Below, piece after piece: positions 1 through 64,000 of a stretch of DNA of 64,000 nucleotides. The translations under genes were made by a program, and so were the position numbers. A model generated the notes under the pieces. That model saw nothing but the letters and a program-made list of their open reading frames with translations. It did no database searches and had not been told where the DNA came from. Positions within the stretch are counted from its first letter, which is position 1; each line of letters opens with the position of its first letter. Source of the stretch: an uncultured Gammaproteobacteria bacterium (lineage in GTDB: Bacteria > Pseudomonadota > Gammaproteobacteria > JACCXJ01); the NCBI GenBank assembly GCA_963764725.1, contig CAVXTM010000015.1, positions 313,209 to 377,208 on the forward strand, read 5' to 3'.

Positions 1-2
1 AA

Positions 3-1037
3 TCTTGGTCGTCGCAGTAGCTTGGTTGCTGACCAGCACCACGCCGAGTCCCACCGCGTGGTCCGTTGATCCGGGCGCCTCAACGAGACACTGCCACACT
101 CGGAGCTTCTGCAGACTTGGAGGCACCGCATGACGGAAGCGTCGCCAAGTTCGACGAAAGGATGAGGGACGGTCCCTGTCACCGCTTCAAGATAACGGGT
201 CTGAAGGGCCGTCAAAACAGGCGATGCTTCCGGCAGCGGCAAGCCGTCGATTGATTTAGCCGGTATGACCACCGCGAGAGTTCCGCACAGAGCGATCTCG
301 TCCGCCACCAGCAATTCCGTGCGATCGATCGGACGCCGTATGAACTCGATGTTCATAGAATGAGCCAACGCCTCAACGACATCCAGCGTGATACCCTCCA
401 ACGCCCCTTCTGTCGCGGAAGGCGTGCACACCGTACCCTCCCGAACCATCAGCACGCAGGACCCGGTTGCCTCCGCTACCCGGCCCCACTGATTGAGCAG
501 CACCATGTCCGGGCACCCCCGCGCGCGACCCTCGATCCTTGCCAAGCGGCCGGTCTGGTAGTTGGTTGCGGTCTTGATCCTGGCAGGAAGCGACAAGTCG
601 CCACTCCGCTGCCAAGTACTGACTCCCAAGTTAATAGGCGGGGACACGGGTGTGTCGTGGTGGTAGGCGGTCACGGCGAGATCCGCGGCAGTTCCCTCGC
701 CCCAATGTCCCTCAGTCACGTAAAGTGTTGTCCGAGCCCACATATTCCGGCCCGGTTCGACTAAGGCACCGATCAGTTCGTCGAGCGCGCCCTCGTACTC
801 CTCGTACGTCGTGAGGAAAGGAATGTGCAGCAAACGAGCAGATCGTCGCAGACGTTCATAATGACGACGCAGCATCACCATTGCGAACCGCCCATCGGGC
901 TGCCAAAAGCCCGTGATCCCTTCGAATACGCTGAGACCCCTGGTGAAAGCCTCACAACCGATATGGAGCAGGGCTTCGTTCCACAGACGAAGTTTGCCTC
1001 CCATGTATACGAACTTTGGTTCTTGCAGTGTTGCCAC
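3..1037 (-). CDS. PLP-dependent aminotransferase class IV (branched-chain aminotransferase-like); no stop codon inside the window
   Basis: Manual translation from GTG at 1037 (AGGAGG RBS upstream): KFVYMGGKLRLWNEALLH..GLSVFEG..HYERLRRSA..RIKTATNY..VAEATGS..LEGIT..DEIALCGT. Missing from the ORF track because the frame runs off the window. Confidence 0.85.
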   Translation of the reverse strand, partial: MATLQEPKFVYMGGKLRLWNEALLHIGCEAFTRGLSVFEGITGFWQPDGRFAMVMLRRHYERLRRSARLLHIPFLTTYEEYEGALDELIGALVEPGRNMWARTTLYVTEGHWGEGTAADLAVTAYHHDTPVSPPINLGVSTWQRSGDLSLPARIKTATNYQTGRLARIEGRARGCPDMVLLNQWGRVAEATGSCVLMVREGTVCTPSATEGALEGITLDVVEALAHSMNIEFIRRPIDRTELLVADEIALCGTLAVVIPAKSIDGLPLPEASPVLTALQTRYLEAVTGTVPHPFVELGDASVMRCLQVCRSSECGSVSLRRPDQRTTRWDSAWCWSATKLLRRPR

Positions 1038-1114
1038 GTCGGCCTCCTGTATCGTCTCCTGACGAGCTAAGCCTCGAGATGCGTGCCTCGGCGGGTTCGC
1101 TATCTGCTCAATCC

Positions 1115-1655
1115 CTATGCTGGTACAACAGGACCTTCTCGGCTCTCTGTTCCGTCAGTATAGACAGCCACAATCTCGTCGGCAATGCGGGAGGAATCGG
1201 TCCCGCGCAGATGATCCCTCATGGTAGCGCCCGTACAAGCCTCATCCCCTGGGGGCGCTCCCCGCTTCGCGAGACGTCTTCGAGGTGAACGACCCTAAAG
1301 TCGATGCTGAATCTGGTCTTTCCCGAGGTGTTGACTGGAGTGCATTTGTGCGCCTGAGAACGTAATAAGTCCGCCTACCGGACAGATCAGCCGGATCTGC
1401 GGATCCAACTCGATCGGCTCTGTGGCGCGCGGGAGGGGCCGCGGGTCCTCTTTGTATAGCCTGCCACGCTGGCGCCGCGATAGAGCTTGTTCCATTCATA
1501 GTAATTGTATCCGCTCGAGCTGTTTCGCACCGGCCGGTTCCAGTAGCGCGGGTGAAACGCCATCGCATTATCGGATTCAAAATCGTAAACTGGCATCCAC
1601 CAGTTTATCTGCCAGGGGGGTAGAGTACCACGTGTCGCGGTGAGGGTGCCACGCG
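1115..1655 (-). pseudogene. 5'-truncated, frameshifted 2OG-Fe(II)/PhyH-like oxygenase-type protein
   Basis: HPHRDTWYS..INWWMPVY..FSGAQMHS..RFSIDFR read across frames (HxD...H...R pattern). It abuts the truncated nucleotidyltransferase. Confidence 0.55.
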
Positions 1656-1659
1656 TACG

Positions 1660-1914
1660 CTAGGCGGGGATGTCCCATTTGCCTTTGCCTAACACAATGT
1701 AGACCTTGATGACACCTGCCAACCGCATCTTCTCGAGCAGATAATGGCAAACCACTTTCGGGCGCACGCTCTCACTGTCGTCCAAGGCCCGGAAGCCCAC
1801 CGGATATAACTCTTTGCTGCAAGGTAATGGGGCTAGCCGCGTTGCTTTCCCGCCTGCCGGGAGCAACCCAATGACTTCCCGATAAAGCTCTCGGTCCCGG
1901 TTCGAGTTAGCCAT
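1660..1914 (-). pseudogene. N-terminal fragment of a sugar-1-phosphate nucleotidyltransferase (RmlA-like)
   Basis: VIGLLPAGGKATRLAPLPCSKELYPVG motif; only 84 aa. Confidence 0.8.
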
Positions 1915-1959
1915 GGCTTTCTGGAGCGTTATAACCTCATCTATTTGTTGAACACTACA

Positions 1960-3268
1960 CTAGTTATATTGTCTATAGACGGTCTTAACAGGCGGGCCGA
2001 TCATGAATTTGCTCACACCTTCATCCAGCGCCCTGCGGTAGATCCCAAGGGCTTCGTGGATGGCTTCGACAGTCCTGTCGATATCCGCATCCGTGTGCGC
2101 ATAGCTCACCACGAGAGACGGCGCGAGGATGCCGCGCTTTATTGTTTCCTGCAGAAACAAGGTCCTGAAGACCTGAGAGGCTTGCTTAGTCTCATCCCGA
2201 GTCGCGTACACGAGGCAGCACGGTCTTCCCATGACTTGGAAGTACGATTCCAAGCGATGCTCCGTAATCGACTTCCTGATGCCTTGATCGAGGCGTTGTC
2301 CTTGCCGCCAAAGGGTATCGATAACTGGTTCGCGCTTATAAGTGCGCATTGTTTCCATGGCGGCCGCCAGGCCGTGACTCTCTGCTCCGTGTGTCGTGGA
2401 AAGTAGGAACACCCGTTCCCGCTCGTGATCAAGCCCCCCAAGCCGCATGATCTCTTTCTTACCAGCCAAAGCCGACACTGAGAAACCATTTCCCAGAGCT
2501 TTCCCGAAGGTCGAACAGATCGGGAACTACGTTGTGGAAGCGTTGGGCACCCCCGTTATGCCAGCGGAAGCCCGTGATCATCTCGTCCAGGATAAAAACC
2601 GTGCCATTTTCACGGCAGAGTTTTTGGGCTTCGTGGAGGAAATCATTCTTAGGTGGCGTCTCTTTTTCGGGCTCGAGGATTACGCAGGCTATTCGCGCCG
2701 GCTCCTCGGCAAACAAACGCCGCAGGCTTTCGATATCGTTATAGCGGAACTTGCGGGTCAATGCCTGTATCGTACTCGGAATTCCGGCCGCCATCGCAGT
2801 AGTCCCGATAAACCAGTCACTAACCGAGAAGAATGGGTGGTCGCTACAAACTGCCACCAGATCCCTGCCCGTATAGGCGCGGGACAGCCGGATTGCCGCA
2901 TCGTTTACGTCAGACCCGTTCTTGGCGAATTTCACCATCTCGGCGCCTTCGATGAGGCTGAGAAGCTCTTCTGCGCACTCAAGCTCGATGGGCGCGGGAC
3001 GCACGAAGTTCGTTCCTCGCAGCATGGCCCTGTGGGCGGCTTCCACCACTGGCGCGTAAGCGTGCCCCAGCGTCACCGCCCGCAGGCCCATGCCGTACTC
3101 GATGAATTCATTGCCGTCCACATCCCATACGTGGCATCCCAGGCCTCTATCGATGTAACGCGGACAAGAACCCGGATACTGGTCGTCCCCTTTCGCATAG
3201 GTATGCGCGCCACCGGGGATTAACGCATGGAACCGCTGTGCCATTGTTCGGGATTTATCAAAGCTCAT
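1960..3268 (-). CDS. Class III aminotransferase, glutamate-1-semialdehyde 2,1-aminomutase family (polysaccharide-cluster type); one frameshift near 2470-2520
   Basis: GCHVWDVDGNEFIEYGMG, KFAKNGSD, FILDEMITGFR in ORF 2459..3322; LLSTTHG in ORF 1960..2478. Confidence 0.85.
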
Positions 3269-3403
3269 TTGCCTATCACCGCTCTGTCTTCGAGGATTTC
3301 CGGGTCTCAAATGTTGCACCAAGGAAACGATTCAGCTTACTCCCGAGAGGAAGCGGAGAGGCTGGCCTTGGAAGGCGAGGGAGAGCGGCCCAGGGTGGCA
3401 AGC

Positions 3404-4345
3404 TCAGGTCCTTTCAGCTTGGCTCCCAAACTTCTGCATGGACAGCTCCGCTATCCGCTTGGCTGCGACCAGCAGGTCTTTGACAAAGCTTTTGAAATAG
3501 CGCAGAAACCATAAGCCGATCTGAGGGCAGCAACGCAGCTTGTCATAAAGACTCAAATCCGAGTTCTGCAAGGCCTTTGCAAGCTCGAATAGGAGCTTCC
3601 ATCGAGGGAGTAGTATCCGGCCCTTATTGACAGGGTCTTCGAACACAGCCTTCTCCCAGGGATCCAGGTTACCCGATCCCTCCGGATGACGCCGTCTGTA
3701 CAGGAGGCGCTCGGAAAGCTCGTGGAATTCCCCCATCAGAGCCAGCTCAGACAGTAGCACGACGTCTGCGGCGAAATAGCTGCCGTCCAACCGGGTCTTC
3801 TTGATGACTTCGGTTCTCATGACGCCAAACATCGGATTAATCCACCAGTTCCCCCCCCGATACCGCCGGAGGAAAGCTCGATAGCGCTCGACCGGATCGG
3901 TTGCGCGCAGGTCGAGTCCGTCCTCTGGATCGCTCACGAAGTCTCCATGCTCGTCTATCACTCTACTTTGCGGATAACAGAGCACCGCGGCAGGCTGCTG
4001 CTCTAGGACCTGGACGCAGCGAAGGAGAAACTCCGGGGCACACAGATCATCGTGATGCGCCCATTTGAAGTATTGGCCGGTCGCCAGCTCAACGGTGCGG
4101 TTGCTATTGCGCGCGGCGCCTATGTTTTCGTCGTTTCGAGAATAGCGTATGCGCGGGTCGCGAGCCGCGTATTCGCGGCAAATCTCCCCGGTGGCATCGG
4201 TCGAGGCGTTATCCGAGATGATTAGCTCAAAATCACGGAATGTCTGGGTCAGCACAGCGTCCAATGCAGCTTTTACGTAACGCTCGCCGTTATAGACGGG
4301 CATGCCGACAGAGACGCGCGGCGGGATATCATTCGTGCGGGTCAT
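3404..4345 (-). CDS. Glycosyltransferase family 2
   Basis: VSVGMPVYNGE..ELIISDNASTD..YFKWAHHDD. Confidence 0.92.
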   Translation of the reverse strand: MTRTNDIPPRVSVGMPVYNGERYVKAALDAVLTQTFRDFELIISDNASTDATGEICREYAARDPRIRYSRNDENIGAARNSNRTVELATGQYFKWAHHDDLCAPEFLLRCVQVLEQQPAAVLCYPQSRVIDEHGDFVSDPEDGLDLRATDPVERYRAFLRRYRGGNWWINPMFGVMRTEVIKKTRLDGSYFAADVVLLSELALMGEFHELSERLLYRRRHPEGSGNLDPWEKAVFEDPVNKGRILLPRWKLLFELAKALQNSDLSLYDKLRCCPQIGLWFLRYFKSFVKDLLVAAKRIAELSMQKFGSQAERT

Positions 4346-4515
4346 AGGTCTCGGAGTTCAACCAGCGGTCGTGGGTTATGGCACTTACATGTCCGGCATG
4401 GCTTCTGACGCCCCTTGCCTTCGGCACACAGGTCGAACAGGCCCAATGCCGTCGCTTGCATAATACGGGGTGGAGTGGGTAGTACGCAACGGACCGCGAC
4501 GCGTGCCAGGGCCTC

Positions 4516-5418
4516 TCACCGACACCAGTGGGTTAAATCCCGGCCAAGTAGTTCACTCAGGCGTTGCACCTCGGGGTGGAATTTACGCTGAAGTTCGACC
4601 CTCAACTCTGGATCCATCGCAGGACGTGTCACATATTTGGTGTTAAGTTGTCCCAGTCTTTGAAGAACTTCGCGACGCAAAGGTCGGGGCACCGTTGCCC
4701 TGACGAGCGATCGAGCCAAAGGGTGGCTCTTCAAGGTCCACAACAAGCTTCTGAAGGTCTTGCTGCGCACCTGTTTGTTTGGATTCACTACCTCAAACCT
4801 GGGTTGGAAGCGGTCGTCTATATTCAAAAAGCACAGCGTCTCTTGATAGACAGATGCCGCATCTTGCTTAAGGTCGTCATAAATGATGATGTGTACTTTC
4901 TCCCGCCCAAACCTGTCAAAATAGCGCTTGACCTGATCTGTATACTTGCCAACCTCCATATAAAAGAAGCCACTGATTATCAACTCATTCTCAGGAAGCC
5001 TGGCTCCTGGTTTTCTTATACTCTCATCCTCAAGGGCCGCCCTAAAATCCTCGATCTCTTCTCCTCCAGTGCGTAGCATATGACTATGCAGAGAGTAAAG
5101 CATATCTACTGGATTTCTGAGCATAATAATTATATCTGCGGCACCAGCGAAATCCCGAATCTCGTAAGCCGCGCGCTTTGAATACAAATAGAACACTGAT
5201 TTCTCGCCTACTCGCCTCCGGAACTTCGCCTCGGGAGTATCAAAGTGCGCCAGGTATTGCTCAATGGTGCACCTGGGATGTGTAAACAGCAGGTCATTAC
5301 CGAAGAAATCCATCTCCTTCTCTGGCAAACAAATATCCGGATGCTGACTCAAGTAATACCGCATGGCTGTTGTTCCACACTTTGGCGCTCCGACAATGAA
5401 AAAGTCTGGCTTTCTCAC
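4516..5418 (-). CDS. PAPS-dependent sulfotransferase
   Basis: KPDFFIVGAPKCGTT (5'-PSB loop) and LRNPVDMLYS (3'-PB); GTG start overlaps the upstream stop. Confidence 0.92.
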   Translation of the reverse strand: MRKPDFFIVGAPKCGTTAMRYYLSQHPDICLPEKEMDFFGNDLLFTHPRCTIEQYLAHFDTPEAKFRRRVGEKSVFYLYSKRAAYEIRDFAGAADIIIMLRNPVDMLYSLHSHMLRTGGEEIEDFRAALEDESIRKPGARLPENELIISGFFYMEVGKYTDQVKRYFDRFGREKVHIIIYDDLKQDAASVYQETLCFLNIDDRFQPRFEVVNPNKQVRSKTFRSLLWTLKSHPLARSLVRATVPRPLRREVLQRLGQLNTKYVTRPAMDPELRVELQRKFHPEVQRLSELLGRDLTHWCR

Positions 5419-6742
5419 GGGGTACTCCTCAAACCGAAGCTCCCCGCAGCCGTGGTGTAAATGCCAAGCCGCTGGTAAACCCATACCGCAAGCAGGATAT
5501 TCCACGTTGCCACGCTGATCGCGGTTGCAATGGCCGCCCCTTCAATCCCCCATACCGGGATCAGTAGGGCGTTCAGTGCTACATTCATCACAGCGGCTAT
5601 GCCCACACCTGTAGCGGTGTCGCGCTCATGACCGGTCATGACCAGGAGCAACCCTACAGAGCCCATCCCAGCGTTAATGATTTGCGCTGCACTGAGAATA
5701 GCGAGTGCCGTTGCTCCAGAGACAAAGTCGGCGCCAAACACCGTCAGCAGGATCCACCGGCTGAAAATGATCATGCTCAGGGCCACAGGCAGAGAACCTA
5801 ACAGAACAACACGGGCGCTAATGGTGACAATGCGCTGTAAGCGCTGTAGCTCACCGGCAGTGTAGAGGCTGGAAACGACTGGCCCTAGCGCCATATTGGC
5901 GGCGGCCAAGACAAACGAGACGAGATCAGCCCCCGCGTAGCCACTTGATAGACGCCGGCAGCTTCGGCGCCTTGCATGGCTCCCACCATAAGGATGGCCG
6001 TCTCATGGTTAATCGCCGCCAGGCTGCCCAGCGCCAGCAGAGGAAGGGCGCTTTTTATCCACGCGCGGGTTTCATAGGTTGGCGCCGTCTCCTTAACCGC
6101 CTGCGGCAACCGCTTGACTAACCACACCGCGCCCACCAAAAAGGCAGCGGCACTAGCGGCCACCTGCATTCCCATAGCCCAGACAGCGGTAAACTGGCCG
6201 GCGCCCGACAGCAAATAACCGCCCCCAGCTAACAGGATGAATAGGCCAGGTTTGATCAGCGCTTCAGGCAGTTGTCCCAGCAGCACATAGCCGAGTCCGC
6301 GCAGGGTTGCCGTGCGCAGGGCATTCAGGGCCATTAAGGGCAACAGAACCAGGGCCAGCCAGAAAGTCGCAAGCCCTTCGGGCGGGAGGCGGTCGGCCAG
6401 CACCCAGCCGATGACCGCCGCCAGCAGTACCAGTCCCCATGAGATGAGCAGGACCGCTTGATTTGCCTTTAGTAACAGGCCACGCATCAAGGACCAAACC
6501 GAGCGGCTCTGGTAGGCCGCGATGTAACGAATGATCAAGCTCGGCAGGCCCAGCTTGGCCGGTACGCTTAACAAGTTGACCAGTGCCATGGCGTAGGCAT
6601 AGGTACCGTAGTCCGCCGCCCCCAACAGGCGCGCTAAAACGATACTGAGGATGAAACCCAATGCGGTCGCGACAAGTCTCAGGGCAAAACTTCCTCCGGC
6701 TCCGCGAATCAGATAGTCCCGGAGGCTGTGTCTTGCACCCAT
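5415..6742 (-). CDS. Oligosaccharide flippase (Wzx/MOP family); frameshift near 5900-5930
   Basis: LARLLGAADYGTYAY, many hydrophobic segments, LIPVWGIEGAAIAT C-terminus; split over two ORFs. Confidence 0.88.
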
Positions 6743-6800
6743 ACTAGCCGCTAGAAGCGGACCCCGATTTTTGGACAAAGATCGTACCGCCCTGATTCGA

Positions 6801-8094
6801 CTATGCAGCAGACAAGTACAGCACCGCATCGCCGCTGAACGGCGCCGTGAACGACTTGCTGCTTCCTCCCGTCACGGAACCGGCCGTCACGGTCGAGCCC
6901 GTACCCGGATTGAACCACTCGACCTTGAGTGATCCCGTGCTCGACGATAAGTTCATCGTCACGGACCCGCCGCTCGGCAGATACACGAGGTACTCGGCTC
7001 CCGTTGCGCTCGGGTTGGCCAAGCAGTAGCCGGTCGAGGCGAGGCCGTTCTTCGGCGTCATCTTGGCGAGGTTCATCTTCCGGGCGTAGGTGAGCGTGTG
7101 CCCCATTGCCTTGCGGGCACCCTCGTGCGTCGGATCGACATCCAGCGGGTCCATGTAAATGGGATTGAGCCCGCGCGCGAAGCTCTTCCAAACCCACTTC
7201 CGATCGCCTCCGACGCCCCAGAGGTGGTCCGTGTCGGTGAGGAGGATCTTGGAGCCGTTGGCCGCAGGCGGATTCGATCTATAGTCGCTTCCGACCTCGT
7301 GCCTCGGCGAGATCCAGTCCGCCTTGCTGCTGAACAGCGCCGCGTTCGTGCCGGTGCTCCACTGAAACGTCATCCCGACCGGATGCTGTTTGGGCTTTCC
7401 GGCCTGATGAGCTTTGACGACATCGATCATGTGATACTGAAAGCTCGTCGAGTACGAGCCACGTCTCGTTTGCGATCTCGTAGAGGACGTTGGGTAGGTC
7501 GTTCACGGTGTCGACGACCTTCTTGACGTAGGCTCTCTGAATCGCGGTGACCTTCGGCAGGCTCAGTGTGTGCGTCTCGGTACCCTTACCGTCGTTGTTG
7601 GGATCGCCGTTGATGCCGTTGATGTTGTTGGCGGCGTGAAACGGGTGACCCTTCCAGCGCCAAGCGGAATCCGAGAACTGCATGCCATGGCCCTCGAACA
7701 GCATGATGGAAACGTAAATTCCCTTGTCTCTGGCCTGAATGACGCGCGACCTCAGTCGATCGAAGTACGATTGGTTGAGCTTACTGAGATCGAATTTGCG
7801 CTTGCCGTCGAGCGCAGTACCGGAGCCGGTGCGCGGCCATGGAAACTGGATCGTGTTTCTGATCGGCCCGCCGCGGTAGCTGTAGCGGGCAAGCTCCCAG
7901 GTCCACATGCGCATGAAGTTGTGATTTTTCGACACCAGGAAGCTCAGGTACCCGCTGTAGTTGAAGAGTGGGCCCGGAACGCGGTCTTTCAGGTTATACC
8001 AGATGTGCGATCCGGTCAGATAGATCGCTTTCCCGCTGCCGTCGGTGAAGTACCGCTTGTTGGTCGCGTGGACCTTGAGCGGCCCCGTCGCCAC
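6801..8094 (-). pseudogene. DUF6298/GH-like domain plus C-terminal putative collagen-binding domain; frameshifted; probably the 3' part of the large Ig/PKD gene
   Basis: GPLKVHATNKRYFTDGSGKAIYLTGSHIW, NVLYEIANE, DTDHLWG, VEWFNPGTG..APFSGDAVLYL. Confidence 0.75.
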
Positions 8095-9563
8095 GTTGGA
8101 GGCGGAAAGGGCGGCGTTCGCATGGTAGGTAAAGGTTCTATCCCGTTGAAATCCGGATTGGGCTAGGTAAAGAGCTGTCCGTGTTCAACATCGGCGTGTC
8201 GTTGGCGAGGATCGCGGGCGCCGGCTTGGTTAAGGTGGTGTTCTTTACTAACGTGTACGAATCATCGGCGGCGTTCGGTGCGACGTTGGCCGTGATTAGC
8301 ACCTGGTCCATGTCGGTGAGATCGCCGTCGGTGATATCGAGCCGCAGGAGATACGCCTCGCCACATCAGGCGTGAAGCTCGGCGTGGCGGTCGTCGCGCC
8401 CGATAGATTGGCGTTGGTGATCGCGCTCGTCGGAGGCACGCTCACGAAGGTCCATAGGAAACTCAATGGGCTTGGGCCGTTGTCCGGATCGTTACTGGCC
8501 GTACCGTCGAGCGTCGTCTGATTGCCGAGTTGCACCACGATATCCGATCCGGCGTCGGCATTGGGCGCCACATTGGGCGGCGAGACGGTGATTACGACCT
8601 CGTCCTGATTGATGTCGGCGCCGTCGTTGGCCTCGAGGCCGCACGCGAAACGCTCCGGGTAGATCCGGGGCGAAGGAGGCGAGCGCGGTGGCCGCCCCGG
8701 TGATGTTGGTATCCGTAGGCGCACCGCCTGGGCGGAACGGCCACGAAGAACCAGCGGAAGGCGAACGGCAAGCGCCGGCGTCGGGGTTGGCGCTGACCTG
8801 GCCGTTGAGGTCAACGATCGGGCCGATGACAGCGGACGGTCTGCACCCCGCGTCGGCGTTCGGCGGCACGTTGGGGGTTGCGGCCGTGACCGTCACCGTA
8901 TCACGTTGGTCATCTGCCCGTCGGAAACCTCGATCGCTAACTGCGTAGGGGCCATCGCACATCGGTGGTGAAGCTAGGGGCAGCCGCGGCCGGATTCGCG
9001 AGCGACGCGTTGGTGACCGTGCTCGCGGGCGGCACCGAAAGGAACTGCCACGAGAAGGTCAGTGGATCGCCGTTTGGATCGGAGGAGCTGGAACCTATCG
9101 AAGGTGACGAGAGCACCTGTCGCCACGTTGAAGTCCAGGCCGGCATCGGCCATCGGCAGCCCGTTTCCGGACTCCACCGTATTCGCACCCGGGCCGCAGT
9201 GGACGTCCGCCGTCGTTGTCCTGGACACTGTAGCGGAAGCGATCGCGACCGAGGAAACCCAGAGCCGGGCTGTACGTCACGGTGCCGTCCCGGTGGTTTG
9301 TTACGCGCTTACCATGCTTGGGTTTCGTGACGATTCTGACCGTGCTTGGGACGAAAGATGCGGCCATCGCGATCCCTATCGTTGGCGATGACGTTGATGC
9401 GCACGCGCGTATCGAGCGCCGTGGTCGCGGCGTCGTTCTTCGCGATCGGAGCGTTAGCAACCGCATAGGTAGCCGCTGGTACAGAGAGAAATAACATGAT
9501 TCCCAACATCACCGTTGAACCTAAGGTCCTGGCGAAGTTGAGGCGTGCTGTAATACTAAGCAT
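8095..9563 (-). pseudogene. Secreted surface protein with signal peptide, Ig-like (Big_9/cadherin-like) and PKD repeats; multiple frameshifts
   Basis: Hydrophobic N-terminus; APIAKNDAATT..INVIAND; repeated ADAG..LDG..S.DP.G..LTFSW..SVP..S units; APNAADDSY and PNPDFNG..FTYHANAALSASNVAT lead directly into the downstream domain. Confidence 0.75.
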
Positions 9564-9633
9564 TAAGTACCCCCTTGATTACGTATATGTGCTTAGCGAA
9601 ACGCCCAGCACACAGGAGGTACTGTTTGATCGC

Positions 9634-9722
9634 CTGGCAACCCTGCGGCCATGCCCCCCATTCATTAGGGGTTTAGGCCAGTAGCTTTGCGTCCCATCCT
9701 TTCAGATGGTTTGCCTTTTTCA
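9634..9722 (-). ncRNA. Cyclic di-GMP-I (GEMM) riboswitch
   Basis: Minus strand AAGGCAAACCATCT-GAAA-GGATGGGACGCAAAGCTACTGGCCTAAA...ATGGCCGCAGGGTTGCC matches the GEMM consensus (GNRA tetraloop, GACGCAAAGC, CTAA/ATG receptor). It lies 5' of the surface-protein gene. Confidence 0.9.
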
Positions 9723-9905
9723 GTGCTCTCGATTTCTTTGAGGGTGTTGATCCAGCTCGCGAGAACATCGCTCGAACGCCCGAATCTATCGACCCTCGCT
9801 TCTCAGGCTTTAATAGCGGCTCCTGGGACGTTGTCCAATGACCACCATGCTGACACAGAGCAGCTGAACGTCATTCTGAAACGACTCTACCCAGCCCGAC
9901 TTCCA

Positions 9906-10252
9906 CGCGCCGTGCAAAAGCATGGTCTTTCAGTGGGTGTGATTCCAACCAGGTAACTATAGCTATAGTCAGTAGTAATAAAATCAGTCGTGAAGGTAAC
10001 CAAGCGGCTGAAACCTGCGGTGTAGAGGGTCACTATGGGTGATCTGGCAGGTATGCAAGCCGTAACGTGAGTGAACGCCGAATAAGTCTCGAAAAGGGTG
10101 ATTCGGAAGCCGACGCAGCCGCCAATTCTGGGAAGACTGCTATTTCTGTGGAAGAGATAGAGGTAGGCATCCATGGATTCCGCCGGGGTATTGGCGACAG
10201 CATCCATACAAGGGGAAGTGCAACACGGGAAGCCCATCGTGTGGTTCGGGCG
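9906..10252 (+). mobile_element. Degenerate group II intron 5' fragment (domain I only, no RT ORF)
   Basis: CGCGCCGTGCAAAAGCATGGTCTTTCAGTGGGTG..GAAGGTAAC..GCTGAA..GTGAGTGAACGC..CCGGGGTATTGGCGACAGCAT..GCAACACGGGAAGCCC resembles bacterial group II intron 5' ends. No domain V/VI or RT follows. Confidence 0.75.
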
Positions 10253-10379
10253 TGAGAAGCAAATCGACCGCCCGTGGCCCGTGCAACCCCAGTCCGTAGC
10301 CCCAACCGCGGCCCGCGAGCACCCCACGATACCGGTCAGGAATCAGTTGCAAAATGGCATTGGATTTTTTATCCTGCCT

Positions 10380-10897
10380 AATGTGAGGGGTTAAGCGGCC
10401 GTTGCCGAGGCGACTCAGGGAGTACCACTATTTCGAATGGGTGACGGGCCGCACCTGAAATATGTGGGCATAGGCTTCCATTACGCGTAGCTCTCGCCCT
10501 ACTACGCGCTTTTTCCGGTCGAGGCCGCCCAGGTCCATTTGCACGAGGACTTCGTGGTGGACGCACCCGGGCTTGATTCGCCGTGTGTTCGAGTTTCTGG
10601 GCGTGTACGATAAATTCGAACCCGATATGCGCGGAAAACTCAACCAGGGCCACTCGGACAAGATCTTGGCCATGCATCAATTTTTTGCGAAAGACAGTCC
10701 GGTCAAGCTGCTCGTACGTTCGGTATTGGCGGGCGGATGGCTCCAGAATGAAAGGGAGGATGCAGGCCGCCAATCGGCTGCCGCGGCCGGAGCTCACGCC
10801 GGAGATGCACGAAAGGCTGGTTACCGTATACCGGAACGACATCTTGCGTTTCCAGAACATGATCGGCCGGGATCTGTCCGCGTGGCTGCGGCCGTAG
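10380..10897 (+). pseudogene. Sulfotransferase, C-terminal remnant
   Basis: RRVFEFLGV..L..VYRNDILRFQNMIGRDLSAWL; stops and frameshifts upstream. Confidence 0.7.
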
Positions 10898-10917
10898 CCC
10901 GCAAACGGTGGCCGATC

Positions 10918-11211
10918 GTGACGATGCCGACCTTTCTGATTATCAGCGCCCAGAAGGCCGGCACGACCTCGATGTACGAGTACCTGTGGCAGGACCCCGA
11001 CATTTTCATGAGTGCGGTGAAGGAGCCCTGGCACTTCGCCTCGCACGCGAGGAGGCGATGGACGGAACCAGGCGATGATTACATCCGCGCCGGCTACTTG
11101 GCCCTGGCCCGCGTGGAGGATTACGAAGCGCTGTTTGAGGGAGGAACGCACGCGCTGGCACGCGGGGAAGCCAGCACGATTTACCTGCTGACCGAAGGTT
11201 GCGCGGAGCGC
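10918..11211 (+). pseudogene. Sulfotransferase, N-terminal remnant
   Basis: MPTFLIISAQKAGTTSMYEYL..KEPWHF..GEASTIYL, then an abrupt switch to IS sequence. Confidence 0.8.
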
Positions 11212-11291
11212 ATGGTTCGCAACGGTCATCTGCCTGGCGGACGATACAGACCGGTGTGGGGGCTGTGGAAGTGAAGATGCCGCGGGTTCGA
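11212..11291 (+). mobile_element. IS256-family transposase micro-fragment
   Basis: VRNGHLP-RTIQTGVGAVEVKMPRVR matches the IS256 RNG..R...T..G.V....PR motif. Confidence 0.65.
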
Positions 11292-11376
11292 CTATTTCTC
11301 GAGGCCCAGGCTTTACTACCTTCTTTCAGACTCATCTTTGAATTAGAAAATACTCAGTCCACCTCGTTCTGGAATT

Positions 11377-14300
11377 GTGAAGAAGAACAAACGCTTTCTT
11401 AGTCCAACTATTGAGTCTTCCACGATAGTTGAACTCCTTCGCTGGAGAGCGCTTTTACAGCCCGAACAGCGAGCCTATACTTTTCTCGTTGATGGGAAGG
11501 TAGAAGGACCAAACCTGACTTATGCAGAACTCGATTGTAAAGCCCGAAGCATTGGTGCCTTGCTCCAACAGCATAGAGCGCCAGGGGAGCGGGCTCTGCT
11601 GCTCTACCCCCAAGGTGTGGAGGTCATAGCTGCTTTTTGCGGTTGCCTTTACGGTGGGGCGATCGCCATCCCTGTGCCTCCACCCGAAGCGAGTAGAGTA
11701 AAGCGAACCCTGCCTAGACTTCAGGCGATCATCAAGGATGCCCAAGCCTCGTTTGTCCTGACTACGTCCACAATTCTATCCCTAGTTGAGGAATTTCGAG
11801 AGCAGATTCCTGAATTCCAGGCTATGCGCTGGATAGACACCGAGCAGGTTGGTCTGGAACTGGCGGAGGAATGGCAAGATCCAGCAGTTAGCAGCGATAT
11901 GCTGGCTTACCTCCAATACACCTCAGGTTCCACCGCTACCCCCAAGGGTGTGATGATCAGCCATGGAAACGTAATGTTCCACTCTGCGTACCTTAAAAAG
12001 GCATGCGGGTACACACCCGATAGCATAACTGTGACGTGGATGCCTTACTTCCATGATTATGGACTGGTTGAAGGACTGATCCAACCTCTATACAACGGTA
12101 CCCCGTGCTTTGCGATGTCGCCCCTTGCATTTATCAAGCGACCGATTCATTGGCTCCAGGCAATTTCCCGATATAAGGGAACCCATAGCCAAGCCCCGAA
12201 CTTTGCCTACGAGCACTGCGTTCGCAAGATCTCACCAGAACAACGCTCTACCTTAGACCTTAGCTGTTGGCGTGCAGCAGGCAACGCCGCAGAGCCAATC
12301 AACCCGAAGGTAATGGAGAGTTTCTTCGCAGCCTTTGAACCGTGTGGTTTCCGCTGGAACGCCTTTTGTCCTGCTTATGGACTTGCCGAGGACACTCTGT
12401 TAGTTTCTTCGAGTCAGCAAACTGCGGCGCCCGTTTTGTGCAAGCTCGATGCGGCAGCGCTGGAAAAAAATCGGATTGTTGACGCCAACAAACACGACAG
12501 CGTTGCGCGGACGGTAGTGGGATGTGGTCGCCTGGTTTGCGATACAAAGGTAGCTATCGTTGATCCAGAAACGTTGATCCAATGTGCGCCCGATGAAGTC
12601 GGTGAGATTTGGGTGTCAGATCCTAGTGTCGCTCAAGGCTATTGGAATCGACTCGAAGAGACAGAATGCACCTTTCGGGCACACTTGGCAGACACAGGCG
12701 AAGGTCCCTTTCTCCGCACCGGCGATCTGGGATTCATGAAAGATGGTGAGCTATTTATCACTGGTCGCATCAAAGATTTGATCATTATTAGAGGCACTAA
12801 TCATTATCCTCAAGACATTGAGTGGACAGTGCAGCGGAGTCACCCAGCACTAAGACATGAACATGGAGCAGCGTTTTCGGTTGTAGATGGCGAGGAGCGA
12901 CTGGTAGTTGCTCAGGAAATCGAGCGTCGTTACCCGAATTTGAACTTCGATGAGGTATTTGAGACAGTTTGCCAGACGGTGGCGGACCATCACGAGTTGG
13001 CAGTTTATGCCATATTGCTGCTTAAAACTGGCAGCATTCTTAAGACTTCCAGTGGGAAGATCCAGCGCAAGGCTTGCCGGGCCAGCTTTCTGGATGGAAG
13101 CTTAGATGTTATAGGGACTTGGACTGCAAACAAGGTTACAAAACCAGGAGGGGGTACTGTGCCAATGCCACCTGCACCAGACATTCGCACCCATGGTGCT
13201 ACAGATATCTTAACCGATTCATCTGTCAGGATTACGGATGTCACCGCAGAACAGGGCATAAGCAGAGAGCGTGCTGACGCTATCATTGACTGGCTTCGCA
13301 CTTATGCAAATGAGCGGCTCAACTCCGGACTGATTGATAAGCGCCGTTGTATACCCCCCTACGTGGTACTCGACTTTGGAAATCGCGGCATACTCGGGAT
13401 GCAAATCCCTGAAAAATACGGAGGGACTGCCCTAAGAAACCTCGATGCTATGCGCGTTGTCGAACAGCTCGCAGCCATAGATCTGACACTTGCTACATTC
13501 GTTGTCAACAATGATTTTCTTGGGATTCGCCCGATCCAGCGCTATGCTACCGAAACCGCACGCGATGAGCTTCTCCCTATCCTTGCCAAAGGTCGCGAGC
13601 TTGCGGCATTCGCACTGACAGAGCCAGACGCTGGTTCAAATCCCCAAGCGATCTCAGCAACAGGAGTCGCGGACGCTACAGGTGGCTGGCGATTACACGG
13701 TACTAAGGTTTGGAGTGGCTCTGCTGCATGGGCAGGTGTGATCAATGTCTTTGTCAAACTCGTTGATGCCAACAACAAATCAAGCGGCATCGCCGGTTTT
13801 GCTGTGCGTCAGGGAACAGCTGGCTTGCGTCCGGGACCTGAATCGCTGACGATGGGGATGCGTGGCATGGTGCAAAACTTCATCCACCTCAACGACGTTC
13901 GAGTAGGTTCGGTCCATGTGCTAGGCGAACCCAGAGCTGGGATGGAAGCTGCCCAAGATGCGATGCTGTATACCCGTCTGGCCATTGGAGCAATGTGTGT
14001 CGGCGGGATGAAGCGCTGCGCGCAGTTGATGCTCCGCTATGCAACGCGTCGTGACATCGGTACAGGACGTCTGCTGGACAACCCAGTCACACTGACACGC
14101 TTGAGTGACCTCACAGCAGCGATCGCGGCATTTGAAACGCTTGTTGCTCGGATTGCCGAGTTACTTGACGATGGCTATTTGGTTCCGGCGGAGGCGTATG
14201 TCGCCTGCAAGACAGCCGGTCCGGAATTGCTTTGGAAGGCTGCTGACAATCTCGTTCAGCTTTTGGGAGGTCGCGGGTATATAGAGACGAATATTGCTGC

Positions 14301-14856
14301 CCAAATCCTGCGCGATGCTAGAGTATTTCGGATTTTTGAAGGTCCCACCGAGACCTTAAATATGTTCCTTGGCTCACGCCTGCTCCACCGAAGCGCCGAA
14401 CTGCATCAGTTCCTGTGCAATGGTCTCGGCGCTCCTGCCGTCTCAGACAGTTTGAGAGATGCTGCGGAACGAATTCAGGCACGGTGGTGGTCAGAGCCAA
14501 CTGCTCCTTCCTCAGACGGTCCTTCTGCCCTACGTTGGGCTTCCATGCTCATCGGTGAAGTTGCTACATCCGCAATTCTGCTAGCAGCAGTGCAGGGAGG
14601 GGTTAAGCGCACGCCATCAAACCAGCTGCGTCGTGCTGTTGAATGGGCACGATGCCAGTTCGACCAGACCCTTGAGCGAGCCCTTACTGGCACACCCGTT
14701 GAACCTGTGCTGCTTAACGCCAATGAAGCTACGGCTCTTATATCCAGCTATGCTGAAACAATCGGAGATCTCGAACAAACCCTCGCGGGTGAAGATCGTG
14801 CATTAGACGAGCTACTACGGCGCGAAGAAACAACGCGTGAAGGAAGAGGAACATGA
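11377..14856 (+). CDS. Fatty acyl-AMP ligase fused to acyl-CoA/ACP dehydrogenase (FAAL-ACAD)
   Basis: AYLQYTSGSTATPKGV, YGLAE, FLRTGDLGF, KTSSGKIQR; C-terminal AFALTEPDAGS, G.KVWSG, QLLGGRGY, RIFEGPTE. Confidence 0.93.
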   Translation: MKKNKRFLSPTIESSTIVELLRWRALLQPEQRAYTFLVDGKVEGPNLTYAELDCKARSIGALLQQHRAPGERALLLYPQGVEVIAAFCGCLYGGAIAIPVPPPEASRVKRTLPRLQAIIKDAQASFVLTTSTILSLVEEFREQIPEFQAMRWIDTEQVGLELAEEWQDPAVSSDMLAYLQYTSGSTATPKGVMISHGNVMFHSAYLKKACGYTPDSITVTWMPYFHDYGLVEGLIQPLYNGTPCFAMSPLAFIKRPIHWLQAISRYKGTHSQAPNFAYEHCVRKISPEQRSTLDLSCWRAAGNAAEPINPKVMESFFAAFEPCGFRWNAFCPAYGLAEDTLLVSSSQQTAAPVLCKLDAAALEKNRIVDANKHDSVARTVVGCGRLVCDTKVAIVDPETLIQCAPDEVGEIWVSDPSVAQGYWNRLEETECTFRAHLADTGEGPFLRTGDLGFMKDGELFITGRIKDLIIIRGTNHYPQDIEWTVQRSHPALRHEHGAAFSVVDGEERLVVAQEIERRYPNLNFDEVFETVCQTVADHHELAVYAILLLKTGSILKTSSGKIQRKACRASFLDGSLDVIGTWTANKVTKPGGGTVPMPPAPDIRTHGATDILTDSSVRITDVTAEQGISRERADAIIDWLRTYANERLNSGLIDKRRCIPPYVVLDFGNRGILGMQIPEKYGGTALRNLDAMRVVEQLAAIDLTLATFVVNNDFLGIRPIQRYATETARDELLPILAKGRELAAFALTEPDAGSNPQAISATGVADATGGWRLHGTKVWSGSAAWAGVINVFVKLVDANNKSSGIAGFAVRQGTAGLRPGPESLTMGMRGMVQNFIHLNDVRVGSVHVLGEPRAGMEAAQDAMLYTRLAIGAMCVGGMKRCAQLMLRYATRRDIGTGRLLDNPVTLTRLSDLTAAIAAFETLVARIAELLDDGYLVPAEAYVACKTAGPELLWKAADNLVQLLGGRGYIETNIAAQILRDARVFRIFEGPTETLNMFLGSRLLHRSAELHQFLCNGLGAPAVSDSLRDAAERIQARWWSEPTAPSSDGPSALRWASMLIGEVATSAILLAAVQGGVKRTPSNQLRRAVEWARCQFDQTLERALTGTPVEPVLLNANEATALISSYAETIGDLEQTLAGEDRALDELLRREETTREGRGT

Positions 14857-15323
14857 GAGAACCAAGAGACAAGGAGGCAAGGGGACAAGGGGAATCTTCA
14901 TCAATCCTCTCCCCATCCTCCCATCCTCCCTTTTCTAGCCATACCGTCGAGTCCATTGAAACCTGGCTAGCAAGATGGGTTTCTGATGAACTAAAAATAG
15001 TGCTCACTTCGATTGACACGCGCAAGTCCTTTTTCTTTTACGGTCTCGATTCAGTGACGGCTATCGGGCTTTCATCTGACCTCGAGGTTTGGCTTGGACG
15101 CCAGCTTTCTCCCGCTCTGGCGTGGAATTATCCTACCATCGAGACCCTTGCCCAGCATTTAGCTCAGGAAAGCGATGTTAGGGAGGACGAGTATAAAGAT
15201 AGCCAGGCCAATGTAATCGACAAAATCAACCAGGGAAAGGCGGAACAATCATTGGCTAACCTCTCCGATGAAGAAGTGGATTCCTTGCTAAGTCAGATGT
15301 TAGCGGAGGAAGGTGATTCATGA
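14853..15323 (+). CDS. Acyl carrier protein with C-terminal docking-like helix
   Basis: FFFYGLDSV phosphopantetheine site, WNYPTIETLA, LSDEEVDSLL tail. Confidence 0.9.
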   Translation: MREPRDKEARGQGESSSILSPSSHPPFSSHTVESIETWLARWVSDELKIVLTSIDTRKSFFFYGLDSVTAIGLSSDLEVWLGRQLSPALAWNYPTIETLAQHLAQESDVREDEYKDSQANVIDKINQGKAEQSLANLSDEEVDSLLSQMLAEEGDS

Positions 15324-15411
15324 GTGACATCTCTAAACGTACCGCTGATCTTTCGCCGGAGGAAAAGCGCGCACTTCTAGCGCAACTGCTGCAGAAAAAG
15401 GCTAGCCAGTC
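15293..15411 (+). repeat. Gene-junction repeat copy 1 (C-terminal tail, RBS and N-terminal docking helix); copy 2 at 16609-16730
   Basis: TCAGATGTTAGC..GGAGGAAG..TCATGAGTG..CCGGAGGAAAAGCG..CTTCTAGCGCA..CTGCAGAAAAAGGCTAGCCAGTC occurs at both junctions. Confidence 0.85.
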
Positions 15412-16642
15412 GAGCGAGGCCCTTGCGGAGAATGTAGCCAAGGAGAGCGATAGTTCTTCGCTGCCAGCGACGCCAGCTCAGGCAAGACTTGAGCGGGAAA
15501 GAACTGTCGCACCAGTTGATGGGCCACAAGCAAAGGGTCCGGACGGCAAACAGCCTCTCCCCACGCCGGTTAAAGGCATGCAATTCAGCCTGCTTTACTT
15601 CTCCAGCAACGAGTCTAAGTTTATAGATAACAAGTATCAACTGTTGCTGGAAGGAGCAAAGTTCGCCGATCAACATGGCTTTACTGCCGTTTGGACACCA
15701 GAACGTCATTTTCATGCCTTTGGTGGCATCTACCCCAATCCGTCCGTCTTATGCGCCGCGCTCGCCATGGTGACCGAGCGAATCCGCTTACGAGCTGGCA
15801 GTGTTGTCATGCCTCTACAGAATCCAATTCGAGTTGCTGAAGAATGGTCTGTGGTAGATAACTTGTCACAAGGCAGAGTAGACATTGCCTTTGCTAGAGG
15901 TTGGAATGTGCAGGACTTTGTCCTTTGGCCGCAGCACTACGCCAACAGTAGAGAAGTCCTGTTTTCAGGGGTTAAAACCGTGCAAAAGCTTTGGCGGGGT
16001 GAGGCAATCTTAGTACCCGATGGCGTTGGGAAAGAGACCGAGATCAAAATTTACCCCTTGCCCAAGCAGCCCGAATTGCCTATTTGGATCACCAGTAGCG
16101 GTAGTAAAGAAACGTTTATTGAGGCGGGTGCCTTTGGATACCACGTCTTGACTGCCCTTCTTTTCCAAGAGATTGAAGAATTGACCGAAAAATTAGCCCT
16201 CTATCGCGACTCCAGGGCGAAACATGGGTACGACCCCCAAACTGGTCATGTCACTCTAATGCTGCATACATTTGTCGGCGAAGACATAGATGTTGTTCGC
16301 GACAAGGTGCGAGGGCCGTTTACAGAATATCTCAAAACTTCTGTTGACTTGTGGCGTCGTGGCTCTAAGAGTGTTGGCGAGTTGAGCGAAAGAGAGCGGG
16401 AAAAACTTGTGGCTTACGCATTTGAGCGTTACTCTCGTACTAACGCCTTATTTGGGACACCAAGCACATGCTTAGAAATGGTCAATCGACTAAAGGAAAT
16501 TGGTGTCGATGAAATTGCTTGTTTAATCGACTTTGGAGTCGACGTAGATTCGGTTCTGGCAAGTCTTTACTCCCTAAATATGCTTAGAGAGCGGTTTAAT
16601 AGGGAGTTTCAGATGTTAGCAGCGGAGGAAGTTAACTCATGA
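15320..16642 (+). CDS. Luciferase-like (LLM) flavin monooxygenase, natural-product biosynthesis type, with N-terminal docking motif
   Basis: FSLLYFSS, WTPERHFHAFGGIYPNP, RVAEEWSVVDNLSQGRV, GVDEIACLIDFG. Confidence 0.92.
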   Translation: MSDISKRTADLSPEEKRALLAQLLQKKASQSSEALAENVAKESDSSSLPATPAQARLERERTVAPVDGPQAKGPDGKQPLPTPVKGMQFSLLYFSSNESKFIDNKYQLLLEGAKFADQHGFTAVWTPERHFHAFGGIYPNPSVLCAALAMVTERIRLRAGSVVMPLQNPIRVAEEWSVVDNLSQGRVDIAFARGWNVQDFVLWPQHYANSREVLFSGVKTVQKLWRGEAILVPDGVGKETEIKIYPLPKQPELPIWITSSGSKETFIEAGAFGYHVLTALLFQEIEELTEKLALYRDSRAKHGYDPQTGHVTLMLHTFVGEDIDVVRDKVRGPFTEYLKTSVDLWRRGSKSVGELSEREREKLVAYAFERYSRTNALFGTPSTCLEMVNRLKEIGVDEIACLIDFGVDVDSVLASLYSLNMLRERFNREFQMLAAEEVNS

Positions 16643-16730
16643 GTGCTGTCTCCAAACTTACAACTGAGCTGTCACCGGAGGAAAAGCGTGCGCTTCTAGC
16701 GCAGCTACTGCAGAAAAAGGCTAGCCAGTC
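16609..16730 (+). repeat. Gene-junction repeat copy 2
   Basis: See copy 1; encodes the same [21 protein letters not shown]. Confidence 0.85.
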
Positions 16731-19700
16731 CAAATCTTTGCTTCCTCTCTCCCTCGGTCAGCAGGCACTGTGGTTTTTGTACACGCTCGCACCCCAAAGC
16801 TGGGCTTACAATGTGTTGTTTGCAGCCCGAATTCGCTCACATGTAGACGTTCCGGCCTTGCGACGCGCGTTTGGGGCGCTGATTGATCGCCATCCTTCCC
16901 TCAGAACCACTTATACTTTGCGCGACGGTAGACCGGTGCAGCAAGTCCACGAGCACACTCAAGTCCACTTTGAGGAGACAGACGCTTCAGCTTGGAGCCA
17001 GACAGCGTTGAATAACCGCCTGGTTGAGGAAGCACGCCGTCCCTTCAATTTGGAACGGGGACCCTTGCTGCGGGTGAACTTGTTCACTCAATCAGCCAAA
17101 GAACACATCCTTTTGCTGACGATGCACCACATTGCAGTCGATCTCTGGTCCCTTACCGTGTTGTTGGACGAGCTCCGCGTGCTGTACCCTGCCCAAAGAG
17201 CTGGCACACAGGCACCTCTACCTCCTCTCGCCTGGCAATACACGGACTTCGTTCGTTGGCAGACCGAAATGCTAGCAAGCGCAGAAGGAGAACGGCTTTG
17301 GACCTATTGGCAGAAACAGCTTGCTGGTGAATTGCCTGTGCTGAATCTGCCTACTGATCGGCCTCGACCGCCGATTCAGACGTATCGCGGTGCCTCGCAC
17401 GCCTTCAAGCTGAGCGAGGAATTGACGCGGCAGATCAAGGCGCTGACGAAGACCGAGGAAGTAACTCTTTATATAACGCTCCTGGCGGCCTTCGAGGTGT
17501 TGCTTTATCGCTATACCGGTCAAGAAGACATTCTGGTAGGCTCTCCCGCTACTGGTCGGAGTCGGCGTGAATTTTCAGGGATAGTGGGTGACTTCATCAA
17601 CCCAGTTGTCTTGCGAGCGGATCTTTCCGGCAATCCCACATTCAAGACGTTTCTCACTCAGGTGCGCTATACGGTGCTAAATGCTCTCAATCATCAGGAC
17701 TACCCTTTCCCACTCATAATCGAGCGACTCCGTCTAACTCCAGATCCCAGTCGTTCGCCGCTCTTCGGGGTCATGCTCATCTTACGGAAGCTACACCGAT
17801 TCGAGGAACTATCAGATTTCATCGAGCCGAACCAAATCCAGGCCAAGATGGATTTTGGGGGGCTTGAGATAGAACCTTTTGATCAGGCACAGCAGGAGGG
17901 TCAGTTTGATCTGACCTTAGCGATGATCGAGACCGGCGGCTCACTTTTTGGCGTTTTGAAGTACAACCCAGACTTGTTTGAGGCTGCAACTATCGCCCGG
18001 ATGACCGGACATTTTCAGACCTTGCTCGAAGGCGTCGTCACCAACCCAGACCAGCCGATTTCACGCTTGCCACTTTTGAGAGCAGCAGACCGGCATCAGT
18101 TACTCGTGGAGTGGAACGACACCCAGGTAGATTACCCCAAGGATGCGCGCATCCATCGGCTATTTGAGGCACAGGTAGAGCGAACACCTGAGGCTATTGC
18201 CGTCGTCTTTGAAGACCAGCAGCTAAGCTATCGAGACCTGAATCGCCGCGCAAATCAACTCGCGCATCACTTGATCGGCCGGGGCGTCGGCCCCGACATT
18301 CTGGTTGGCATCTTTGTCGAGCGCTCGCTTGACATGATCGTCGGTCTATTAGGCATTTTGAAGGCGGGGGGCGCCTATGTGCCGCTCGATCCGGACTACC
18401 CCATTGAGCGGCTCGGCTTCATGGTGAGAGATGCGGCGCTCTCGGTGGTGGTGACTCGGCAAAGGCTCGAGTCTACCCGCGAATGGCGCAAAACTCGTCC
18501 GACTGGACAGCGATCGAAGCGCGATCGACGCGCAACCCGATCACAACCCTGTCGATCGGGCTGATGCCGACTCGCTCGCCTATGTAATCTACACCTCGGG
18601 CTCGAACGGGTCAACCGAAGGGCGTGATGATTGAGCATCGCTCCGTGGCCAACTATCTTGCCGCGGCAAGCCAACTGTACGGGGTGCAAGCGAGTGACCG
18701 TGTTCTACAGTTCGCATCGATCAGTTTCGATGTCAGCGTCAGGGAAATCTTCGGCAGCTTGACCAGTGGCGCTGCGCTCATCTTGTGCGCCGATCGGCGA
18801 CAGGACAGCGCGCAGTTCTTTTCCGATTGCCAGGACCGGCCATTACGATGGTTAGCCTGCCCACGGCATACTGGCACAGACTTGCCAGCGCTTTGGACGA
18901 GGAAGGTTGGCGGATTCCGCCATCGTTGCGCCTGGTCAGCGCCGGTGGGGCGAAAATGTTGGCTGATCGCCTGGCGATTTGGCGCCGTGCCGCTCCGCAA
19001 CTGTCGCCTTATCAATAGCTACGGCCCCACTGAAACCACGGTATCTGCCGCAGCGTCGGAATCCCGGGCAAGCAGAAGCGCTCGTGGATGTCCCGATTGG
19101 CCGCCCGATCGCCAACACGCAAACCTACATCCTCGACGCTCACTTGAACCCGGTGCCGACAGGGGTTCCCGGCGAGCTGCACATCGGCGGCAGTGGTTTG
19201 GCGCGCGGATACCTGGGTCGTGCCTGACTTAACCGCTGAGAAGTTCATCGGCAATCCGTTCAGCGACGATCCAAAAGAACGGCTGTATAAGACCGGCGAT
19301 CTCGCGCGCTATCTCTCTGATGGCAATATCGCGTTTTTGGGACGCGTCGATCATCAAGTCAAGATCAGGGGTTTTCGCATCGAGCCGGGCGAGATCGAAG
19401 CGGTGTTAATTCACCATTCCAGCGTGTGTGAAGCGGTCGTGATCGCGCGAGAAGATATCCCTGGCGACAAGCGCCTGGTCGCCTACGTCATCGCTTCAAC
19501 GGACGACGACGCGAGCCTGATCACGTCGCTGCGCAGTCACCTTAAGTCAACTGCTTCCCGACTACATGCTACCTTCGGCTTTCGTCATCCTCGACAAACT
19601 ACCGGTCACTCCGAATGGAAAGCTCGATCGGAAAGCTTTGCCGGCGCCGGAATATCAATCGCAAGAGGTTTTTGTCGCGCCGCGCACGCCGATCGAGCAA

Positions 19701-20797
19701 CAACTCGCGGCGATCTTCGCGGGGGTATTGAAAGCTCGATCGGGTTGGCATCCACGACAACTTCTTCGATCTCGGCGGGCATTCGTTTCTGGTGTTGCGC
19801 GTGTTGGCCGAAATCGAAAAGACTTGCGGCCGGCGTTTGTCGGTCGCGACGCTGTTCCAGGCACCGACCGTGGAACAGATCGGCCGAATCCTGGCGGCGG
19901 GAGATTCTCTCGATGACTCGGATGTGATCGTGCCGCTCAACCCCCACGGCACGACCCCGCCGCTATTCAGTGTATGGCTGGGCATCGCAACTATGCTGCG
20001 CGAGTTGTGCCGCTGCCTCGGGCCTGATCAGCGTCTGTACGGAATCAGCTCTCACTGGGACCCGAGGCAGATGCGCATGACGCGCATTGAAGAAATGGCC
20101 GCTTTTAATCTGACTCACCTGCGCAAGGTACAGCCGCACGGACCTTATTATTTGAGCAGTGACTGCGTGTCGACGCTGGTCGCGCTGGAAATGGCGCAGC
20201 AGTTGCTCGCCCAAGGCGAAGAGATCGCGGCGCTGGTGTTGATCGATCCCCCACCGCCGAAGACGCCAATGGCACGCGATCGTTCTCGCAACCGTGTCGA
20301 AAGGCATTTACGCAGCCTGGTCAATAAAAATGTCATCGAGCAGCTCGCCTATGTGTGGGCGCGTGTGTGGTACGGGTTGAACGTCCTCTGTCAGGAGAAT
20401 CGCGCTTCCTATTTTCCTGGCGTGCAGACTGCCTTTGTCGCGCGGTCTTTTGTCGCGCTATACTATTGATTCGCATCGGCGCGCGAAAAAGAACTATGTG
20501 CCGAGAGCCTATGCCGGCAAGATCTGGTTTATCTGGGCGGCCGACGATATGGACGAGGTGCGGCGCCGCGAAATTCAAAACGCCTGGTCCCGGCTTGCCG
20601 CGCAAGCAACCCATCGCCTGGTCCCAGGCATGCATGTCGAACTGTTTCAAGATCCTTATGTCGGGCCGCTGGCCGAACAAATGAAGATCTGCCTGGCCGA
20701 GGCGCGAAGGGCGCCGCACACCTCCCCCGGGGCCCAAGACAATGCCACTGGAAGCCTAGCTCACAAACCCAGCATTCAACGAGCGTCCTTGGCGTGA
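16639..20797 (+). CDS. Single-module NRPS (docking-C-A-PCP-TE); several frameshifts after ~18470
   Basis: C domain HHIAVD; A domain [38 protein letters not shown]; [13 protein letters not shown]; [18 protein letters not shown], assembled across frames. Confidence 0.88.
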
Positions 20798-21480
20798 GGC
20801 TTCGCATTGCGGCGGATCGAGTCGACCTCTGGCGCGCGTCGCTTCCCGCTTTGCCCGCTCTGCAAGCCCAGCTCTCGCCCGATGAATTGGACCGCGCGGC
20901 GCGTTTTCATTTCGAGAAAGACAGCAGGCATTTCATCGCGGCTCGCGGCTGGCTGCGAACAGTGCTCGCACGCTACCTCGACACGTCGCCCGCCGATCTC
21001 CGCTTCGATTATGGCGTGCGCGGCAAACCCGTGCTTTCCACAGGCTGTGATCTCCGCTTCAACCTTTCGCACTCCCATGATCTCGTCTTGCTTGCCGTGA
21101 CCAAAAAACGCGAGCTCGGCATCGATGTCGAATTCATCAAAGCATCAATAGGTCCGGAAATCGCCGAGCGTTTCTTTTCTGCCGCCGAAATCGCCGAACT
21201 CCGTGCTCTGCCTCGGGAACAACAGCGCGCGGCATTCTTTGCGGGCTGGACGCGCAAGGAATCCTATATCAAGGCAACCGGGACCGGATTGTTCGCCCCG
21301 CTCGATTGCTTCACCGTTTCGCTCGCACCGAACGAGTCGCGCGTGTCGCTGCGCGTCCACGACGACGAGCGCGAGGCCGCGCGTTGGACCTTATGCAGCT
21401 TGCATCTCGACGAAGGCTACGCCGGGGCGCTAGCCGTCGAAGGCAGCGATTGGCGATTGCGATGCTTCGACTGGTCGTAG
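20794..21480 (+). CDS. Sfp-type 4'-phosphopantetheinyl transferase
   Basis: GKP, FNLSHS, GIDVE, WTRKESYIKA. Confidence 0.93.
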   Translation: MRLRIAADRVDLWRASLPALPALQAQLSPDELDRAARFHFEKDSRHFIAARGWLRTVLARYLDTSPADLRFDYGVRGKPVLSTGCDLRFNLSHSHDLVLLAVTKKRELGIDVEFIKASIGPEIAERFFSAAEIAELRALPREQQRAAFFAGWTRKESYIKATGTGLFAPLDCFTVSLAPNESRVSLRVHDDEREAARWTLCSLHLDEGYAGALAVEGSDWRLRCFDWS

Positions 21481-21683
21481 CTGTCGGCCTATATGATGCC
21501 GACGGTTGTGCTCGATCGACTGCCGCTTACGCCAAACAGTCACCGAATCCGGCCGTAAGGCATTACGCAACCTCCGGTTAAGAGTATAGAACGATCATTC
21601 TCACGTTGAGTCGATTGAAAGAAGGAAAGGATTCGATACCACCGGCTCTACCAGCCTTAATAGCTACGACTGAAGCTGGTGCT

Positions 21684-23156
21684 TTATGACAATGACTCTT
21701 TTCGTGGCCCACCGAAAAGGAGCGCGATGGCCTCTGTCATTAGCGCCCTTTGGAAGACGAAGGATAATACTATATATCCAACTAGTCCAACTATCGCGGC
21801 CAGCGCACAAGCCACGATGTTGCTATCTATCGCAACGAAACGGATCACCAAAGACATTAGGACACCCATACAGAGCGCTAAGACAATAGGTTTTGCTGTG
21901 ACTGTGGCGTATTCGGTAAAGCACGGACCGATGAGTTTACGTATAAGGACTCTGTAGTGCATGAAAGCAAGAAAAAACTGGAGTAAGACGAGCGAGTAAC
22001 AAACATTAACCAAATCGCCCGTTTTGGCTGCGGCAAAGATAGTCGGCGGAATCAACAAAGTTAATGACAAATTCCAGTAAAGCATCCAGTTTGCCTTTCC
22101 TTTTGCGACAATGAGACTGCCCGCAGCGCTTCCGAACGATCGAAATAATGAATAGAACGCGAGGATCTGGACTAGCGGTATTGCAGGACGCCATTTGTCG
22201 CCCAAGAGTATGGGGACAAGCAGCGGCGCTAACGCTGCCATGCCAACAAGAACAGGCGCATTTACTGATGTAACAAGACCAATCATCTTCATAAAGCCTC
22301 TTTTTAGCAACGCGTGGTCGTCTTGAACCAACGAAAACGCAGGGAAGGCCACGGTTGTCAAGATGCTGTTTATCCTTGTAAGAGGAGCGATCGCTAAACG
22401 AAAAGCCATGTTGTAATAGCCCAATGAAATGGGGCCTAAGAGATAGCCGACCAGTAACTGGTCGATGCGAAAGTTAATATAATTGACAAACCCCTCTCCT
22501 GTAAGATAAATACCAAAACTCAAATATCTCCTCCCCTTGTTCCAGTCAAAGTGCAGGAACGGTAACACTTTCTCCGCTTTCGCCCATGCAATCCTCATAA
22601 TGGTGATGGAAAACGTGGCGGTAAGGCTTCCCCAGACTAAAGCCCACACGCCAAATCCGTACAACGCTAGCGCCACAGAGACAGCCATGCCAATCAGGGA
22701 ACTAGCGATATTGAATTTTGTAAGGATATCAAAACGTAGCTTCTTAGTGATTTGTGCTGAAAACTGCGCTCCAATAGAGTAAATAACAAAGGAAAATGCG
22801 GCGACAGACACCAACGCTCTGAGCTGTGTCGCGCCGAACGCAGTGGCCACTAGGGGAGCGACAAGAACAAACAATATGAATATCGCAAAACCGGCAACGA
22901 CGTTCATCCAATATAAAGTGGATAACTCTTCACGCGTTGGGGACACTCTTTGTATCAGAGCCCCCGATAGCCCTAGATTTGAGAAGGCACTCCCGAAACC
23001 CGTTATCACACTGACAATGGCCATTAGTCCATAAGCCTCTGCCCCGAGCAGACGAGCTAAGATAGCGAGCTCAATGAAATGTATCGCGGTAGTGCTTAGC
23101 GTGTTAATGCCGCTCCATCGGACACCATGAGTGACCTTGCGCTTGAAATCTGCCAT
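21684..23156 (-). CDS. WzxC-like polysaccharide flippase (MOP family), visibly more AT-rich than neighbours
   Basis: LARLLGAEAYGLMA, LSTLYWMN, LGYYNMA, VAFPAFS. Confidence 0.88.
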   Translation of the reverse strand: MADFKRKVTHGVRWSGINTLSTTAIHFIELAILARLLGAEAYGLMAIVSVITGFGSAFSNLGLSGALIQRVSPTREELSTLYWMNVVAGFAIFILFVLVAPLVATAFGATQLRALVSVAAFSFVIYSIGAQFSAQITKKLRFDILTKFNIASSLIGMAVSVALALYGFGVWALVWGSLTATFSITIMRIAWAKAEKVLPFLHFDWNKGRRYLSFGIYLTGEGFVNYINFRIDQLLVGYLLGPISLGYYNMAFRLAIAPLTRINSILTTVAFPAFSLVQDDHALLKRGFMKMIGLVTSVNAPVLVGMAALAPLLVPILLGDKWRPAIPLVQILAFYSLFRSFGSAAGSLIVAKGKANWMLYWNLSLTLLIPPTIFAAAKTGDLVNVCYSLVLLQFFLAFMHYRVLIRKLIGPCFTEYATVTAKPIVLALCMGVLMSLVIRFVAIDSNIVACALAAIVGLVGYIVLSFVFQRALMTEAIALLFGGPRKESLS

Positions 23157-23211
23157 AAAAACCTTTGTGTTTTGGCTCCAGAAAAGGCACATCCTACCGT
23201 TTGGCTGATCC

Positions 23212-24654
23212 CTACTGGTCTTTCGGCGGAGTGCGCACTACGAGGAGGCGAATTTCGGTCATGTCTTCCATGGCGAAACGCACGCCCTCTCTGCCTAGTC
23301 CGCTGTCTTTCACGCCGCCATAGGGCATGTGATCCACGCGCCACGAGGGAATGTCACCGATGATCACGCTACCCACATCGAGCCGGTCCCAGGCGCGGTG
23401 GGCTTTGTAGAGATCGCGAGTGAAGAGTCCGGCCTGCAGCCCGAATTCACTATCGTTGATTTCGTCCAGGGCCGCCTCGAATGATCGAAAAGGAGCCAGC
23501 ACCGCCACGGGGCCGAATGCCTCCTGCGCGCACACGTCCTCGGTCTTGGGGACGTTTTCCAGCAGGGTGGGCTCCAGCATCGCCCCCCGCCGTTGGCCTC
23601 CGCATAAAAGACGTGCGCCCGCTCTTACTGCATTGTGAATCCAGCCGTCCAGACGCGTGGCTTCCGCCTCCGAAATCAACGGGCCGATGAACGTCGATTC
23701 ATCCTTGGGATCACCGCATTTCAATTTTTGGGTGGCGGCCACGAGCTTGGTTCGAAAAGCCTCGTAAATTTTTTCGTGGATCAGGATTCGTTGTACGCTG
23801 ATGCAACTCTGACCGGATTGGTAGAACGCACCGAAAATAATGCGCTCGACGGCGTCCTCGAGATCGGCGTCCTCGTCGACGAGGCAAGCGGCATTGCCTC
23901 CCAGCTCGAGCGTGACCTTTTTCTTGCCTGCCTTCGCCTTGAGGCCCCAGCCGACGGCCGGAGAGCCCGTGAAGCTCAGAAACTTGAGCCTTGGATCCCC
24001 TGTGAACAGCCCGGCTCCGTCCCGGTGGCAGGGCAGGATTGAAAAAGCCCCTTCGGGCAAGTCGGTCTCGGCTAGCACCTCTCCAATGATGAGAGCGCCC
24101 AAGGGGGTTCGGCTCGCCGGCTTAAGAACGAAAGGGCAACCCACGGCAATGGCGGGTGCCACTTTATGGGCGGCTAGATTGAGTGGAAAGTTGAAGGGGG
24201 ATATGAACGAGCAGGGCCCGATGGGCACCCGCTTCCACATCCCCACATACCCTTTAGCGCGCGGAGTAATGTCCAAGGGAAGCACCTCCCCCGTTATTCG
24301 AGTGGCTTCCTCGGCGGCAATCCGAAACGTATCAATGAGGCGCATGACTTCGCCCCGGCTATCCTTAATGGGCTTTCCGGCCTCGACACAAAGGAGCAGC
24401 GCAAGCTCCTCGGCCCGCTCTTCGAACCGCTTTACGCAGTGGTGGAGTACTTTGGCCCGCGCATAAGCAGGCAGGCGGGCCATGGGCCCGGTGGCCTCGA
24501 CTGCTTTCCGAATGGCGCGGTCGATGGTTTTTGCGTCGGCCAGTGCCACGCGGGCCGCTACCTCGCCGCTGTATTTGTCGGTGACCTCGAGATCCCGGTT
24601 GGGCTGTTCGGATCGGTTCGCCACATAACACGGGTATACGTTCCGCATTGTCAT
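23212..24654 (-). CDS. NAD(P)-dependent aldehyde dehydrogenase
   Basis: ISPFNFPLNL, SFTGS, LELGGN, GQSCIS, EAFGP. Confidence 0.95.
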   Translation of the reverse strand: MTMRNVYPCYVANRSEQPNRDLEVTDKYSGEVAARVALADAKTIDRAIRKAVEATGPMARLPAYARAKVLHHCVKRFEERAEELALLLCVEAGKPIKDSRGEVMRLIDTFRIAAEEATRITGEVLPLDITPRAKGYVGMWKRVPIGPCSFISPFNFPLNLAAHKVAPAIAVGCPFVLKPASRTPLGALIIGEVLAETDLPEGAFSILPCHRDGAGLFTGDPRLKFLSFTGSPAVGWGLKAKAGKKKVTLELGGNAACLVDEDADLEDAVERIIFGAFYQSGQSCISVQRILIHEKIYEAFRTKLVAATQKLKCGDPKDESTFIGPLISEAEATRLDGWIHNAVRAGARLLCGGQRRGAMLEPTLLENVPKTEDVCAQEAFGPVAVLAPFRSFEAALDEINDSEFGLQAGLFTRDLYKAHRAWDRLDVGSVIIGDIPSWRVDHMPYGGVKDSGLGREGVRFAMEDMTEIRLLVVRTPPKDQ

Positions 24655-24714
24655 CGTCGGCTCCTATTCAAGGCCCATTCGTACTTCTGGACCGGTGCGA
24701 GACTTTTCACGGAA

Positions 24715-25122
24715 CTAAGCAAAAACGTTCTCGGCAAGCGACTGCGGTGAATGAATCGTCACGCCGCCGAGCGTCTTGCCATAAAGGCCCCGAAGTGGGT
24801 GCGGTCACCCGTTACGAGAACGTCGCATGCTAACCGGATCGCGGCGGCCAAAACCGGGCGATCTTTCTCGGGGATCGCAAGAGTCTCCCGCAAGGATACC
24901 GGATGAGCCTGGGCGGCTGCCATGGAGACGCGCGCGAGCAATGTTTCCAGAACAGCGAGACTACCCGGGGCCTTAGTCGCGAGGTTGCGCCGCGCTTCTT
25001 CCACCACGTAGCCGTCGGCCCAGCATTCGTGACCCGCTTCCATCAGCCACGCGAGCAACTGCCTCACGGCCCCGTCCGCCTTCGGCGGGAAAAAGTATGT
25101 TGGCGTCGAGAAATATCCGCAT
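24715..25122 (-). CDS. PIN-domain toxin (VapC-like); frameshifted near both ends
   Basis: MRIFLDANILF..EEARRNL..KDRPVLAAA..LVTGDRTHFG; TGATG coupling to the antitoxin. Confidence 0.8.
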
Positions 25123-25367
25123 CAACGCGCGGACTTGGTCTTCTTCTTCCGATGCAAAACCTTCTCAAGCTCTGCTTCGCCTTGATCGAATTCGCGGATC
25201 CGCTTCTCGTTATAGATCTCGATCGGCAGCGTGACGGCAGGTCGCAAAAGCAAGCCTTCCGGCGTTTCGGCGATGAGCTGCTCGTCGGCGTTGATGCCAA
25301 GCGCCTCCCGGAGCTTGGCCGGTACTGTGATGACGCCTCGGCTGGTGATGGTGAGGGTGGTTTTCAC
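25122..25367 (-). CDS. AbrB/MazE-family antitoxin
   Basis: TLTITSRGVITVPAKLREALGI..EGLLLRP. Confidence 0.88.
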   Translation of the reverse strand: MKTTLTITSRGVITVPAKLREALGINADEQLIAETPEGLLLRPAVTLPIEIYNEKRIREFDQGEAELEKVLHRKKKTKSAR

Positions 25368-25564
25368 GGCGGCAGTCTCGCAGAAATACAGTAATGCTGC
25401 AAGGCAACGATATGCTTCAGCCTAAAGTGAGTCTGTCTCGTTGCTTTCGTCGTAACCCGCGCACCCGACGTGCGGTGATCTTCCGAGGCGTACCGCGCGG
25501 AGACCCAGTTCGGCCGTCGATAGGCGCCAGTCCTCGTGCCTATTAGAACCTATTTGGCCTCCGC

Positions 25565-25841
25565 TTACGTCGAGTTGTCCGCGACCGCGAGGTCCCCCGC
25601 AATCAACCGAAACTGCTCGAGCGCCGCCTCCAGGTCATCGACGATCTCCTGCGCGATCACGTCCGGCGGTGGTAGGTTATCGGAATCCGCGAGGCTTTCG
25701 TCCTTCAGCCAGAAGATATCGAGGCTGGCTTTGTCGCGGGCGATCAGCTCGTCGTAGTCGTAGCAGCGCCAGCGACCCTCGCTCCCGGTTCCGTCGTTCT
25801 TACGCTGCTGCCCGCTTCGCACCGTCCCCTCTCCCTGAGGG
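25565..25841 (-). pseudogene. hsdM: Type I R-M methyltransferase, 3' end (split by IS insertion)
   Basis: GRWRCYDYDELIARDKASLDIFWLKDESL.D.DNLPPP.VIAQEIVDDLEAALEQF. Confidence 0.85.
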
Positions 25842-26822
25842 CTGTCTCTTGATCGGATCTTTTCACTGTTTTTTGAGGCTCAGAAATTGCGCGCTGACCT
25901 GAGTAGCATCGACGCGTTCCTGCAAGCGGAACCAGCCCTCCCACAATACAGCCCAGCCAGCGCGTCCGGTGCGTTTTGTGTCTATCCAGCCGCCCAGTTT
26001 GGCGAGGGTCTCGCAGGCCCACTTCAGCGAAGGCGCTTGCGCGGGCGGGCGGCACCGGTGCTGTGTGACCCACAATACTTTCCATTCCATCTCCTCGAGC
26101 ACCCCGGCACAGCTGACTTGCCCTGCTGCCTCCACCGACAAGCCTTTGCCTGTAGCGCTATCGAGCCATTCGCGCAATTGCAGCAGCCGCACCGCGATGA
26201 ATGCCAATATCACGGCCATGCGCTCCAAATTGTCGGCCGACTGCATACGTCGGGCTTCTACCCCAGCGCCGGATTTCCACGCCTTGTGAAAATCCTCCAC
26301 TCGCCAGCGCCGCGCATAGTGGCTCAATACCCGCTGCGCCTCGATGATGGTAGCCACCGGTTCGCTCGCCAACAACAGCCAGCACAAGGGTTCCTGCCCA
26401 TGCGGGGGATGTGCCTCCATCGCCAACACCGCATTGACCTGCAGCGAGGGCAGTCCCGGTGCGCGCCGTGGGGCGCAAAACTCAATGCAGGCGCTGCGCA
26501 CCTGCAGATGCGCTTGCCGCGAACGCCGTGCATGCGCCCCACCGCGTTGCTGGACCCGCACGCCATGCGAACCCAACACCGGCGCACGCTCCAGGGCTTC
26601 GAACAGGTGGCGCGCCTCGCCCGCCACGCGCCGGTCCCAACTTGCGCGCACGACGAACCGCTCGCCACGCTCGACTTTGTACTGCAAATACTCGTAGATG
26701 TCAGCCTCACGGTCACACACCGAAATCACTCGCGCCTGCGTCACCCCCAAGCGCTCGGCCATCCGTCCACTGGCGCGCTGCCACTTGAAGCTTTCCTTCT
26801 CCCCATAGGCGCGCTCCCCACG
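25842..26822 (-). mobile_element. IS4-family (IS50/Tn5-like) element, 5'-truncated
   Basis: VCDREADIYE, YARRWRVEDFHKAWKSG (YREK), AKLGGW.DTKRTGR; end sequence CTGTCTCTTGATCGGATCT at 25842-25860. Confidence 0.92.
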
Positions 26823-29999
<3,177 letters not shown>

Positions 30000-30003
<4 letters not shown>

Positions 30004-30462
30004 CGCTGCCTATCGAAGTACGCGTGGTGCTGGCCGGGGCGACTCCAAGCCGTCACACTCGACACACCGAATACCGCATCAATGCCCGAATCGGCATCGA
30101 GCCCGAATGCGCAGATCGTGCCCTCGTCAGACGAACACAACAAGTTGGCCCAAGCGTCAATGATGTTCGTCCAGATCGGGTTGTACCTAGTAGCCCATCG
30201 CTCACGGCGCCAGTCGCCGGCTGGATCGCCGCGGCGGAAGGACACGGGTGACACCTCGTCAGTTTCACCGTCATCCTCAGGTTGTGTGTTCTGCGGTTTC
30301 GGAAATTCGATGAAAGTGAATGGATCGAACACGCACCACCAGCGGTCAGCGAAATACTCCAAGCTAAGTCGAACACCTCCGGCGAACGGGAATCCGAGAT
30401 TCGGCACAGTGCCACCAAGCGGCGATTTGTATGCGCGTTGCAGCTTGGCCAAGCGCTGAGAG
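30000..30462 (-). pseudogene. C-terminal (APAZ) remnant of the pAgo partner, probably Sir2-APAZ
   Basis: GVRLSLE..WWCVFDPFTF..GDPAGDWRRERWATRYN..W..II..WA; stop overlaps the pAgo start; effector domain absent. Confidence 0.8.
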
Positions 30463-30465
30463 CGC

Positions 30466-30852
30466 GATCCACTATGGAATCGATCGCTAAGGGTAAAGTT
30501 AAAAAAGCAAAAATACTATCACTGCCCAACTGACCAGCCTTTGGATCCGCAAGCGCTGGATGCCGCGCTCCTTGGTTGGCAGGCCGAGCGACTAGTGGTT
30601 GGTCATTGTCCAATCGAAAGTGGAGAAATCTTGATGCACCACCCTCTCTACAGAGAAAAAATCGTAATGGTCGATACCCGTATCTCGGCTGCCGACGGCA
30701 GTCTCAGTGCCCTGTGCATTACTTCGGAGGAGGTTACTCCACTCTATTTGAAGAGTCGCGAACCGGGCCGAGCGATAAGAACGGTGGAAAAGAAAATGGC
30801 CGACAAACAACCTCGGTACGGCGGTCTAGTTCACCCGTCCGGCTCCAGCTAG
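30466..30852 (+). pseudogene. Metallophosphoesterase, C-terminal remnant
   Basis: DPLWNRSL..ERLVVGHCP..IVMVDTRIS; no 5' half. Confidence 0.6.
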
Positions 30853-30930
30853 TCGGGCCAGTCCGTGGTGTAACCGGCACTCCTATAAAAGATTGGCTAC
30901 AAGTGGTCGCCGCCCAACCTCAGAACGCTG

Positions 30931-31713
30931 CTAAACCATCCCCAGTCGTTGACGGATTTCCGCCCATAAATTCCCGTACGCTTGCGCCGCTGAGCTCGCA
31001 GGTGCGAATACCAACAATGGCGCCCGCTGCCGGCCCATGAGTTCGACTTGACTTGCGTATGGAATCGTTGTCAACAGAAACTGCGAGGCGGCGCCCGTAG
31101 CCTCTTTAACGATATCTCGGTGCAAGCGCTTGCGGTGGTCTACCATCACAAAGAAAGGCAAGACATCGGGTACTCGTTTGTTTAGCCCTTGCAGATGATC
31201 GAGCAGCTGCCTATGGGTCCGCAGCGATAGCGGCGTCGGTATGGTGGGAACGATCAACGCATCAGCGACCTTAAGTACGTTGTCTGCCAACAGTGAAATT
31301 CCCGGCGGACAATCAAGAATGATTAATGCGTAGTTTTCGGCTACTGGTTCGAGAAGCCTACGTAATTGTTTCGCGGGCTTGTTGCGCTCATAAAGCGCTA
31401 GATCGAAGTGTCGATATGAAAAATCGGCTGGCAGCACATCGAGACGTTCGAAATCCGACGCCTTAATCGCCGCATCAAGGTCATGTTTATGCGCCAAGAG
31501 CCGATCGATACCTCCTCTGACGCGCGGGTGGATACGAAGATAGAAAGTCGCGGCCCCCTGCGGATCGAGATCCCACAAAAGTGTGGTCAAACCCTGCGCC
31601 GCCGCCAAGTAGGCAAGATTGACCGCTGTAGCTGTTTTACCGACACCGCCTTTGATGTTGTAAATTGCAAGGATAATCACGGGTGAATGATCCGGGGGGC
31701 GAGCATTGTTCAT
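30931..31713 (-). CDS. ParA/Soj-family ATPase (CHAD-associated type)
   Basis: IYNIKGGVGKT, LLWDLDPQG, ILDCPP. Confidence 0.9.
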   Translation of the reverse strand: MNNARPPDHSPVIILAIYNIKGGVGKTATAVNLAYLAAAQGLTTLLWDLDPQGAATFYLRIHPRVRGGIDRLLAHKHDLDAAIKASDFERLDVLPADFSYRHFDLALYERNKPAKQLRRLLEPVAENYALIILDCPPGISLLADNVLKVADALIVPTIPTPLSLRTHRQLLDHLQGLNKRVPDVLPFFVMVDHRKRLHRDIVKEATGAASQFLLTTIPYASQVELMGRQRAPLLVFAPASSAAQAYGNLWAEIRQRLGMV

Positions 31714-33304
31714 CTCTAGACAAGGCTTTTACTCTAAATAGGCCATGAAATCGTTCAAAGTTTTTCGGTCCTGTAAAAAGCTGAAAGCTTTCCGCAAAAT
31801 GCGCGCGAGCCCTCTCTTGCCGCGCGACCAAATTTCCGATTAACGTCCCCATGGCAAGAAGGGTCTCGCGCGCAAGGTCTCCCCGATCCATCTCGCGTGC
31901 GTAACGCTCCAATGCCTTACTCTGAATGGCGGCGTCTTGAAAATCACCCAGTATATCCTGCAAGTGTTTTAATGCTTTAATGCTGTCCTGCAGTTCCCCT
32001 TCGGGAAAAAGGCTGCGGAAAAACTCCAGCAAATAACGGAGCTTCTTGCACGACTTACGTAGTATATGTAACGCCTCTGGCGCTGTATCAGGTTGGATCG
32101 CAGCCCCTTGCTGGCAAATTCTGCGATATAACCGCCACAGGCGGTGGCTAGCGACCAAGATTATCGGTCGCGCTGCACTGGGCAAGCGTGACCGGCGTGG
32201 AGGATTCGTACACAAGAATCGGCCCCAGCCGCTCAATAGGCGCTTGTAGCGCGCAGAATCCATGGCGATCACAAGCGCCTGATGCGCTTGCCGTTTATGC
32301 TGCCGCAAAAGTACTCGCAGAGGCTCAAGTGCCTTCCGCAGAGAGACCGGTAGGCTTGCTTGATATGCATCGAAGTTCAAAAGGTAGACATCGAGATCAC
32401 GCGGCGGACCGGTAATTTGACCTAGCCAAGCAAATTCTCGGCGGTAGCGTTCAACAGTGGAGACGGGGAAAACGCCCTTCATCTGGCCCAAGGCGGATCG
32501 CGTACGGCGGATCGCTACGCGATAGTCGTGCAAGCATTCCGCATCGACGTCCCCACGCACCCCCGCTTCATTGGTTTGCAGGGCCATAAGGAGTTGCGTG
32601 CAAATGTGTTTCACGGCTGCATCGGCGCGCGACTCTGGATTGAGGCAAAGAGTCAATTTGGATGAGTAACTGCCCGGTTGCTTGCCGTTTATCGCCAGCG
32701 CCTGCAGATAAACGGAATCGTCGATCGGTGCCGCGCCAAGACTTTCTTCCACGAGTGCTCGTACGCGCGAAAACGGCACTGAATATCCTTTCAGACCAAT
32801 CAGCCGTAGTTGCCGCACGTGACGTGTAGGTTTGTCACTGTTCCCCAGGCAATAGTCCTCCAATAGGATCCGCAGCAGCGTTTTTCCTTCGGTATCGACG
32901 ACCAAGACTGTACGGGTTGTTACAATTACCGTAGCCAATGGTAATAACGCCCGCTGTGCAATGCGCTCTTCGAGCCGCTCGCGAATCGCGCCGACTGGAA
33001 GATCAATGGCAAAGCGCGGTTCCTTATGGAGCGACAGCGAGGCATAGCAATCATTGCCGTCCATTGAGGACCAGGCCAAGCGCAGCGAATGCGCCGCGCG
33101 ATCAGTTGTCAGGATCTCGCCTGCCGCAAATAGACGCCAATCGAAAGTATCGTAGTATGTCCGCTGGACCGATTCGGACGGGCGCTCGCGCAGTTCGAAT
33201 TCTTCCGAGAGCCGGGTACGTACCGCATGCGGCCCGGCCGGGGAAACGACGGGGAAGATTAATTGGCTACCGCCCGGTCCGAAAACTCGATCGCGCGGGA
33301 TCAT
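31637..33304 (-). CDS. CHAD-domain (polyphosphate-binding) protein with N-terminal CYTH-like region
   Basis: RTYYDTFDWRL, LHDYRVAIRRTRS, RDLDVYL, LHILRKSCKKLRYLLEFF, LQDILGDFQD. Confidence 0.9.
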   Translation of the reverse strand: MIPRDRVFGPGGSQLIFPVVSPAGPHAVRTRLSEEFELRERPSESVQRTYYDTFDWRLFAAGEILTTDRAAHSLRLAWSSMDGNDCYASLSLHKEPRFAIDLPVGAIRERLEERIAQRALLPLATVIVTTRTVLVVDTEGKTLLRILLEDYCLGNSDKPTRHVRQLRLIGLKGYSVPFSRVRALVEESLGAAPIDDSVYLQALAINGKQPGSYSSKLTLCLNPESRADAAVKHICTQLLMALQTNEAGVRGDVDAECLHDYRVAIRRTRSALGQMKGVFPVSTVERYRREFAWLGQITGPPRDLDVYLLNFDAYQASLPVSLRKALEPLRVLLRQHKRQAHQALVIAMDSARYKRLLSGWGRFLCTNPPRRSRLPSAARPIILVASHRLWRLYRRICQQGAAIQPDTAPEALHILRKSCKKLRYLLEFFRSLFPEGELQDSIKALKHLQDILGDFQDAAIQSKALERYAREMDRGDLARETLLAMGTLIGNLVARQERARAHFAESFQLFTGPKNFERFHGLFRVKALSRDEQCSPPGSFTRDYPCNLQHQRRCR

Positions 33305-33768
33305 GCCGTAGTCATGGAAGGCGCAGCGTAACGAGAGCTCGCGAAAAGTAATGCACGATTGATCAGTTCCTCCTTTATGGAACGGACGTCGCGTTCTGCG
33401 GAAACGCTCAAATCGGACGAAGTCGGTGGCACAGCCGTATTATCTAGGCGCCTTCGTGTTCCAGCAATCCCTCGAACGATCTGAGCGTAAGATGGCGAAG
33501 GACTGCCTTGCGCGGGCACCCAAAGGCGAGGGATTGGGGCGGCAACGTTCTCATCTACTCAGACGCGATTGCCAACGATAAGCCAGATACAGGGAGGACG
33601 CATCGCCGTCGGCTTCTAAGGACGGATGGGCCAGATACAGATTGCTGTGTAGGGCACCCGGCTACCCTTTAGGCGCATTGGTTAACCAATCCAAAAGAAG
33701 AGCGAAGATGAATCGAGTGGTCGCGCAACGATGCGGGCGGGCTGCACAGTAGATTTATTGACAAGCTC

Positions 33769-36700
33769 TCACATGCGCCGGCGATAGCGGCCGCCGACTT
33801 CATAGAGCGCTTGGGTGATCTGACCCAGCGAGCAGTCACGCACGGTATCCATCAGCTCGGCGAAGGTATTGCCACCCGCATCGATCACCTCTTGCAGGCG
33901 TTTTAACGCTTGCGGGGCCTTATCGGCATGTTGTCGCTTGAAACCTGCGACGGCTTCGATCTGCGCCCGCTTCTCCTCCTCGCTCGCGCGTACCAGGCCG
34001 CCTGCCATGGCGCGCCGCTCGGCGTCCTCGCGCACGAAGGTATTGACCCCGATGATCGCTAAGTCGCCGCTCTGTTTGCGTCCCTCGTAATAGAGGCTTT
34101 CTTCTTGGATCTTCATGCGCTGATAGAGGGTTTCCATGGCCCCGAGCACGCCGCCGCGTTGCGACAAGCGCGAAAACTCCTCGTAGACCGCCTCTTCGAG
34201 GCGATCGCTCAGCTCCTCGATGATAAAGGAGCCTTGCAAGGGATTCTCGTTGTAATTGAGACCGAGCTCGCGGTTAATGATGAGTTGAATCGCGAGCGCC
34301 CGGCGGGCCGACTCCTCGGTCGGGGTCGTTACCGCCTCGTCGTAGGCGTTCGTGTGCAGGCTATTGCAGTTATCGTAAATGGCATAGAGCGCCTGCAAGC
34401 TGGTGCGGATATCGTTGAACTCGATCTCGCGCGCATGCAAACTGCGTCCTGAGGTCTGAACATGATATTTGAGCATCTGGCTGCGCGGACCCGCCCGGTA
34501 AATCTCCCGCAACGCCCGCGCCCAGATGCGCCGCGCGACCCGCCCGAGCACGGCATATTCCGGGTCCATGCCGTTACTGAAGAAGAAGCTGAGGCTCGGC
34601 GCGAATTGGTCGATTGCCATTCCCCGGCCGAGGTAATACTCGACCAAGGTAAAGCCGTTCGCGAGCGTGAAGGCAAGTTGGGTGAGGGGGTTGGCGCCGG
34701 CCTCGGCGATGTGATAGCCGGAGACCGAGACACTATAGTAATTGCGTACCCGGTGGGCGATAAAGAATTCCTGGATATCGCCCATCATGCGGAGCGCGAA
34801 CTCGATGGCGAAGATGCACTCGTTTTGCGCCTGGTCTTCCTTCAAGATATCGGCCTGCACCGTGCCGCGTACTCTAGCCAGGGTGTCGGCGCGGATGCGC
34901 GCGTAGGTCTCGGGGTCCAGCCATTGACCGCCGCTCACTCCCAAGAGCCCGAGGCCCAAGCCGTCATGCCCTTGAGGCAGCAGGCCACGATACTGCGGGC
35001 GCGGTAGATCCTGGTATACGGCCGCGATCCGCGGCTCGACTTCCTGCCAGCGGCCAGACTCGCGCAGGTATTTTTCCACCTGCTGATCGATGGCCGCGTT
35101 CATGAAGCAGGCGAGCAAGATGGGCGCGGGACCGTTGATGGTCATCGATACCGATGTCGCCGGATCGCAGAGATCGAAGCCCGAGTATAATTTTTTCACA
35201 TCGTCTAAGGTCGCAACCGAAACCCCCGACATGCCCAGGCGCCCGTAAATATCGGGGCGCGTGTCGGGATCTTCGCCGTAAAGCACGATCGGATCGAAGG
35301 CGGTGGAGAGGCGCGTCGCTGTTTGCCCGGCGGCCAGGTAGTGGAAGCGCCGGTTGGTGCGCTCGGGGCCACCTTCGCCCGCGAACATGCGCGTGGGCTC
35401 CTCGGTGCCGCGGCGATAGGGATAGACGCCGGCGGTGTAAGGGTAACGGCCCGGCAGGTTTTCCTTGAGCAAAAAGCGCAGCAGGCTGCCCCAGTCTTGG
35501 TAATGAGGCAGCGCCAACCTCGGAATGCGCAGATGACTCAGGCTCTCGGTGGCATTATCGCCAGTGATCTCGGCTCCACGCACACTATAGGCATAGCGTT
35601 CCTGCTCGGCCTGGGCGCGCACCTGGGGCCACTCTTCCAGTGCGGCGATGGCCTCGGGGCTTAACGTCGCTAAGGCCTCTTGGTAACAGCGGCGCAGCCG
35701 CACCAGCGCATCGTCACCGTTCGACTGGGAAAGATCGCCGGAGTACGGCTTAAGAGGCGGCGGCAACTGCGGATCGGCCAGCGCTTGCAAACTGAGATAA
35801 TAACCCTGGGCCTGGGAAGCCGCCCGGACCTGCTGTTCGATCGCCGCGGTCTCGGCCCGGCCCTGCTCGGCGATCTCCCCGAGATAGCGGCTCCGCCGTG
35901 CCGGGATGAGCGGTTGTGCCACGCGCGCCGCCGCACGGTCACCCGGGAGTGGCGTCCACGGCTCGCGATCCCGGGATCGAAGGCGATCGAGCTGCTCGCA
36001 AAGCGCATAAAACAAATGCGCGACACCCGGATCACGGACCCGGCTTGCGACCGTGGGATAGACCGGGACTTGGGCGTCTGGAAGAGTAAAGGCATTGCGA
36101 TTGCGCCGCCATTGTTTGCGCACGTCCCGCAAGGCGTCTTGCGACTCGCGCGCGTCGCATTTATTGAGCGCGATGAGATCGGCGTAGTCCAGCATCTGGA
36201 TCTTCTCGAGCTGCGTGGGCCCGCCGTAATCACTGGTCATGACGTAGAGCGAGACATCGGCGAGTCCCACAAGCTCGGTGCCTCCTTGCCCCGTGCCGGC
36301 GGTCTCGATGATGATGAGATCGAAGTCCAAGGACTTGAGAAAATCGACGCAATCGCCGAGGATTTCGTTGGTGGCCAGGTGCCGGCGCCGGGTGGCCATG
36401 GAACGCATAAAGACGCGGGGATCGGCGGCAAAGTTCATACGCAGGCGATCACCGAGCAAGGCCCCGCCGCTCTTCTGGCGCGTGGGATCGAGCGCGATGA
36501 CCGCAAACGCGCGCGTCGGGAAGCTGCGCAAGCAGTCACCGAGCAGCTCGTCGATCACCGTGCTTTTGCCTGAACCGCCGCTGCCCGTGACGCCCACGAC
36601 CGGGACGTTCCGATCTTTCCGCTTGCGCCGAGCGGGGATGAAGGGCAAGCCGGTCTCGATGAGCGAAAGCCGGCGGCCGACCGCGCGTATGTCTTCCCTC

Positions 36701-37185
36701 CCAAAGCGTCGCGGCGCCGCATACGCGGATTTCAGCGCGCGTGTGCGGGTGATGATGTCCTTCGCCATGCCTTCGATACCGAGCCGCTGGCCGTCCTCGG
36801 GCAGGTAGATCTTCTCCACCCCGTAGGCCTCGAGGGTCTTCGCTTCCTCGTCCGTGATGGTTCCTCCGCCTCCGGCAAAAACCCGGATCTCACCGGCGCC
36901 CGCGGCTTTCAAGGAATCCAGCAAATAACGGAAAAACTCCAGGTGCCCGCCCTGATAAGAGCTGACCGCGATCCCGTCGGCATCCTCTTGGAGCGCTGTG
37001 CGCACGATATCCTCGACGCCCCGGTTGTGGCCCAAATGCACCACTTCCGCGCCTTGGGCTTGCAACAAACGCCGGATGATGTTAATCGCCGCGTCATGGC
37101 CATCGAAAATGGAAGTCGCGGTGACGAAGCGCAGCGGCGCTTGGGCCACGAGCTTTGGGGAGGAGGGTTGAGTCATGCTTGCCAT
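33769..37185 (-). CDS. icmF: Fused isobutyryl-CoA mutase/GTPase chaperone (B12-dependent)
   Basis: FDGHDAAINI B12-binding domain; MeaB-like GTPase (GSGGSGKS, ETAGTGQ); mutase domain (RMFAGEG, GTVQADILKEDQAQN, HTNAYDEA); 1138 aa. Confidence 0.95.
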   Translation of the reverse strand: MASMTQPSSPKLVAQAPLRFVTATSIFDGHDAAINIIRRLLQAQGAEVVHLGHNRGVEDIVRTALQEDADGIAVSSYQGGHLEFFRYLLDSLKAAGAGEIRVFAGGGGTITDEEAKTLEAYGVEKIYLPEDGQRLGIEGMAKDIITRTRALKSAYAAPRRFGREDIRAVGRRLSLIETGLPFIPARRKRKDRNVPVVGVTGSGGSGKSTVIDELLGDCLRSFPTRAFAVIALDPTRQKSGGALLGDRLRMNFAADPRVFMRSMATRRRHLATNEILGDCVDFLKSLDFDLIIIETAGTGQGGTELVGLADVSLYVMTSDYGGPTQLEKIQMLDYADLIALNKCDARESQDALRDVRKQWRRNRNAFTLPDAQVPVYPTVASRVRDPGVAHLFYALCEQLDRLRSRDREPWTPLPGDRAAARVAQPLIPARRSRYLGEIAEQGRAETAAIEQQVRAASQAQGYYLSLQALADPQLPPPLKPYSGDLSQSNGDDALVRLRRCYQEALATLSPEAIAALEEWPQVRAQAEQERYAYSVRGAEITGDNATESLSHLRIPRLALPHYQDWGSLLRFLLKENLPGRYPYTAGVYPYRRGTEEPTRMFAGEGGPERTNRRFHYLAAGQTATRLSTAFDPIVLYGEDPDTRPDIYGRLGMSGVSVATLDDVKKLYSGFDLCDPATSVSMTINGPAPILLACFMNAAIDQQVEKYLRESGRWQEVEPRIAAVYQDLPRPQYRGLLPQGHDGLGLGLLGVSGGQWLDPETYARIRADTLARVRGTVQADILKEDQAQNECIFAIEFALRMMGDIQEFFIAHRVRNYYSVSVSGYHIAEAGANPLTQLAFTLANGFTLVEYYLGRGMAIDQFAPSLSFFFSNGMDPEYAVLGRVARRIWARALREIYRAGPRSQMLKYHVQTSGRSLHAREIEFNDIRTSLQALYAIYDNCNSLHTNAYDEAVTTPTEESARRALAIQLIINRELGLNYNENPLQGSFIIEELSDRLEEAVYEEFSRLSQRGGVLGAMETLYQRMKIQEESLYYEGRKQSGDLAIIGVNTFVREDAERRAMAGGLVRASEEEKRAQIEAVAGFKRQHADKAPQALKRLQEVIDAGGNTFAELMDTVRDCSLGQITQALYEVGGRYRRRM

Positions 37186-37303
37186 CGCACCTACCTGTCG
37201 GGAACTCTCTGTTTGCGGAGCGGTTTGGTTTGCAGACTAAGACCCCTCATCCCCGGCGGCGTTCCGGCAGAGGGTGACCACGCTCCCCGCCGCGACGGTC
37301 CGA

Positions 37304-37462
37304 TCACGCGCCGGCGGCGGCGCGCTCGGCGCGTTTGCGTTGGTGTTCGTTGAGGAGCTTCTTGCGCAGCCGGATGGCCTTGGGGGTGATCTCGACCAGC
37401 TCATCGTCGTCGATGAATTCGAGCGCCTGCTCCAGATCCAAGCGGATCGGCGGGGTCAGGAG
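37304..37462 (-). pseudogene. typA: Isolated 3' end of typA/bipA (left copy of the island-flanking duplication)
   Basis: [35 protein letters not shown]..; near-identical to 63691-63851. Confidence 0.88.
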
Positions 37463-37479
37463 CTGCATAGGCCAAACGC

Positions 37480-37508
37480 TTTACAATACTAACGTTCTCC
37501 GTTAGCAT
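37480..37508 (+). promoter_or_regulatory. sigma70-like promoter with inverted-repeat operator for higBA
   Basis: TTTACA-17 bp-TAGCAT overlapped by CTAACG-N5-CGTTAG. Confidence 0.65.
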
Positions 37509-37513
37509 CATGC

Positions 37514-37795
37514 GTGGCCATCATATCCTTTGCCTGTGCTGACACGGGGAACCTCTTCAATGGCAAGCGGGTCAGGCGTTTCGTAAACATTCAGACCGTT
37601 GCGATGCGCAAGCTCGCGATGCTCAATCGAGCAGCCACGCTGCAGGATCTCAGAGTTCCGCCAGGAAACAGATTGGAGGCGCTTGTGGGAGATCGTACAG
37701 GCCAACACAGCATTCGGATCAATGACCAGTTTCGAGTCTGTTTTGTGTGGTCGGCGGAAGGCCCTGCAGACGTCGAGATCGTTGACTATCACTGA
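37514..37795 (+). CDS. higB: HigB (RelE-family) toxin
   Basis: IISFAC..RKLAML..DLRVPPGNRLEALVGDR.GQHSIRINDQFRVCF.W..VEIVDYH. Confidence 0.93.
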   Translation: MAIISFACADTGNLFNGKRVRRFVNIQTVAMRKLAMLNRAATLQDLRVPPGNRLEALVGDRTGQHSIRINDQFRVCFVWSAEGPADVEIVDYH

Positions 37796-37807
37796 GCGAG
37801 CACCAAC

Positions 37808-38170
37808 ATGCGTAAGGTTCCCTATCCACATCCCGGTGAAATTCTCATGGAAGAATTCCTCAAACCCATGGGCATCACCCAGTATCGCCTCGCGAAGGAA
37901 ATCGAGGTTCCACAGCGTCGCATCGGAGAGATTGTTGCGGGCACTCGTGGCATCACAGCCGATACGGGCCTACGCCTTTCCCGGTTTTTCGGCATGTCCG
38001 AGGGCTTCTGGATTGGCTTGCAAATGGACTACGACGCAGCCTTGGCTAAGGACACCCTTACAAAGACTCTCGCAAAGATCAAGCCTTGGAGGCATGACGA
38101 GAATGATGGGATCGAGGCCCAACAAGGCGCTGCACCTGACCGAGGCCGCCGTTTTGGCTCCGCGCGGTAG
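37808..38170 (+). CDS. higA: HigA antitoxin (HTH); the ORF runs into the attC site
   Basis: HPGEILMEEFLKPMGITQYRLAK..ITADTGLRLSRFFG. Confidence 0.93.
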   Translation: MRKVPYPHPGEILMEEFLKPMGITQYRLAKEIEVPQRRIGEIVAGTRGITADTGLRLSRFFGMSEGFWIGLQMDYDAALAKDTLTKTLAKIKPWRHDENDGIEAQQGAAPDRGRRFGSAR

Positions 38171-38215
38171 TATGTCATTGCAGGCGGCCCCGGCAGGTGA
38201 GCTTGGTCGTTGAAG
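38117..38215 (+). mobile_element. Integron cassette recombination site attC
   Basis: R'' GCCCAAC ... CACCTGACCGAGGCCGCC / GGCGGCCCCGGCAGGTG imperfect palindrome ... R' GTTGAAG; 99 bp. Confidence 0.8.
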
Positions 38216-38351
38216 CTGTCGACAAACTCGTTTTTTATGTGTCTTGTGGTGGATCACCTACCCATGGCCCACGTAGACGCGTTTCTTCTGGAAGCTGTGA
38301 GCGATTATGGCAACGAACTTCATAGTAACTCACTTCCCGAACAGAGCTGAC

Positions 38352-39500
38352 TCACATTTTTCTGCATATTTCCTGATAGGATGCTGCTAGCGCCGTTGGC
38401 GTTCTGGAACTTCGGGCTTTCCGGAGGTTGAGCACCTGGCGATCGTAGTGGGACTTGTCAACTCTCTGCACTATGTGTTCGATAATTTCTTTTAACTCCA
38501 TCTCATTGTGGAACAAATAGCCGATATCGCCATGGGTCCTAAACATATTTTCGAATAGTGAAAGCCTTCTTGTAATCAAAGGTTTTCCCAAGCGAGGGCA
38601 TCTAGCATCGTTCCGCTTGGAGATAGCTCGTAATGTTCCGCATCATGAGGGAATATGATGAAGTGAAGTTTCTTTAGACCTTGGATAAAGTCTACTCTAC
38701 TTAAGCAAGTTACCCCCGGCTTGGTTGCCAGAGCGTCTATCTCCATCGTTGGATTTCTTTCCCCTGCGAATCTGCCAATAGCATGGAATTCCACTTGATC
38801 CTGATACTTTGCCTTCATTTCCTGTGCAAGCTTTACGAATAGTGAAAACCCCTTTGATTCATTTGCGCGTCCCAAAAATCCGAAGCGTATAGGCGTACTA
38901 AGATCATTAGTATTTAAACCTTCTTCATTGGGAGGAAGCGGGTGATCTAACGCTTCAACCTTTCCTGACAAGCAGGGAAGATTTTTCAAAAGGACATCGC
39001 GGATGCATTCTTCCAGCGCCAGGTATTGAATGTTGCGATTCCCAAATAAAGTTAAGGCGGTCTTCATATCCCGAAACCGGTAAGGGCGTTTATAACGCCT
39101 GCCGACTATCCCACTGAGACCATCATGCAGTATCACTTGCACACTTATGCCTCGAAATTGGCAGAGTTTCACCAGTGCCATTACTGTAGATGGACATACG
39201 GAGGTGAAAATGAAATGGCCCCGCGAACCTCGAGGGAAAGTTCGTAGCAGGTTTTCGATAATTTTCACTTCGCAAAAAGGCGCCCAAAGTAGCCAAGGCT
39301 TCCGTCTAATGGGAGAATGTCTACCCATGAGATCGACTCGCTACGGCAAGCAGCTGCTTTTTGAGCTCCACAAGGCGCGGGCACGAAGGAGCGACTCATT
39401 CCTCTGGGAAAGCGTTCGTGCATCCAAGGACAGTCATTGGAACATGTCCACAATCACTGAATCCTAGCTCAACAGAATCAAGCAGCCCTCTGCTCGGTAG
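38352..39500 (-). pseudogene. GT-B (GT4-like) glycosyltransferase, frameshifted, AT-rich
   Basis: FGFLGRANESKGF, YELSPSGTMLDAL, KPLI..; split over at least three frames. Confidence 0.7.
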
Positions 39501-39589
39501 TAGGCGTGTGAGGGTCGAATGTGAACTGAGTGTACGGTATCTCGGTAGCCTGATCATCCTGGAGGACAAGCGCGGCTCCTGGTGGCAGC

Positions 39590-39950
39590 CCGAGCCCGAG
39601 TCGTGCTGCAACTCAAAATCCCCTACCACGACGGTACCACGCATGTCGTGATGGAAAGCCAGGCCCAGGGAGTGGCCCTGCTTGGCGCCCTGAGGACGGA
39701 ACACCTGGAATTCAGATGCAGCGCCAAGCTCCGTCCCCAGATCATCCCGAGCGCCCCGGTCAACGCCACTGACAGCCCCCTTCGGTCCGCACTCGCGCGC
39801 AACCCTACAACGCCCCGAAACGCCGCGCCTCCGGCTCATGAATAGCTCGACAATTTCCCCGTCCTGGACCGACCACCCGCGTCATTGACAGCGGACAGGT
39901 TCAGCAGTAGTTTCCCTTAGCGGTAAAAGATGCGTTTGAAAACCCTACTC
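39590..39950 (+). mobile_element. IS91/ISCR-family remnant (transposase 3' pieces and oriIS-like end)
   Basis: VVLQLK.PYHDGTTHVVME-HLEF, AKLRPQIIP; end motif GCGTTTGAAAACCCTAC. Confidence 0.7.
39657..39701 (+). repeat. 45-bp hairpin insertion element, copy 1
   Basis: Reverse complement matches 51157-51201 at 40/45 positions; adds 15 codons between ME and HLEF. Confidence 0.85.
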
Positions 39951-40197
39951 GCGGACGGACCCAAAATCGACAAGGTACTTGTTACACCTCTTACTAAATC
40001 ACCGGACGAATCGCAAGACTCTACGGGTTGTTAAAACCGGAAGTGATACCTAGCCCCGACCCAGGCTCTGGATAAGATCGGCTCCCGGCGGGTGTTGAGC
40101 TTGTCATGGAGAGGGAATTCGGGTGAGCGCGGTACTGTGTCCATCGCGGCTTCGGATGATGATCCAGATCAGATTTGACTGCGAGGGGCACGTTATC

Positions 40198-41454
40198 ATG
40201 TTTCCAAAAAAGCGCGCGACAACCGTCGTGATCATAGTGCGTTGCGCAGCCCTTGGAGTTTTCCTGTTGCTCGAGCCGACCGCAACAGCCGGGGAACACG
40301 CGGAGGGCGGTTCGCCATCGGGGCTGGCGGGGCTGGTGGACAAGGCTTTGGCGCGCAGCCCAAACCTTCAGGTGCTCGAGGCGCGGCTGAACGAAGCGCA
40401 CGCCCTCCAGCGCCAGGCCGAAAGCTTCTGGGCCGGTGATCTGGCCATCGGTCTTCGGCACAATAACGATGGTTTCATGGATCAAGAGGGCTTGCAGGAA
40501 TGGGAATGGGGGATAGAACTTCCTCTTTGGCTGCCTGGCCAGAAACGCGCCCGCGAGCGCGTTGCAGAACAGGCGGGGCAGGCTGCCGAGAACGCCTCTG
40601 TGGCCTTGAAGCTCATTGTTGCAGGGCTCGTGCGCGAGGCCGTTTGGGAGATGGCCCTGGGTGAAAACCAGGCACAGATCGCTGAGCGTGAATGGAACAC
40701 TGCGGCGCGTCTGGAACAAGACGTTACAAAGCGTGTACGGTACGGCGAACTAGCGCGCACGGATCTGATTTTGGCGAGCCAAGAGACTCTACTGAAGCAG
40801 GCCAGTCATCGGAGATCGGTCAGTGATTACCAAAATGCCTTGCATCGATTTCAGGTCCTTACCGGTGCATCGGCAATGCCCGCACGATATTCCGAGGAAC
40901 CGAAGTCCCTTCGTGCCATCACAGACGGGCATCCCTTGCTGGCCGAAGCGCAGGCGGGGGTGGCACGTGCGATGGCCGAGCGCGAACAGGCCCAACGCGA
41001 GCGCTGGGCGAGTCCCACTCTCACGCTCGGAACTCGTCATGAGCGAGCGGAGGATGGTGAGGACTACGCCGACAGCCTCACCGCAATCTTGCGCGTCCCC
41101 TTGGGCCTCGCCTCTCAAACGACGCCGGCAATCGCTCGAGCCGAGCTTGCACTTGCCGAGGCCGAGAGTGGGCGCGACCGCCTGCGCAGGCGCCTGCAGC
41201 TCGCTTTGGACCGGACCCTGCGCGAGGTCGATACCACACGCGCCGAGCTAGCGCTCGCCGAGATGCAGGACAAGCTGGCCAAGGAAAACCTCAAACTCAC
41301 ACAGCGAGCATTTGCCCTGGGGGAGGCGGATCTCGTAAGCCTCATCCGGGTACAAAGTCAGGCCTTCGCCGCGCAGCGCAGCTTTCGTCAAATGCGATTT
41401 GAGCTAGGCCGCGCAGTCGCGCGCTTGAATCAGGCCCTGGGGAACCTTCCGTGA
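40198..41454 (+). CDS. czcC: TolC/CzcC-family outer-membrane efflux protein
   Basis: Signal-like N-terminus, ALARSPNL, IELPLW, Ala/Gln-rich helices; first gene of the RND operon. Confidence 0.85.
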   Translation: MFPKKRATTVVIIVRCAALGVFLLLEPTATAGEHAEGGSPSGLAGLVDKALARSPNLQVLEARLNEAHALQRQAESFWAGDLAIGLRHNNDGFMDQEGLQEWEWGIELPLWLPGQKRARERVAEQAGQAAENASVALKLIVAGLVREAVWEMALGENQAQIAEREWNTAARLEQDVTKRVRYGELARTDLILASQETLLKQASHRRSVSDYQNALHRFQVLTGASAMPARYSEEPKSLRAITDGHPLLAEAQAGVARAMAEREQAQRERWASPTLTLGTRHERAEDGEDYADSLTAILRVPLGLASQTTPAIARAELALAEAESGRDRLRRRLQLALDRTLREVDTTRAELALAEMQDKLAKENLKLTQRAFALGEADLVSLIRVQSQAFAAQRSFRQMRFELGRAVARLNQALGNLP

Positions 41455-42548
41455 CCACCTCCCGGCTGATTGGCGCCGCACTGGTTTTGATGACGTGTCC
41501 AGCCCTCCAGGCCGGCTCACCAATCGTGATGAGCCAGCAACAACAGCAGGATGCCGGGGTCGCGGTTGCAGTCCCGGAGCCGGCCGAGCACGCATACGGC
41601 GAGCCTTTGCCGGCTAAGGTTGTGGTGCCGAATGCGCAATTGCGTGTGGTGAGCGCCATGCAAGGCGGTCTTGTCGAAATCTTGTTGGTTGCGGTCGGCG
41701 AAAAGGTTGTGAAGGGCCAGGTCCTGGCTCGGATCCAGAGCCCCGAGCTGATCAGGCTGCAAGGGAATTTCCTGCAGGCTCGGATCCAGTTGCACTTGGC
41801 GAGGAGCAATCTCAGTCGCGATACCCAGCTCCATCGCGAAGGTATTATTCCCGAGCGGCGCCTTCAAGAGACGCGTGGGACTTATCAGGAGCTCAATACG
41901 GTTCAAGAACTGCGACGCCAAAGCCTGTTGCTCGCGGGCATGGACTCAAGCGAGATTGCGAACCTCGAGTCCGGTCGGCAGCTAATGAGCACCCTTGTGC
42001 TCCGTTCGCCTCTCGACGGAGTCGTGCTGGAGCAGTTAGCCGTTGCCGGCCAGCGCGTGGAAGCGGCGACCCCCTTGTATCGGGTCGCCGATCTCGATCC
42101 TCTGTGGATCGAGATTCACACCCCGATTGAGAAGGTAGTCCGCGTCGCCGTGGGCGATCCGGTGCTTATCCCTGCGCACGACGTCAGAGGTCGGGTCACT
42201 ACCATCGGGCGCGATGTCCACGAGGCGGACCAAGGGGTGTTGGTCCGCGCTGAGGTGACCGAGGGGACGGAGCACCTACACCCCGGCGAATTCATTCAGG
42301 TACAGATTGCCAATGCCGAGGGCGCCGACGAGCGGTACCGTGTCGCGCGCACGGCGGTGATCCATGAAGGGCGCAAGGCCTTCGTGTTTATGAAGACCGA
42401 GGATGGATTTAGCCCCCACGAGGTCGATATCGCGGGCGACGAAGGCGAGCACCTCGTCATCGTAGCCCGCCTGCCACGCGCGACCGCTATTGCCATCAGC
42501 GGGACGGCTGTGCTGAAGGCGGCACTGAGTGGCGAGGGCGGCGACTGA
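41451..42548 (+). CDS. czcB: RND periplasmic adaptor (CzcB-like)
   Basis: GEKVVKGQVLARIQSPEL, LRSPLDGVV, ADLDPLWIE. Confidence 0.88.
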   Translation: MTTSRLIGAALVLMTCPALQAGSPIVMSQQQQQDAGVAVAVPEPAEHAYGEPLPAKVVVPNAQLRVVSAMQGGLVEILLVAVGEKVVKGQVLARIQSPELIRLQGNFLQARIQLHLARSNLSRDTQLHREGIIPERRLQETRGTYQELNTVQELRRQSLLLAGMDSSEIANLESGRQLMSTLVLRSPLDGVVLEQLAVAGQRVEAATPLYRVADLDPLWIEIHTPIEKVVRVAVGDPVLIPAHDVRGRVTTIGRDVHEADQGVLVRAEVTEGTEHLHPGEFIQVQIANAEGADERYRVARTAVIHEGRKAFVFMKTEDGFSPHEVDIAGDEGEHLVIVARLPRATAIAISGTAVLKAALSGEGGD

Positions 42549-45500
42549 TGCTCGCAAGAACCGTTCGCTTCGCCTTAACGCAACCGCTTTTGATGCTACT
42601 TTGCACCGCATTGGTCGCCGGAAGCGGTTGGGTGTCCTTTCGCGACTTGCCCATCGACGCGTTCCCGGATGTCTCCACCACTCAAGTCAAGATAATCGTA
42701 AAGGCACCCGGTATGACGCCCGAAGAGATAGAGAGCCGGATCACTGCCCCCGTCGAAGTCGAAATGCTCGGCATCCCCAAGCAAACCATGTTGCGCTCAA
42801 TCTCGAAGTACGCGCTCGCCGACATCACCGTGGACTTTCGAGAGGACACTGACATTTTTTGGGCACGTCAGCAGGTCGCCGAGCGTCTCAATGCCATTTG
42901 GGACGAGTTGCCCCCGGAGGTCTCGGGAGGCATTGCCCCCATGACCACGCCTCTCGGCGAGATGTTCATGTTCACCGTCGAGGGCAGCGAACTTTCGCTT
43001 ACGGAGCGTCGCACCCTGCTCGATTGGGTTATTCGCCCCGCGCTACGCACCGTCCCGGGCGTCGCTGATGTCAATGCCCTTGGCGGCTTCGTGCGTTCCT
43101 TCGAGGTCATTCCCGATCCCGCCCGCATGCTTGCTCAAGGCGTGAACCTTGATACTCTGCAAGAGGCGGTCACGACCAACAATCGCAATGACGGTGCGGG
43201 AAGGCTCATCGACGGCGAGGAGGTGTTGTTGGTCCGGAGCGAAGGCAGCATTCAGTCGCTTGGGGATCTCGGCTCGATCGTAGTCAAGCATCATGCGGTC
43301 GAACCGGTGCGCTTGCGCGATGTCGCCGAGGTGCGTCTAGGTGCCATCACGCGCTACGGCGCAGTGAGCCGCGATGGCCGTGCCGAGGCCGTCGAAGGAC
43401 TGGTGTTGGGCTTGCGCGGTGCAAATGCGGGCGAATTAGTGCGCGGCGTGCGCGCGAAGCTTGAGGAGCTTAAACCGGTGTTACCCGCCGGGGTGCATAT
43501 TCGGACCTTTTATGATCGCGGTGATCTGGTGGACCGCGCGGTCGCCACCGTCTCCAAGGCGTTGGCAGAGGCGATCGTGCTCGTCATCCTATTGTTAATC
43601 TTGTTCCTCGGCGACTTGCGCGCCTCGCTGACCGTAGCGCTCACGCTCCCCCTGGCAGCGCTCAGCACCTTTATTCTGATGCGCCAGTTTGACATGTCTG
43701 CAAACCTCATGAGCCTTGGAGGGCTTGCCATCGCCATTGGCATGTTGGTCGATGCCGCCGTCGTCGTCGTCGAAAACGTCGTCTCGAGGCTTGCGCGGTC
43801 CGAGGACAGCGGCCGGCGGCCCCGACTCCATCGGATCTATGCTGCGGTACGCGAGGTCGCAACGCCGGTCGCAACCGGGATCCTCATCATTATGGTCGTG
43901 TTCGTGCCGCTCCTCACGTTGGAAGGGTTAGAAGGGAAGCTCTTTGCGCCCGTAGCGATCACGATCATGTTCGCCCTTGGTGCTTCTCTGGCGCTCTCAC
44001 TCACGGTGATCCCGGTGCTCGCCTCTTACCTGCTCGGTGAGGCGCGGCACACGGAACCCTGGCTCGTGAGGCTCTTGCGTGCTGCTTACGCGCCCCTCTT
44101 GCGCTGGTCGCTCGGGCACTTCCGCTTGGTATTCTCCGGTGCCCTGTTGTCTCTGGTCGTCGCGGCCGGGCTTTACGCCAACCTCGGCAAAACGTTCATG
44201 CCGATCATGGATGAGGGCAACATCATCGTCCAGCTCGAGAAGCTTCCCTCAATCAGCCTCGACGAATCGGTGCAACTCGACTTGCGTGTGCAACGTGCGT
44301 TGCTCGATCGGATCCCCGAGATCACCGAGGCCGTGGCCCGCACGGGCTCGGACGAGATCGGGCTCGATCCCATGGGACTCAATCAAACCGACACCTTCAT
44401 GGTTCTGAAACCGAGGGAGGAATGGCGGGATGGCGACAAGAGCACTCTCATCGAGGCTATGCGACAGGTGCTGGAAGGTTTTCCCGGCCTCGTCTACGCC
44501 TTTACCCAACCGATCGAGATGCGCGTATCGGAGATGCTGACCGGCGTACGCGGGGATGTGGCCATCAAGCTCTTCGGCCCCGATTTGGCCGTGCTCAATG
44601 ATAAGAGCGAGACGATCGTCGGACTCTTGAGAACGATCCGCGGGGCGGAGGATGTCTACACCGCCAAGAACGAGGGCGTGCAATATCTCAAGGTTGTCAT
44701 CGACCGTCTCGCGGTGGGTCGCATGGGCCTCTCGGTCGAAACAATCCAGGAAACCCTGCGCGCCTTGATCGAGGGCCGGCGCATCGGCACCGTCTACGAG
44801 GGGCCGCGCCGTACGCCGCTCGTTATCCGTAGCGGCACGGAGCTAAGGGCCTCGCCCGCCGCGTTCACAAATCTGTTGCTCACCCTCCCCGAGGGCCGCA
44901 ACGTGCCGCTCGCCATGATGGCGAGGCTCGAGCGTGTGGATGGGCCGGTGGTCATTGCGCGCGAGCATGGGAGCCGCATGGCGGTCGTGATCGCCAATGT
45001 CGCCGGACGTGATCTCGTCGGCTTTGTCGACGAAGCCAAGCGAAAGATCAAAGAGGGTCTCACGCTTCCGACGGGATATTATCTCCAATGGGGCGGCCAG
45101 TTCGAGAACCAGCAGCGCGCTGCGGCTAGGCTAGCGGTCGTGGTGCCGGTTGCCCTTGGGCTTATTTTCTTCCTCTTGTTCACGAGCTTTCGGTCCGTGG
45201 GTCAAGCGCTTCTGGTGCTATCCAACATCCCTTTTGCCCTAGTGGGCGGCGTGGTGGCCCTCTGGCTTTTCGGCGAGTATTTGTCCGTTCCGGCCTCCGT
45301 GGGATTCATCGCGCTTCTTGGGATCGCGGTCTTGAACGGTGTGGTGCTGGTGAGCTATTTCAACCAACTGCGTGCGCTCGGTTTGGATCTTAGCCAGCTC
45401 GTCATCCAGGGTGCCGAGCGTCGGCTGAGGCCGGTCTTGATGACGGCGAGCATCGCAGCCTGTGGGCTCCTGCCCATGCTCTTTGCCAGGGGGCCCGGAT

Positions 45501-45622
45501 CGGAGATCCAGCGTCCGCTTGCCATTGTAGTCATAGGTGGATTGGTGACCTCAACTCTCCTCACGCTATTGCTCCTGCCGAGCCTCTACCAGAGGTTCGG
45601 CGCATTTTGGCAGCGCCCATGA
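42548..45622 (+). CDS. czcA: CusA/CzcA heavy-metal efflux RND permease
   Basis: LPIDAFPDVS, ANLMSLGGLAIAIGMLVDAAVVVVEN, RLRPVLMTA; 1024 aa. Confidence 0.95.
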   Translation: MLARTVRFALTQPLLMLLCTALVAGSGWVSFRDLPIDAFPDVSTTQVKIIVKAPGMTPEEIESRITAPVEVEMLGIPKQTMLRSISKYALADITVDFREDTDIFWARQQVAERLNAIWDELPPEVSGGIAPMTTPLGEMFMFTVEGSELSLTERRTLLDWVIRPALRTVPGVADVNALGGFVRSFEVIPDPARMLAQGVNLDTLQEAVTTNNRNDGAGRLIDGEEVLLVRSEGSIQSLGDLGSIVVKHHAVEPVRLRDVAEVRLGAITRYGAVSRDGRAEAVEGLVLGLRGANAGELVRGVRAKLEELKPVLPAGVHIRTFYDRGDLVDRAVATVSKALAEAIVLVILLLILFLGDLRASLTVALTLPLAALSTFILMRQFDMSANLMSLGGLAIAIGMLVDAAVVVVENVVSRLARSEDSGRRPRLHRIYAAVREVATPVATGILIIMVVFVPLLTLEGLEGKLFAPVAITIMFALGASLALSLTVIPVLASYLLGEARHTEPWLVRLLRAAYAPLLRWSLGHFRLVFSGALLSLVVAAGLYANLGKTFMPIMDEGNIIVQLEKLPSISLDESVQLDLRVQRALLDRIPEITEAVARTGSDEIGLDPMGLNQTDTFMVLKPREEWRDGDKSTLIEAMRQVLEGFPGLVYAFTQPIEMRVSEMLTGVRGDVAIKLFGPDLAVLNDKSETIVGLLRTIRGAEDVYTAKNEGVQYLKVVIDRLAVGRMGLSVETIQETLRALIEGRRIGTVYEGPRRTPLVIRSGTELRASPAAFTNLLLTLPEGRNVPLAMMARLERVDGPVVIAREHGSRMAVVIANVAGRDLVGFVDEAKRKIKEGLTLPTGYYLQWGGQFENQQRAAARLAVVVPVALGLIFFLLFTSFRSVGQALLVLSNIPFALVGGVVALWLFGEYLSVPASVGFIALLGIAVLNGVVLVSYFNQLRALGLDLSQLVIQGAERRLRPVLMTASIAACGLLPMLFARGPGSEIQRPLAIVVIGGLVTSTLLTLLLLPSLYQRFGAFWQRP

Positions 45623-45918
45623 CCGACTGTGTCCTTGTATTGGTCGTGCCTCCGAACGTGGAGGGTCCTTTGGTCGATTGGTTGCTCGAACGGGTCCCCG
45701 CCTTCAGTAGCTTTCCGATCGCGGGCCACAGCTCGGCGCACCAGGGCCTAAGCCTCAGCGAACAGGTCGAAGGTCGCCAAGAGCAGTTGCTCTTTTGGAT
45801 TCATCTGCCGATTGCCGAGGCCGAACAGGTTACCAAAGACATCTCTGCGCAATTCGATCATGTCAAGCTCCATTATTGGATCCTACCAGTTGCGGCAGCG
45901 GGTCGCACTGGCGAGTGA
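45619..45918 (+). CDS. DUF3240-like (PII-like) protein accompanying czcA
   Basis: [27 protein letters not shown]; ATGA overlap with czcA. Confidence 0.78.
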
Positions 45919-45989
45919 CACGGCGGTGAATGACTGGACACGTGCACCTTATGTTGCTCAAAGACGAATTAAAGCAAGTTCCAAGGCCC

Positions 45990-46245
45990 TCGTGGAGACA
46001 ATCCCGGATCACCTGGCCATGGACCTCGAGGGTCTCATTGGCCTCCTCGAGGGTATCGAGGGGGGTCGGGTGCGGGTCCTCTCCCGCGATCTCACCGGCC
46101 CCTCGCCGCTCGCCCAGGAGGTTCTGAGCGCCCGGCCCTACGCCTTCTTCGATGATGCGCCGCTCGAGGAGCGACGCACCCAGGCGGTCGTAGCCCGCCG
46201 CTGGTTGGACCCAAGCTCAGCTTCAGAGCTTGCACGGCTCGATCC
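45990..46245 (+). pseudogene. Internal fragment of an Lhr-type helicase
   Basis: [37 protein letters not shown]. Confidence 0.75.
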
Positions 46246-46355
46246 CCATCCCGTGTTGCTCACGCCGGTCTTGCAAATCCTCCACCGGGTCATTTCCGGA
46301 TTTCTCATCAAGCAGGCGGGGCTCAAGCGTAACCAAGCCGATACCGGTGCCGTTA
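46246..46355 (+). mobile_element. IS91-family transposase internal fragment
   Basis: [34 protein letters not shown]. Confidence 0.6.
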
Positions 46356-46622
46356 CGCGTTATGTCGCACTAGGCATCGCTGTTCCAGTATCAGAATCCA
46401 TTACGCCTGTCACTGGATATGCTTTAACGGCGACGCGGCCAGAAAACCCTTAAGCGCGGCAAGCCGAGCCTGCGTGGTTTCCCACATCCAATTGGGAATA
46501 TTTATCACGTCGGTGTCGCCACTGGATATCTTGAATACCAGGCAATGCACTGCGGGAGAAATTTCAATAGATGGCATAATATGCTCACCCGGCTCGTACT
46601 ATTCCACCCTTGGGTTGTAAGT

Positions 46623-47879
46623 ATGTCTGGTATCCTCATTAGCTATCGGCGAGAAGACAGCGCCGGCCACGCTGGGCGGCTCTACGACCGGCTGGTGCGC
46701 GACTTCCACGAAGTCAAAGTCTTCATGGACGTGGAACAGATCGCGTCCGGCGACGACTTTGCCCGGGCTATCGAAGACATCGTGCAAACCTGCGACGTGC
46801 TGCTCGTAGTTATCGGGAAGCGTTGGCTGACGGCGGCGGACCAGTATGGACAGCGCCGGCTCGACAAGAGCGACGATTGGGTCCGGATGGAAGTCGGTGC
46901 TGCATTGACCCGTAATATCCGCGTAATTCCCTTGCTCATCGATGACGCGGCACTCCCAACGGCAGAGGCGCTCCCTGGAGACCTTGTGCGCCTGACCTCT
47001 CTTCAGGCCCATCCGATCAATCATCTCACCTTCCATCAAGACGTGGACCGACTCGTTGACCGGATCAAGACGGCCATTGGCGCGCGTAAGGCGACGCTGG
47101 CCAACAGCCATGCGCCGGGCACCAAACGCGTACATCCCCAGGATGGTCTCGAGTACGTGTGGATACCGCCGGGCCGGTTCCTGATGGGGCGCGTGCCCGG
47201 TGACAATGTCGAAGCCGAACGCTACGTCGTCGAGAAGCCCCAGCACCCGGTTAGGCTGACGCGGGGCTTCTGGCTGACGCGCGGACCCGTGACGGTCCGG
47301 GCCTACCGGTATTTCGTCACGAAGCGCGTACTGAAAATGCCCCGCGCGCCCGCCAACAACCCCAACTGGGCATACGACGACCATCCTGTCGTAAATGTCA
47401 CCTGGATGCAGGCGCGGGAATATGGTGCCTGGGTGGGCGGCCGATTGCCGACCGAAGCGCAGTGGGAGTATGCCAGCCGGGGTGGGATCGACAATACCAT
47501 CTACCCCTGGGGTAATGAGGTAAAGCCCGATATGGCGAATTACGTCGGTAATCCCAAGTGGGGACGACACAGCACTTCGCCGGTCGGATCATTCCCGGAA
47601 AATGGCTTTGGCCTCTATGACATGGTTGGCAATGTCTGGGAGTGGGTGTCGGACTGGTACGACGACGAAGCCTATAACACCCGTCCGCCACACGAGCCGA
47701 CCGTTGACCCGGAGATATTTGTCAACAAGCACGATCGGCGCGTGGTCCGCGGCGGATCGTGGGATTCGATCGCTGAAGAGATCCGCCTGTCGGTGCGGGG
47801 TTACCAGACGCCCGCCGCCGGCTTCCGCGACTTCGGCTTTCGCTGTCTGGTTGACGAAATACCGGAAGGCCCCGTCTAG
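46623..47879 (+). CDS. TIR domain + FGE-sulfatase (SUMF1/CLec-fold) domain protein
   Basis: ILISYRREDS..VFMDV..DWVRMEV..VIPLL; then F.MG, RLPTEAQWEYA, NGFGLYDMVGNVWEW, RGGSW, GFRC. Confidence 0.9.
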   Translation: MSGILISYRREDSAGHAGRLYDRLVRDFHEVKVFMDVEQIASGDDFARAIEDIVQTCDVLLVVIGKRWLTAADQYGQRRLDKSDDWVRMEVGAALTRNIRVIPLLIDDAALPTAEALPGDLVRLTSLQAHPINHLTFHQDVDRLVDRIKTAIGARKATLANSHAPGTKRVHPQDGLEYVWIPPGRFLMGRVPGDNVEAERYVVEKPQHPVRLTRGFWLTRGPVTVRAYRYFVTKRVLKMPRAPANNPNWAYDDHPVVNVTWMQAREYGAWVGGRLPTEAQWEYASRGGIDNTIYPWGNEVKPDMANYVGNPKWGRHSTSPVGSFPENGFGLYDMVGNVWEWVSDWYDDEAYNTRPPHEPTVDPEIFVNKHDRRVVRGGSWDSIAEEIRLSVRGYQTPAAGFRDFGFRCLVDEIPEGPV

Positions 47880-48952
47880 CGGCTGAGGTCCTCGAATAAG
47901 CGGCAGTAGCGACGCCCCATCATCTGATCCGTGAAGTGACGCTCGTAACGCCGTCGAGCGCCACGGCACAGGGCGACAAGCTCATCGGAGCTTGCCGCGT
48001 CCCAGGCATACATGGCTGCGCGAAACGCCGCGTAGCTCGCGTCGGCGCAAAAAAACGCGTGATCGCCCAGCACCTCGACCAGTCCGTCGATACGGGTACA
48101 AACCACCGGAATGCCGCGTGCCGCTGCTTCCAGAGCGACGAGGCCGAAAGGCTCATAAATCGATGGAACGGCAAGGATGTCTATGGCGTCAAAAAATGCC
48201 TCCAGCCGGGGGCCGACGCACCAGCCCAGGAATGTGACTCTCGCGTCCAGCCGGTGCGTGTTCAACAGATCGCGCGCATACGGGCTGAACCCGCGCCCCG
48301 CAATAAGCACACGGCGGTCCTCGAATCCGTGCTCGTTGAGCATCATTTGCACATACTCAGGATGCTTTCGCGGCACGAGGCGTCCGCAATAGCCGAGGAC
48401 GCGCTTACCGCGCGGAATGCGACACCGTGGTGGCCGCCGCACACCGTTATGGATGACATGCACGTTGGGGTTCAAGCGCTGATAGCCTAGCGCCAAATAG
48501 CTCCGTCGTTCGGCCTCGGAGAGCACCACGGCATAGGTGCTGCTGGCGATCAGCCGCTCCTGCCAGCCAACGACTCCACCGAGCTTCACATCGTTCGACG
48601 TCTCTTCGAGCGCCAGCAGTGAGTGCAGCGTGCATACCGCTTTGCGGCTTGCCACGTAGGTCGCGAGGGCGGAATTCTCCTGATATGAATGAATGTGTGC
48701 GACCGGCGCGTTGAACCGTAGGAGATCCGCGACCTGGCCGACGGCTACGTCGGGAAAGCGTTGGAGGATTTCGTCGATCTGCGCGGGAAGATAACCATGG
48801 TCGGTAAGAAACCAGAGGGGTCGAACACCCTCGCTTTTAAGCCCCGACATCAGGTTCTCGATGACGGTACCGACGCCCCCCATCCGGTTAAGGGGCATCT
48901 CGTTCGTGATCTCGATTACGTCAAACGCTTGCCGCGCAGTGTTGGTAATCAC
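47876..48952 (-). CDS. Glycosyltransferase family 4
   Basis: GGVGTV, IHNGV, GRLVPRK, PSIYEPFGLVALEA. Confidence 0.9.
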   Translation of the reverse strand: MITNTARQAFDVIEITNEMPLNRMGGVGTVIENLMSGLKSEGVRPLWFLTDHGYLPAQIDEILQRFPDVAVGQVADLLRFNAPVAHIHSYQENSALATYVASRKAVCTLHSLLALEETSNDVKLGGVVGWQERLIASSTYAVVLSEAERRSYLALGYQRLNPNVHVIHNGVRRPPRCRIPRGKRVLGYCGRLVPRKHPEYVQMMLNEHGFEDRRVLIAGRGFSPYARDLLNTHRLDARVTFLGWCVGPRLEAFFDAIDILAVPSIYEPFGLVALEAAARGIPVVCTRIDGLVEVLGDHAFFCADASYAAFRAAMYAWDAASSDELVALCRGARRRYERHFTDQMMGRRYCRLFEDLSR

Positions 48953-49413
48953 GGGGCAATAGGGTTATCTGATCGGAGCAGTGGATATCGACATACCCGA
49001 GAATCGCCAGAGTCCGACATTCGATCGGCCAGTTCTCGGGCTCCTCCCAGCACCCCTCGCCACGGCATCGGGCGAGAAACACCGCGGCCAAGCACTCGCG
49101 CAAGTCGGGGTTGGAATCCTCGCTCCAGAAGTTTTGCACGCCGAGCACCCGGTAGAGATCAGGTGCGAGGCTCGCTAGATCTATTCGAAGCTCACGAGCC
49201 TGGACGAACCGCTGCTCGAGGCGGTGCACTTGGAAGGGAGGAATCACCAACTGGGTTGCTTCGAGCCGCAGCGCCACTAACGGCGAAGAGGTAGCCCGTG
49301 ATCCTACTTTCCGAGGTACGATTCGTGACGCCGGAGGACGGGTAGGCACCATAGAGGCCGGTGGTTTCGTCGGACTTGTCATACTTTACCATTACCAAGA
49401 GCGGTTCGTTCAT
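48921..49413 (-). CDS. Hypothetical protein, one apparent frameshift near 49290
   Basis: MNEPLLVMVKYDKSD..GYLF joins ..YRVLGVQNFW..WEEPENWPIECRTL in another frame; overlaps the GT4 start. Confidence 0.5.
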
Positions 49414-49965
49414 AGTGCATTACTCTATCCATGCGGTCGCAAGAGTGAAGTCATGGCCTGGCGAAAGAGAATGTTTCGCACCTTTACATCAGTTCGGAAA
49501 CGGGCATGAAATGGGATCGTAGCCGACTTTATTGACTATCGCACGGACGCCGGCCACGACATTCGTCTCCCCGCGCCCGCGAACGCGAGCCGATAAACTC
49601 TTAAGAGTCTCATGATGGTAACCAGACGGAGTGCCGAGCGCCAACATATCGTAACTGCCTGTTCATCCGCGATTGACGTCGAGGTGATGCGGCGAGGATT
49701 CGCTAGTAGGTCTATAGAGAAAATGTCCCTGCGCTTAAGCGCGCTTCGCAATGCGTCACGAGGCTCTTTCACATAGGTATGGTCAGCCCCGAAGATTCGT
49801 CGTATCGACCACGGGCGAGGTAATCGGAAAGCTCCCGTTGCACATAGGTGGCAGCCTGCCGCCATCTACATCAGAAGCTATGGAGCATTCGCAGTAATTC
49901 GATTTTGCGGTGCGCCGCCGCTTGCCCAGCAGCCGGGTGAGCCACGCCTGAGCCGGGGTATAGGA

Positions 49966-50075
49966 ACCGCGAGGTACAGCTCATATTCGTGATGCTCGGG
50001 ATTGCCGCAATATTCCGTGCCCCGATCGGTCAACACCCGCAGGAGCGCGATGTCGTGTTCAGCAGGCAGCAACAG
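49966..50075 (-). mobile_element. IS481-family transposase internal fragment
   Basis: LLRVLTDRGTEYCGNPEHHEYELYLAV. Confidence 0.8.
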
Positions 50076-50127
50076 CATTGCCTTTCTCGCACGAGAGGAT
50101 AGCCCAGGATCAGAACCAATTATTATG

Positions 50128-50346
50128 TTACGTTTTATCTGAGAGCTTACGCAGGATTTCGCTCTTATCGATATTCTTCGCTGCAGCGACGGCGCGCAAC
50201 ACTGCGTTTAACGTTCCTAGTCGCAACGAATCGTGTGCGGGTATCGCAATACGGTGATGGCGCGGGACGTCAGTTACGAGGATGACATGACTACCGACTT
50301 GGTGTACCAGCCGATAACCAAAATATTTTTCGAGTATTTTACCTAA
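50128..50346 (-). pseudogene. hicA: HicA toxin 3' part (5' part at 52028-52065), split by an insertion
   Basis: LGKILEKYFGYRLVHQVGSHVIL..IAIPAHDSLRLGTLNAVL; joins MKLPRN.SG across the TTAG overlap. Confidence 0.82.
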
Positions 50347-52027
50347 CCCGGCATAGCCGGAACCAAGGTGTTGAATGTACTATTCTGGCGGATGGGCAAT
50401 AAGAACTGGAGATGGGTCGTCGCCATGAACTCCTTTGTTGAACGCCATCAAGCGAAGATCGCCGCGGTGCTTTGTTGCTTTGACCGCATCGTGATCACTG
50501 GCACGCTTCCGGAGATCGCCCATGCCGAGGCTATGGCCCGGTATTTGGGTGTCCGGGGTATGCGTCTGTTTGACTATCCCCGCTGGGCAGAACCGCTGCG
50601 CGAGGCGCTTCGGACCCATGCCGAGCGGCTGGCCGCTGAGGCTTCGTTGGAAATTGAATTCATCCGTCATTACAAGGCGTTTCGTAAAGAAGAACGGATC
50701 AAAGCGATTTTGGCTTTGCGCGGTGAGCACCCGGGGCTGGTGCATATCTTCTCGGCGATGGAGGCCTGTCCTTCGTATCGCCCCTGGCATGACAAGCTTC
50801 AGCATACGACCCGTTTGAAGTCTACCCCGGGCAAGTGTTTGCATTATTACTTCTATTTCATCGATGAGATCTTCGGGCTCTGTTATGTCCGAGTACCCAC
50901 CTGGGCACCGTTTCGCCTGCAGGTCTATTTGAACGGCCATCACTGGTTAGCCCAACGACTGACCAAGACAGGGATCGCCTTTGAGCGCGCCGATAATGCC
51001 TTCTTGTCCATCGGCGATCCCCAACAGGCTCAGGCGCTTGCCGATAGCCTCGATCCCAAAGGCTTGCATCGGCGTTTGGACCGATGGGCGAAAAGCTTCT
51101 GTCCTATCTTGGGTCAGTTTCGCGCTGGTTATCACTGGAGCTTCATGCAGGTGGAGTTGCATCCTCGGCGCGCCAAGCAGGGCCACTCCCTGGCCCTGGC
51201 TTTCTCGACCGATGTCATCTTCCACCGCCAAGCCGATTTCCAACCCCTCTATCAAGCCATCGTGCGTACCGCCGTGCATGCCCTCAAGGCAGAACACGTC
51301 GCCACCTTCTTGGGACGCAAACTCACCTCGGCCTTCAGCGGGGAGGCCGGTAACGATTTTCACACCCGCATTCAGGGTACACGCATCCGCCATCATATGG
51401 GACCAGCAAGCCTCAAGCTCTACGATAAATTCAGTCTCATGGCTCGGGTGGAATGCACCGCCAACGATGTCTCCTTCTTCAAACACCACCGTTGGGTGGA
51501 ACAACGCAATGGGCGCAAGCAATTCAAACTCGCACCCCTGCGAAAAAACATCTATAGCCTCCCCGATCTGCGAGAGCTGATGCATGCTGCCAATGAACGC
51601 TATCTCAGCTTCATGGCCAGCATCGATAACCCCAATGCAGCTCTGCACGCCATCGACAAAATGGCCAAACCTGTACGAGAGAAAGACCGCTCCTATCGGG
51701 GCTTCAATCTCTTCCTCGGTGAAGATCATAGCCTTTATTATACCCTCGCCCGCGGGGAGTGGAACATCAGCGGCTTTCGCGCCTCCGATCTCCGAGCCCA
51801 TCTCCGGGATCTCTCCACCGGCCGTGCCTCCTACTGGTTGAAACGCTTGCGCACCCATGGCCTCATCAAAAAGATTGGACATCGCTACAAGTACTACCTC
51901 ACGACATTCGGTCGTCGTGTGCTCAGCAGCGCACTCGCTATCCGAGAGTATGTGGTCATGCCTGCTCTCAATACCGCTCATGCATGACACTCTTTGCTTT
52001 TTTGCACAAGATTTCATGGATAAGGGA
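50347..52027 (+). mobile_element. Insertion element without TIRs, flanked by CTAA, encoding a ~520-aa putative transposase (50425..51987) with a C-terminal winged HTH
   Basis: Interrupts hicA; CTAA at 50343-50346 and 52028-52031; left-end hairpin CCGGC-ATA-GCCGG; motifs HYYFYFID, LKLYDK..RVECT, LKRLRTHGLIKK..YYLT..G. Confidence 0.85.
51157..51201 (-). repeat. 45-bp hairpin insertion element, copy 2 (inverted relative to copy 1)
   Basis: Adds LHPRRAKQGHSLALA between QVE and FSTD; stem CAGGGCCA-CTCCC-TGGCCCTG. Confidence 0.85.
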
Positions 52028-52061
52028 CTAAAGCGTACCCGCTAACGGTTACGCGGGAGCT

Positions 52062-52265
52062 TCACGCGCAGGCCAGCACTTCATCGCGCACGAAGTGGAG
52101 GCGGCGCAACGGTTTAGGCTGGTCGTAGAAGTACGCCGATACTGCTTCAAGGACGTTGACGCGTAATTGTTCCCAGGTATCGCCTTCAGTGAAAATATCG
52201 TGCGAAAGACATTCCGCGACGAACCCACCGTCACTTTCTTGGGTTACGCTAAAAACAATTTCCAT
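52062..52265 (-). CDS. hicB: HicB-like antitoxin
   Basis: EIVFSVTQESDGGFVAECL..IFTEGDTWEQLR.NV.EAV; GTGA overlap with the hicA start. Confidence 0.8.
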   Translation of the reverse strand: MEIVFSVTQESDGGFVAECLSHDIFTEGDTWEQLRVNVLEAVSAYFYDQPKPLRRLHFVRDEVLACA

Positions 52266-52458
52266 AATTTATAATGTGGCAGACTTTCTCTTGTGAGGCA
52301 ATCTGCGTGGTGCTCGATAGGGCAGACTGCATATATTGAAACGGGCTAGGTCGTCGGTTTGTTCTAGGAGAGAGCGCTACAGGGCTGGAATCATCGTTCC
52401 GCATCAACACCAACTTTTCGCAGGCGTTTCGCATATTCCAAAGCTTCTGCTCCGCGTA

Positions 52459-52791
52459 GTCGAGTGATGTCTCGCGACTGATGCGCCTCTTTACGTCGGC
52501 ACATCCTACGATTGTTCACTAACGCGCGCTCCGACGGTGACACTCAATGAACGGAGAGATGAGGATGGGATTGACACTGACGTGTCCCGCGACGGGAGGT
52601 CGTTGCGTGTCGGCCAGAACCGCGACGAGTGGATCAGTGGTGGTTCGTCGGTAATTAATCCCACTCATCAGATCCACTATCGTAGGGTTGATCCCAGCAC
52701 GCGTAGGACGTGCTAAGGAACGAAGCGCGTCTGTCGAGCCCGAGTAGCGCATCTGTCGAGTGATGTCCCGCGGCTAATGCGCCTCCTTACG
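52459..52791. repeat. Pair of 37-bp direct repeats (52459-52495, 52755-52791)
   Basis: GTCGAGTGATGTC(T/C)CGCG(A/G)CT(G/A)ATGCGCCTC(T/C)TTACG, 33/37 identical. Confidence 0.8.
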
Positions 52792-53003
52792 AGGATCGGG
52801 GATTAATGGGGTCAACCTGGACAGACCCGGTCTGTCTCAAGTCTGTCCACTATTACCCGCTTCCCGCACTACCTACATGTGGCGGAATGTGAATATTTCA
52901 CTGAATGCCGAGTCATTTCGTATTACGATATAAGTAGGGCGGCGAAGTAATTCGTTATTCGCGCATGTATTGGGTGCGCGCAGCTTTGACTAAGAGGTGC
53001 ATC

Positions 53004-53108
53004 ATGGTTACGTCAATGAAAATCTTTCTGGCAATAAGCATTTCACTTTTATCACCGTTATCCGCACTTGCGCTTTGCGCGAGTGAGGATCGAATCGATA
53101 CGGCAATG
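53004..53108 (+). pseudogene. 5' stub of a secreted-protein gene cut by an IS481 end
   Basis: RBS AAGAGG; MVTSMKIFLAISISLLSPLSALA signal-like sequence ends at the TGT IS terminus. Confidence 0.45.
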
Positions 53109-53475
53109 TGTAAAAGTCAATACCTGATTTGACAGTTGACTGTATGTGTCTGCACGTTGTTAGTCGGGTTAAAACTGTCGGTTGTCACTTACGCCGCCAG
53201 GAGCTTCTCTTTCGCTAAAGATAGACTATCGAGAAACGTTTGCCTAGGGGTTTTCCCATAACACCACCGGCCTTGATGGGGGCGTTGTTCGTGCATCAGC
53301 CAGGCATCCAAATCGCTTTGCAATTCCTCGAGGGTCGTGTAGATCTTCTTTCGGAACTGCACCCGGTAGAATTCGTTAAGCACGGTTTTATGGAAGCGCT
53401 CGCAGATCCCGTTGCTCTGGGGGCTTTTCGTTTTGGTGCGGGTGTGGTCGATGTTTTCCGACCGGCACGAGGTAC
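53109..53475 (-). mobile_element. IS481-family 3' remnant with terminal repeat
   Basis: ENIDHTRTKTKSPQSNGICERFHKT..RPHQGRWCYGKTP; terminus TGTAAAAGTCAATACCTGATTTGACA. Confidence 0.85.
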
Positions 53476-53479
53476 ACGC

Positions 53480-53670
53480 GGCCCTGCGTAGAGACATGTC
53501 GAAACCGTAGCCCGTGACCATTGACCGAGGGAAAAGTTGTTTTTACGCGAGCAGCTAAACAAGATGATAGCGCCGCGCTACGGACTCCGGACGAGATTAC
53601 CTGCGCCTCAAGGTGCTACCTGCATGCTGCCGGTACTGTGAAACCATACCCCTGACCACGATGAACAGTT
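53480..53670 (+). mobile_element. Highly degraded ISL3-family remnant
   Basis: Across frames: DMSKP ... NK..RYGL..DYLRLKVL.CMLPVL-stop. Confidence 0.5.
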
Positions 53671-53730
53671 GTTTTTACGCGACACTTAGGTAAAGTGGAA
53701 CGGTCCTTAGCCAAAGGAGATAATTTCACC

Positions 53731-53925
53731 ATGAAACTCGCGATTGAATTGAATACCGCGCAATCTGAGCAACTTAAGGCGATTGCTGCGTCCCTGGGCG
53801 TCCGGGCGGAGGAACTCGTGCAAGCGGCAATTACGGATCTGATTGGCGCTGGTGCTGCCGACTTCGAGGCGACTGCCTCGCGCGTGGTAGAAAAGAACCG
53901 CGAACTCTACAAGCGCCTGAGCTGA
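53731..53925 (+). CDS. Small antitoxin/DNA-binding partner of Doc
   Basis: 64 aa ending VVEKNRELYKRLS; TGATG-coupled to the Doc gene. Confidence 0.75.
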   Translation: MKLAIELNTAQSEQLKAIAASLGVRAEELVQAAITDLIGAGAADFEATASRVVEKNRELYKRLS

Positions 53926-54222
53926 TGCGGTTCCTTACTCGGGGTGCTCGCACTTCAACGACGCATCGTAGCTGAGACTGGCGGCACGACTGGTATACGC
54001 GACCTAAGCGCAATATCTTCTGCAATAGCACAACCACACGTATCAGTCGGTGGTGTGGATGCGTACCCAACACTCATCGATAAAGCAGTAGCCTTGGGGT
54101 ACGCGCTCACCCAAAATCATGGATTCATTGATGGAAACAAGCGTATTGCACACGCCGCTATGATGCCGTTCTTCGACCGGAGAGCAACAAGACCCAGTAG
54201 CCCTAGCCCGTATGGAGCGTAG
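53925..54222 (+). pseudogene. doc: Doc/Fic-family toxin, frameshifted and 3'-truncated
   Basis: GGTTGIRDL..SA..P..YPTLIDKA..NHGFIDGNKR. Confidence 0.82.
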
Positions 54223-54233
54223 CGGAATACGGG
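54197..54233 (+). repeat. GTAG-type REP-like palindrome
   Basis: GTAGCCCTAG-CCCGTAT-GGAGCGTAGCGGA-ATACGGG. Confidence 0.55.
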
Positions 54234-54431
54234 AAAACGAATGCCACACTGGGGTCACGTAGCGCCGCAGGCATTCGCGAACCCTCAGCGGCGCGTTCGA
54301 GCACCCTTCCCTCAGGTAGAGATCACATCGATCTGCAAAGGCTGCCGCCCGTCCGGATCAAACCACCGCGCGTTATGCATCGTGCGCCGAAGAAGGATCC
54401 CGCCACGGGCTATTCGCCGTGGCGAAGGGTC

Positions 54432-55181
54432 TTATCGCTGACTACCGAGATACTGCGTCAAGCCCTCGGTCAGCGCGGCATCGGCGCGAAAAATCTCCTG
54501 TCCGCTCGCGTTGGACGGGGTGCGTTCGGTCATGGGCTGCCAGAGCCGATCGGGAAGCGCGTCTTGCGCGTGGTAGCGAATTTCGGCGGCGAAGATGCTG
54601 CGCTCGCCCGGCAGCGATGGCCGCACCAAACTGGCATAGCCCCAAAACACACCGAGCTTGAAGAGGTGGCAGGCCTCGCTCGAATGCTCGAGCGCAAGCG
54701 AGCGAGCGGTTTCGTTGGAGTTGGACTCGACGAACGCGACGAACTCGCTATTGGCATTGGCCACCTGGCGCGGTACGAATGCCTGCGGCGGTGGAACGCT
54801 CAGCATGTTCGCGAGCGTCTCGACATCCTTCAGTGCCTGCGCCAGCGTATTCGGATCGACGGAGGCGTACTGGCGCGCGAGCGCGTCGCGACCGATCTTG
54901 AGCCCCAGCACCCACGCCGCCACGCGTACTTCCGCCCGATTCGTCTCGACAGGGACAGCACGCTCGCCGGGCGCGGGCGAGCACGTCTTCGAGTCGCGCG
55001 TCGCGTTCGAGAGAACCAGGCCACCGGAGAGCGCGGGCTTCGACATCAGGACGTCCATCCCACCGAGAGCCGCGATCTCGATCGCGATGAAGCTGCCGGC
55101 GACCGACCAGACGATGGCGACGAAGAGGAGCACCCGGCCAAGCCGGGAGTGGAAGAAACCTCGTCGCTGAGCTTGCTCCAT
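54432..55181 (-). CDS. Hypothetical protein with N-terminal membrane anchor
   Basis: 249-aa ORF with GC-rich third positions, one TM segment, two Cys; divergent from the next gene. Confidence 0.65.
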   Translation of the reverse strand: MEQAQRRGFFHSRLGRVLLFVAIVWSVAGSFIAIEIAALGGMDVLMSKPALSGGLVLSNATRDSKTCSPAPGERAVPVETNRAEVRVAAWVLGLKIGRDALARQYASVDPNTLAQALKDVETLANMLSVPPPQAFVPRQVANANSEFVAFVESNSNETARSLALEHSSEACHLFKLGVFWGYASLVRPSLPGERSIFAAEIRYHAQDALPDRLWQPMTERTPSNASGQEIFRADAALTEGLTQYLGSQR

Positions 55182-55222
55182 GTTGTCGGGTGTGGTGCGC
55201 CAGCGAGTATACTCGCGCGGCA

Positions 55223-56956
55223 ATGGACGGACTACTCTCCGGCAAGCTAACCTACGTCTTCCTCGTGTCCATTTTCGACGCGACGGTCCTCGCGCTCGCC
55301 GCGCTCCTATGGTTTCGCCGCTCGGTGCAGACGCTGATGCGCCGCCACGGGGCGAGCGGCACCGAGGCCGCAGGGATGCACCCGGAGCAATCGAGCGTGG
55401 ATCGTGCGGAACCGAGCACATCCACGGATCTAGCGTTCGCTTTGTTCGAGTCCGCAGACGACCAGTTCAGCGCGCAATCGCGTTCGATAGAGCTGGAACT
55501 GCCCATGCGCCGGCGCCTTCTGGCCGCTTACGGGCTCGGCGCTGCAGGCTACTCGCTTGTCATCACCGCATTCCAGTTGGGCGGGGAGGAACCGAGCCTT
55601 CCGTGGGTTGCCTGGCTCGGGCGTTGGTGGGAAAACGCATGGCCGGTGATACCGACGTTGGTCGCGCTGCTCGTACTGGATCGCCGCGCGATGGTTCGTC
55701 TCGTGGGCTGGTACCTTTTGATCGGCGTCGCGGCGGTGTCTTTCTTCACGCTCGCCGGCCAGGTGATTCGGGGCACATTCAACGCCGCGCCCATCACTAA
55801 CATGTATTGGCTGCTGGTGAGCCTGGCCTGGACGGTCTGGGCGCCGCTCACCCTCATTATGATCTCCGGCTGGCGGCGCGTCCGGGCGGTCATGCCGCTC
55901 GCGCTCGCCGGCACGCTCGCGTTCGGCTTTGCGCTGATGCTCTTCCGCGAAGGCATGGTATGGGTGTTCGACTTCGGTGCCTTGCGCTCCGCCATCCTCG
56001 ACCTCTCCGTGCTTACGTCCGTGAATGTGGTGTACTACGGGCTCTTTCTGCTGATGAGCCTTCCCGTGGGTGTGCTCGCGTGGATGCTGTTACGGATGCT
56101 GGCCGGTCGTTTCGAGCGCAAGCGCTTCAGCGACGTGCAACTGATCGTCGATTGCTGGTGGGCGATAGTCGCGGCCGAGCAAGCGGCCCTGCTCTCCAAC
56201 AAGCTCGGGCTGGGCGCGGTCGCCGGCGCAGTGGCAGCCTTCGCGGCCTACCGTATCATCGTTGCCCTCGCGCTTCGTTCGCGTATTCGCAGCGGGTTCG
56301 GGAAGCGCTTGCTGCTCTTGCGCGTGTTCGGCTACCAATCACGCACCGAGTCGCTGTTCGACAAGCTCGCGCAAGCATGGCGATTCCACGGGCCGGTGCA
56401 GCTCATCGCCGGCGTCGATCTCGCGAGCCGCACCGCGGACCCGGGCGATATATTGAGGCTGCTGAGCGGCGGCCTGGACATGCAGTACGTCGCGAGCGTC
56501 GAGGACGTCGGCGCGCGCATGGCGCGGCTCGATTACGAGCGCGACCCGGATGGGCGCTTTCGCGTGAACGACGTGTACTGCCACAACGACACCTGGCGGC
56601 CCGCGGTGCAGGCCCTGCTCGACTCGAGCGATTCTGTGCTGATGGACGTGCGCAGCTTCGCGCAGCACAACCAAGGATGCGTCTTCGAGCTGGAGCAGCT
56701 TCTACTGCGGCTGCCGACCGAGTCGATCGTGCTGGTCGTCGACAAGTCGACCGATCTGCGGCTTCTCGGCGCCACGCTGGAGCGCTCCTGGCGGGACGCG
56801 CTGCAAGCGGGACGCGCGCGCGGCGACGGCAAGCTTGCGCTCGTGCGCGTGGAGCGCAACAGCGCAAGCGAGCTTTCGGTGCTGATGCGGCGGCTTTGGG
56901 GCCTTGGCGAGCCGCGACGCGTGCTAAGCGCGCAGGAGCTTTCGACAGCGGCATAA
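55223..56956 (+). CDS. Polytopic membrane protein with C-terminal TIR/NDT-like alpha/beta domain
   Basis: About 9-10 hydrophobic segments, then LLLLRVFG..WRPAVQALLDSSDSVLMDVRSF..NQGCVFELEQL. Confidence 0.7.
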   Translation: MDGLLSGKLTYVFLVSIFDATVLALAALLWFRRSVQTLMRRHGASGTEAAGMHPEQSSVDRAEPSTSTDLAFALFESADDQFSAQSRSIELELPMRRRLLAAYGLGAAGYSLVITAFQLGGEEPSLPWVAWLGRWWENAWPVIPTLVALLVLDRRAMVRLVGWYLLIGVAAVSFFTLAGQVIRGTFNAAPITNMYWLLVSLAWTVWAPLTLIMISGWRRVRAVMPLALAGTLAFGFALMLFREGMVWVFDFGALRSAILDLSVLTSVNVVYYGLFLLMSLPVGVLAWMLLRMLAGRFERKRFSDVQLIVDCWWAIVAAEQAALLSNKLGLGAVAGAVAAFAAYRIIVALALRSRIRSGFGKRLLLLRVFGYQSRTESLFDKLAQAWRFHGPVQLIAGVDLASRTADPGDILRLLSGGLDMQYVASVEDVGARMARLDYERDPDGRFRVNDVYCHNDTWRPAVQALLDSSDSVLMDVRSFAQHNQGCVFELEQLLLRLPTESIVLVVDKSTDLRLLGATLERSWRDALQAGRARGDGKLALVRVERNSASELSVLMRRLWGLGEPRRVLSAQELSTAA

Positions 56957-56995
56957 CCCCAGCTCAAATCCGCGGCAGGCTCGCCGGATGTCATC

Positions 56996-57240
56996 TCAGT
57001 CGCTCTCGCGAAGCCAGGCCGGAATGTCTCGTTGGCCGTGCAGAACGCGCGAGACATCGATCTGGTAATCTCGCTCGACATAGAACACCAGATAGAGATA
57101 ACGCTTGACCGGCCAGCATCGCATCGAAGGGCTGGCAGGTTCAACTCTTGGGCATAGCGCGTCGAGCCAGTGCGGGATGACGTCCTATGTACCGGAAGGC
57201 CTGCTCGATAGCATCGACAAACGCCGATGCGGGCCTGCTC
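56996..57240 (-). pseudogene. ParE/RelE-family toxin remnant
   Basis: FVDAIEQAF..IGRHP..RYAQELNLP..WPVKRY.YLVFY..IDVSRVLHGQRDIPAWL. Confidence 0.72.
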
Positions 57241-57344
57241 GGCCCCCTCGTTTATGTTTCCGATCGCACCCGACGCGCCGGGCGATCACCTTCCACCCGA
57301 TGTCTTCGGCCCGCATCCAGACCCGATGCCGTTTTTCGTTCCGC

Positions 57345-57470
57345 AGTACTTCAAGACACGGGATGAAGCGAGAGCGGCAATCTTCGATTACATCGAATTG
57401 TTCTACAACCGCAAACGCATTCACCAGTCGCTCGGCTATCGCACCCCCGAGCAAGTTGAGAGAGAATGGG
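57345..57470 (+). mobile_element. IS3-family transposase C-terminal fragment
   Basis: FKTRDEARAAIFDYIELFYNRKRIHQSLGYRTP. Confidence 0.8.
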
Positions 57471-57501
57471 CACCCCCTGAGCCGACCATCCCGCTTGCCC
57501 A

Positions 57502-59079
57502 ATGACCCCTTTCAGCTGGAACAATCCATACGCCTGGCCGCGCAAGCCGGTGCTCGCGGCGAACTCGGTCGCCACGTCGCAGCCGCTCGCCGCGCAGGCC
57601 GGCCTGCAGATGATCGCCGCAGGCGGCAGCGCCGTCGACGCCATCCTCGCCACGGCCATCACGCTGTCGCTGGTCGAGCCGGTGTCGAACGGCATCGGCT
57701 CGGACGCCTACGCCATCGTCTGGGACGGCAAGCGCCTGCATGGCCTCAATGCCTCCGGGCGCTCGCCCGCGGGCTGGACGCTGGACTACTTCAAGGGCAG
57801 CAGCGCGATGCCCGCGCGCGGCTGGGACACGGTGACCGTGCCCGGCTGCGTCGCCGCCTGGGTCGAGTTGCACCAGAAGTTCGGAAGACTGCCCTTCAAG
57901 CGGCTTTTCGAGGCGGCGATCCGCTACGGCCGCGAGGGCTTCCTCGTCTCGCCGACGATCGCTGGCCAATGGGAAAAGCAGGTGCCCGAGCTGAAGGATC
58001 AGCCCGGCTTCGGCAAATTCTTCCTGCCCGGCGGGCGCGCGCCGCGCCCGGGCGAGCGCTTCAGATTTCCCGAGCATGCAAAGGTCTTAGAGAAAATCTC
58101 TCTTACAAGAGGAGAAGCGTTCTACCGCGGCGAGCTGGCGGAGAAGATCGAGGCGCACGCGAAGAAGCACGGTGGCGCCATGCGGGCGAGCGATCTTGCC
58201 GCGAACACGCCCGACTGGGTGACGCCGATCGAGATCGACTACCGCGGCTACACGCTGCACGAGATCCCGCCGAACAGCCAGGGCATCGTCGCACTGATCA
58301 CGCTCGGCATCCTCGGGCACTTCGACGTGCGCTCGCACGCGGTGGACGGGGCCGACAGCCTGCACCTGCAGATCGAGGCGACCAAGCTCGCCTTCGCCGA
58401 TGCCTGGCGCTATGTGGCCGACATCGACCACATGGACCTCCGGCCGCAGCAGCTGCTCGACCGGGAGTACCTGAAATCCCGCGCGAAGCTCATCGACATG
58501 AAGCGCGCGCAGGACTCCGGCCACGGCGTGCCTACGAGCGGCACGGTGTACCTCACCGCCGCCGACGCCTCGGGAATGATGGTGTCCTACGTCCAGTCCA
58601 ACTACATGGGCTTCGGCTCGGGCGTAGTGGTCGACGGCATCTCGATGCAGAACCGCGGCGGCACCTTCATCATCAAGCCGGGCCACCCGAACTGCGTCGG
58701 GCCGAAGAAGCGCCCCTACCAGACCATCATCCCGGGCTTCGTTACGCAGGACCGCAAGCCGGTGATGAGCTTCGGCGTCATGGGCGGCACCATGCAGCCG
58801 CAGGGCCACGCCCAGGTGATGGTGCGCATCGCCGACTACGGGCAGAGCCCGCAAGCCGCCTGCGACGGCCCGCGCTTCCGCGTCGTCCAAGGCGTGGAAG
58901 TAAGCGTCGAGGGCGGCTTCCCGGCGGCCTCGCTCGATGAGCTGCAGCGCCGCGGGCACCGCATCGTGACCGTGGACGACTCCAACCAGTTCGGGAGCGC
59001 CCAGCTTATCTGGAAGCTGGACGGAGGTTACTTCACCGCCAGCGACCCGCGGCGCGACGGACAGGCGGTGGGGTTCTGA
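57502..59079 (+). CDS. ggt: Gamma-glutamyltransferase family protein
   Basis: ATSQPLAAQAGL, TVPG, SG-TVYLTAAD (catalytic Thr), SDPRRDGQAVGF; very GC-rich. Confidence 0.93.
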   Translation: MTPFSWNNPYAWPRKPVLAANSVATSQPLAAQAGLQMIAAGGSAVDAILATAITLSLVEPVSNGIGSDAYAIVWDGKRLHGLNASGRSPAGWTLDYFKGSSAMPARGWDTVTVPGCVAAWVELHQKFGRLPFKRLFEAAIRYGREGFLVSPTIAGQWEKQVPELKDQPGFGKFFLPGGRAPRPGERFRFPEHAKVLEKISLTRGEAFYRGELAEKIEAHAKKHGGAMRASDLAANTPDWVTPIEIDYRGYTLHEIPPNSQGIVALITLGILGHFDVRSHAVDGADSLHLQIEATKLAFADAWRYVADIDHMDLRPQQLLDREYLKSRAKLIDMKRAQDSGHGVPTSGTVYLTAADASGMMVSYVQSNYMGFGSGVVVDGISMQNRGGTFIIKPGHPNCVGPKKRPYQTIIPGFVTQDRKPVMSFGVMGGTMQPQGHAQVMVRIADYGQSPQAACDGPRFRVVQGVEVSVEGGFPAASLDELQRRGHRIVTVDDSNQFGSAQLIWKLDGGYFTASDPRRDGQAVGF

Positions 59080-59118
59080 TGCTGAAAATCTGGGGCAGGA
59101 CCTACTCGGTGAACGTCA
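59079..59118 (+). pseudogene. Glutathione S-transferase 5' stub
   Basis: TGATG-coupled MLKIWGRTYSVNV, then an abrupt break. Confidence 0.55.
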
Positions 59119-59225
59119 ACGCCGGTTCGAGGTATCTTGGCCCCGCACTTCAGTTGGTATCCGCCCGCGATTAAGGTTCAATACTTGCTGTAGTAGCCGT
59201 ATCCACTACGAGGCAGGTGCGAGAC

Positions 59226-60236
59226 ATGCGAATCATGATCATGGGCGCTGGCTGTATGGGTGGCCTCATAGGCGGGGCACTGCAAAGCGTCGGGATGGCC
59301 GTAACTCTGGTGGACCGGGGCGAGCACCTGAAGCGATTGCAGACTCAGGGCCTGCGGGTGACCCGTCCGGACGGATCCGAGCTGCGCCTGCCATCCTGCC
59401 GTGCAATCGGCAACACCGCCGGCTGCGGCGCCCAGGAAGTTTTGATAATCGCCCTCAAAGCACACCAGATCCCTGCGGCCCTGGATACCATGGCGGAGCT
59501 CATCGGTCCGGAAACGACGGTCGTCTCGCTGCAGAGCGGCATACCCTGGTGGTACTTCCAGCTCCACGGTGGGCCACACGACGGTCGGGTGATTCAGGCA
59601 GCGGATCCGGGCGGACAGATCAGTGCCTGCATTGACCCACATCAAATCGTCGGTTGCATCGCCTACCCGGCCGCCATCATGGCGGCCCCGGGTCATATCA
59701 TCCATGTTGAAGGCAACCGGTTTCCGGTCGGCACGTTGGACGGTCGGGAGACCGAGCGCGTCCTCCACATCTCAGGGCTGTTTCAGCGCGCAGGCTTCAA
59801 GGCGCCGGTCCTGGAAGATCTACGCGCCGAGGTCTGGCTCAAAGCGATTGGCAATCTGAGCTTCAATCCGATCAGTGCGCTGACGCGGGCGACGCTCCTG
59901 GACATCTGTGATCATTCGGATACACGAACCCTCGCCAGAGAGATGATGGAAGAGGGCGAGAGCATTGCCAAGCGGCTCGGTGTCGAGCTTCGGCTGTCCA
60001 TCGAGCGACGTATCGAAGGGGCGCGGCGGGTCGGCAGGCATCGCTCGTCGATGCTACAGGATGCGGACAATGGCGAACCCATGGAAATCGATGCATTGGT
60101 AACCGCGATTGCCGAGCTTGGCGAGCTGACTGCGACCGACACGCCTGCCATACGGCATGTCCTGGCGCTAACACGCCTTCTGAATCAAGTCATCACCGAA
60201 GAGCGGGTGGGCATCGACAACGGAACCCGCACATAG
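59226..60236 (+). CDS. panE: 2-dehydropantoate 2-reductase family protein
   Basis: IMIMGAGCMGG, ALKAHQ, VWLKAIGNLSFNP, SSMLQD..EID. Confidence 0.85.
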   Translation: MRIMIMGAGCMGGLIGGALQSVGMAVTLVDRGEHLKRLQTQGLRVTRPDGSELRLPSCRAIGNTAGCGAQEVLIIALKAHQIPAALDTMAELIGPETTVVSLQSGIPWWYFQLHGGPHDGRVIQAADPGGQISACIDPHQIVGCIAYPAAIMAAPGHIIHVEGNRFPVGTLDGRETERVLHISGLFQRAGFKAPVLEDLRAEVWLKAIGNLSFNPISALTRATLLDICDHSDTRTLAREMMEEGESIAKRLGVELRLSIERRIEGARRVGRHRSSMLQDADNGEPMEIDALVTAIAELGELTATDTPAIRHVLALTRLLNQVITEERVGIDNGTRT

Positions 60237-60284
60237 TTACGACCGGCGAGCATGTGCTTACGCTTTAAACCTTTCTGGAGCTAA

Positions 60285-62310
60285 CCCGACTTAGCCGATT
60301 CGGGGGGTAGCGAGATCCTAAGTGATTGATATTACTCATAGGGACCCCGCTAGGTCTGCACTACAGGGCGGTGGCTGAGAACTGGGCTGGCGGTGATCTT
60401 GGGCGGCGGTTGGGCGGGGAGCTCGAGCGTGAGTTTGTCCAACAGCAGCTTCAGCTCGGGCTCAGGCTGGGTGTAACGGGTGAGGACAAGCTCCCGACCG
60501 TCGGTGGTCGGGATGTGCACATCGATCATCTGCACGGCGGCAAACTTCTCGATCACACTGCGCGGGGTCAACCCCGGCGCCAAGGGGTGCAATCGTCGAT
60601 TCAGCGTGACGTGCAGGCAGTAGGCGAGGAAGGCGATGAAGATGTGTGCCTCGATGCGTCTCTCGAGTTGATGGAAGATGGGACGGATGGCCAAATCGCC
60701 CTTGAGGTTCTTGAAGGCCTCTTCCACCGCCACGAGCTGCAGATAGAAGCTGCCACAGCTTCGCGGGATCGGTTTCCGTGAGATTGGTGCGCAGCAGGTA
60801 GCGACCCTCGCGCCGACGCAGCCTGTCGGAGCTTGTCACGGCGGAGCCGATAGCGGAACGAGGCCTCTTTTTCGGCGAGCTTGACTTCGACCAGACGCCA
60901 GGCGGACGGGGCCTTGGCGCGCGCGGCGCCGAGCTTCATCAACAGCGCCTCGCGTGTGAGGGTCATCGCCGAGAGTTGCTTCAGACGCGCCCACAATCGC
61001 TTGAGTTTCCGTCGGCGTATCGCCCGTTCCTTCGCCACTCGATCCCGGCTCTGCGCGTAGACATAGAGTTCCCCGTCCTGTGGCAGGAGCTTCACGTCCA
61101 CCCCGGGGCGTGCTTCCTGCCACGACTTGGCCAGCAAGCGCTTTCTCGAACCGACTCAGCCGCCCCTTGGGCGTGCCCACCAGGTACTGCACCGGGGGAT
61201 CGCTCTCGCGCATCTCCTGGAGCACCGCCTCGGTCGGGATCCCTCTATCCATCACCCAGATGCGCCGCGCGCGGCCATACTGCCGCTCGATACGTGCGAG
61301 GAAGTCGTGCAAGGTGGTATTGTCCGCGGTATTGCCCGCCAACACCTCATAGGCCAGCGGCAAACCCTCCGGGGTCACCACCAAGGCGATGACCACTTGC
61401 ACGCAGTCGGACCGCCTATCGCGCGAGTGGCCAAACCGGCGTTTGTCATCGTCCGCCTGCGGCGGATCGCACTCGAAATAGGTGCTCGTCAGATCATAGA
61501 GCAGCACGTCGAAGGAGACGTTGAAGAGGTCACGCCACCGATCCGTCAGGTGATCGAACACCGCGCGCTTGTGCTCGAGCAGCCGGTCGTGACACCGATA
61601 GAGCGTGTGAATATCGCACAGCGCCGCATCCGCACCGAGCAGATCCGCCAAGGCGCTGCGCCCAAACCACTCCCGATGGAGCCGCCACTCGCTGCCCGGC
61701 GCGAGCAGTCGGTAGGCCACCAGCACGAACAGCACCTGATCCCAGCGCGTGCCCTTGCGGCTCGGCAACAGCCGCTTCGGCCCAGAACTCATCCAACCGC
61801 AACTCCTCGCCACAACCACAGCGCCAACCAACACGCACCCCATTGCCGCGGCCGGCACAACCGCAACTCACGCAAGCCGCAGCCCGCACCACCGCCGCAT
61901 CCGGCACGCCAGCCCTTCACATCGATCTTCGGGGAATAGCGCGAGCGTCTGCGGGGCCTTCTGCGCCGTCTTCGAATACTTCAATCGATTTACGCCACGC
62001 CAACTCCTGCGAAGCGTTGATCTCCCCCAGATACAGCACGTGGCGTTGCAGCACCCGCCCGTCCGCAGAGGCGCTTGTTCTCGACGATGCTCCAGTAGCG
62101 GTGCTCTTTGCCGTCTTTCTTGCGGGTCGTCGCGCGTAGAAACATGACGGCCACTCATTATCCGCAGAATTCCTTTCTTGAAAACAAGCAAGGTCTTCAC
62201 TACAGCCATTTTTCTCCGATTTGTTGCGCCGCCGGATTTACAAAACAAATAGTTACAAATGGGGAAGTCGCCCCAAAGCCGGAAAACGAGGGCGAATCGG
62301 CTAAGTCGGG
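60285..62310 (-). mobile_element. IS1634-family element with frameshifted transposase
   Basis: LLYDLTSTYFE, GHSRDRRSD, VMDRG, VEEAFKNLK..RPIFHQ..RIEAH; perfect inverted repeat (TAA)CCCGACTTAGCCGATTCG at both ends. Confidence 0.93.
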
Positions 62311-62526
62311 TTAACTGCCGCCGGCGCCGGATAGCTCTTCAGCCAGACGTGAAAACGCCAGCGCCGTAACAACTCGAAAAACACTCCCAACTTCAGCATC
62401 CGTGCGCCCAATTTCTGCTTGAACCGCACCGCGGCGCGTTAGACACGAGACGGCTACGCTGTAGGGAAGTGGGGGAGAACCTCCCCTAATTCCCCTAGAG
62501 AGCCCGCAGTGGAATATCAGAGTGTC

Positions 62527-63439
62527 TCACGGCGACGGATGGATAGTTGTGCTTCTTGAGTAGTTGTTCGAAAATTTGAAGGTCGCGATGCTCGGCTCTA
62601 CGGTCGGTCCGACAGTGATCTCAGTGAGCGGCAACACCCCAGGAGCCCGCAGCGTGCAATATGGAATCATCACTCCGGATTCAGAGACTCGATAATTGAG
62701 TTTCGCGGGTTCGGCGAATTCCAAAAGTGCGATAGACCAACCGCCACTCCTTCTCCTCATGAAAGGCGGAACGCTTCAGGCCAATCAAGACAGTCTGCAG
62801 CCACTGAGTGATGAACGACAATAACTCGTACCAGTCCTCGTTCATGACCTCTTCGTCCAACTTTTCCAGATGAACGTAAATGGCCGTAAGAACGTCCTGC
62901 ACGATTTTTTCCTGTTCATCCTGTTCGTAGGACACCTTCATAAGGAGAAGCGGGCTGTTTGGAATGTAATTTTCCGTAGACCAGCGGCATCGAAGCCCAG
63001 CGAGTAGCCGGTAGTCCGCCCCAACCCGGAATAGGCTCGCCATTGCGAAAGCTGGTTCTCTGCCGCAGAAAAACAACACACGAAGACCGTGGAGTAACGC
63101 ATCAGAACCTTCACGATAGTGTGCGATTTCAAAAACTCGCGAAATCTTGTGTGGGGATCCATCTTCGCGAGCTTTTCGATCATCCTGGAATATCACTTCA
63201 CGTCCGAATTCGAGTTCGGTCGAATCGTTCACATACCACGCGTGAGTGGCCCACAGCTCACCAGTTTCGATAATACTCAGAGCCGCTTTCGGTGTCGTGT
63301 AGTGATAGAGGATCGGTGGAACTGGCTTGGTTGTCTCTGCAAACTCAGTATCGAGCGTCTTTATGAGAGCACGGTGCCGCTGAGTGAATTCAGCGATTCT
63401 CTCCGGAGTTAGCGGTTTCGGTGGTGGTCTTTCTTTCAT
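62527..63439 (-). pseudogene. DUF2971-domain protein, frameshifted
   Basis: LYHYTT..LWATH..ND..E, CCFS..LSQWRAYS, K...F.EE.EWR. Confidence 0.8.
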
Positions 63440-63485
63440 GACGTGCAGCGTGTGGCACCGATGGCACCCCCGCACCCAAGAACAC

Positions 63486-63513
63486 GTTAGCCCGGCAAAA
63501 GCGCCGGGCCAAC
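63486..63513. terminator. Terminator-like hairpin downstream of the tRNA fragment
   Basis: GTTAGCCCGGC-AAAAGC-GCCGGGCCAAC. Confidence 0.6.
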
Positions 63514-63527
63514 TTCTTTATCTTCAA

Positions 63528-63567
63528 TGGGACCGACCGGTCTCGAACCGGTGACCCCCTGCATGTC
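63528..63567 (-). tRNA. tRNA 3' half only (likely Val-GAC); att-site remnant, not a functional gene
   Basis: GAC-AT-GCAGG-GGGTC-ACCGG-TTCGAGA-CCGGT-CGGTCCC-A: anticodon, variable loop, perfect T-arm, acceptor 3' strand. Confidence 0.72.
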
Positions 63568-63687
63568 CTCGACGCCCCGGTTGTGGCCCAGATCCACCAC
63601 TTCCGCGCCTTGGGCTTGCAACAAACGCAGGATGATGCTGATCGCGGCGTAATGGCCATTGAAAATGGAGGTCGCGGTGACGAAGCG
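63566..63687 (-). pseudogene. icmF: Diverged duplicate of an icmF 5' segment
   Basis: Aligns to about 37010-37131 with substitutions (DGHD to NGHY); lacks the start codon and intergenic region. Confidence 0.85.
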
Positions 63688-63690
63688 GGA

Positions 63691-64000
63691 TCACCCGCCG
63701 GCAGCGGCGCGCTCGGCGCGCTTGCGTTGGTGTTCGTCGAGGAGCTTTTTGCGCAGGCGGATGGCCTTGGGGGTGATCTCGACCAGTTCGTCGTCGTCGA
63801 TGAATTCGAGCGCCTGTTCCAGATCGAAGCGGATCGGAGGGGTCAGGAGAATGTTCTCGTCGGAGCCCGCGGACGAATATGGTCAATTGCTTCGCCTTCA
63901 TGGGGTTGACGATCAGATCATTGGCGCGCGAGTGGATGCCGATGATCATCCCCGTATAGACGTCTTCCCCTGGACCGATCAACAGCCGGCCGCGTTCCTG
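63691..64000 (-). CDS. typA: Translational GTPase TypA/BipA, 3' part (continues beyond the window; small indel near 63870)
   Basis: [67 protein letters not shown]. Confidence 0.9.

Follow-up and report, generated by a model that had tools for sequence, protein, structure and literature searches.

Copies of a probable 43-nucleotide mobile element in insertion-sequence-like genes of an uncultured gammaproteobacterial family

Two inverted copies of a 45-bp insert

The window (the whole stretch of 64,000 nucleotides that was analysed, from an uncultured gammaproteobacterium) contains two copies of a 45-mer in opposite orientation, each lying within the gene of a different insertion-sequence-like element. 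The features concerned are as follows.

39582-39845, + strand: remnant of an IS91/ISCR-like (Y2 HUH) transposase gene, a pseudogene and the host of copy 1
39657-39701, + strand: mini-element copy 1 (nhmmer E 2.2e-13), with the 43-nt core at 39657-39699, AA at 39700-39701 and the upstream flank GGAA at 39653-39656
39660-39680, + strand: hairpin of copy 1, with a 5-nt loop and one mismatch in the 8-bp stem
50339-52032, + strand: host element of copy 2, 1.69 kb, multi-copy (12 copies or fragments in the genome)
50425-51987, + strand: ORF of this host element, 520 aa here and 505 aa in homologues
51157-51201, - strand: mini-element copy 2 (nhmmer E 2e-15), with the consensus sequence; the 43-nt core is the reverse complement of 51159-51201 and AA that of 51157-51158
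51178-51198, - strand: hairpin of copy 2, with a 5-nt loop and a fully paired 8-bp stem

The 45-mers are identical at 40/45 positions (5 mismatches), have an identical 23-nt core in common and emerge from a repeat search as inverted arms of 52 nt with 88% complementarity. As the earlier note had described, both inserts measure 45 bp (15 codons) with AA, or TT on the other strand, at each junction: copy 1 adds the peptide SQAQGVALLGALRTE between VVME and HLEF, and in the ORF at 50425-51987 copy 2 places LHPRRAKQGHSLALA between QVE and FSTD. The hairpin arms of copy 2 are CAGGGCCA and TGGCCCTG, and this copy is free of stop codons in all six frames. Copy 1, which has a TGA in one of the six, is a slightly decayed member, with a GCGCCCTGAGGACGG tail variant and a single C-C mismatch in its stem (39664/39676)—position 39664 being G in the contigs of 4/4 public runs.

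The host of copy 1 had been called an IS91-like remnant. Its assignment to the IS91/ISCR-like elements holds through an intact paralogue in the same genome (contig C9, 93500-95122), which it matches in both nucleotides and protein (...TPYRDGTTHIVMEPLEFMQRLAALVP...), and through its sole family match, to NCBIfam ISCR_clade_Ia (E 0.0011, far below the cut-off); it is to be described more exactly as a decayed pseudogene, with its frames broken downstream. The insert is absent from the paralogue, which reads IVME-PLEF, with the empty site ATGGAA^CCCCTGG at the DNA level.

The description of the second host as a transposase was not borne out, no known transposase family being matched, and the 505-aa protein family gave no sequence match in Pfam, NCBIfam, PHROGs or PDB. 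No obvious inverted ends delimit the 1.69-kb element, nor was a target duplication seen. Its homologues behave as had been predicted: a clean 15-residue gap faces the insert in 10/10 aligned proteins and then in 120/120, so that 0/120 carry these residues. The insert (residues 245-259) largely overlaps a segment with pLDDT<50 (243-256), located between two strands of the model. This protein may mark an undescribed insertion-sequence family.

A repeat family with conserved ends

Far from being confined to the two copies in the window, the element occurs 33 times in the source genome (nhmmer, E<1e-4). A 24-nt pattern (<=1 mismatch) was found in 15/15 genomes of the same family, with 2-42 matches per genome, and in 0/26 genomes drawn one from each of 26 other families; a control with the pattern reversed matched 0 times. 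Exact matches in named MAG records number >108, with 0 in viral contigs and 0 in plasmids. MAGs titled Chromatiales bacterium USCg_Taylor are among the named relatives, as are cave and soil MAGs. The consensus is almost unchanged across three genera and has no Rfam match. The majority of copies are located in decaying mobile elements; the hosting ORFs comprise genes for the 505-aa protein and IS91-like, IS5, RAYT and DnaE2-like genes, and at least 5 distinct insertion sites of the source genome fall in IS91-like genes.

On the strand of copy 1, the order is flank ..GAA, an AGC start, the hairpin CAGGGCCA ... TGGCCCTG, the tail, A-A(G) and a flank that is usually C-G. The short form has a 43-nt core and adds 45 bp; the long form has an 82-nt core and adds 84 bp, its loop accommodating about 39 nt of additional small hairpins; a third form measures 64 nt. 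The 5' arm of the hairpin recurs in short and long forms alike, as does a conserved 19-nt tail on the 3' side (CTTGGCGCGCCGAGGATGC), such that interiors vary and ends are conserved, the alignment consensus showing AGCC at the start and GATGC at the end. Terminal inverted repeats are absent, the two ends being unrelated in the alignment. The stem shows compensatory change: pair 11-24 is GC in 34 and CG in 21, pair 12-23 is CG in 44, AU in 5 and UA in 1, and double-change cells number 27 vs 9.7 +/- 2.1 in shuffles (0/500 shuffles reach 27). Cells that pair amount to 92%, vs 27-60% in slid controls; the energy of folding does not stand out from that of sequences of like composition (z -0.5 to -0.8).

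Insertion occurs at 5'-GAA^CG-like sites, in either orientation relative to host genes. Across 37 context clusters, the 5' flank is G (33/37), A (33), then A (29) or G (7), and the 3' flank is A (35), A (28) or G (8), C (21), G (30), C (20). The flank logo rebuilds GAACG in most clusters, the cut falling within GAAC, and the GAA of the flank is similar to the CAA/GAA with which the element itself ends at its 3' side. The exact cut point is ambiguous because of the two A's at the junction. The same dinucleotide stands on both sides in 25/37 clusters (AA/AA 22, AG/AG 3) and unequal ones in 12/37; the empty sites fit a 2-bp duplication as well as none.

Filled and empty sites

Five host sequence families have filled and empty copies, which, as far as sequence comparison can establish it, shows mobility. 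The 505-aa element has 9 filled copies (99-99.7% identical) and 3 empty ones (93-96%), the latter reading ...GGAG TT CTCG..., with the flanks abutting and the TT in common. The IS91-like element F is filled on C10 (twice) and C9 and empty on C7 (99.5% identical) and C15 (90%); its filled copies have AG on both sides, and both empty copies have AA. In the IS91/ISCR-like gene, copy 1 of the window is filled and the C9 paralogue is empty. At the RAYT site GGGTGAA^CGTGG, just upstream of the conserved WQRRFWEH block, the 10 aligned copies comprise 4 with an insert (three of the short form, one of the long) and 6 without, including the copy on C9 of the source genome. The flanks there are 98% identical between a filled copy (C15) and an empty one (G004), and 93% between another such pair (C10 and G009); the filled genes belong to non-sister lineages, and at least three gains or precise losses are required. 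In the REPIN-like repeat D, either symmetric arm can be filled, the other arm then being empty. Self-nesting also occurs, a short copy lying within the loop of a long copy (L066).

Thus the empty sites that the earlier note had predicted are present in the same genome (on C7 and C15 in the IS91-like element, on C9 in RAYT, and in 3 of the 12 copies of the 505-aa element), and its proposal of a very small non-autonomous mobile element gains support from the 33 copies together with the filled/empty pairs; the excision footprint that it offered as an alternative is the less likely of the two.

Effect on host genes

The insert length is 45 bp in 45/60 unique short copies and 84 bp in 13/16 unique long ones, and 50/60 short and 15/16 long copies are stop-free in six frames. 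Such openness is not rare at this G+C content, as composition-matched shuffles are open in 19.8% (short) and 11.1% (long) of cases. Since the standard lengths are multiples of three and mostly stop-free, the element adds 15 or 28 codons without truncation. The host reading frame runs on uninterrupted in the copies of IS91-like F and in at least 4 of those of the 505-aa element, and two different insertion-sequence-like elements kept multiplying after receiving the insert. The earlier idea of peptide insertion without gene breakage holds for some copies, which are in frame, but 44- and 83-bp variants frameshift an IS5 transposase, a RAYT and a DnaE2-like gene.

A nested IS110-family element

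One copy of the repeat contains an IS110-family insertion sequence (DEDD_Tnp_IS110 and Transposase_20) at ...GCGCGCCGAG^GATGC.... In other copies and contexts, this same point is taken by relatives of the insertion sequence, with 4 left and 4 right further junctions (genomes G000, G002, G005, G006 and G008). The element is itself a fixed insertion target of an IS110-family insertion sequence.

Mechanism of movement and alternative explanations

Taken together, we consider it probable that the 45-mers are copies of a lineage-restricted, non-autonomous mobile element that is moved in trans, most likely as single-stranded DNA by an enzyme of the HUH type. The candidates would be a Y2 rolling-circle transposase of the IS91 family or a Y1 enzyme of the IS200/RAYT kind, cleaving after the flank ..GAA and after ..CAA/..GAA at the element's own 3' end. 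Single-strand transposition is favoured because of the tiny size and the lack of terminal inverted repeats, 43 nt being very short for a paired-end double-strand synapse. No enzyme has been tied to the element as its mobiliser, and the earlier suggestion of a longer parent with the same ends found no counterpart in the source genome or in the 159 loci examined.

The evidence on either candidate is mixed. The majority of reconstructed empty sites contain GAAC, an IS91-family target tetranucleotide, and Y2_Tnp genes are present in 14/15 family genomes, the exception (G007, 89% complete) having the fewest element matches (2); this co-occurrence involves some circularity, given that Y2 genes themselves harbour copies of the element, and the genomes compared are kin and not independent. 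IS91 inserts beside its tetranucleotide, whereas the present cut lies inside GAAC, which may count against an IS91-type move. Neither the IS91-like element F nor the ISCR-like element on C9 has ends that look like those of the mini-element, and no element match lies near the two further Y2 genes on C13 and C16. As described in PMC3189936, the IS91 family lacks terminal inverted repeats, acts in trans, yields miniature derivatives and has GAAC among its targets. With regard to Y1 enzymes, genes are present in the source genome and the element bears an IS200/IS605-like signature: a single hairpin, GAA in the flank and CAA/GAA at its own end. Against this, targeting of the IS200/IS605 type does not usually show bases conserved to either side of the cut, as is the case here (G at -3, G at +4). 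The RAYT copies of the source genome all look like pseudogenes, and 0/4 intact RAYT loci of relatives (L143, L147, L155 and L157; L143 and L157 come from an unpublished genome) have an element copy in the 2-3.6 kb examined.

A conventional miniature element of the DDE type, MITE-like and moved in trans as double-stranded copies by a cut-and-paste transposase that duplicates a 2-bp AR target, is rather unlikely. The equal flanking dinucleotides in 25/37 clusters would also fit such a true target duplication; AG stands on both sides in the contexts of IS91-like F and of IS5, the target is conserved on both sides of the cut, and the genome holds many DDE transposase families. This is countered by the unrelated ends without terminal inverted repeats, the 12/37 clusters with unequal dinucleotides, the lack of a parent insertion sequence with such ends in the source genome and the 159 loci, and a size of 43 nt against the about 100-200 bp of the MITEs tabulated in PMC2229807. 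The AG-filled and AA-empty copies of IS91-like F are explained by neither model without one extra substitution.

A more specific version of the single-strand reading seems doubtful: a 43-nt 'nano-transposon' that would parasitise transposons, be moved by Y2 or Y1 HUH enzymes with a preference for the single-stranded intermediates or the genes of those elements, and have evolved its length and codons for survival of the host transposase. If true, it would establish three nested levels of mobile DNA, from IS110 through the nano-element to the insertion sequence.

Spread by recombination or repair without a dedicated transposase (gene conversion, or a templated patch at GAA..CG microhomology), or retention as a selected functional site, appears quite improbable. 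The presence of a short form in some genomes and a long form in others at one and the same site (RAYT, DnaE2-like, repeat D and IS91 site ii) fits conversion, and the near-constant consensus in three genera would suit recombination or selection, but conversion and repair sit poorly with length differences of precisely 45 or 84 bp in sequences unrelated to one another, with a single consistent target motif, with the nesting of one copy in another and with a structure that has a direction. The location of the copies gives no hint of a function, as most lie in decaying mobile elements, and the absence of an Rfam match likewise speaks against a functional site.

It is also very improbable that the repeat, instead of being independently mobile, is an attachment or target site of an IS110-family element, spread or left as a footprint by it. 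The one fixed internal point that this family occupies in several copies would agree with such an origin; the element's own junctions (GAA^...^CG), however, are unrelated to the internal IS110 junction, 33 copies stand against one full IS110 element and one fragment in the genome, and the empty sites lack the whole 45 bp and not an insertion sequence. Moreover, IS110-type excision would restore a target and is not known to create one elsewhere.

Finally, an adapter, a chimeric assembly or chance similarity can practically be dismissed, as the concern of the earlier note about artefacts is answered by flanks and contexts that stay consistent across the 15 genomes and the MAGs of many independent projects, by contigs of four unrelated public runs, and by 2 matches of the 23-nt core (<=3 mismatches) in the window vs 0 in 100 window shuffles.

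Implications

With this probable mobile element, from an uncultured family of Gammaproteobacteria, the smallest mobile DNA backed by clear evidence of insertion and of empty sites would measure 43 nt. Transposase genes can evidently take up a 15-codon insert while the elements still multiply. The system offers natural material for asking which enzyme moves so small a unit and how an IS110-family recombinase becomes aimed at a repeat. For annotation, the inserts produce apparent lineage-specific indels and frameshifts in the proteins of this family.

Comparison with known systems

The element is among the smallest mobile DNAs described, comparable in size to REPs and to the small dispersed repeats (SDRs) of cyanobacteria. 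The latter, described by Elhai and colleagues in 2008 (Genome Res 18:1484, a work cited in PMC3116915), are reportedly tiny mobile repeats that fold into hairpins and lie nested within genes and within other repeats; they differ from the present element in lineage and in sequence.

The earlier note had compared the insert with the Rickettsia palindromic elements (RPEs), and the likeness extends to the Correia and ERIC elements: according to PMC2229807, all are small non-autonomous repeats with open frames that occur in frame in protein genes. There, RPEs are given as Rickettsia-specific sequence families of 105-146 bp found in 19 ORFs, with a product still active in the case tested, and a 107-bp Correia form occurs within three transposase-gene classes. 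The present element has open forms and frame-keeping lengths as well and is shorter, as had been proposed. RPE, Correia and ERIC elements measure about 100-200 bp and mostly have terminal inverted repeats, many with TA ends (as covered in PMC2229807), whereas the present element measures 43/82 nt, has unrelated ends and a GAA^CG target, and belongs to a gammaproteobacterial family.

REPs, described as G+C-rich hairpins of 20-40 bp inherited vertically in a lineage (PMC3733652, PMC3337134, bioRxiv 2022.05.22.493013), are likewise used as targets of insertion sequences (reference 42 in PMC3116915). Size class, the stem-loop (8-bp stem, 5-nt loop, compensatory changes), lineage-bound vertical inheritance and the role as a target, here of IS110, bring the element close to REPs and REPINs. 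However, these carry a GTAG or CGTC end tag by the account in PMC3733652, and neither motif stands at the ends of the present element on either strand, in keeping with the earlier remark on the missing GTAG signature. REPs are extragenic and form inverted doublets flanking their cognate RAYT, whereas the present copies are often intragenic, are singlets, sit inside some RAYTs, and are low in number by comparison.

IS91-family miniatures, as presented in PMC3189936, have no inverted repeats, are moved in trans to GAAC, GGAC, CAAG or CGAC targets and possess a G+C-rich stem-loop near one end; the IS801 fragments among them (229, 360 and 679 nt) carry the right end of their parent. The GAAC in most empty sites is the point of likeness, set against an element 5-15 times shorter, with ends that match neither resident IS91-like element and a cut inside GAAC. 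Overall, the element is a new variant within the known small in-frame mobile repeats.

Copies in the window and across genomes

The earlier note had reported a 45-mer at two places in the window, the second inverted, and had read from each an insert peptide; both sequences are present at these positions, and both peptides were recovered on translation. The features concerned are as follows:

39657-39701 (+), copy 1, inside a broken remnant of an IS91/ISCR-like gene
51157-51201 (-), copy 2, inside ORF 50425-51987
50339-52032, the 1.69-kb host element of copy 2 (the 505-aa element), with no inverted ends and no target duplication seen
46545-47879 (+), an ORF of 444 aa with TIR_2 (E 3.3e-14) and FGE-sulfatase (E 5.2e-59) domains together
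37007-37462 and 63563-63849, direct repeats (125 and 161 nt, 92-93% identical, ~26.4-26.6 kb apart) flanking the region that contains both copies

The two copies differ at 5 of 45 positions, share an identical 23-nt core and form the best inverted pair found in a repeat search of the window (52 nt, 88% complementary). At up to three mismatches, the core occurs twice in the window versus not once in 100 dinucleotide-preserving shuffles. The 15 residues contributed by copy 2 are missing from the homologues of its host, as the note had stated: a gap lies between QVE and F(A/S)TD in all ten sequences of a first alignment, and none of the 120 homologues in a second one has residues in the insert columns, 103 of these being exactly 505 aa long and the window protein 520 aa. 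The empty counterpart of the copy 1 site is found elsewhere in the genome, in an intact paralogue (C9:93500-95122) that reads ...THIVME-PLEFMQRLAALVP... without the insert.

A search of the 4.2-Mb source genome (G000, in which the window is C15:313209-377208) with blastn-short and an nhmmer profile gave 33 copies at E<1e-4, i.e., more than a pair. We also scanned other genomes with a degenerate 24-nt pattern from the tail of this mini-element, allowing at most one mismatch. Matches occurred in all 15 genomes of one family comprising three genera (2 to 42 per genome) and in 0 of 26 genomes from other families of the same class; the pattern read backwards, used as a control, had no match anywhere. 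A public collection held more than 108 matching stretches; among the matches listed, nearly all lie in MAGs titled Gammaproteobacteria or Chromatiales bacterium (USCg_Taylor, MGR_bin175 and cave MAGs among them), and three contigs belong to bins of other phyla. Assembled contigs of four public sequencing runs carry the mini-element in many contexts, and no run contains more than 0.14 of the words sampled from window 39300-40000. Exact pattern matches were absent from viral contigs, and a plasmid collection had no match to a long copy. The note could assign the sequence to no named family; Rfam returned nothing close to any gathering score for window 39400-39950 or for a long copy.

Nine of the 15 family genomes are unpublished (G001, G002, G005, G007, G008, G009, G010, G012 and G014), and the count of 15, like the tally of Y2 genes below, rests partly on them. 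Unpublished sources likewise supplied seven loci of the context census (L002, L003, L004, L006, L008, L011 and L012), the empty RAYT (REP-associated Y1 transposase) sites of G007 and G009, the intact RAYTs L143 and L157, and the IS110 junctions of G002, G005 and G008. Each such conclusion has at least one public example, from G003, G004, G006, G011, G013, named MAG records or G000.

Anatomy and reading-frame compatibility

An alignment of 60 different short copies gave the consensus GAA / AGCCAGGGCCAGGGAnTGGCCCTGCTTGGCGCGCCGAGGATGC / AA C, in which an 8-bp stem closing a 5-nt loop makes up the 5' part and the last 19 nt, at the 3' end, hardly vary. In the long form, the loop is replaced by ~39 nt of additional small hairpins, in two variants; a 64-nt form is also present. 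The forms share their ends and differ in their interiors. At one stem position, 34 distinct copies have a G-C pair and 21 have C-G; a second pair is C-G in 44, A-U in 5 and U-A in 1. Stem cells changed on both sides number 27, whereas shuffles gave 9.7 +/- 2.1 and none of 500 reached that number; 92% of stem cells pair versus 27-60% with the partner slid. This pattern points to a hairpin conserved by compensatory change, and, as the copies form subfamilies, it constitutes support rather than proof. Folding energy did not differ from that of shuffles and was dropped as evidence.

Table. Lengths of unique copies (trailing AA included) and absence of stop codons in all six frames.
Short form, 60 unique copies: 45 bp in 45; 44 bp in 12; 46 bp in 2; 43 bp in 1
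Long form, 16 unique copies: 84 bp in 13; 83, 85 and 86 bp in 1 each
Stop-free, short copies: 50 of 60
Stop-free, long copies: 15 of 16
Stop-free, random genomic sequence: 45-mers 11.8%; 84-mers 1.9%
Stop-free, composition-matched shuffles: short 19.8%; long 11.1%

Because of the rates among composition-matched shuffles, six-frame openness alone is weak evidence; taken together with two standard lengths that are both multiples of three, it provides moderate evidence for a family shaped for tolerance in ORFs.

Target site

Our census comprised 143 copies with both ends located, from G000 and fetched 3-8-kb loci; their exact flanks are of 82 different kinds, and they group into 37 loose context clusters. 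Across the clusters, the left flank reads G (33 of 37), A (33), then A (29) or G (7); the right flank reads A (35), then A (28) or G (8), C (21), G (30) and C (20). The reconstructed empty site, GAA^CG(C), is consistent with every real empty site seen, and its two A's leave the position of the cut uncertain by two bases. In 25 clusters the same dinucleotide flanks the core on both sides (AA/AA in 22, AG/AG in 3), and in 12 the two sides differ. A 2-bp target duplication at insertion, which would also suit the equal dinucleotides, and placement of an element ending in ..AA on the 3' side of ..GAA are both compatible with these data.

Filled and empty sites

Sites with and without the mini-element were found in several hosts. 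Twelve copies or fragments of the 505-aa element exist in G000, nine with the insert (99-99.7% identical) and three without (93-96%); in the latter, the flanks directly adjoin, with TT common to both. The IS91-like element F, which measures 2488 bp when empty and encodes Y2_Tnp and Zn_Tnp_IS91 domains (Pfam), is filled on C10 (two copies in a local duplication) and C9, and empty on C7 (102553-105040; 99.5% identical) and C15 (90%). The IS91/ISCR-like gene is filled in the window remnant and empty in a C9 paralogue, and a contig of one public run (X4) matches it up to position 39653 and then continues without the mini-element. In the RAYTs, the site GGGTGAA^CGTGG (K-G-E^R-G) is filled in four of ten aligned copies, with short forms in G000 (C15, C10 and C1) and a long form in G006; the six empty copies come from G000 (C9), G003, G004, G007 and G009 (two). 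Filled and empty copies are intermixed in the RAYT tree, the C15 flanks being 98% identical to empty G004 and filled C10 being 93% identical to an empty G009 copy. The pattern requires three or more separate insertions at a single site, all in one orientation, or precise losses. The empty site of G004 also lacks 8 bases beside it, which could reflect imprecise excision.

Moreover, in repeat type D (palindromic, REPIN-like, ~190 bp) the mini-element sits in either symmetric arm at an equivalent position, the other arm then being empty. Type D is the commonest host, with 56 of the 143 located copies; examples are L132 (G000:C10:125400-126200) and L133 (C18:696700-697400). Self-nesting was seen at L066, where a short copy lies in the hairpin loop of a long one. 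The mini-element is a non-autonomous unit with conserved, unrelated ends, a structure-conserved hairpin and a defined target motif, which brings a net gain of 45 or 84 bp and has used one site repeatedly; that it is genuinely mobile is highly probable. A longer element with the same ends, as envisaged in the note, did not emerge from genome- and locus-wide scans for orphan ends, which gave only degraded or interrupted copies.

Genomic contexts and effects on host genes

According to Pfam and inspection of the surroundings, the contexts are mostly mobile elements, and a few places are intergenic. The proposal that insertion adds peptides without breaking genes holds for the 505-aa protein, which is read in frame through the antisense strand of the mini-element, and for IS91-like F, where the in-frame insert lies between GFM(K/R) and VRYYG. 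It fails for an IS5-type transposase, in which a 44-bp form shifts the frame close to the C-terminus, and for a DnaE2-like polymerase gene, which an 83-bp form splits into two frames in G000 and which bears a 45-bp in-frame form in a relative. IS91/ISCR-like genes contain at least four further insertion sites in G000 and one more in relatives; RAYTs carry copies as well, and so do two further small repeats. One of these, type B (~180 bp, with short inverted ends), disrupts the cas1 gene at L121 (G000:C1:1500-3300; Pfam Cas_Cas1, E 1.2e-85) and itself carries the mini-element. At least four filled copies of the 505-aa element keep the full ORF, and, like IS91-like F, this element spread to new loci once it had received the insert; either the enlarged proteins work, or empty copies complement them.

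Homologues of the 505-aa protein number in the thousands and lie mostly on contigs of ~1.7-2 kb; some are named 'MarR family' by NCBI. The ORF at 50425, which the note called a transposase, matches nothing in Pfam, NCBIfam, PHROGs or the sequences of the PDB, and the element may be an undescribed insertion-sequence family. A first structure prediction (11 sequences, pLDDT 44.8) was too poor for use; in a second (121 sequences, pLDDT 72.8), insert residues 245-259 largely coincide with a low-confidence segment (243-256) between two predicted strands. A Foldseek search of the model against the PDB gave no match at E <= 0.001, the best being a TBP chain (E 0.039).

The mini-element as an IS110 target

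An IS110-family IS of 1154 bp (G000:C11:178521-179674; L126/L160), with DEDD_Tnp_IS110 and Transposase_20 domains, lies inside a mini-element copy, its junction falling between ...GCGCGCCGAG and GATGC..., with AG common to both sides. Relatives (82-91% identical) are inserted at exactly this point (…CCGAG^GATGC…) in further copies that lie in different contexts. Four further left and four further right junctions were located in G000, G002, G005, G006 and G008 (L162, L164-L166 and L168-L171), i.e., in at least five genomes, three of them unpublished. This IS appears to be aimed at the mini-element—an IS110 within a mini-element within a host IS amounting to three nested levels. A 7-nt complement of the target beside the cut, in the IS110 5' untranslated region, was set aside as evidence, given ~0.4 such matches expected by chance (an estimate).

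Possible route of mobilization

If the mini-element is genuinely mobile, it may be mobilized in trans, as single-stranded DNA, by an HUH enzyme (a Y1/Y2 single-strand transposition enzyme)—a route we propose tentatively. We infer it from the lack of inverted ends for a DDE enzyme to pair, from a length hard to fit into a double-strand synapse or double-strand circle, and from the flank (..GAA) resembling the element's own 3' end (..CAA/..GAA), as if one active site cut both. The abundance of Y2 (13 matches) and Y1 (6 matches) genes in G000 argues in the same direction, as does the strikingly frequent use of IS91-like genes as a landing place. IS91-family elements, as described in excerpts of PMC3189936, lack TIRs, act in trans, insert at targets of the GAAC type and produce miniature derivatives, all of which would fit. 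Y2 genes also co-occur in 14 of the 15 family genomes, the exception (89% complete) having the fewest mini-element matches; these kin are not independent, and the elements lie partly in Y2 genes. Against this route stand the ends of the two delimited IS91-like elements, which are unlike those of the mini-element, the cut, which falls within GAAC, and the intact RAYT loci, which carry no copies within the fetched 2-3.6 kb. The equal flanking dinucleotides, which a 2-bp duplication would suit as well, also count against it. RAYTs themselves were set aside as the mobilizer, the intact loci being free of copies and the G000 genes apparently dead.

The RAYT copies of G000 (C15:171449-172199, L140; C10:308-952; C1:466257-466831; C9:112290-112984) are diverged and all apparently frameshifted, and intact versions occur in relatives (L143, L147, L155 and L157). 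Another small repeat family, with inverted ends starting GTTGGTCGGCGCGC, is found at G000:C15:171436-171537 and at least six other places, one truncated copy lying just upstream of a RAYT pseudogene. At G000:C12:197127-197189, a partial copy of the mini-element is followed head to tail by a full one (…GGATGG-AA-AGCCAGG…), as expected for tandem insertion or a circle junction. Finally, in a short, gapped match, the reverse complement of the tail is similar to the 3' end (acceptor end plus CCA) of tRNA-Arg genes, and a left half copy (G000:C5:107767-107900) is situated ~80 bp away from the 3' terminus of a tRNA-Arg(TCG) gene; we regard this apparent likeness as a lead only.

Comparison with known elements

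Our literature search, which did not use the sequence of the mini-element or the repeats of this lineage, found no description of it, and we do not claim that it is unpublished. The cyanobacterial SDRs that Elhai described in 2008 may be its nearest analogue. REPs, described as hairpin repeats of 20-40 bp linked to RAYTs, are of similar size; however, the mini-element has no GTAG/CGTC tag (the note had remarked on the missing GTAG signature), is not extragenic and does not flank a RAYT. REP sequences are also known IS targets, according to work cited in PMC3116915, and the same relation is seen here with the IS110-family IS. Small mobile repeats of 100-200 bp (RPE, Correia and ERIC-type) fused in frame to ORFs, including transposase ORFs, are reported in excerpts of PMC2229807; the mini-element shares this behaviour and differs in having no TIRs. 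It is therefore without the defining features of either group. In-frame small mobile repeats are already known, and the mini-element is a variant of that kind.

Follow-up and report, generated by a model that had tools for sequence, protein, structure and literature searches.

Insertion sequences are classed by their transposases, which fall into very few known catalytic classes. Elements of the IS200/IS605 group, which are moved by the HUH Y1 enzyme TnpA, have no inverted repeats, produce no target duplication, abut a specific tetranucleotide with their left end and carry subterminal hairpins. Inverted repeats are also absent from IS91/ISCR and Helitron-type elements (HUH Y2), which have a junction tetranucleotide, spread replicatively and encode an enzyme related to plasmid rolling-circle initiators. 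The DEDD elements of the IS110/IS1111 group combine no or minimal inverted repeats with a short core common to the element junction and the target, and insert sequence-specifically.

Another class of rolling-circle initiators, the Rep_trans proteins, shares the TBP fold, with a tyrosine on a beta strand in the context R-x-Y-x-K and three carboxylates on separate strands (PMC4797284, PMC5714925). In RepD the tyrosine stands within R189-x-Y191-x-K193, and the metal carboxylates of RepDE are D46, D142 and E214 (PMC4797284, PMC5714925). The strand after the tyrosine strand bears (W/L)-x-R-x-E (PMC5714925). The archaeal Rep-Arvir proteins are described as having an N-terminal nuclease domain, then a wHTH region and then a further C-terminal domain (PMC13107129).

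The window analysed here, a stretch of 64,000 nucleotides from an uncultured Gammaproteobacteria bacterium, contains at 50343-52031 an insertion sequence of 1681 bp with a single gene, which is flanked by CTAA on either side and sits in hicA. Its body occupies 50347-52027 of the plus strand, between a left CTAA at 50343-50346, preceded by C at 50342, and a right CTAA at 52028-52031; this is the arrangement that a sequence-only reading of the DNA had put forward. The same reading described ends without inverted repeats, and comparison of the two ends indeed found no terminal inverted repeat. The element is multi-copy: the host genome holds 8 full-length copies with identical ends (5 of them at 99-100% identity) together with several interrupted or partial ones. 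Left ends read C-CTAA|CCCGGCATAGCCGG in 11/12 cases and right ends GGATAAGGGA|CTAA in 11/11, CTAA stands on both sides in all 11 complete junction pairs, and the flanks are unrelated. Since the same ends recur within unrelated flanks, the boundaries do not arise by chance. They were confirmed in four metagenome runs, whose contigs part from the window exactly at 50341-50343 and at 52032. No circle junction or empty-site contig was seen in these four runs, which were available as contigs only, where rare forms are invisible. Altogether, the segment 50343-52031 is probably an insertion sequence that is autonomous and belongs to a very large family without annotation.

The interrupted host gene lies on the minus strand. 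Its 3' part (50128-50346) matches HicA_toxin with an E value of 1.8e-8, beginning at profile position 6 of 58, and its 5' part occupies 52032-52058. The small gene upstream of it (52062-52265, minus strand) has no Pfam match and is presumed from its position to be the hicB antitoxin. Read on the minus strand, hicA runs ..VSGYAL up to 52028 and continues with LGKILEKYFGYRLVHQVGSH.. from 50346. An uninterrupted HicA of 83 aa, P0391, matches the 3' piece with 99% identity over its full length of 72 residues and runs ..NVSGYALVKILEKYFGY.. straight over the insertion site. This natural empty site bears out the reconstruction of hicA proposed from the letters of the window. Compared with P0391 and with one metagenome contig, the 5' part in the window carries one extra base near 52047, and because of it the GTG start is out of frame. 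A search by DNA for the empty hicA site in 30 other genomes gave no informative match (one 34-base match, E 7e-4).

Both ends of the element carry conserved sequence, and the left one also a conserved structure. The hairpin CCGGC-ATA-GCCGG at 50348-50360 (plus strand), which the earlier reading had pointed out, begins 1 nt inside the left end, has a stem of 5 bp and is present in the centroid of the DNA fold. In a set of 37 distinct left ends, pairing holds in 96.2% of cells, 2 of the 5 pairs change on both sides, and the covariation score was reached by 0 of 500 shuffles. The compensatory variants in relatives include CTGGC/GCCAG, GCGGC/GCCGC and GAGGC/GCCTC. Thermodynamic z scores of the end hairpins (-2.2 to +0.2) are not significant alone, and the case for the left-end hairpin hence rests on conservation, not on thermodynamics. 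Directly after it follows a conserved AACCAA (50361-50366), and only 78 nt of non-coding leader separate the left end from the ATG. The right end (51988-52027) contains a conserved CAAGAT at 52007-52012 and the terminal ATAAGGGA at 52020-52027, all on the plus strand; the order of its motifs recurs in relatives down to 25.6% protein identity. A right-end hairpin is weak and shows no covariation, and is hence not claimed.

The junction tetranucleotide was compared at 80 further loci. Related left junctions read CTAA in 57/65 cases and CCAA in 8/65, with C as the preceding base in 64/65, and related right junctions read CTA followed by A (45), C (9), T (6) or G (3). At position 4, all 65/65 left junctions have A, but 19/66 right ones have another base (Fisher p 8e-7), or 13/60 if copies with a common flank count as one (p 3e-5). 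At position 2, C occurs in 8/65 left and 0/66 right junctions (p 0.003). Even near-identical copies inside one genome vary at the right junction (CTAT, CTAG). Among the junction pairs outside the host genome, 31/55 have CTAA on both sides and 24/55 are unequal, the differences falling at one position per side. Since position 2 varies only on the left and position 4 only on the right, the pattern agrees with a break and a join within the four bases rather than with a target duplication. The proposal of a CTAA core is therefore upheld as far as it means a core inside which the exchange takes place, and falls where it would mean a plain duplication. In the left CTAA, the target would then supply the left part and the element the right part, whereas at the other end CT(A) would belong to the element and the last base to the target. 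As for orientation relative to replication, 8/11 scorable insertions of the host genome and 2/5 of genome G271 have their top strand on the G-rich strand, together 10/16 (p 0.45), in a small sample with weak skew in the host genome. The absence of a bias here is a poor fit to a strict lagging-strand preference in the manner of IS200/IS605. The shortage of CTAA within the gene (45 observed against 132.5 expected) was considered as self-avoidance and set aside, as the reading frame explains it, NNC TAA being a stop.

The single gene (50425-51987, plus strand) encodes a putative transposase of 520 aa, which has no Pfam or NCBIfam match beyond weak winged-helix ones. Among 57 family members, the best E value for Pfam MarR is 0.032, with matches in 3 members. 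Relatives are nevertheless annotated as MarR, ArsR or hypothetical, just the misannotation that had been foreseen. A stand-alone MarR/ArsR regulator, which would be a dimeric repressor of about 100-150 residues, was rejected, since the winged helix makes up only residues 403-520 of 520 and the gene occurs in multiple copies, between mobile ends. A search of PDB sequences with the family profile returned winged-helix proteins and chance matches only, PHROGs gave a weak regulator match only, and ESM Atlas features pointed only to unnamed clusters at 0.78-0.82, under the meaningful level. By Pfam, the protein is unlike DDE, serine and tyrosine recombinases, in agreement with the first inspection, which recognised none of their motifs.

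The family is large and dispersed. Homologues number 7825 in a word index and 7425 when counted as clusters at 50% identity, and most homologues lie on contigs of 1.6-3 kb. In genome contigs 504 relatives were found, several per genome and in many phyla. The family is present in Pseudomonadota, Acidobacteriota, Nitrospirota, Planctomycetota, Chloroflexota and Actinomycetota, among others; one other genome carries 5 identical copies. The KLYDK..RVE signature noticed in the window belongs to a pair of motifs, K331-L-Y333-D-K335 and R341-V-E343 (codons at 51415-51453, plus strand), of which K-x-Y-x-K and R-x-E are invariant in 57 aligned homologues and present in three plasmid homologues of 23-49% identity. 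Further invariant residues among the 57 are D20 on the first strand and E244 on the strand-6 equivalent. At the position of D263, the two most distant homologues have T.

AlphaFold models of the protein (pLDDT 92.0 and 93.3, pTM 0.83 and 0.90) predict a TBP-like crescent for residues 1-403 and a winged helix for about residues 403-520 (nt 51631-51984). The latter scores Z 9.9 in structure comparison, consistent with the C-terminal wHTH read from the sequence. The catalytic-domain model matches TBPs with Z 8.0-8.6 over 173-180 residues and RepDE (4cwc_A) with Z 7.1 and rmsd 5.0 over 178 residues, rank 5 of 48,161 chains; by the search tool's own note, Z of 7-8.6 is a middling range. In BFVD its matches include giant-virus TBPs and Inoviridae Rep proteins, with probabilities of 0.97-1.0, and TBPs, the Rep_trans protein RepDE and inovirus Reps are its only whole-domain matches. 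One of the BFVD matches, the Inoviridae Rep A0A345MNV4, is named as a carrier of PF02486 in PMC13107129. Foldseek against PDB gave nothing at E <= 0.001 for either the whole protein or the domain, and Tn5 transposase appeared there with a probability of 0.07 and a TM of 0.09 only. The models predict a TBP-like fold, and no RNase H-like chain occurs among the best 50 matches of either structure search, though such a list leaves room for an RNase H/DDE fold. In both models K-x-Y-x-K and R-x-E lie on adjacent strands (328-335 and 339-346). Y333, on its beta strand, is proposed as the candidate catalytic tyrosine, and D20, E244 and E343, on corresponding strands, are candidate metal-binding carboxylates. 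The putative match of Y333 with Y191 of RepDE, like the acidic triad, was drawn from motif order and strand position, not from superposition.

In the proliferating subfamily, two conserved residues of the strand proposed as active site are separated by an insert of 15 residues. In the window the insert is a 45-bp REP-like repeat (51157-51201, plus strand), in frame between the invariant E244 and the F-S-T-D263 motif, and modelled as a loop of low confidence. The repeat has at least 17 dispersed copies elsewhere in the host genome. Copies L006-L008, 92-93% identical, do not have the insert, and one metagenome contig skips exactly 51157-51201, which reveals an insert-less form. Either the insert is tolerated by the enzyme or the copies that carry it are moved in trans by the intact 505-aa copy.

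From these data, it seems reasonably probable that the element is a rolling-circle-like transposon with a Rep_trans-like TBP-fold nuclease as its transposase. The chemistry, the strandedness and the intermediate of its transposition would, we infer, be as follows. The winged helix and the catalytic domain may recognise the left end, where the hairpin CCGGC-NNN-GCCGG stands 1 nt after CTAA. Tyr333, flanked by Lys331 and Lys335 and assisted by a metal on acidic residues of separate strands (candidates D20, E244 and E343), would nick the top strand within the tetranucleotide, after T2 or A3, and become linked to the 5' end. The same cut would be made at the right end after ..AAGGGA-CT(A), and the element ends would be joined into a circular copy, probably single-stranded, formed either through displacement synthesis, the route of rolling-circle plasmids and IS91, or through an excision like that of IS200/IS605. 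The junction would then be cut again and joined into a target C-C-T-A|N, a course that would leave no target duplication and make each CTAA part target and part element.

Three other explanations of the locus have to be weighed. The same protein may act as a conservative site-specific recombinase on double-stranded DNA, crossing the CTAA core of a double-stranded circle with a CCTAA-like target in the way of IS110/IS1111 or small integrative elements, with neither a single-stranded intermediate nor replication. The constant ends and target, and the lack of orientation bias relative to replication (10/16), agree with this, and the junction asymmetry indicates exchange inside a 4-bp core while not telling one strand from two. 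Nevertheless, the protein has no similarity to DEDD, serine or tyrosine recombinases, its fold and single invariant tyrosine motif resemble enzymes that nick and join one strand (PMC4797284), and a two-strand exchange would need four cleavages; we regard this explanation as rather unlikely. It is far less probable that the 520-aa protein is a mere DNA-binding regulator or accessory factor of a mobilising enzyme encoded elsewhere, even though winged-helix regulators are its sole similarity at the sequence level and the most abundant subfamily has its insert in the proposed catalytic strand. Against such a role, no open frame other than its gene is conserved in all elements, which the gene fills end to end, and the antisense frame is broken in most relatives. 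Moreover, about 400 residues beyond the winged helix show high conservation down to 23% identity, and D, E, Y, K and R residues among them are invariant, and the same gene and ends travel together over many phyla and also on plasmids.

The least credible alternative, to which we give hardly any weight, is a conventional cut-and-paste element whose transposase would be of a cryptic DDE type and would duplicate CTAA as its favoured target of 4 bp. Such duplication would account for the CTAA on both sides in the 11 host-genome pairs and in the 31/55 equal pairs elsewhere. It is contradicted by the lack of terminal inverted repeats, by the 24/55 pairs that are unequal at one position per side and by the lack of a DDE family match in Pfam; in addition, the confident models show one domain as TBP-like and the other as a winged helix, and RNase H-like chains are absent from the top 50 matches mentioned above.

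The element with its predicted TBP-fold nuclease is probably a new transposon class, widespread and unannotated in Pfam and NCBIfam. In the literature searched, no paper connects an insertion sequence with a TBP-like or Rep_trans-like enzyme or with the left-end motif. We judge the chance slightly better than even that this is the first insertion-sequence family with a TBP-fold, Rep_trans-like tyrosine-nuclease transposase, a further catalytic class beside DDE, DEDD, HUH, serine, tyrosine-recombinase and Cas1, which would stem from the capture of a rolling-circle initiator, as a parallel to the IS91 and IS200 families with their HUH enzymes, and would be among the more abundant bacterial insertion sequences, yet annotated as a regulator. 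If the enzyme acts as outlined above, it would be a second, independent case of a rolling-circle initiator turned transposase and would offer a compact, sequence-specific nick-and-join enzyme with a short defined target (C-C-T-A) beside a hairpin. Because of its annotation as MarR, ArsR or hypothetical, the family is missed in genome annotation and the gene disruptions it causes are overlooked. Many assemblies break at the element.

Among the known systems, the element differs from DDE insertion sequences in having neither terminal inverted repeats nor a true target-site duplication. With IS110/IS1111 it shares few or no inverted repeats, a short shared core and sequence-specific insertion, but its protein has a different fold and no DEDD_Tnp_IS110 or Transposase_20 match, and the element has no long leader for a guide RNA. 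The likeness to IS200/IS605 extends to the absence of inverted repeats and duplication, the specific tetranucleotide at the left end, the subterminal hairpin and a single tyrosine nuclease that would be expected to make a circular joint. By contrast, the enzyme has an unrelated fold and lacks both a HUH motif and a Y1_Tnp match; it is about 3.5 times as large and includes a winged helix. Good support exists for the left hairpin only, and no replication-strand bias is seen. IS91/ISCR and Helitron-type elements are similar in their lack of inverted repeats, in the junction tetranucleotide with a like sequence at the other end, in their many copies and in an enzyme related to rolling-circle initiators; here, however, the initiator class would be Rep_trans-like instead of HUH, with one tyrosine motif instead of two tyrosines and no HUH Y2 Pfam match.

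Rep-Arvir (DUF7845) offers a close parallel in architecture (PMC13107129): an N-terminal TBP-like nuclease domain precedes a winged helix of MarR-like type, only structure reveals the relation to Rep_trans, and Foldseek returns the same types of match, giant-virus TBPs and A0A345MNV4. Rep-Arvir differs in being archaeal, in replicating circular viruses and plasmids, in its KHYYM tyrosine context and in its further C-terminal domain, whereas the family here is bacterial and borne by insertion sequences; PF25227 (Rep-Arvir) is absent from the best 25 of 47 Pfam families listed for 57 members.

The Rep_trans (PF02486) rolling-circle initiators and relaxases include RepC/RepD of pT181/pC221, RepSTK1, NicK of ICEBs1, Orf20 of Tn916 and RstA of CTXphi. 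The window protein has no PF02486 match at E <= 1, the family is absent from the best 25 of 47 Pfam families listed for 57 homologues, and hhalign of the family profile (57 sequences) against 42 genuine PF02486 proteins detected no relation (probability 0.3). The suggestion of a Rep_trans-like enzyme hence stands for the TBP-like fold, with RepDE among the few whole-domain matches, and not for membership at the sequence level. There are further differences: motif II (T/S-x-Y/E-x-G) is not recognisable, the domain, which contains long helical insertions, reaches about 400 residues, the nick would fall beside the hairpin and not in its loop, and the protein is encoded by a 1.7-kb chromosomal multi-copy element with two cleavage sites, not by a plasmid, phage or conjugative element. 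What is shared is the crescent TBP-like beta sheet of two five-strand modules, a tyrosine on a strand between basic residues (R189-x-Y191-x-K193 in RepD, K331-x-Y333-x-K335 here), R-x-E on the strand that follows, acidic residues conserved in the first strand and in the strand-6 equivalent, a separate DNA-binding domain after the nuclease domain and a hairpin at the proposed nick site. On its predicted structure, the 520-aa protein is a fold-level analogue of Rep_trans rather than a member of that family.

The 1681-bp stretch that interrupts hicA in the window (50343-52031) is a mobile element. On the plus strand its left end reads ..TTTTAC CTAA | CCCGGCATAGCCGG AACCAAGG.. (50337-50368) and its right end ..GGATAAGGGA | CTAA AGCG.. 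(52018-52035), 1681 bp being the distance between the two CTAA; a terminal inverted repeat was looked for and none was found, in line with the sequence-only reading. Its sole long gene (50425-51987, plus strand) encodes a putative transposase of 520 aa, starting at an ATG common to the homologues. The 5' piece of hicA (minus strand) ends ..VSGYAL at 52028 and the frame picks up at 50346 as LGKILEKYFGYRLVHQVGSH..; the downstream piece matches HicA_toxin (E 1.8e-8) from profile position 6 of 58, and a small gene (52062-52265, minus strand) lies upstream of the interrupted hicA. Removal of the element and four bases restores the gene, as had been proposed from the sequence. P0391, a natural 83-aa HicA, is 99% identical to the downstream piece across all 72 residues and is uninterrupted across the insertion site (..NVSGYALVKILEKYFGY..); therefore the empty site exists in nature. 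Neither an empty site nor a circle junction was found in the contigs of four metagenome runs.

Compared with P0391 and with one metagenome contig, the 5' part of the window hicA (minus strand) carries one extra base at about 52047 that throws its GTG start out of frame, reflecting either decay after insertion or an assembly error. A mobile-element remnant, an rve_3 integrase-core fragment (E 2.2e-9; 53189-53521, minus strand), flanks hicBA on one side. On the other lies a 66-aa frame (49878-50078, minus strand) without a Pfam match at E ≤ 0.1, which gives the impression of an integrase fragment left by a mobile element; metagenome contigs break within it, at 50036. A gene fusing a TIR domain to an FGE-sulfatase-like domain (46545-47879, plus strand) adjoins a family-4 glycosyltransferase gene that also matches the 'GT4-conflict' model (47876-48952, minus strand), and the pair (46545-48952) is possibly a defence locus.

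Mobility is evident from the other copies. The same genome holds five full copies of the 1689-bp stretch at 99-100% identity, three full-length copies at 92-93% and several that are partial or broken by other insertions; the gene is intact in 4/5 of the near-identical and 1/3 of the older copies. The ends are constant: C-CTAA|CCCGGCATAGCCGG in 11 of 12 left ends and GGATAAGGGA|CTAA in all 11 right ends, with unrelated flanks beyond. Metagenome contigs matching the element likewise diverge into differing flanks at 50341-50343 and 52032, and another genome of the same class (G271) carries five identical copies with the same ends.

Among 80 related loci in other genomes, the left end was recognisable in 65 and the right end valid in 66. 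The left end keeps the layout tetranucleotide, C, CCGGC-NNN-GCCGG, AACCAAA, and this layout recurs, with a different stem (GAGGC-TCC-GCCTC), at the ends of a pair of copies on a Burkholderia plasmid that encode a protein of only 25.6% identity. When 37 distinct left ends are compared, pairing holds in 96.2% of cells (at most 39.5% in slid controls), both sides change in 2/5 pairs, and the covariation score was reached by none of 500 shuffles; free energy alone was not significant. The left hairpin first noticed in the window is thus a kept feature with compensatory changes. Before the right junction, ..CAAGAT..(T/A)AAGG(G/T)A is kept.

The two junctions vary at different positions. The left reads CTAA in 57/65 loci and CCAA in 8/65, preceded by C in 64/65; the right reads CTA followed by A (45), C (9, of which 7 share one flank), T (6) or G (3), with three single deviants. 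Position 4 varies in 0/65 left versus 19/66 right junctions (p 8e-7; 13/60 on the right by a conservative count, p 3e-5) and position 2 in 8/65 versus 0/66 (p 0.003), tests that are inflated by kinship of the loci, each flank still being a separate insertion. Near-identical copies of one genome differ at the right junction, with CTAT in G271 and one Chromatiaceae MAG and CTAG in another MAG. Where a CCAA left junction had a scorable right junction (n = 7), the partner was CTAA or CTAC in all seven and CCAA in none. A target duplication, which the CTAA on both sides might suggest, does not fit variation confined to position 2 on the left and position 4 on the right. Such asymmetry is expected if breakage and joining take place between T2 and A4 of the core. 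Target C-C-(T/C)-(A) and element (A)-A would then make up the left junction, and element C-T-(A) and target (A)-N the right. Insertion would thus be into C-C-T-A|N, N being mostly A, without duplication. The core role proposed for CTAA in the sequence-only reading fits this pattern; the two flanking CTAA are simply not a duplication.

Seven copies in different MAGs (L060, L068, L069, L073, L079, L084 and L089) share the same right flank, CTAC then gctttttcc.., so that the element either lies repeatedly beside one repeated sequence or travels with it. The frame that mirrors the transposase gene exactly on the opposite strand runs for at least 490 codons without a stop in 18/78 related loci (L059-L138), most with GC3 ≥ 0.70, where an open antisense frame is unsurprising. 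L115-L117 stand out; L115 (GC3 0.41) uses TTA, CTA and TCA for none of its 68 Leu/Ser codons, compared with 11-19 in peers of like composition. The frame is broken in elements with many fresh copies and is therefore not essential.

A 45-bp REP-like repeat (51157-51201) with a 7-bp stem, CAGGGCC/GGCCCTG, is present in the five young copies and occurs at least 17 more times in the genome (for example C18:697033-697079, C9:7520-7562 and, on the window's own contig, C15:171900-171948). It adds 15 residues in frame, after E244 and before F-S-T-D263, within the strand proposed to hold the active site, and models loop it out (pLDDT < 50). One metagenome contig lacks it, and depth over 51157-51201 in one soil metagenome is about 6 times higher. 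The repeat-bearing version is the one that multiplied in this genome, and an intact 505-aa copy on contig C10 has the same ends as the young copies; either the enzyme tolerates the loop or that copy moved the others. Two further copies (C11:177653-180497 and C18:264423-267499) are split by other insertions (about 1.2 and 1.4 kb), one lying within the 45-bp repeat.

The element family is large and unannotated. A word-index search scored 8000 candidates, of which 7825 proteins passed E ≤ 0.001; almost all of these are about 505 aa long, and most lie on contigs of 1.6-3 kb. None had a precomputed Pfam domain, and the few named ones were 'MarR family transcriptional regulator', the misannotation foreseen from the sequence, or hypothetical. 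Exhaustive search gave 7425 clusters (50% identity), with 681 reaching E ≤ 1e-30. In 15 plasmid records the gene is called ArsR or hypothetical, never transposase. Matches occurred in 9/300 genomes of the same class, a tally counting two flagged unpublished. A scan of species-representative genomes gave 504 relatives, often several per genome, the best 80 spanning Gammaproteobacteria, Nitrospirota, Planctomycetota, Acidobacteriota, Gemmatimonadota, Desulfobacterota, Chloroflexota, Armatimonadota, Methylomirabilota, Actinomycetota and others. NCBIfam, NCBI's protein-naming models, has no model for the protein, and a full-text literature search found no paper in which an insertion sequence is linked with a TATA-binding-protein (TBP)-like or Rep_trans-like protein or with the left-end motif.

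Pfam, NCBIfam and PHROGs gave only weak winged-helix matches at the C-terminus. Across 57 aligned homologues, the most distant at 28% identity, D20, R21, G104, E113, Y142, Y144, G151, P162, N170, L175, N191, E244, F266, K331, Y333, K335, R341 and E343 are invariant. Three plasmid homologues (23-49% identity) keep D20, R21, E113, Y142, Y144, E244, K331, Y333, K335, R341 and E343, and D263 becomes T in two of them. AlphaFold2 modelled with confidence the whole 520-aa protein (pLDDT 92.0, pTM 0.83) and residues 1-403 (pLDDT 93.3, pTM 0.90). Residues 403-520 form the expected winged helix (best match 3df8_A, Z 9.9, rmsd 3.2, 90 residues). Residues 1-403 match more than 25 TBP entries (Z 7.2-8.6 over 173-180 residues) and, at rank 5, the Rep_trans rolling-circle initiator RepDE (4cwc_A, chain residues 39-239; Z 7.1, rmsd 5.0, 178 residues), the only whole-domain match besides TBPs among 48,161 representative chains. 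Foldseek gave nothing at E ≤ 0.001 against the PDB; against BFVD it gave giant-virus TBPs and Inoviridae replication proteins, including A0A345N5L7 (E 1.3e-4, probability 1.0), 'GST REP' of an Inoviridae sp. (0.97) and A0A345MNV4 (0.97), which is named as a PF02486 protein in an excerpt of PMC13107129.

Besides the fold and motif evidence, the present analysis contributes an intact copy, an empty site, ends that hold across the family and the asymmetry of the junctions. The favoured reading is an enzyme that nicks and joins DNA with a single tyrosine. One cut would be made in the top strand within the core, next to the left hairpin, and another at the right end; the ends would then be closed into a circle, which would be inserted at C-C-T-A in a target that may be single-stranded or otherwise. 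The copy could leave through displacement synthesis, as in rolling-circle plasmids and IS91, or through excision, as in IS200/IS605. Set against GC skew, insertions are of mixed orientation. Of those in the window's genome, 8 have the top strand on the G-rich strand and 3 on the C-rich strand, with 3 unscorable; in G271 the skew sign switches at about 1.8 Mb of the 3.72-Mb contig, a point taken as the origin, and the five copies share one absolute orientation but are divided three to two between the replichores (both genomes together 10/16 on the G-rich strand, p 0.45). All five G271 copies (contig C2; L021, L030, L036, L040 and L042) lie within about 0.2 Mb of the contig's two ends, so they cluster round the presumed terminus.

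Excerpts of two sources (PMC4797284; PMC5714925) describe Rep_trans initiators as a crescent sheet of two five-strand modules connected as in TBP, with a separate DNA-binding domain and nicking at a hairpin. The nucleophile Y191 lies on a strand with R189 and K193 on either side, the metal ligands D46, D142 and E214 are on separate strands, and the motifs are N' (D), I (RxD), II (T/SxY/ExG), III (YxKxxE) and IV (W/LxRxE). Membership in Pfam family PF02486 was set aside because a profile of the element family, compared by hhalign with 42 genuine PF02486 proteins, reached a probability of 0.3 and no member had a PF02486 match among the families listed. Judged by motif order and strand position, the family has equivalents of N', I, III and IV, in the expected order and on the expected structural elements, and none of II. 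In the model, D20 lies on the first long strand, Q-x-E244-x-A-T-D263 on the long strand opening the second half, K331-x-Y333-x-K335 on strand 328-335 and R341-x-E343 on the next (339-346). The resemblance of KLYDK..RVE to YxK..RxE pointed out in the sequence-only reading thus holds for invariant residues on adjacent strands, and the protein is filed as one that probably works like a Rep_trans enzyme rather than as a member of the Pfam family.
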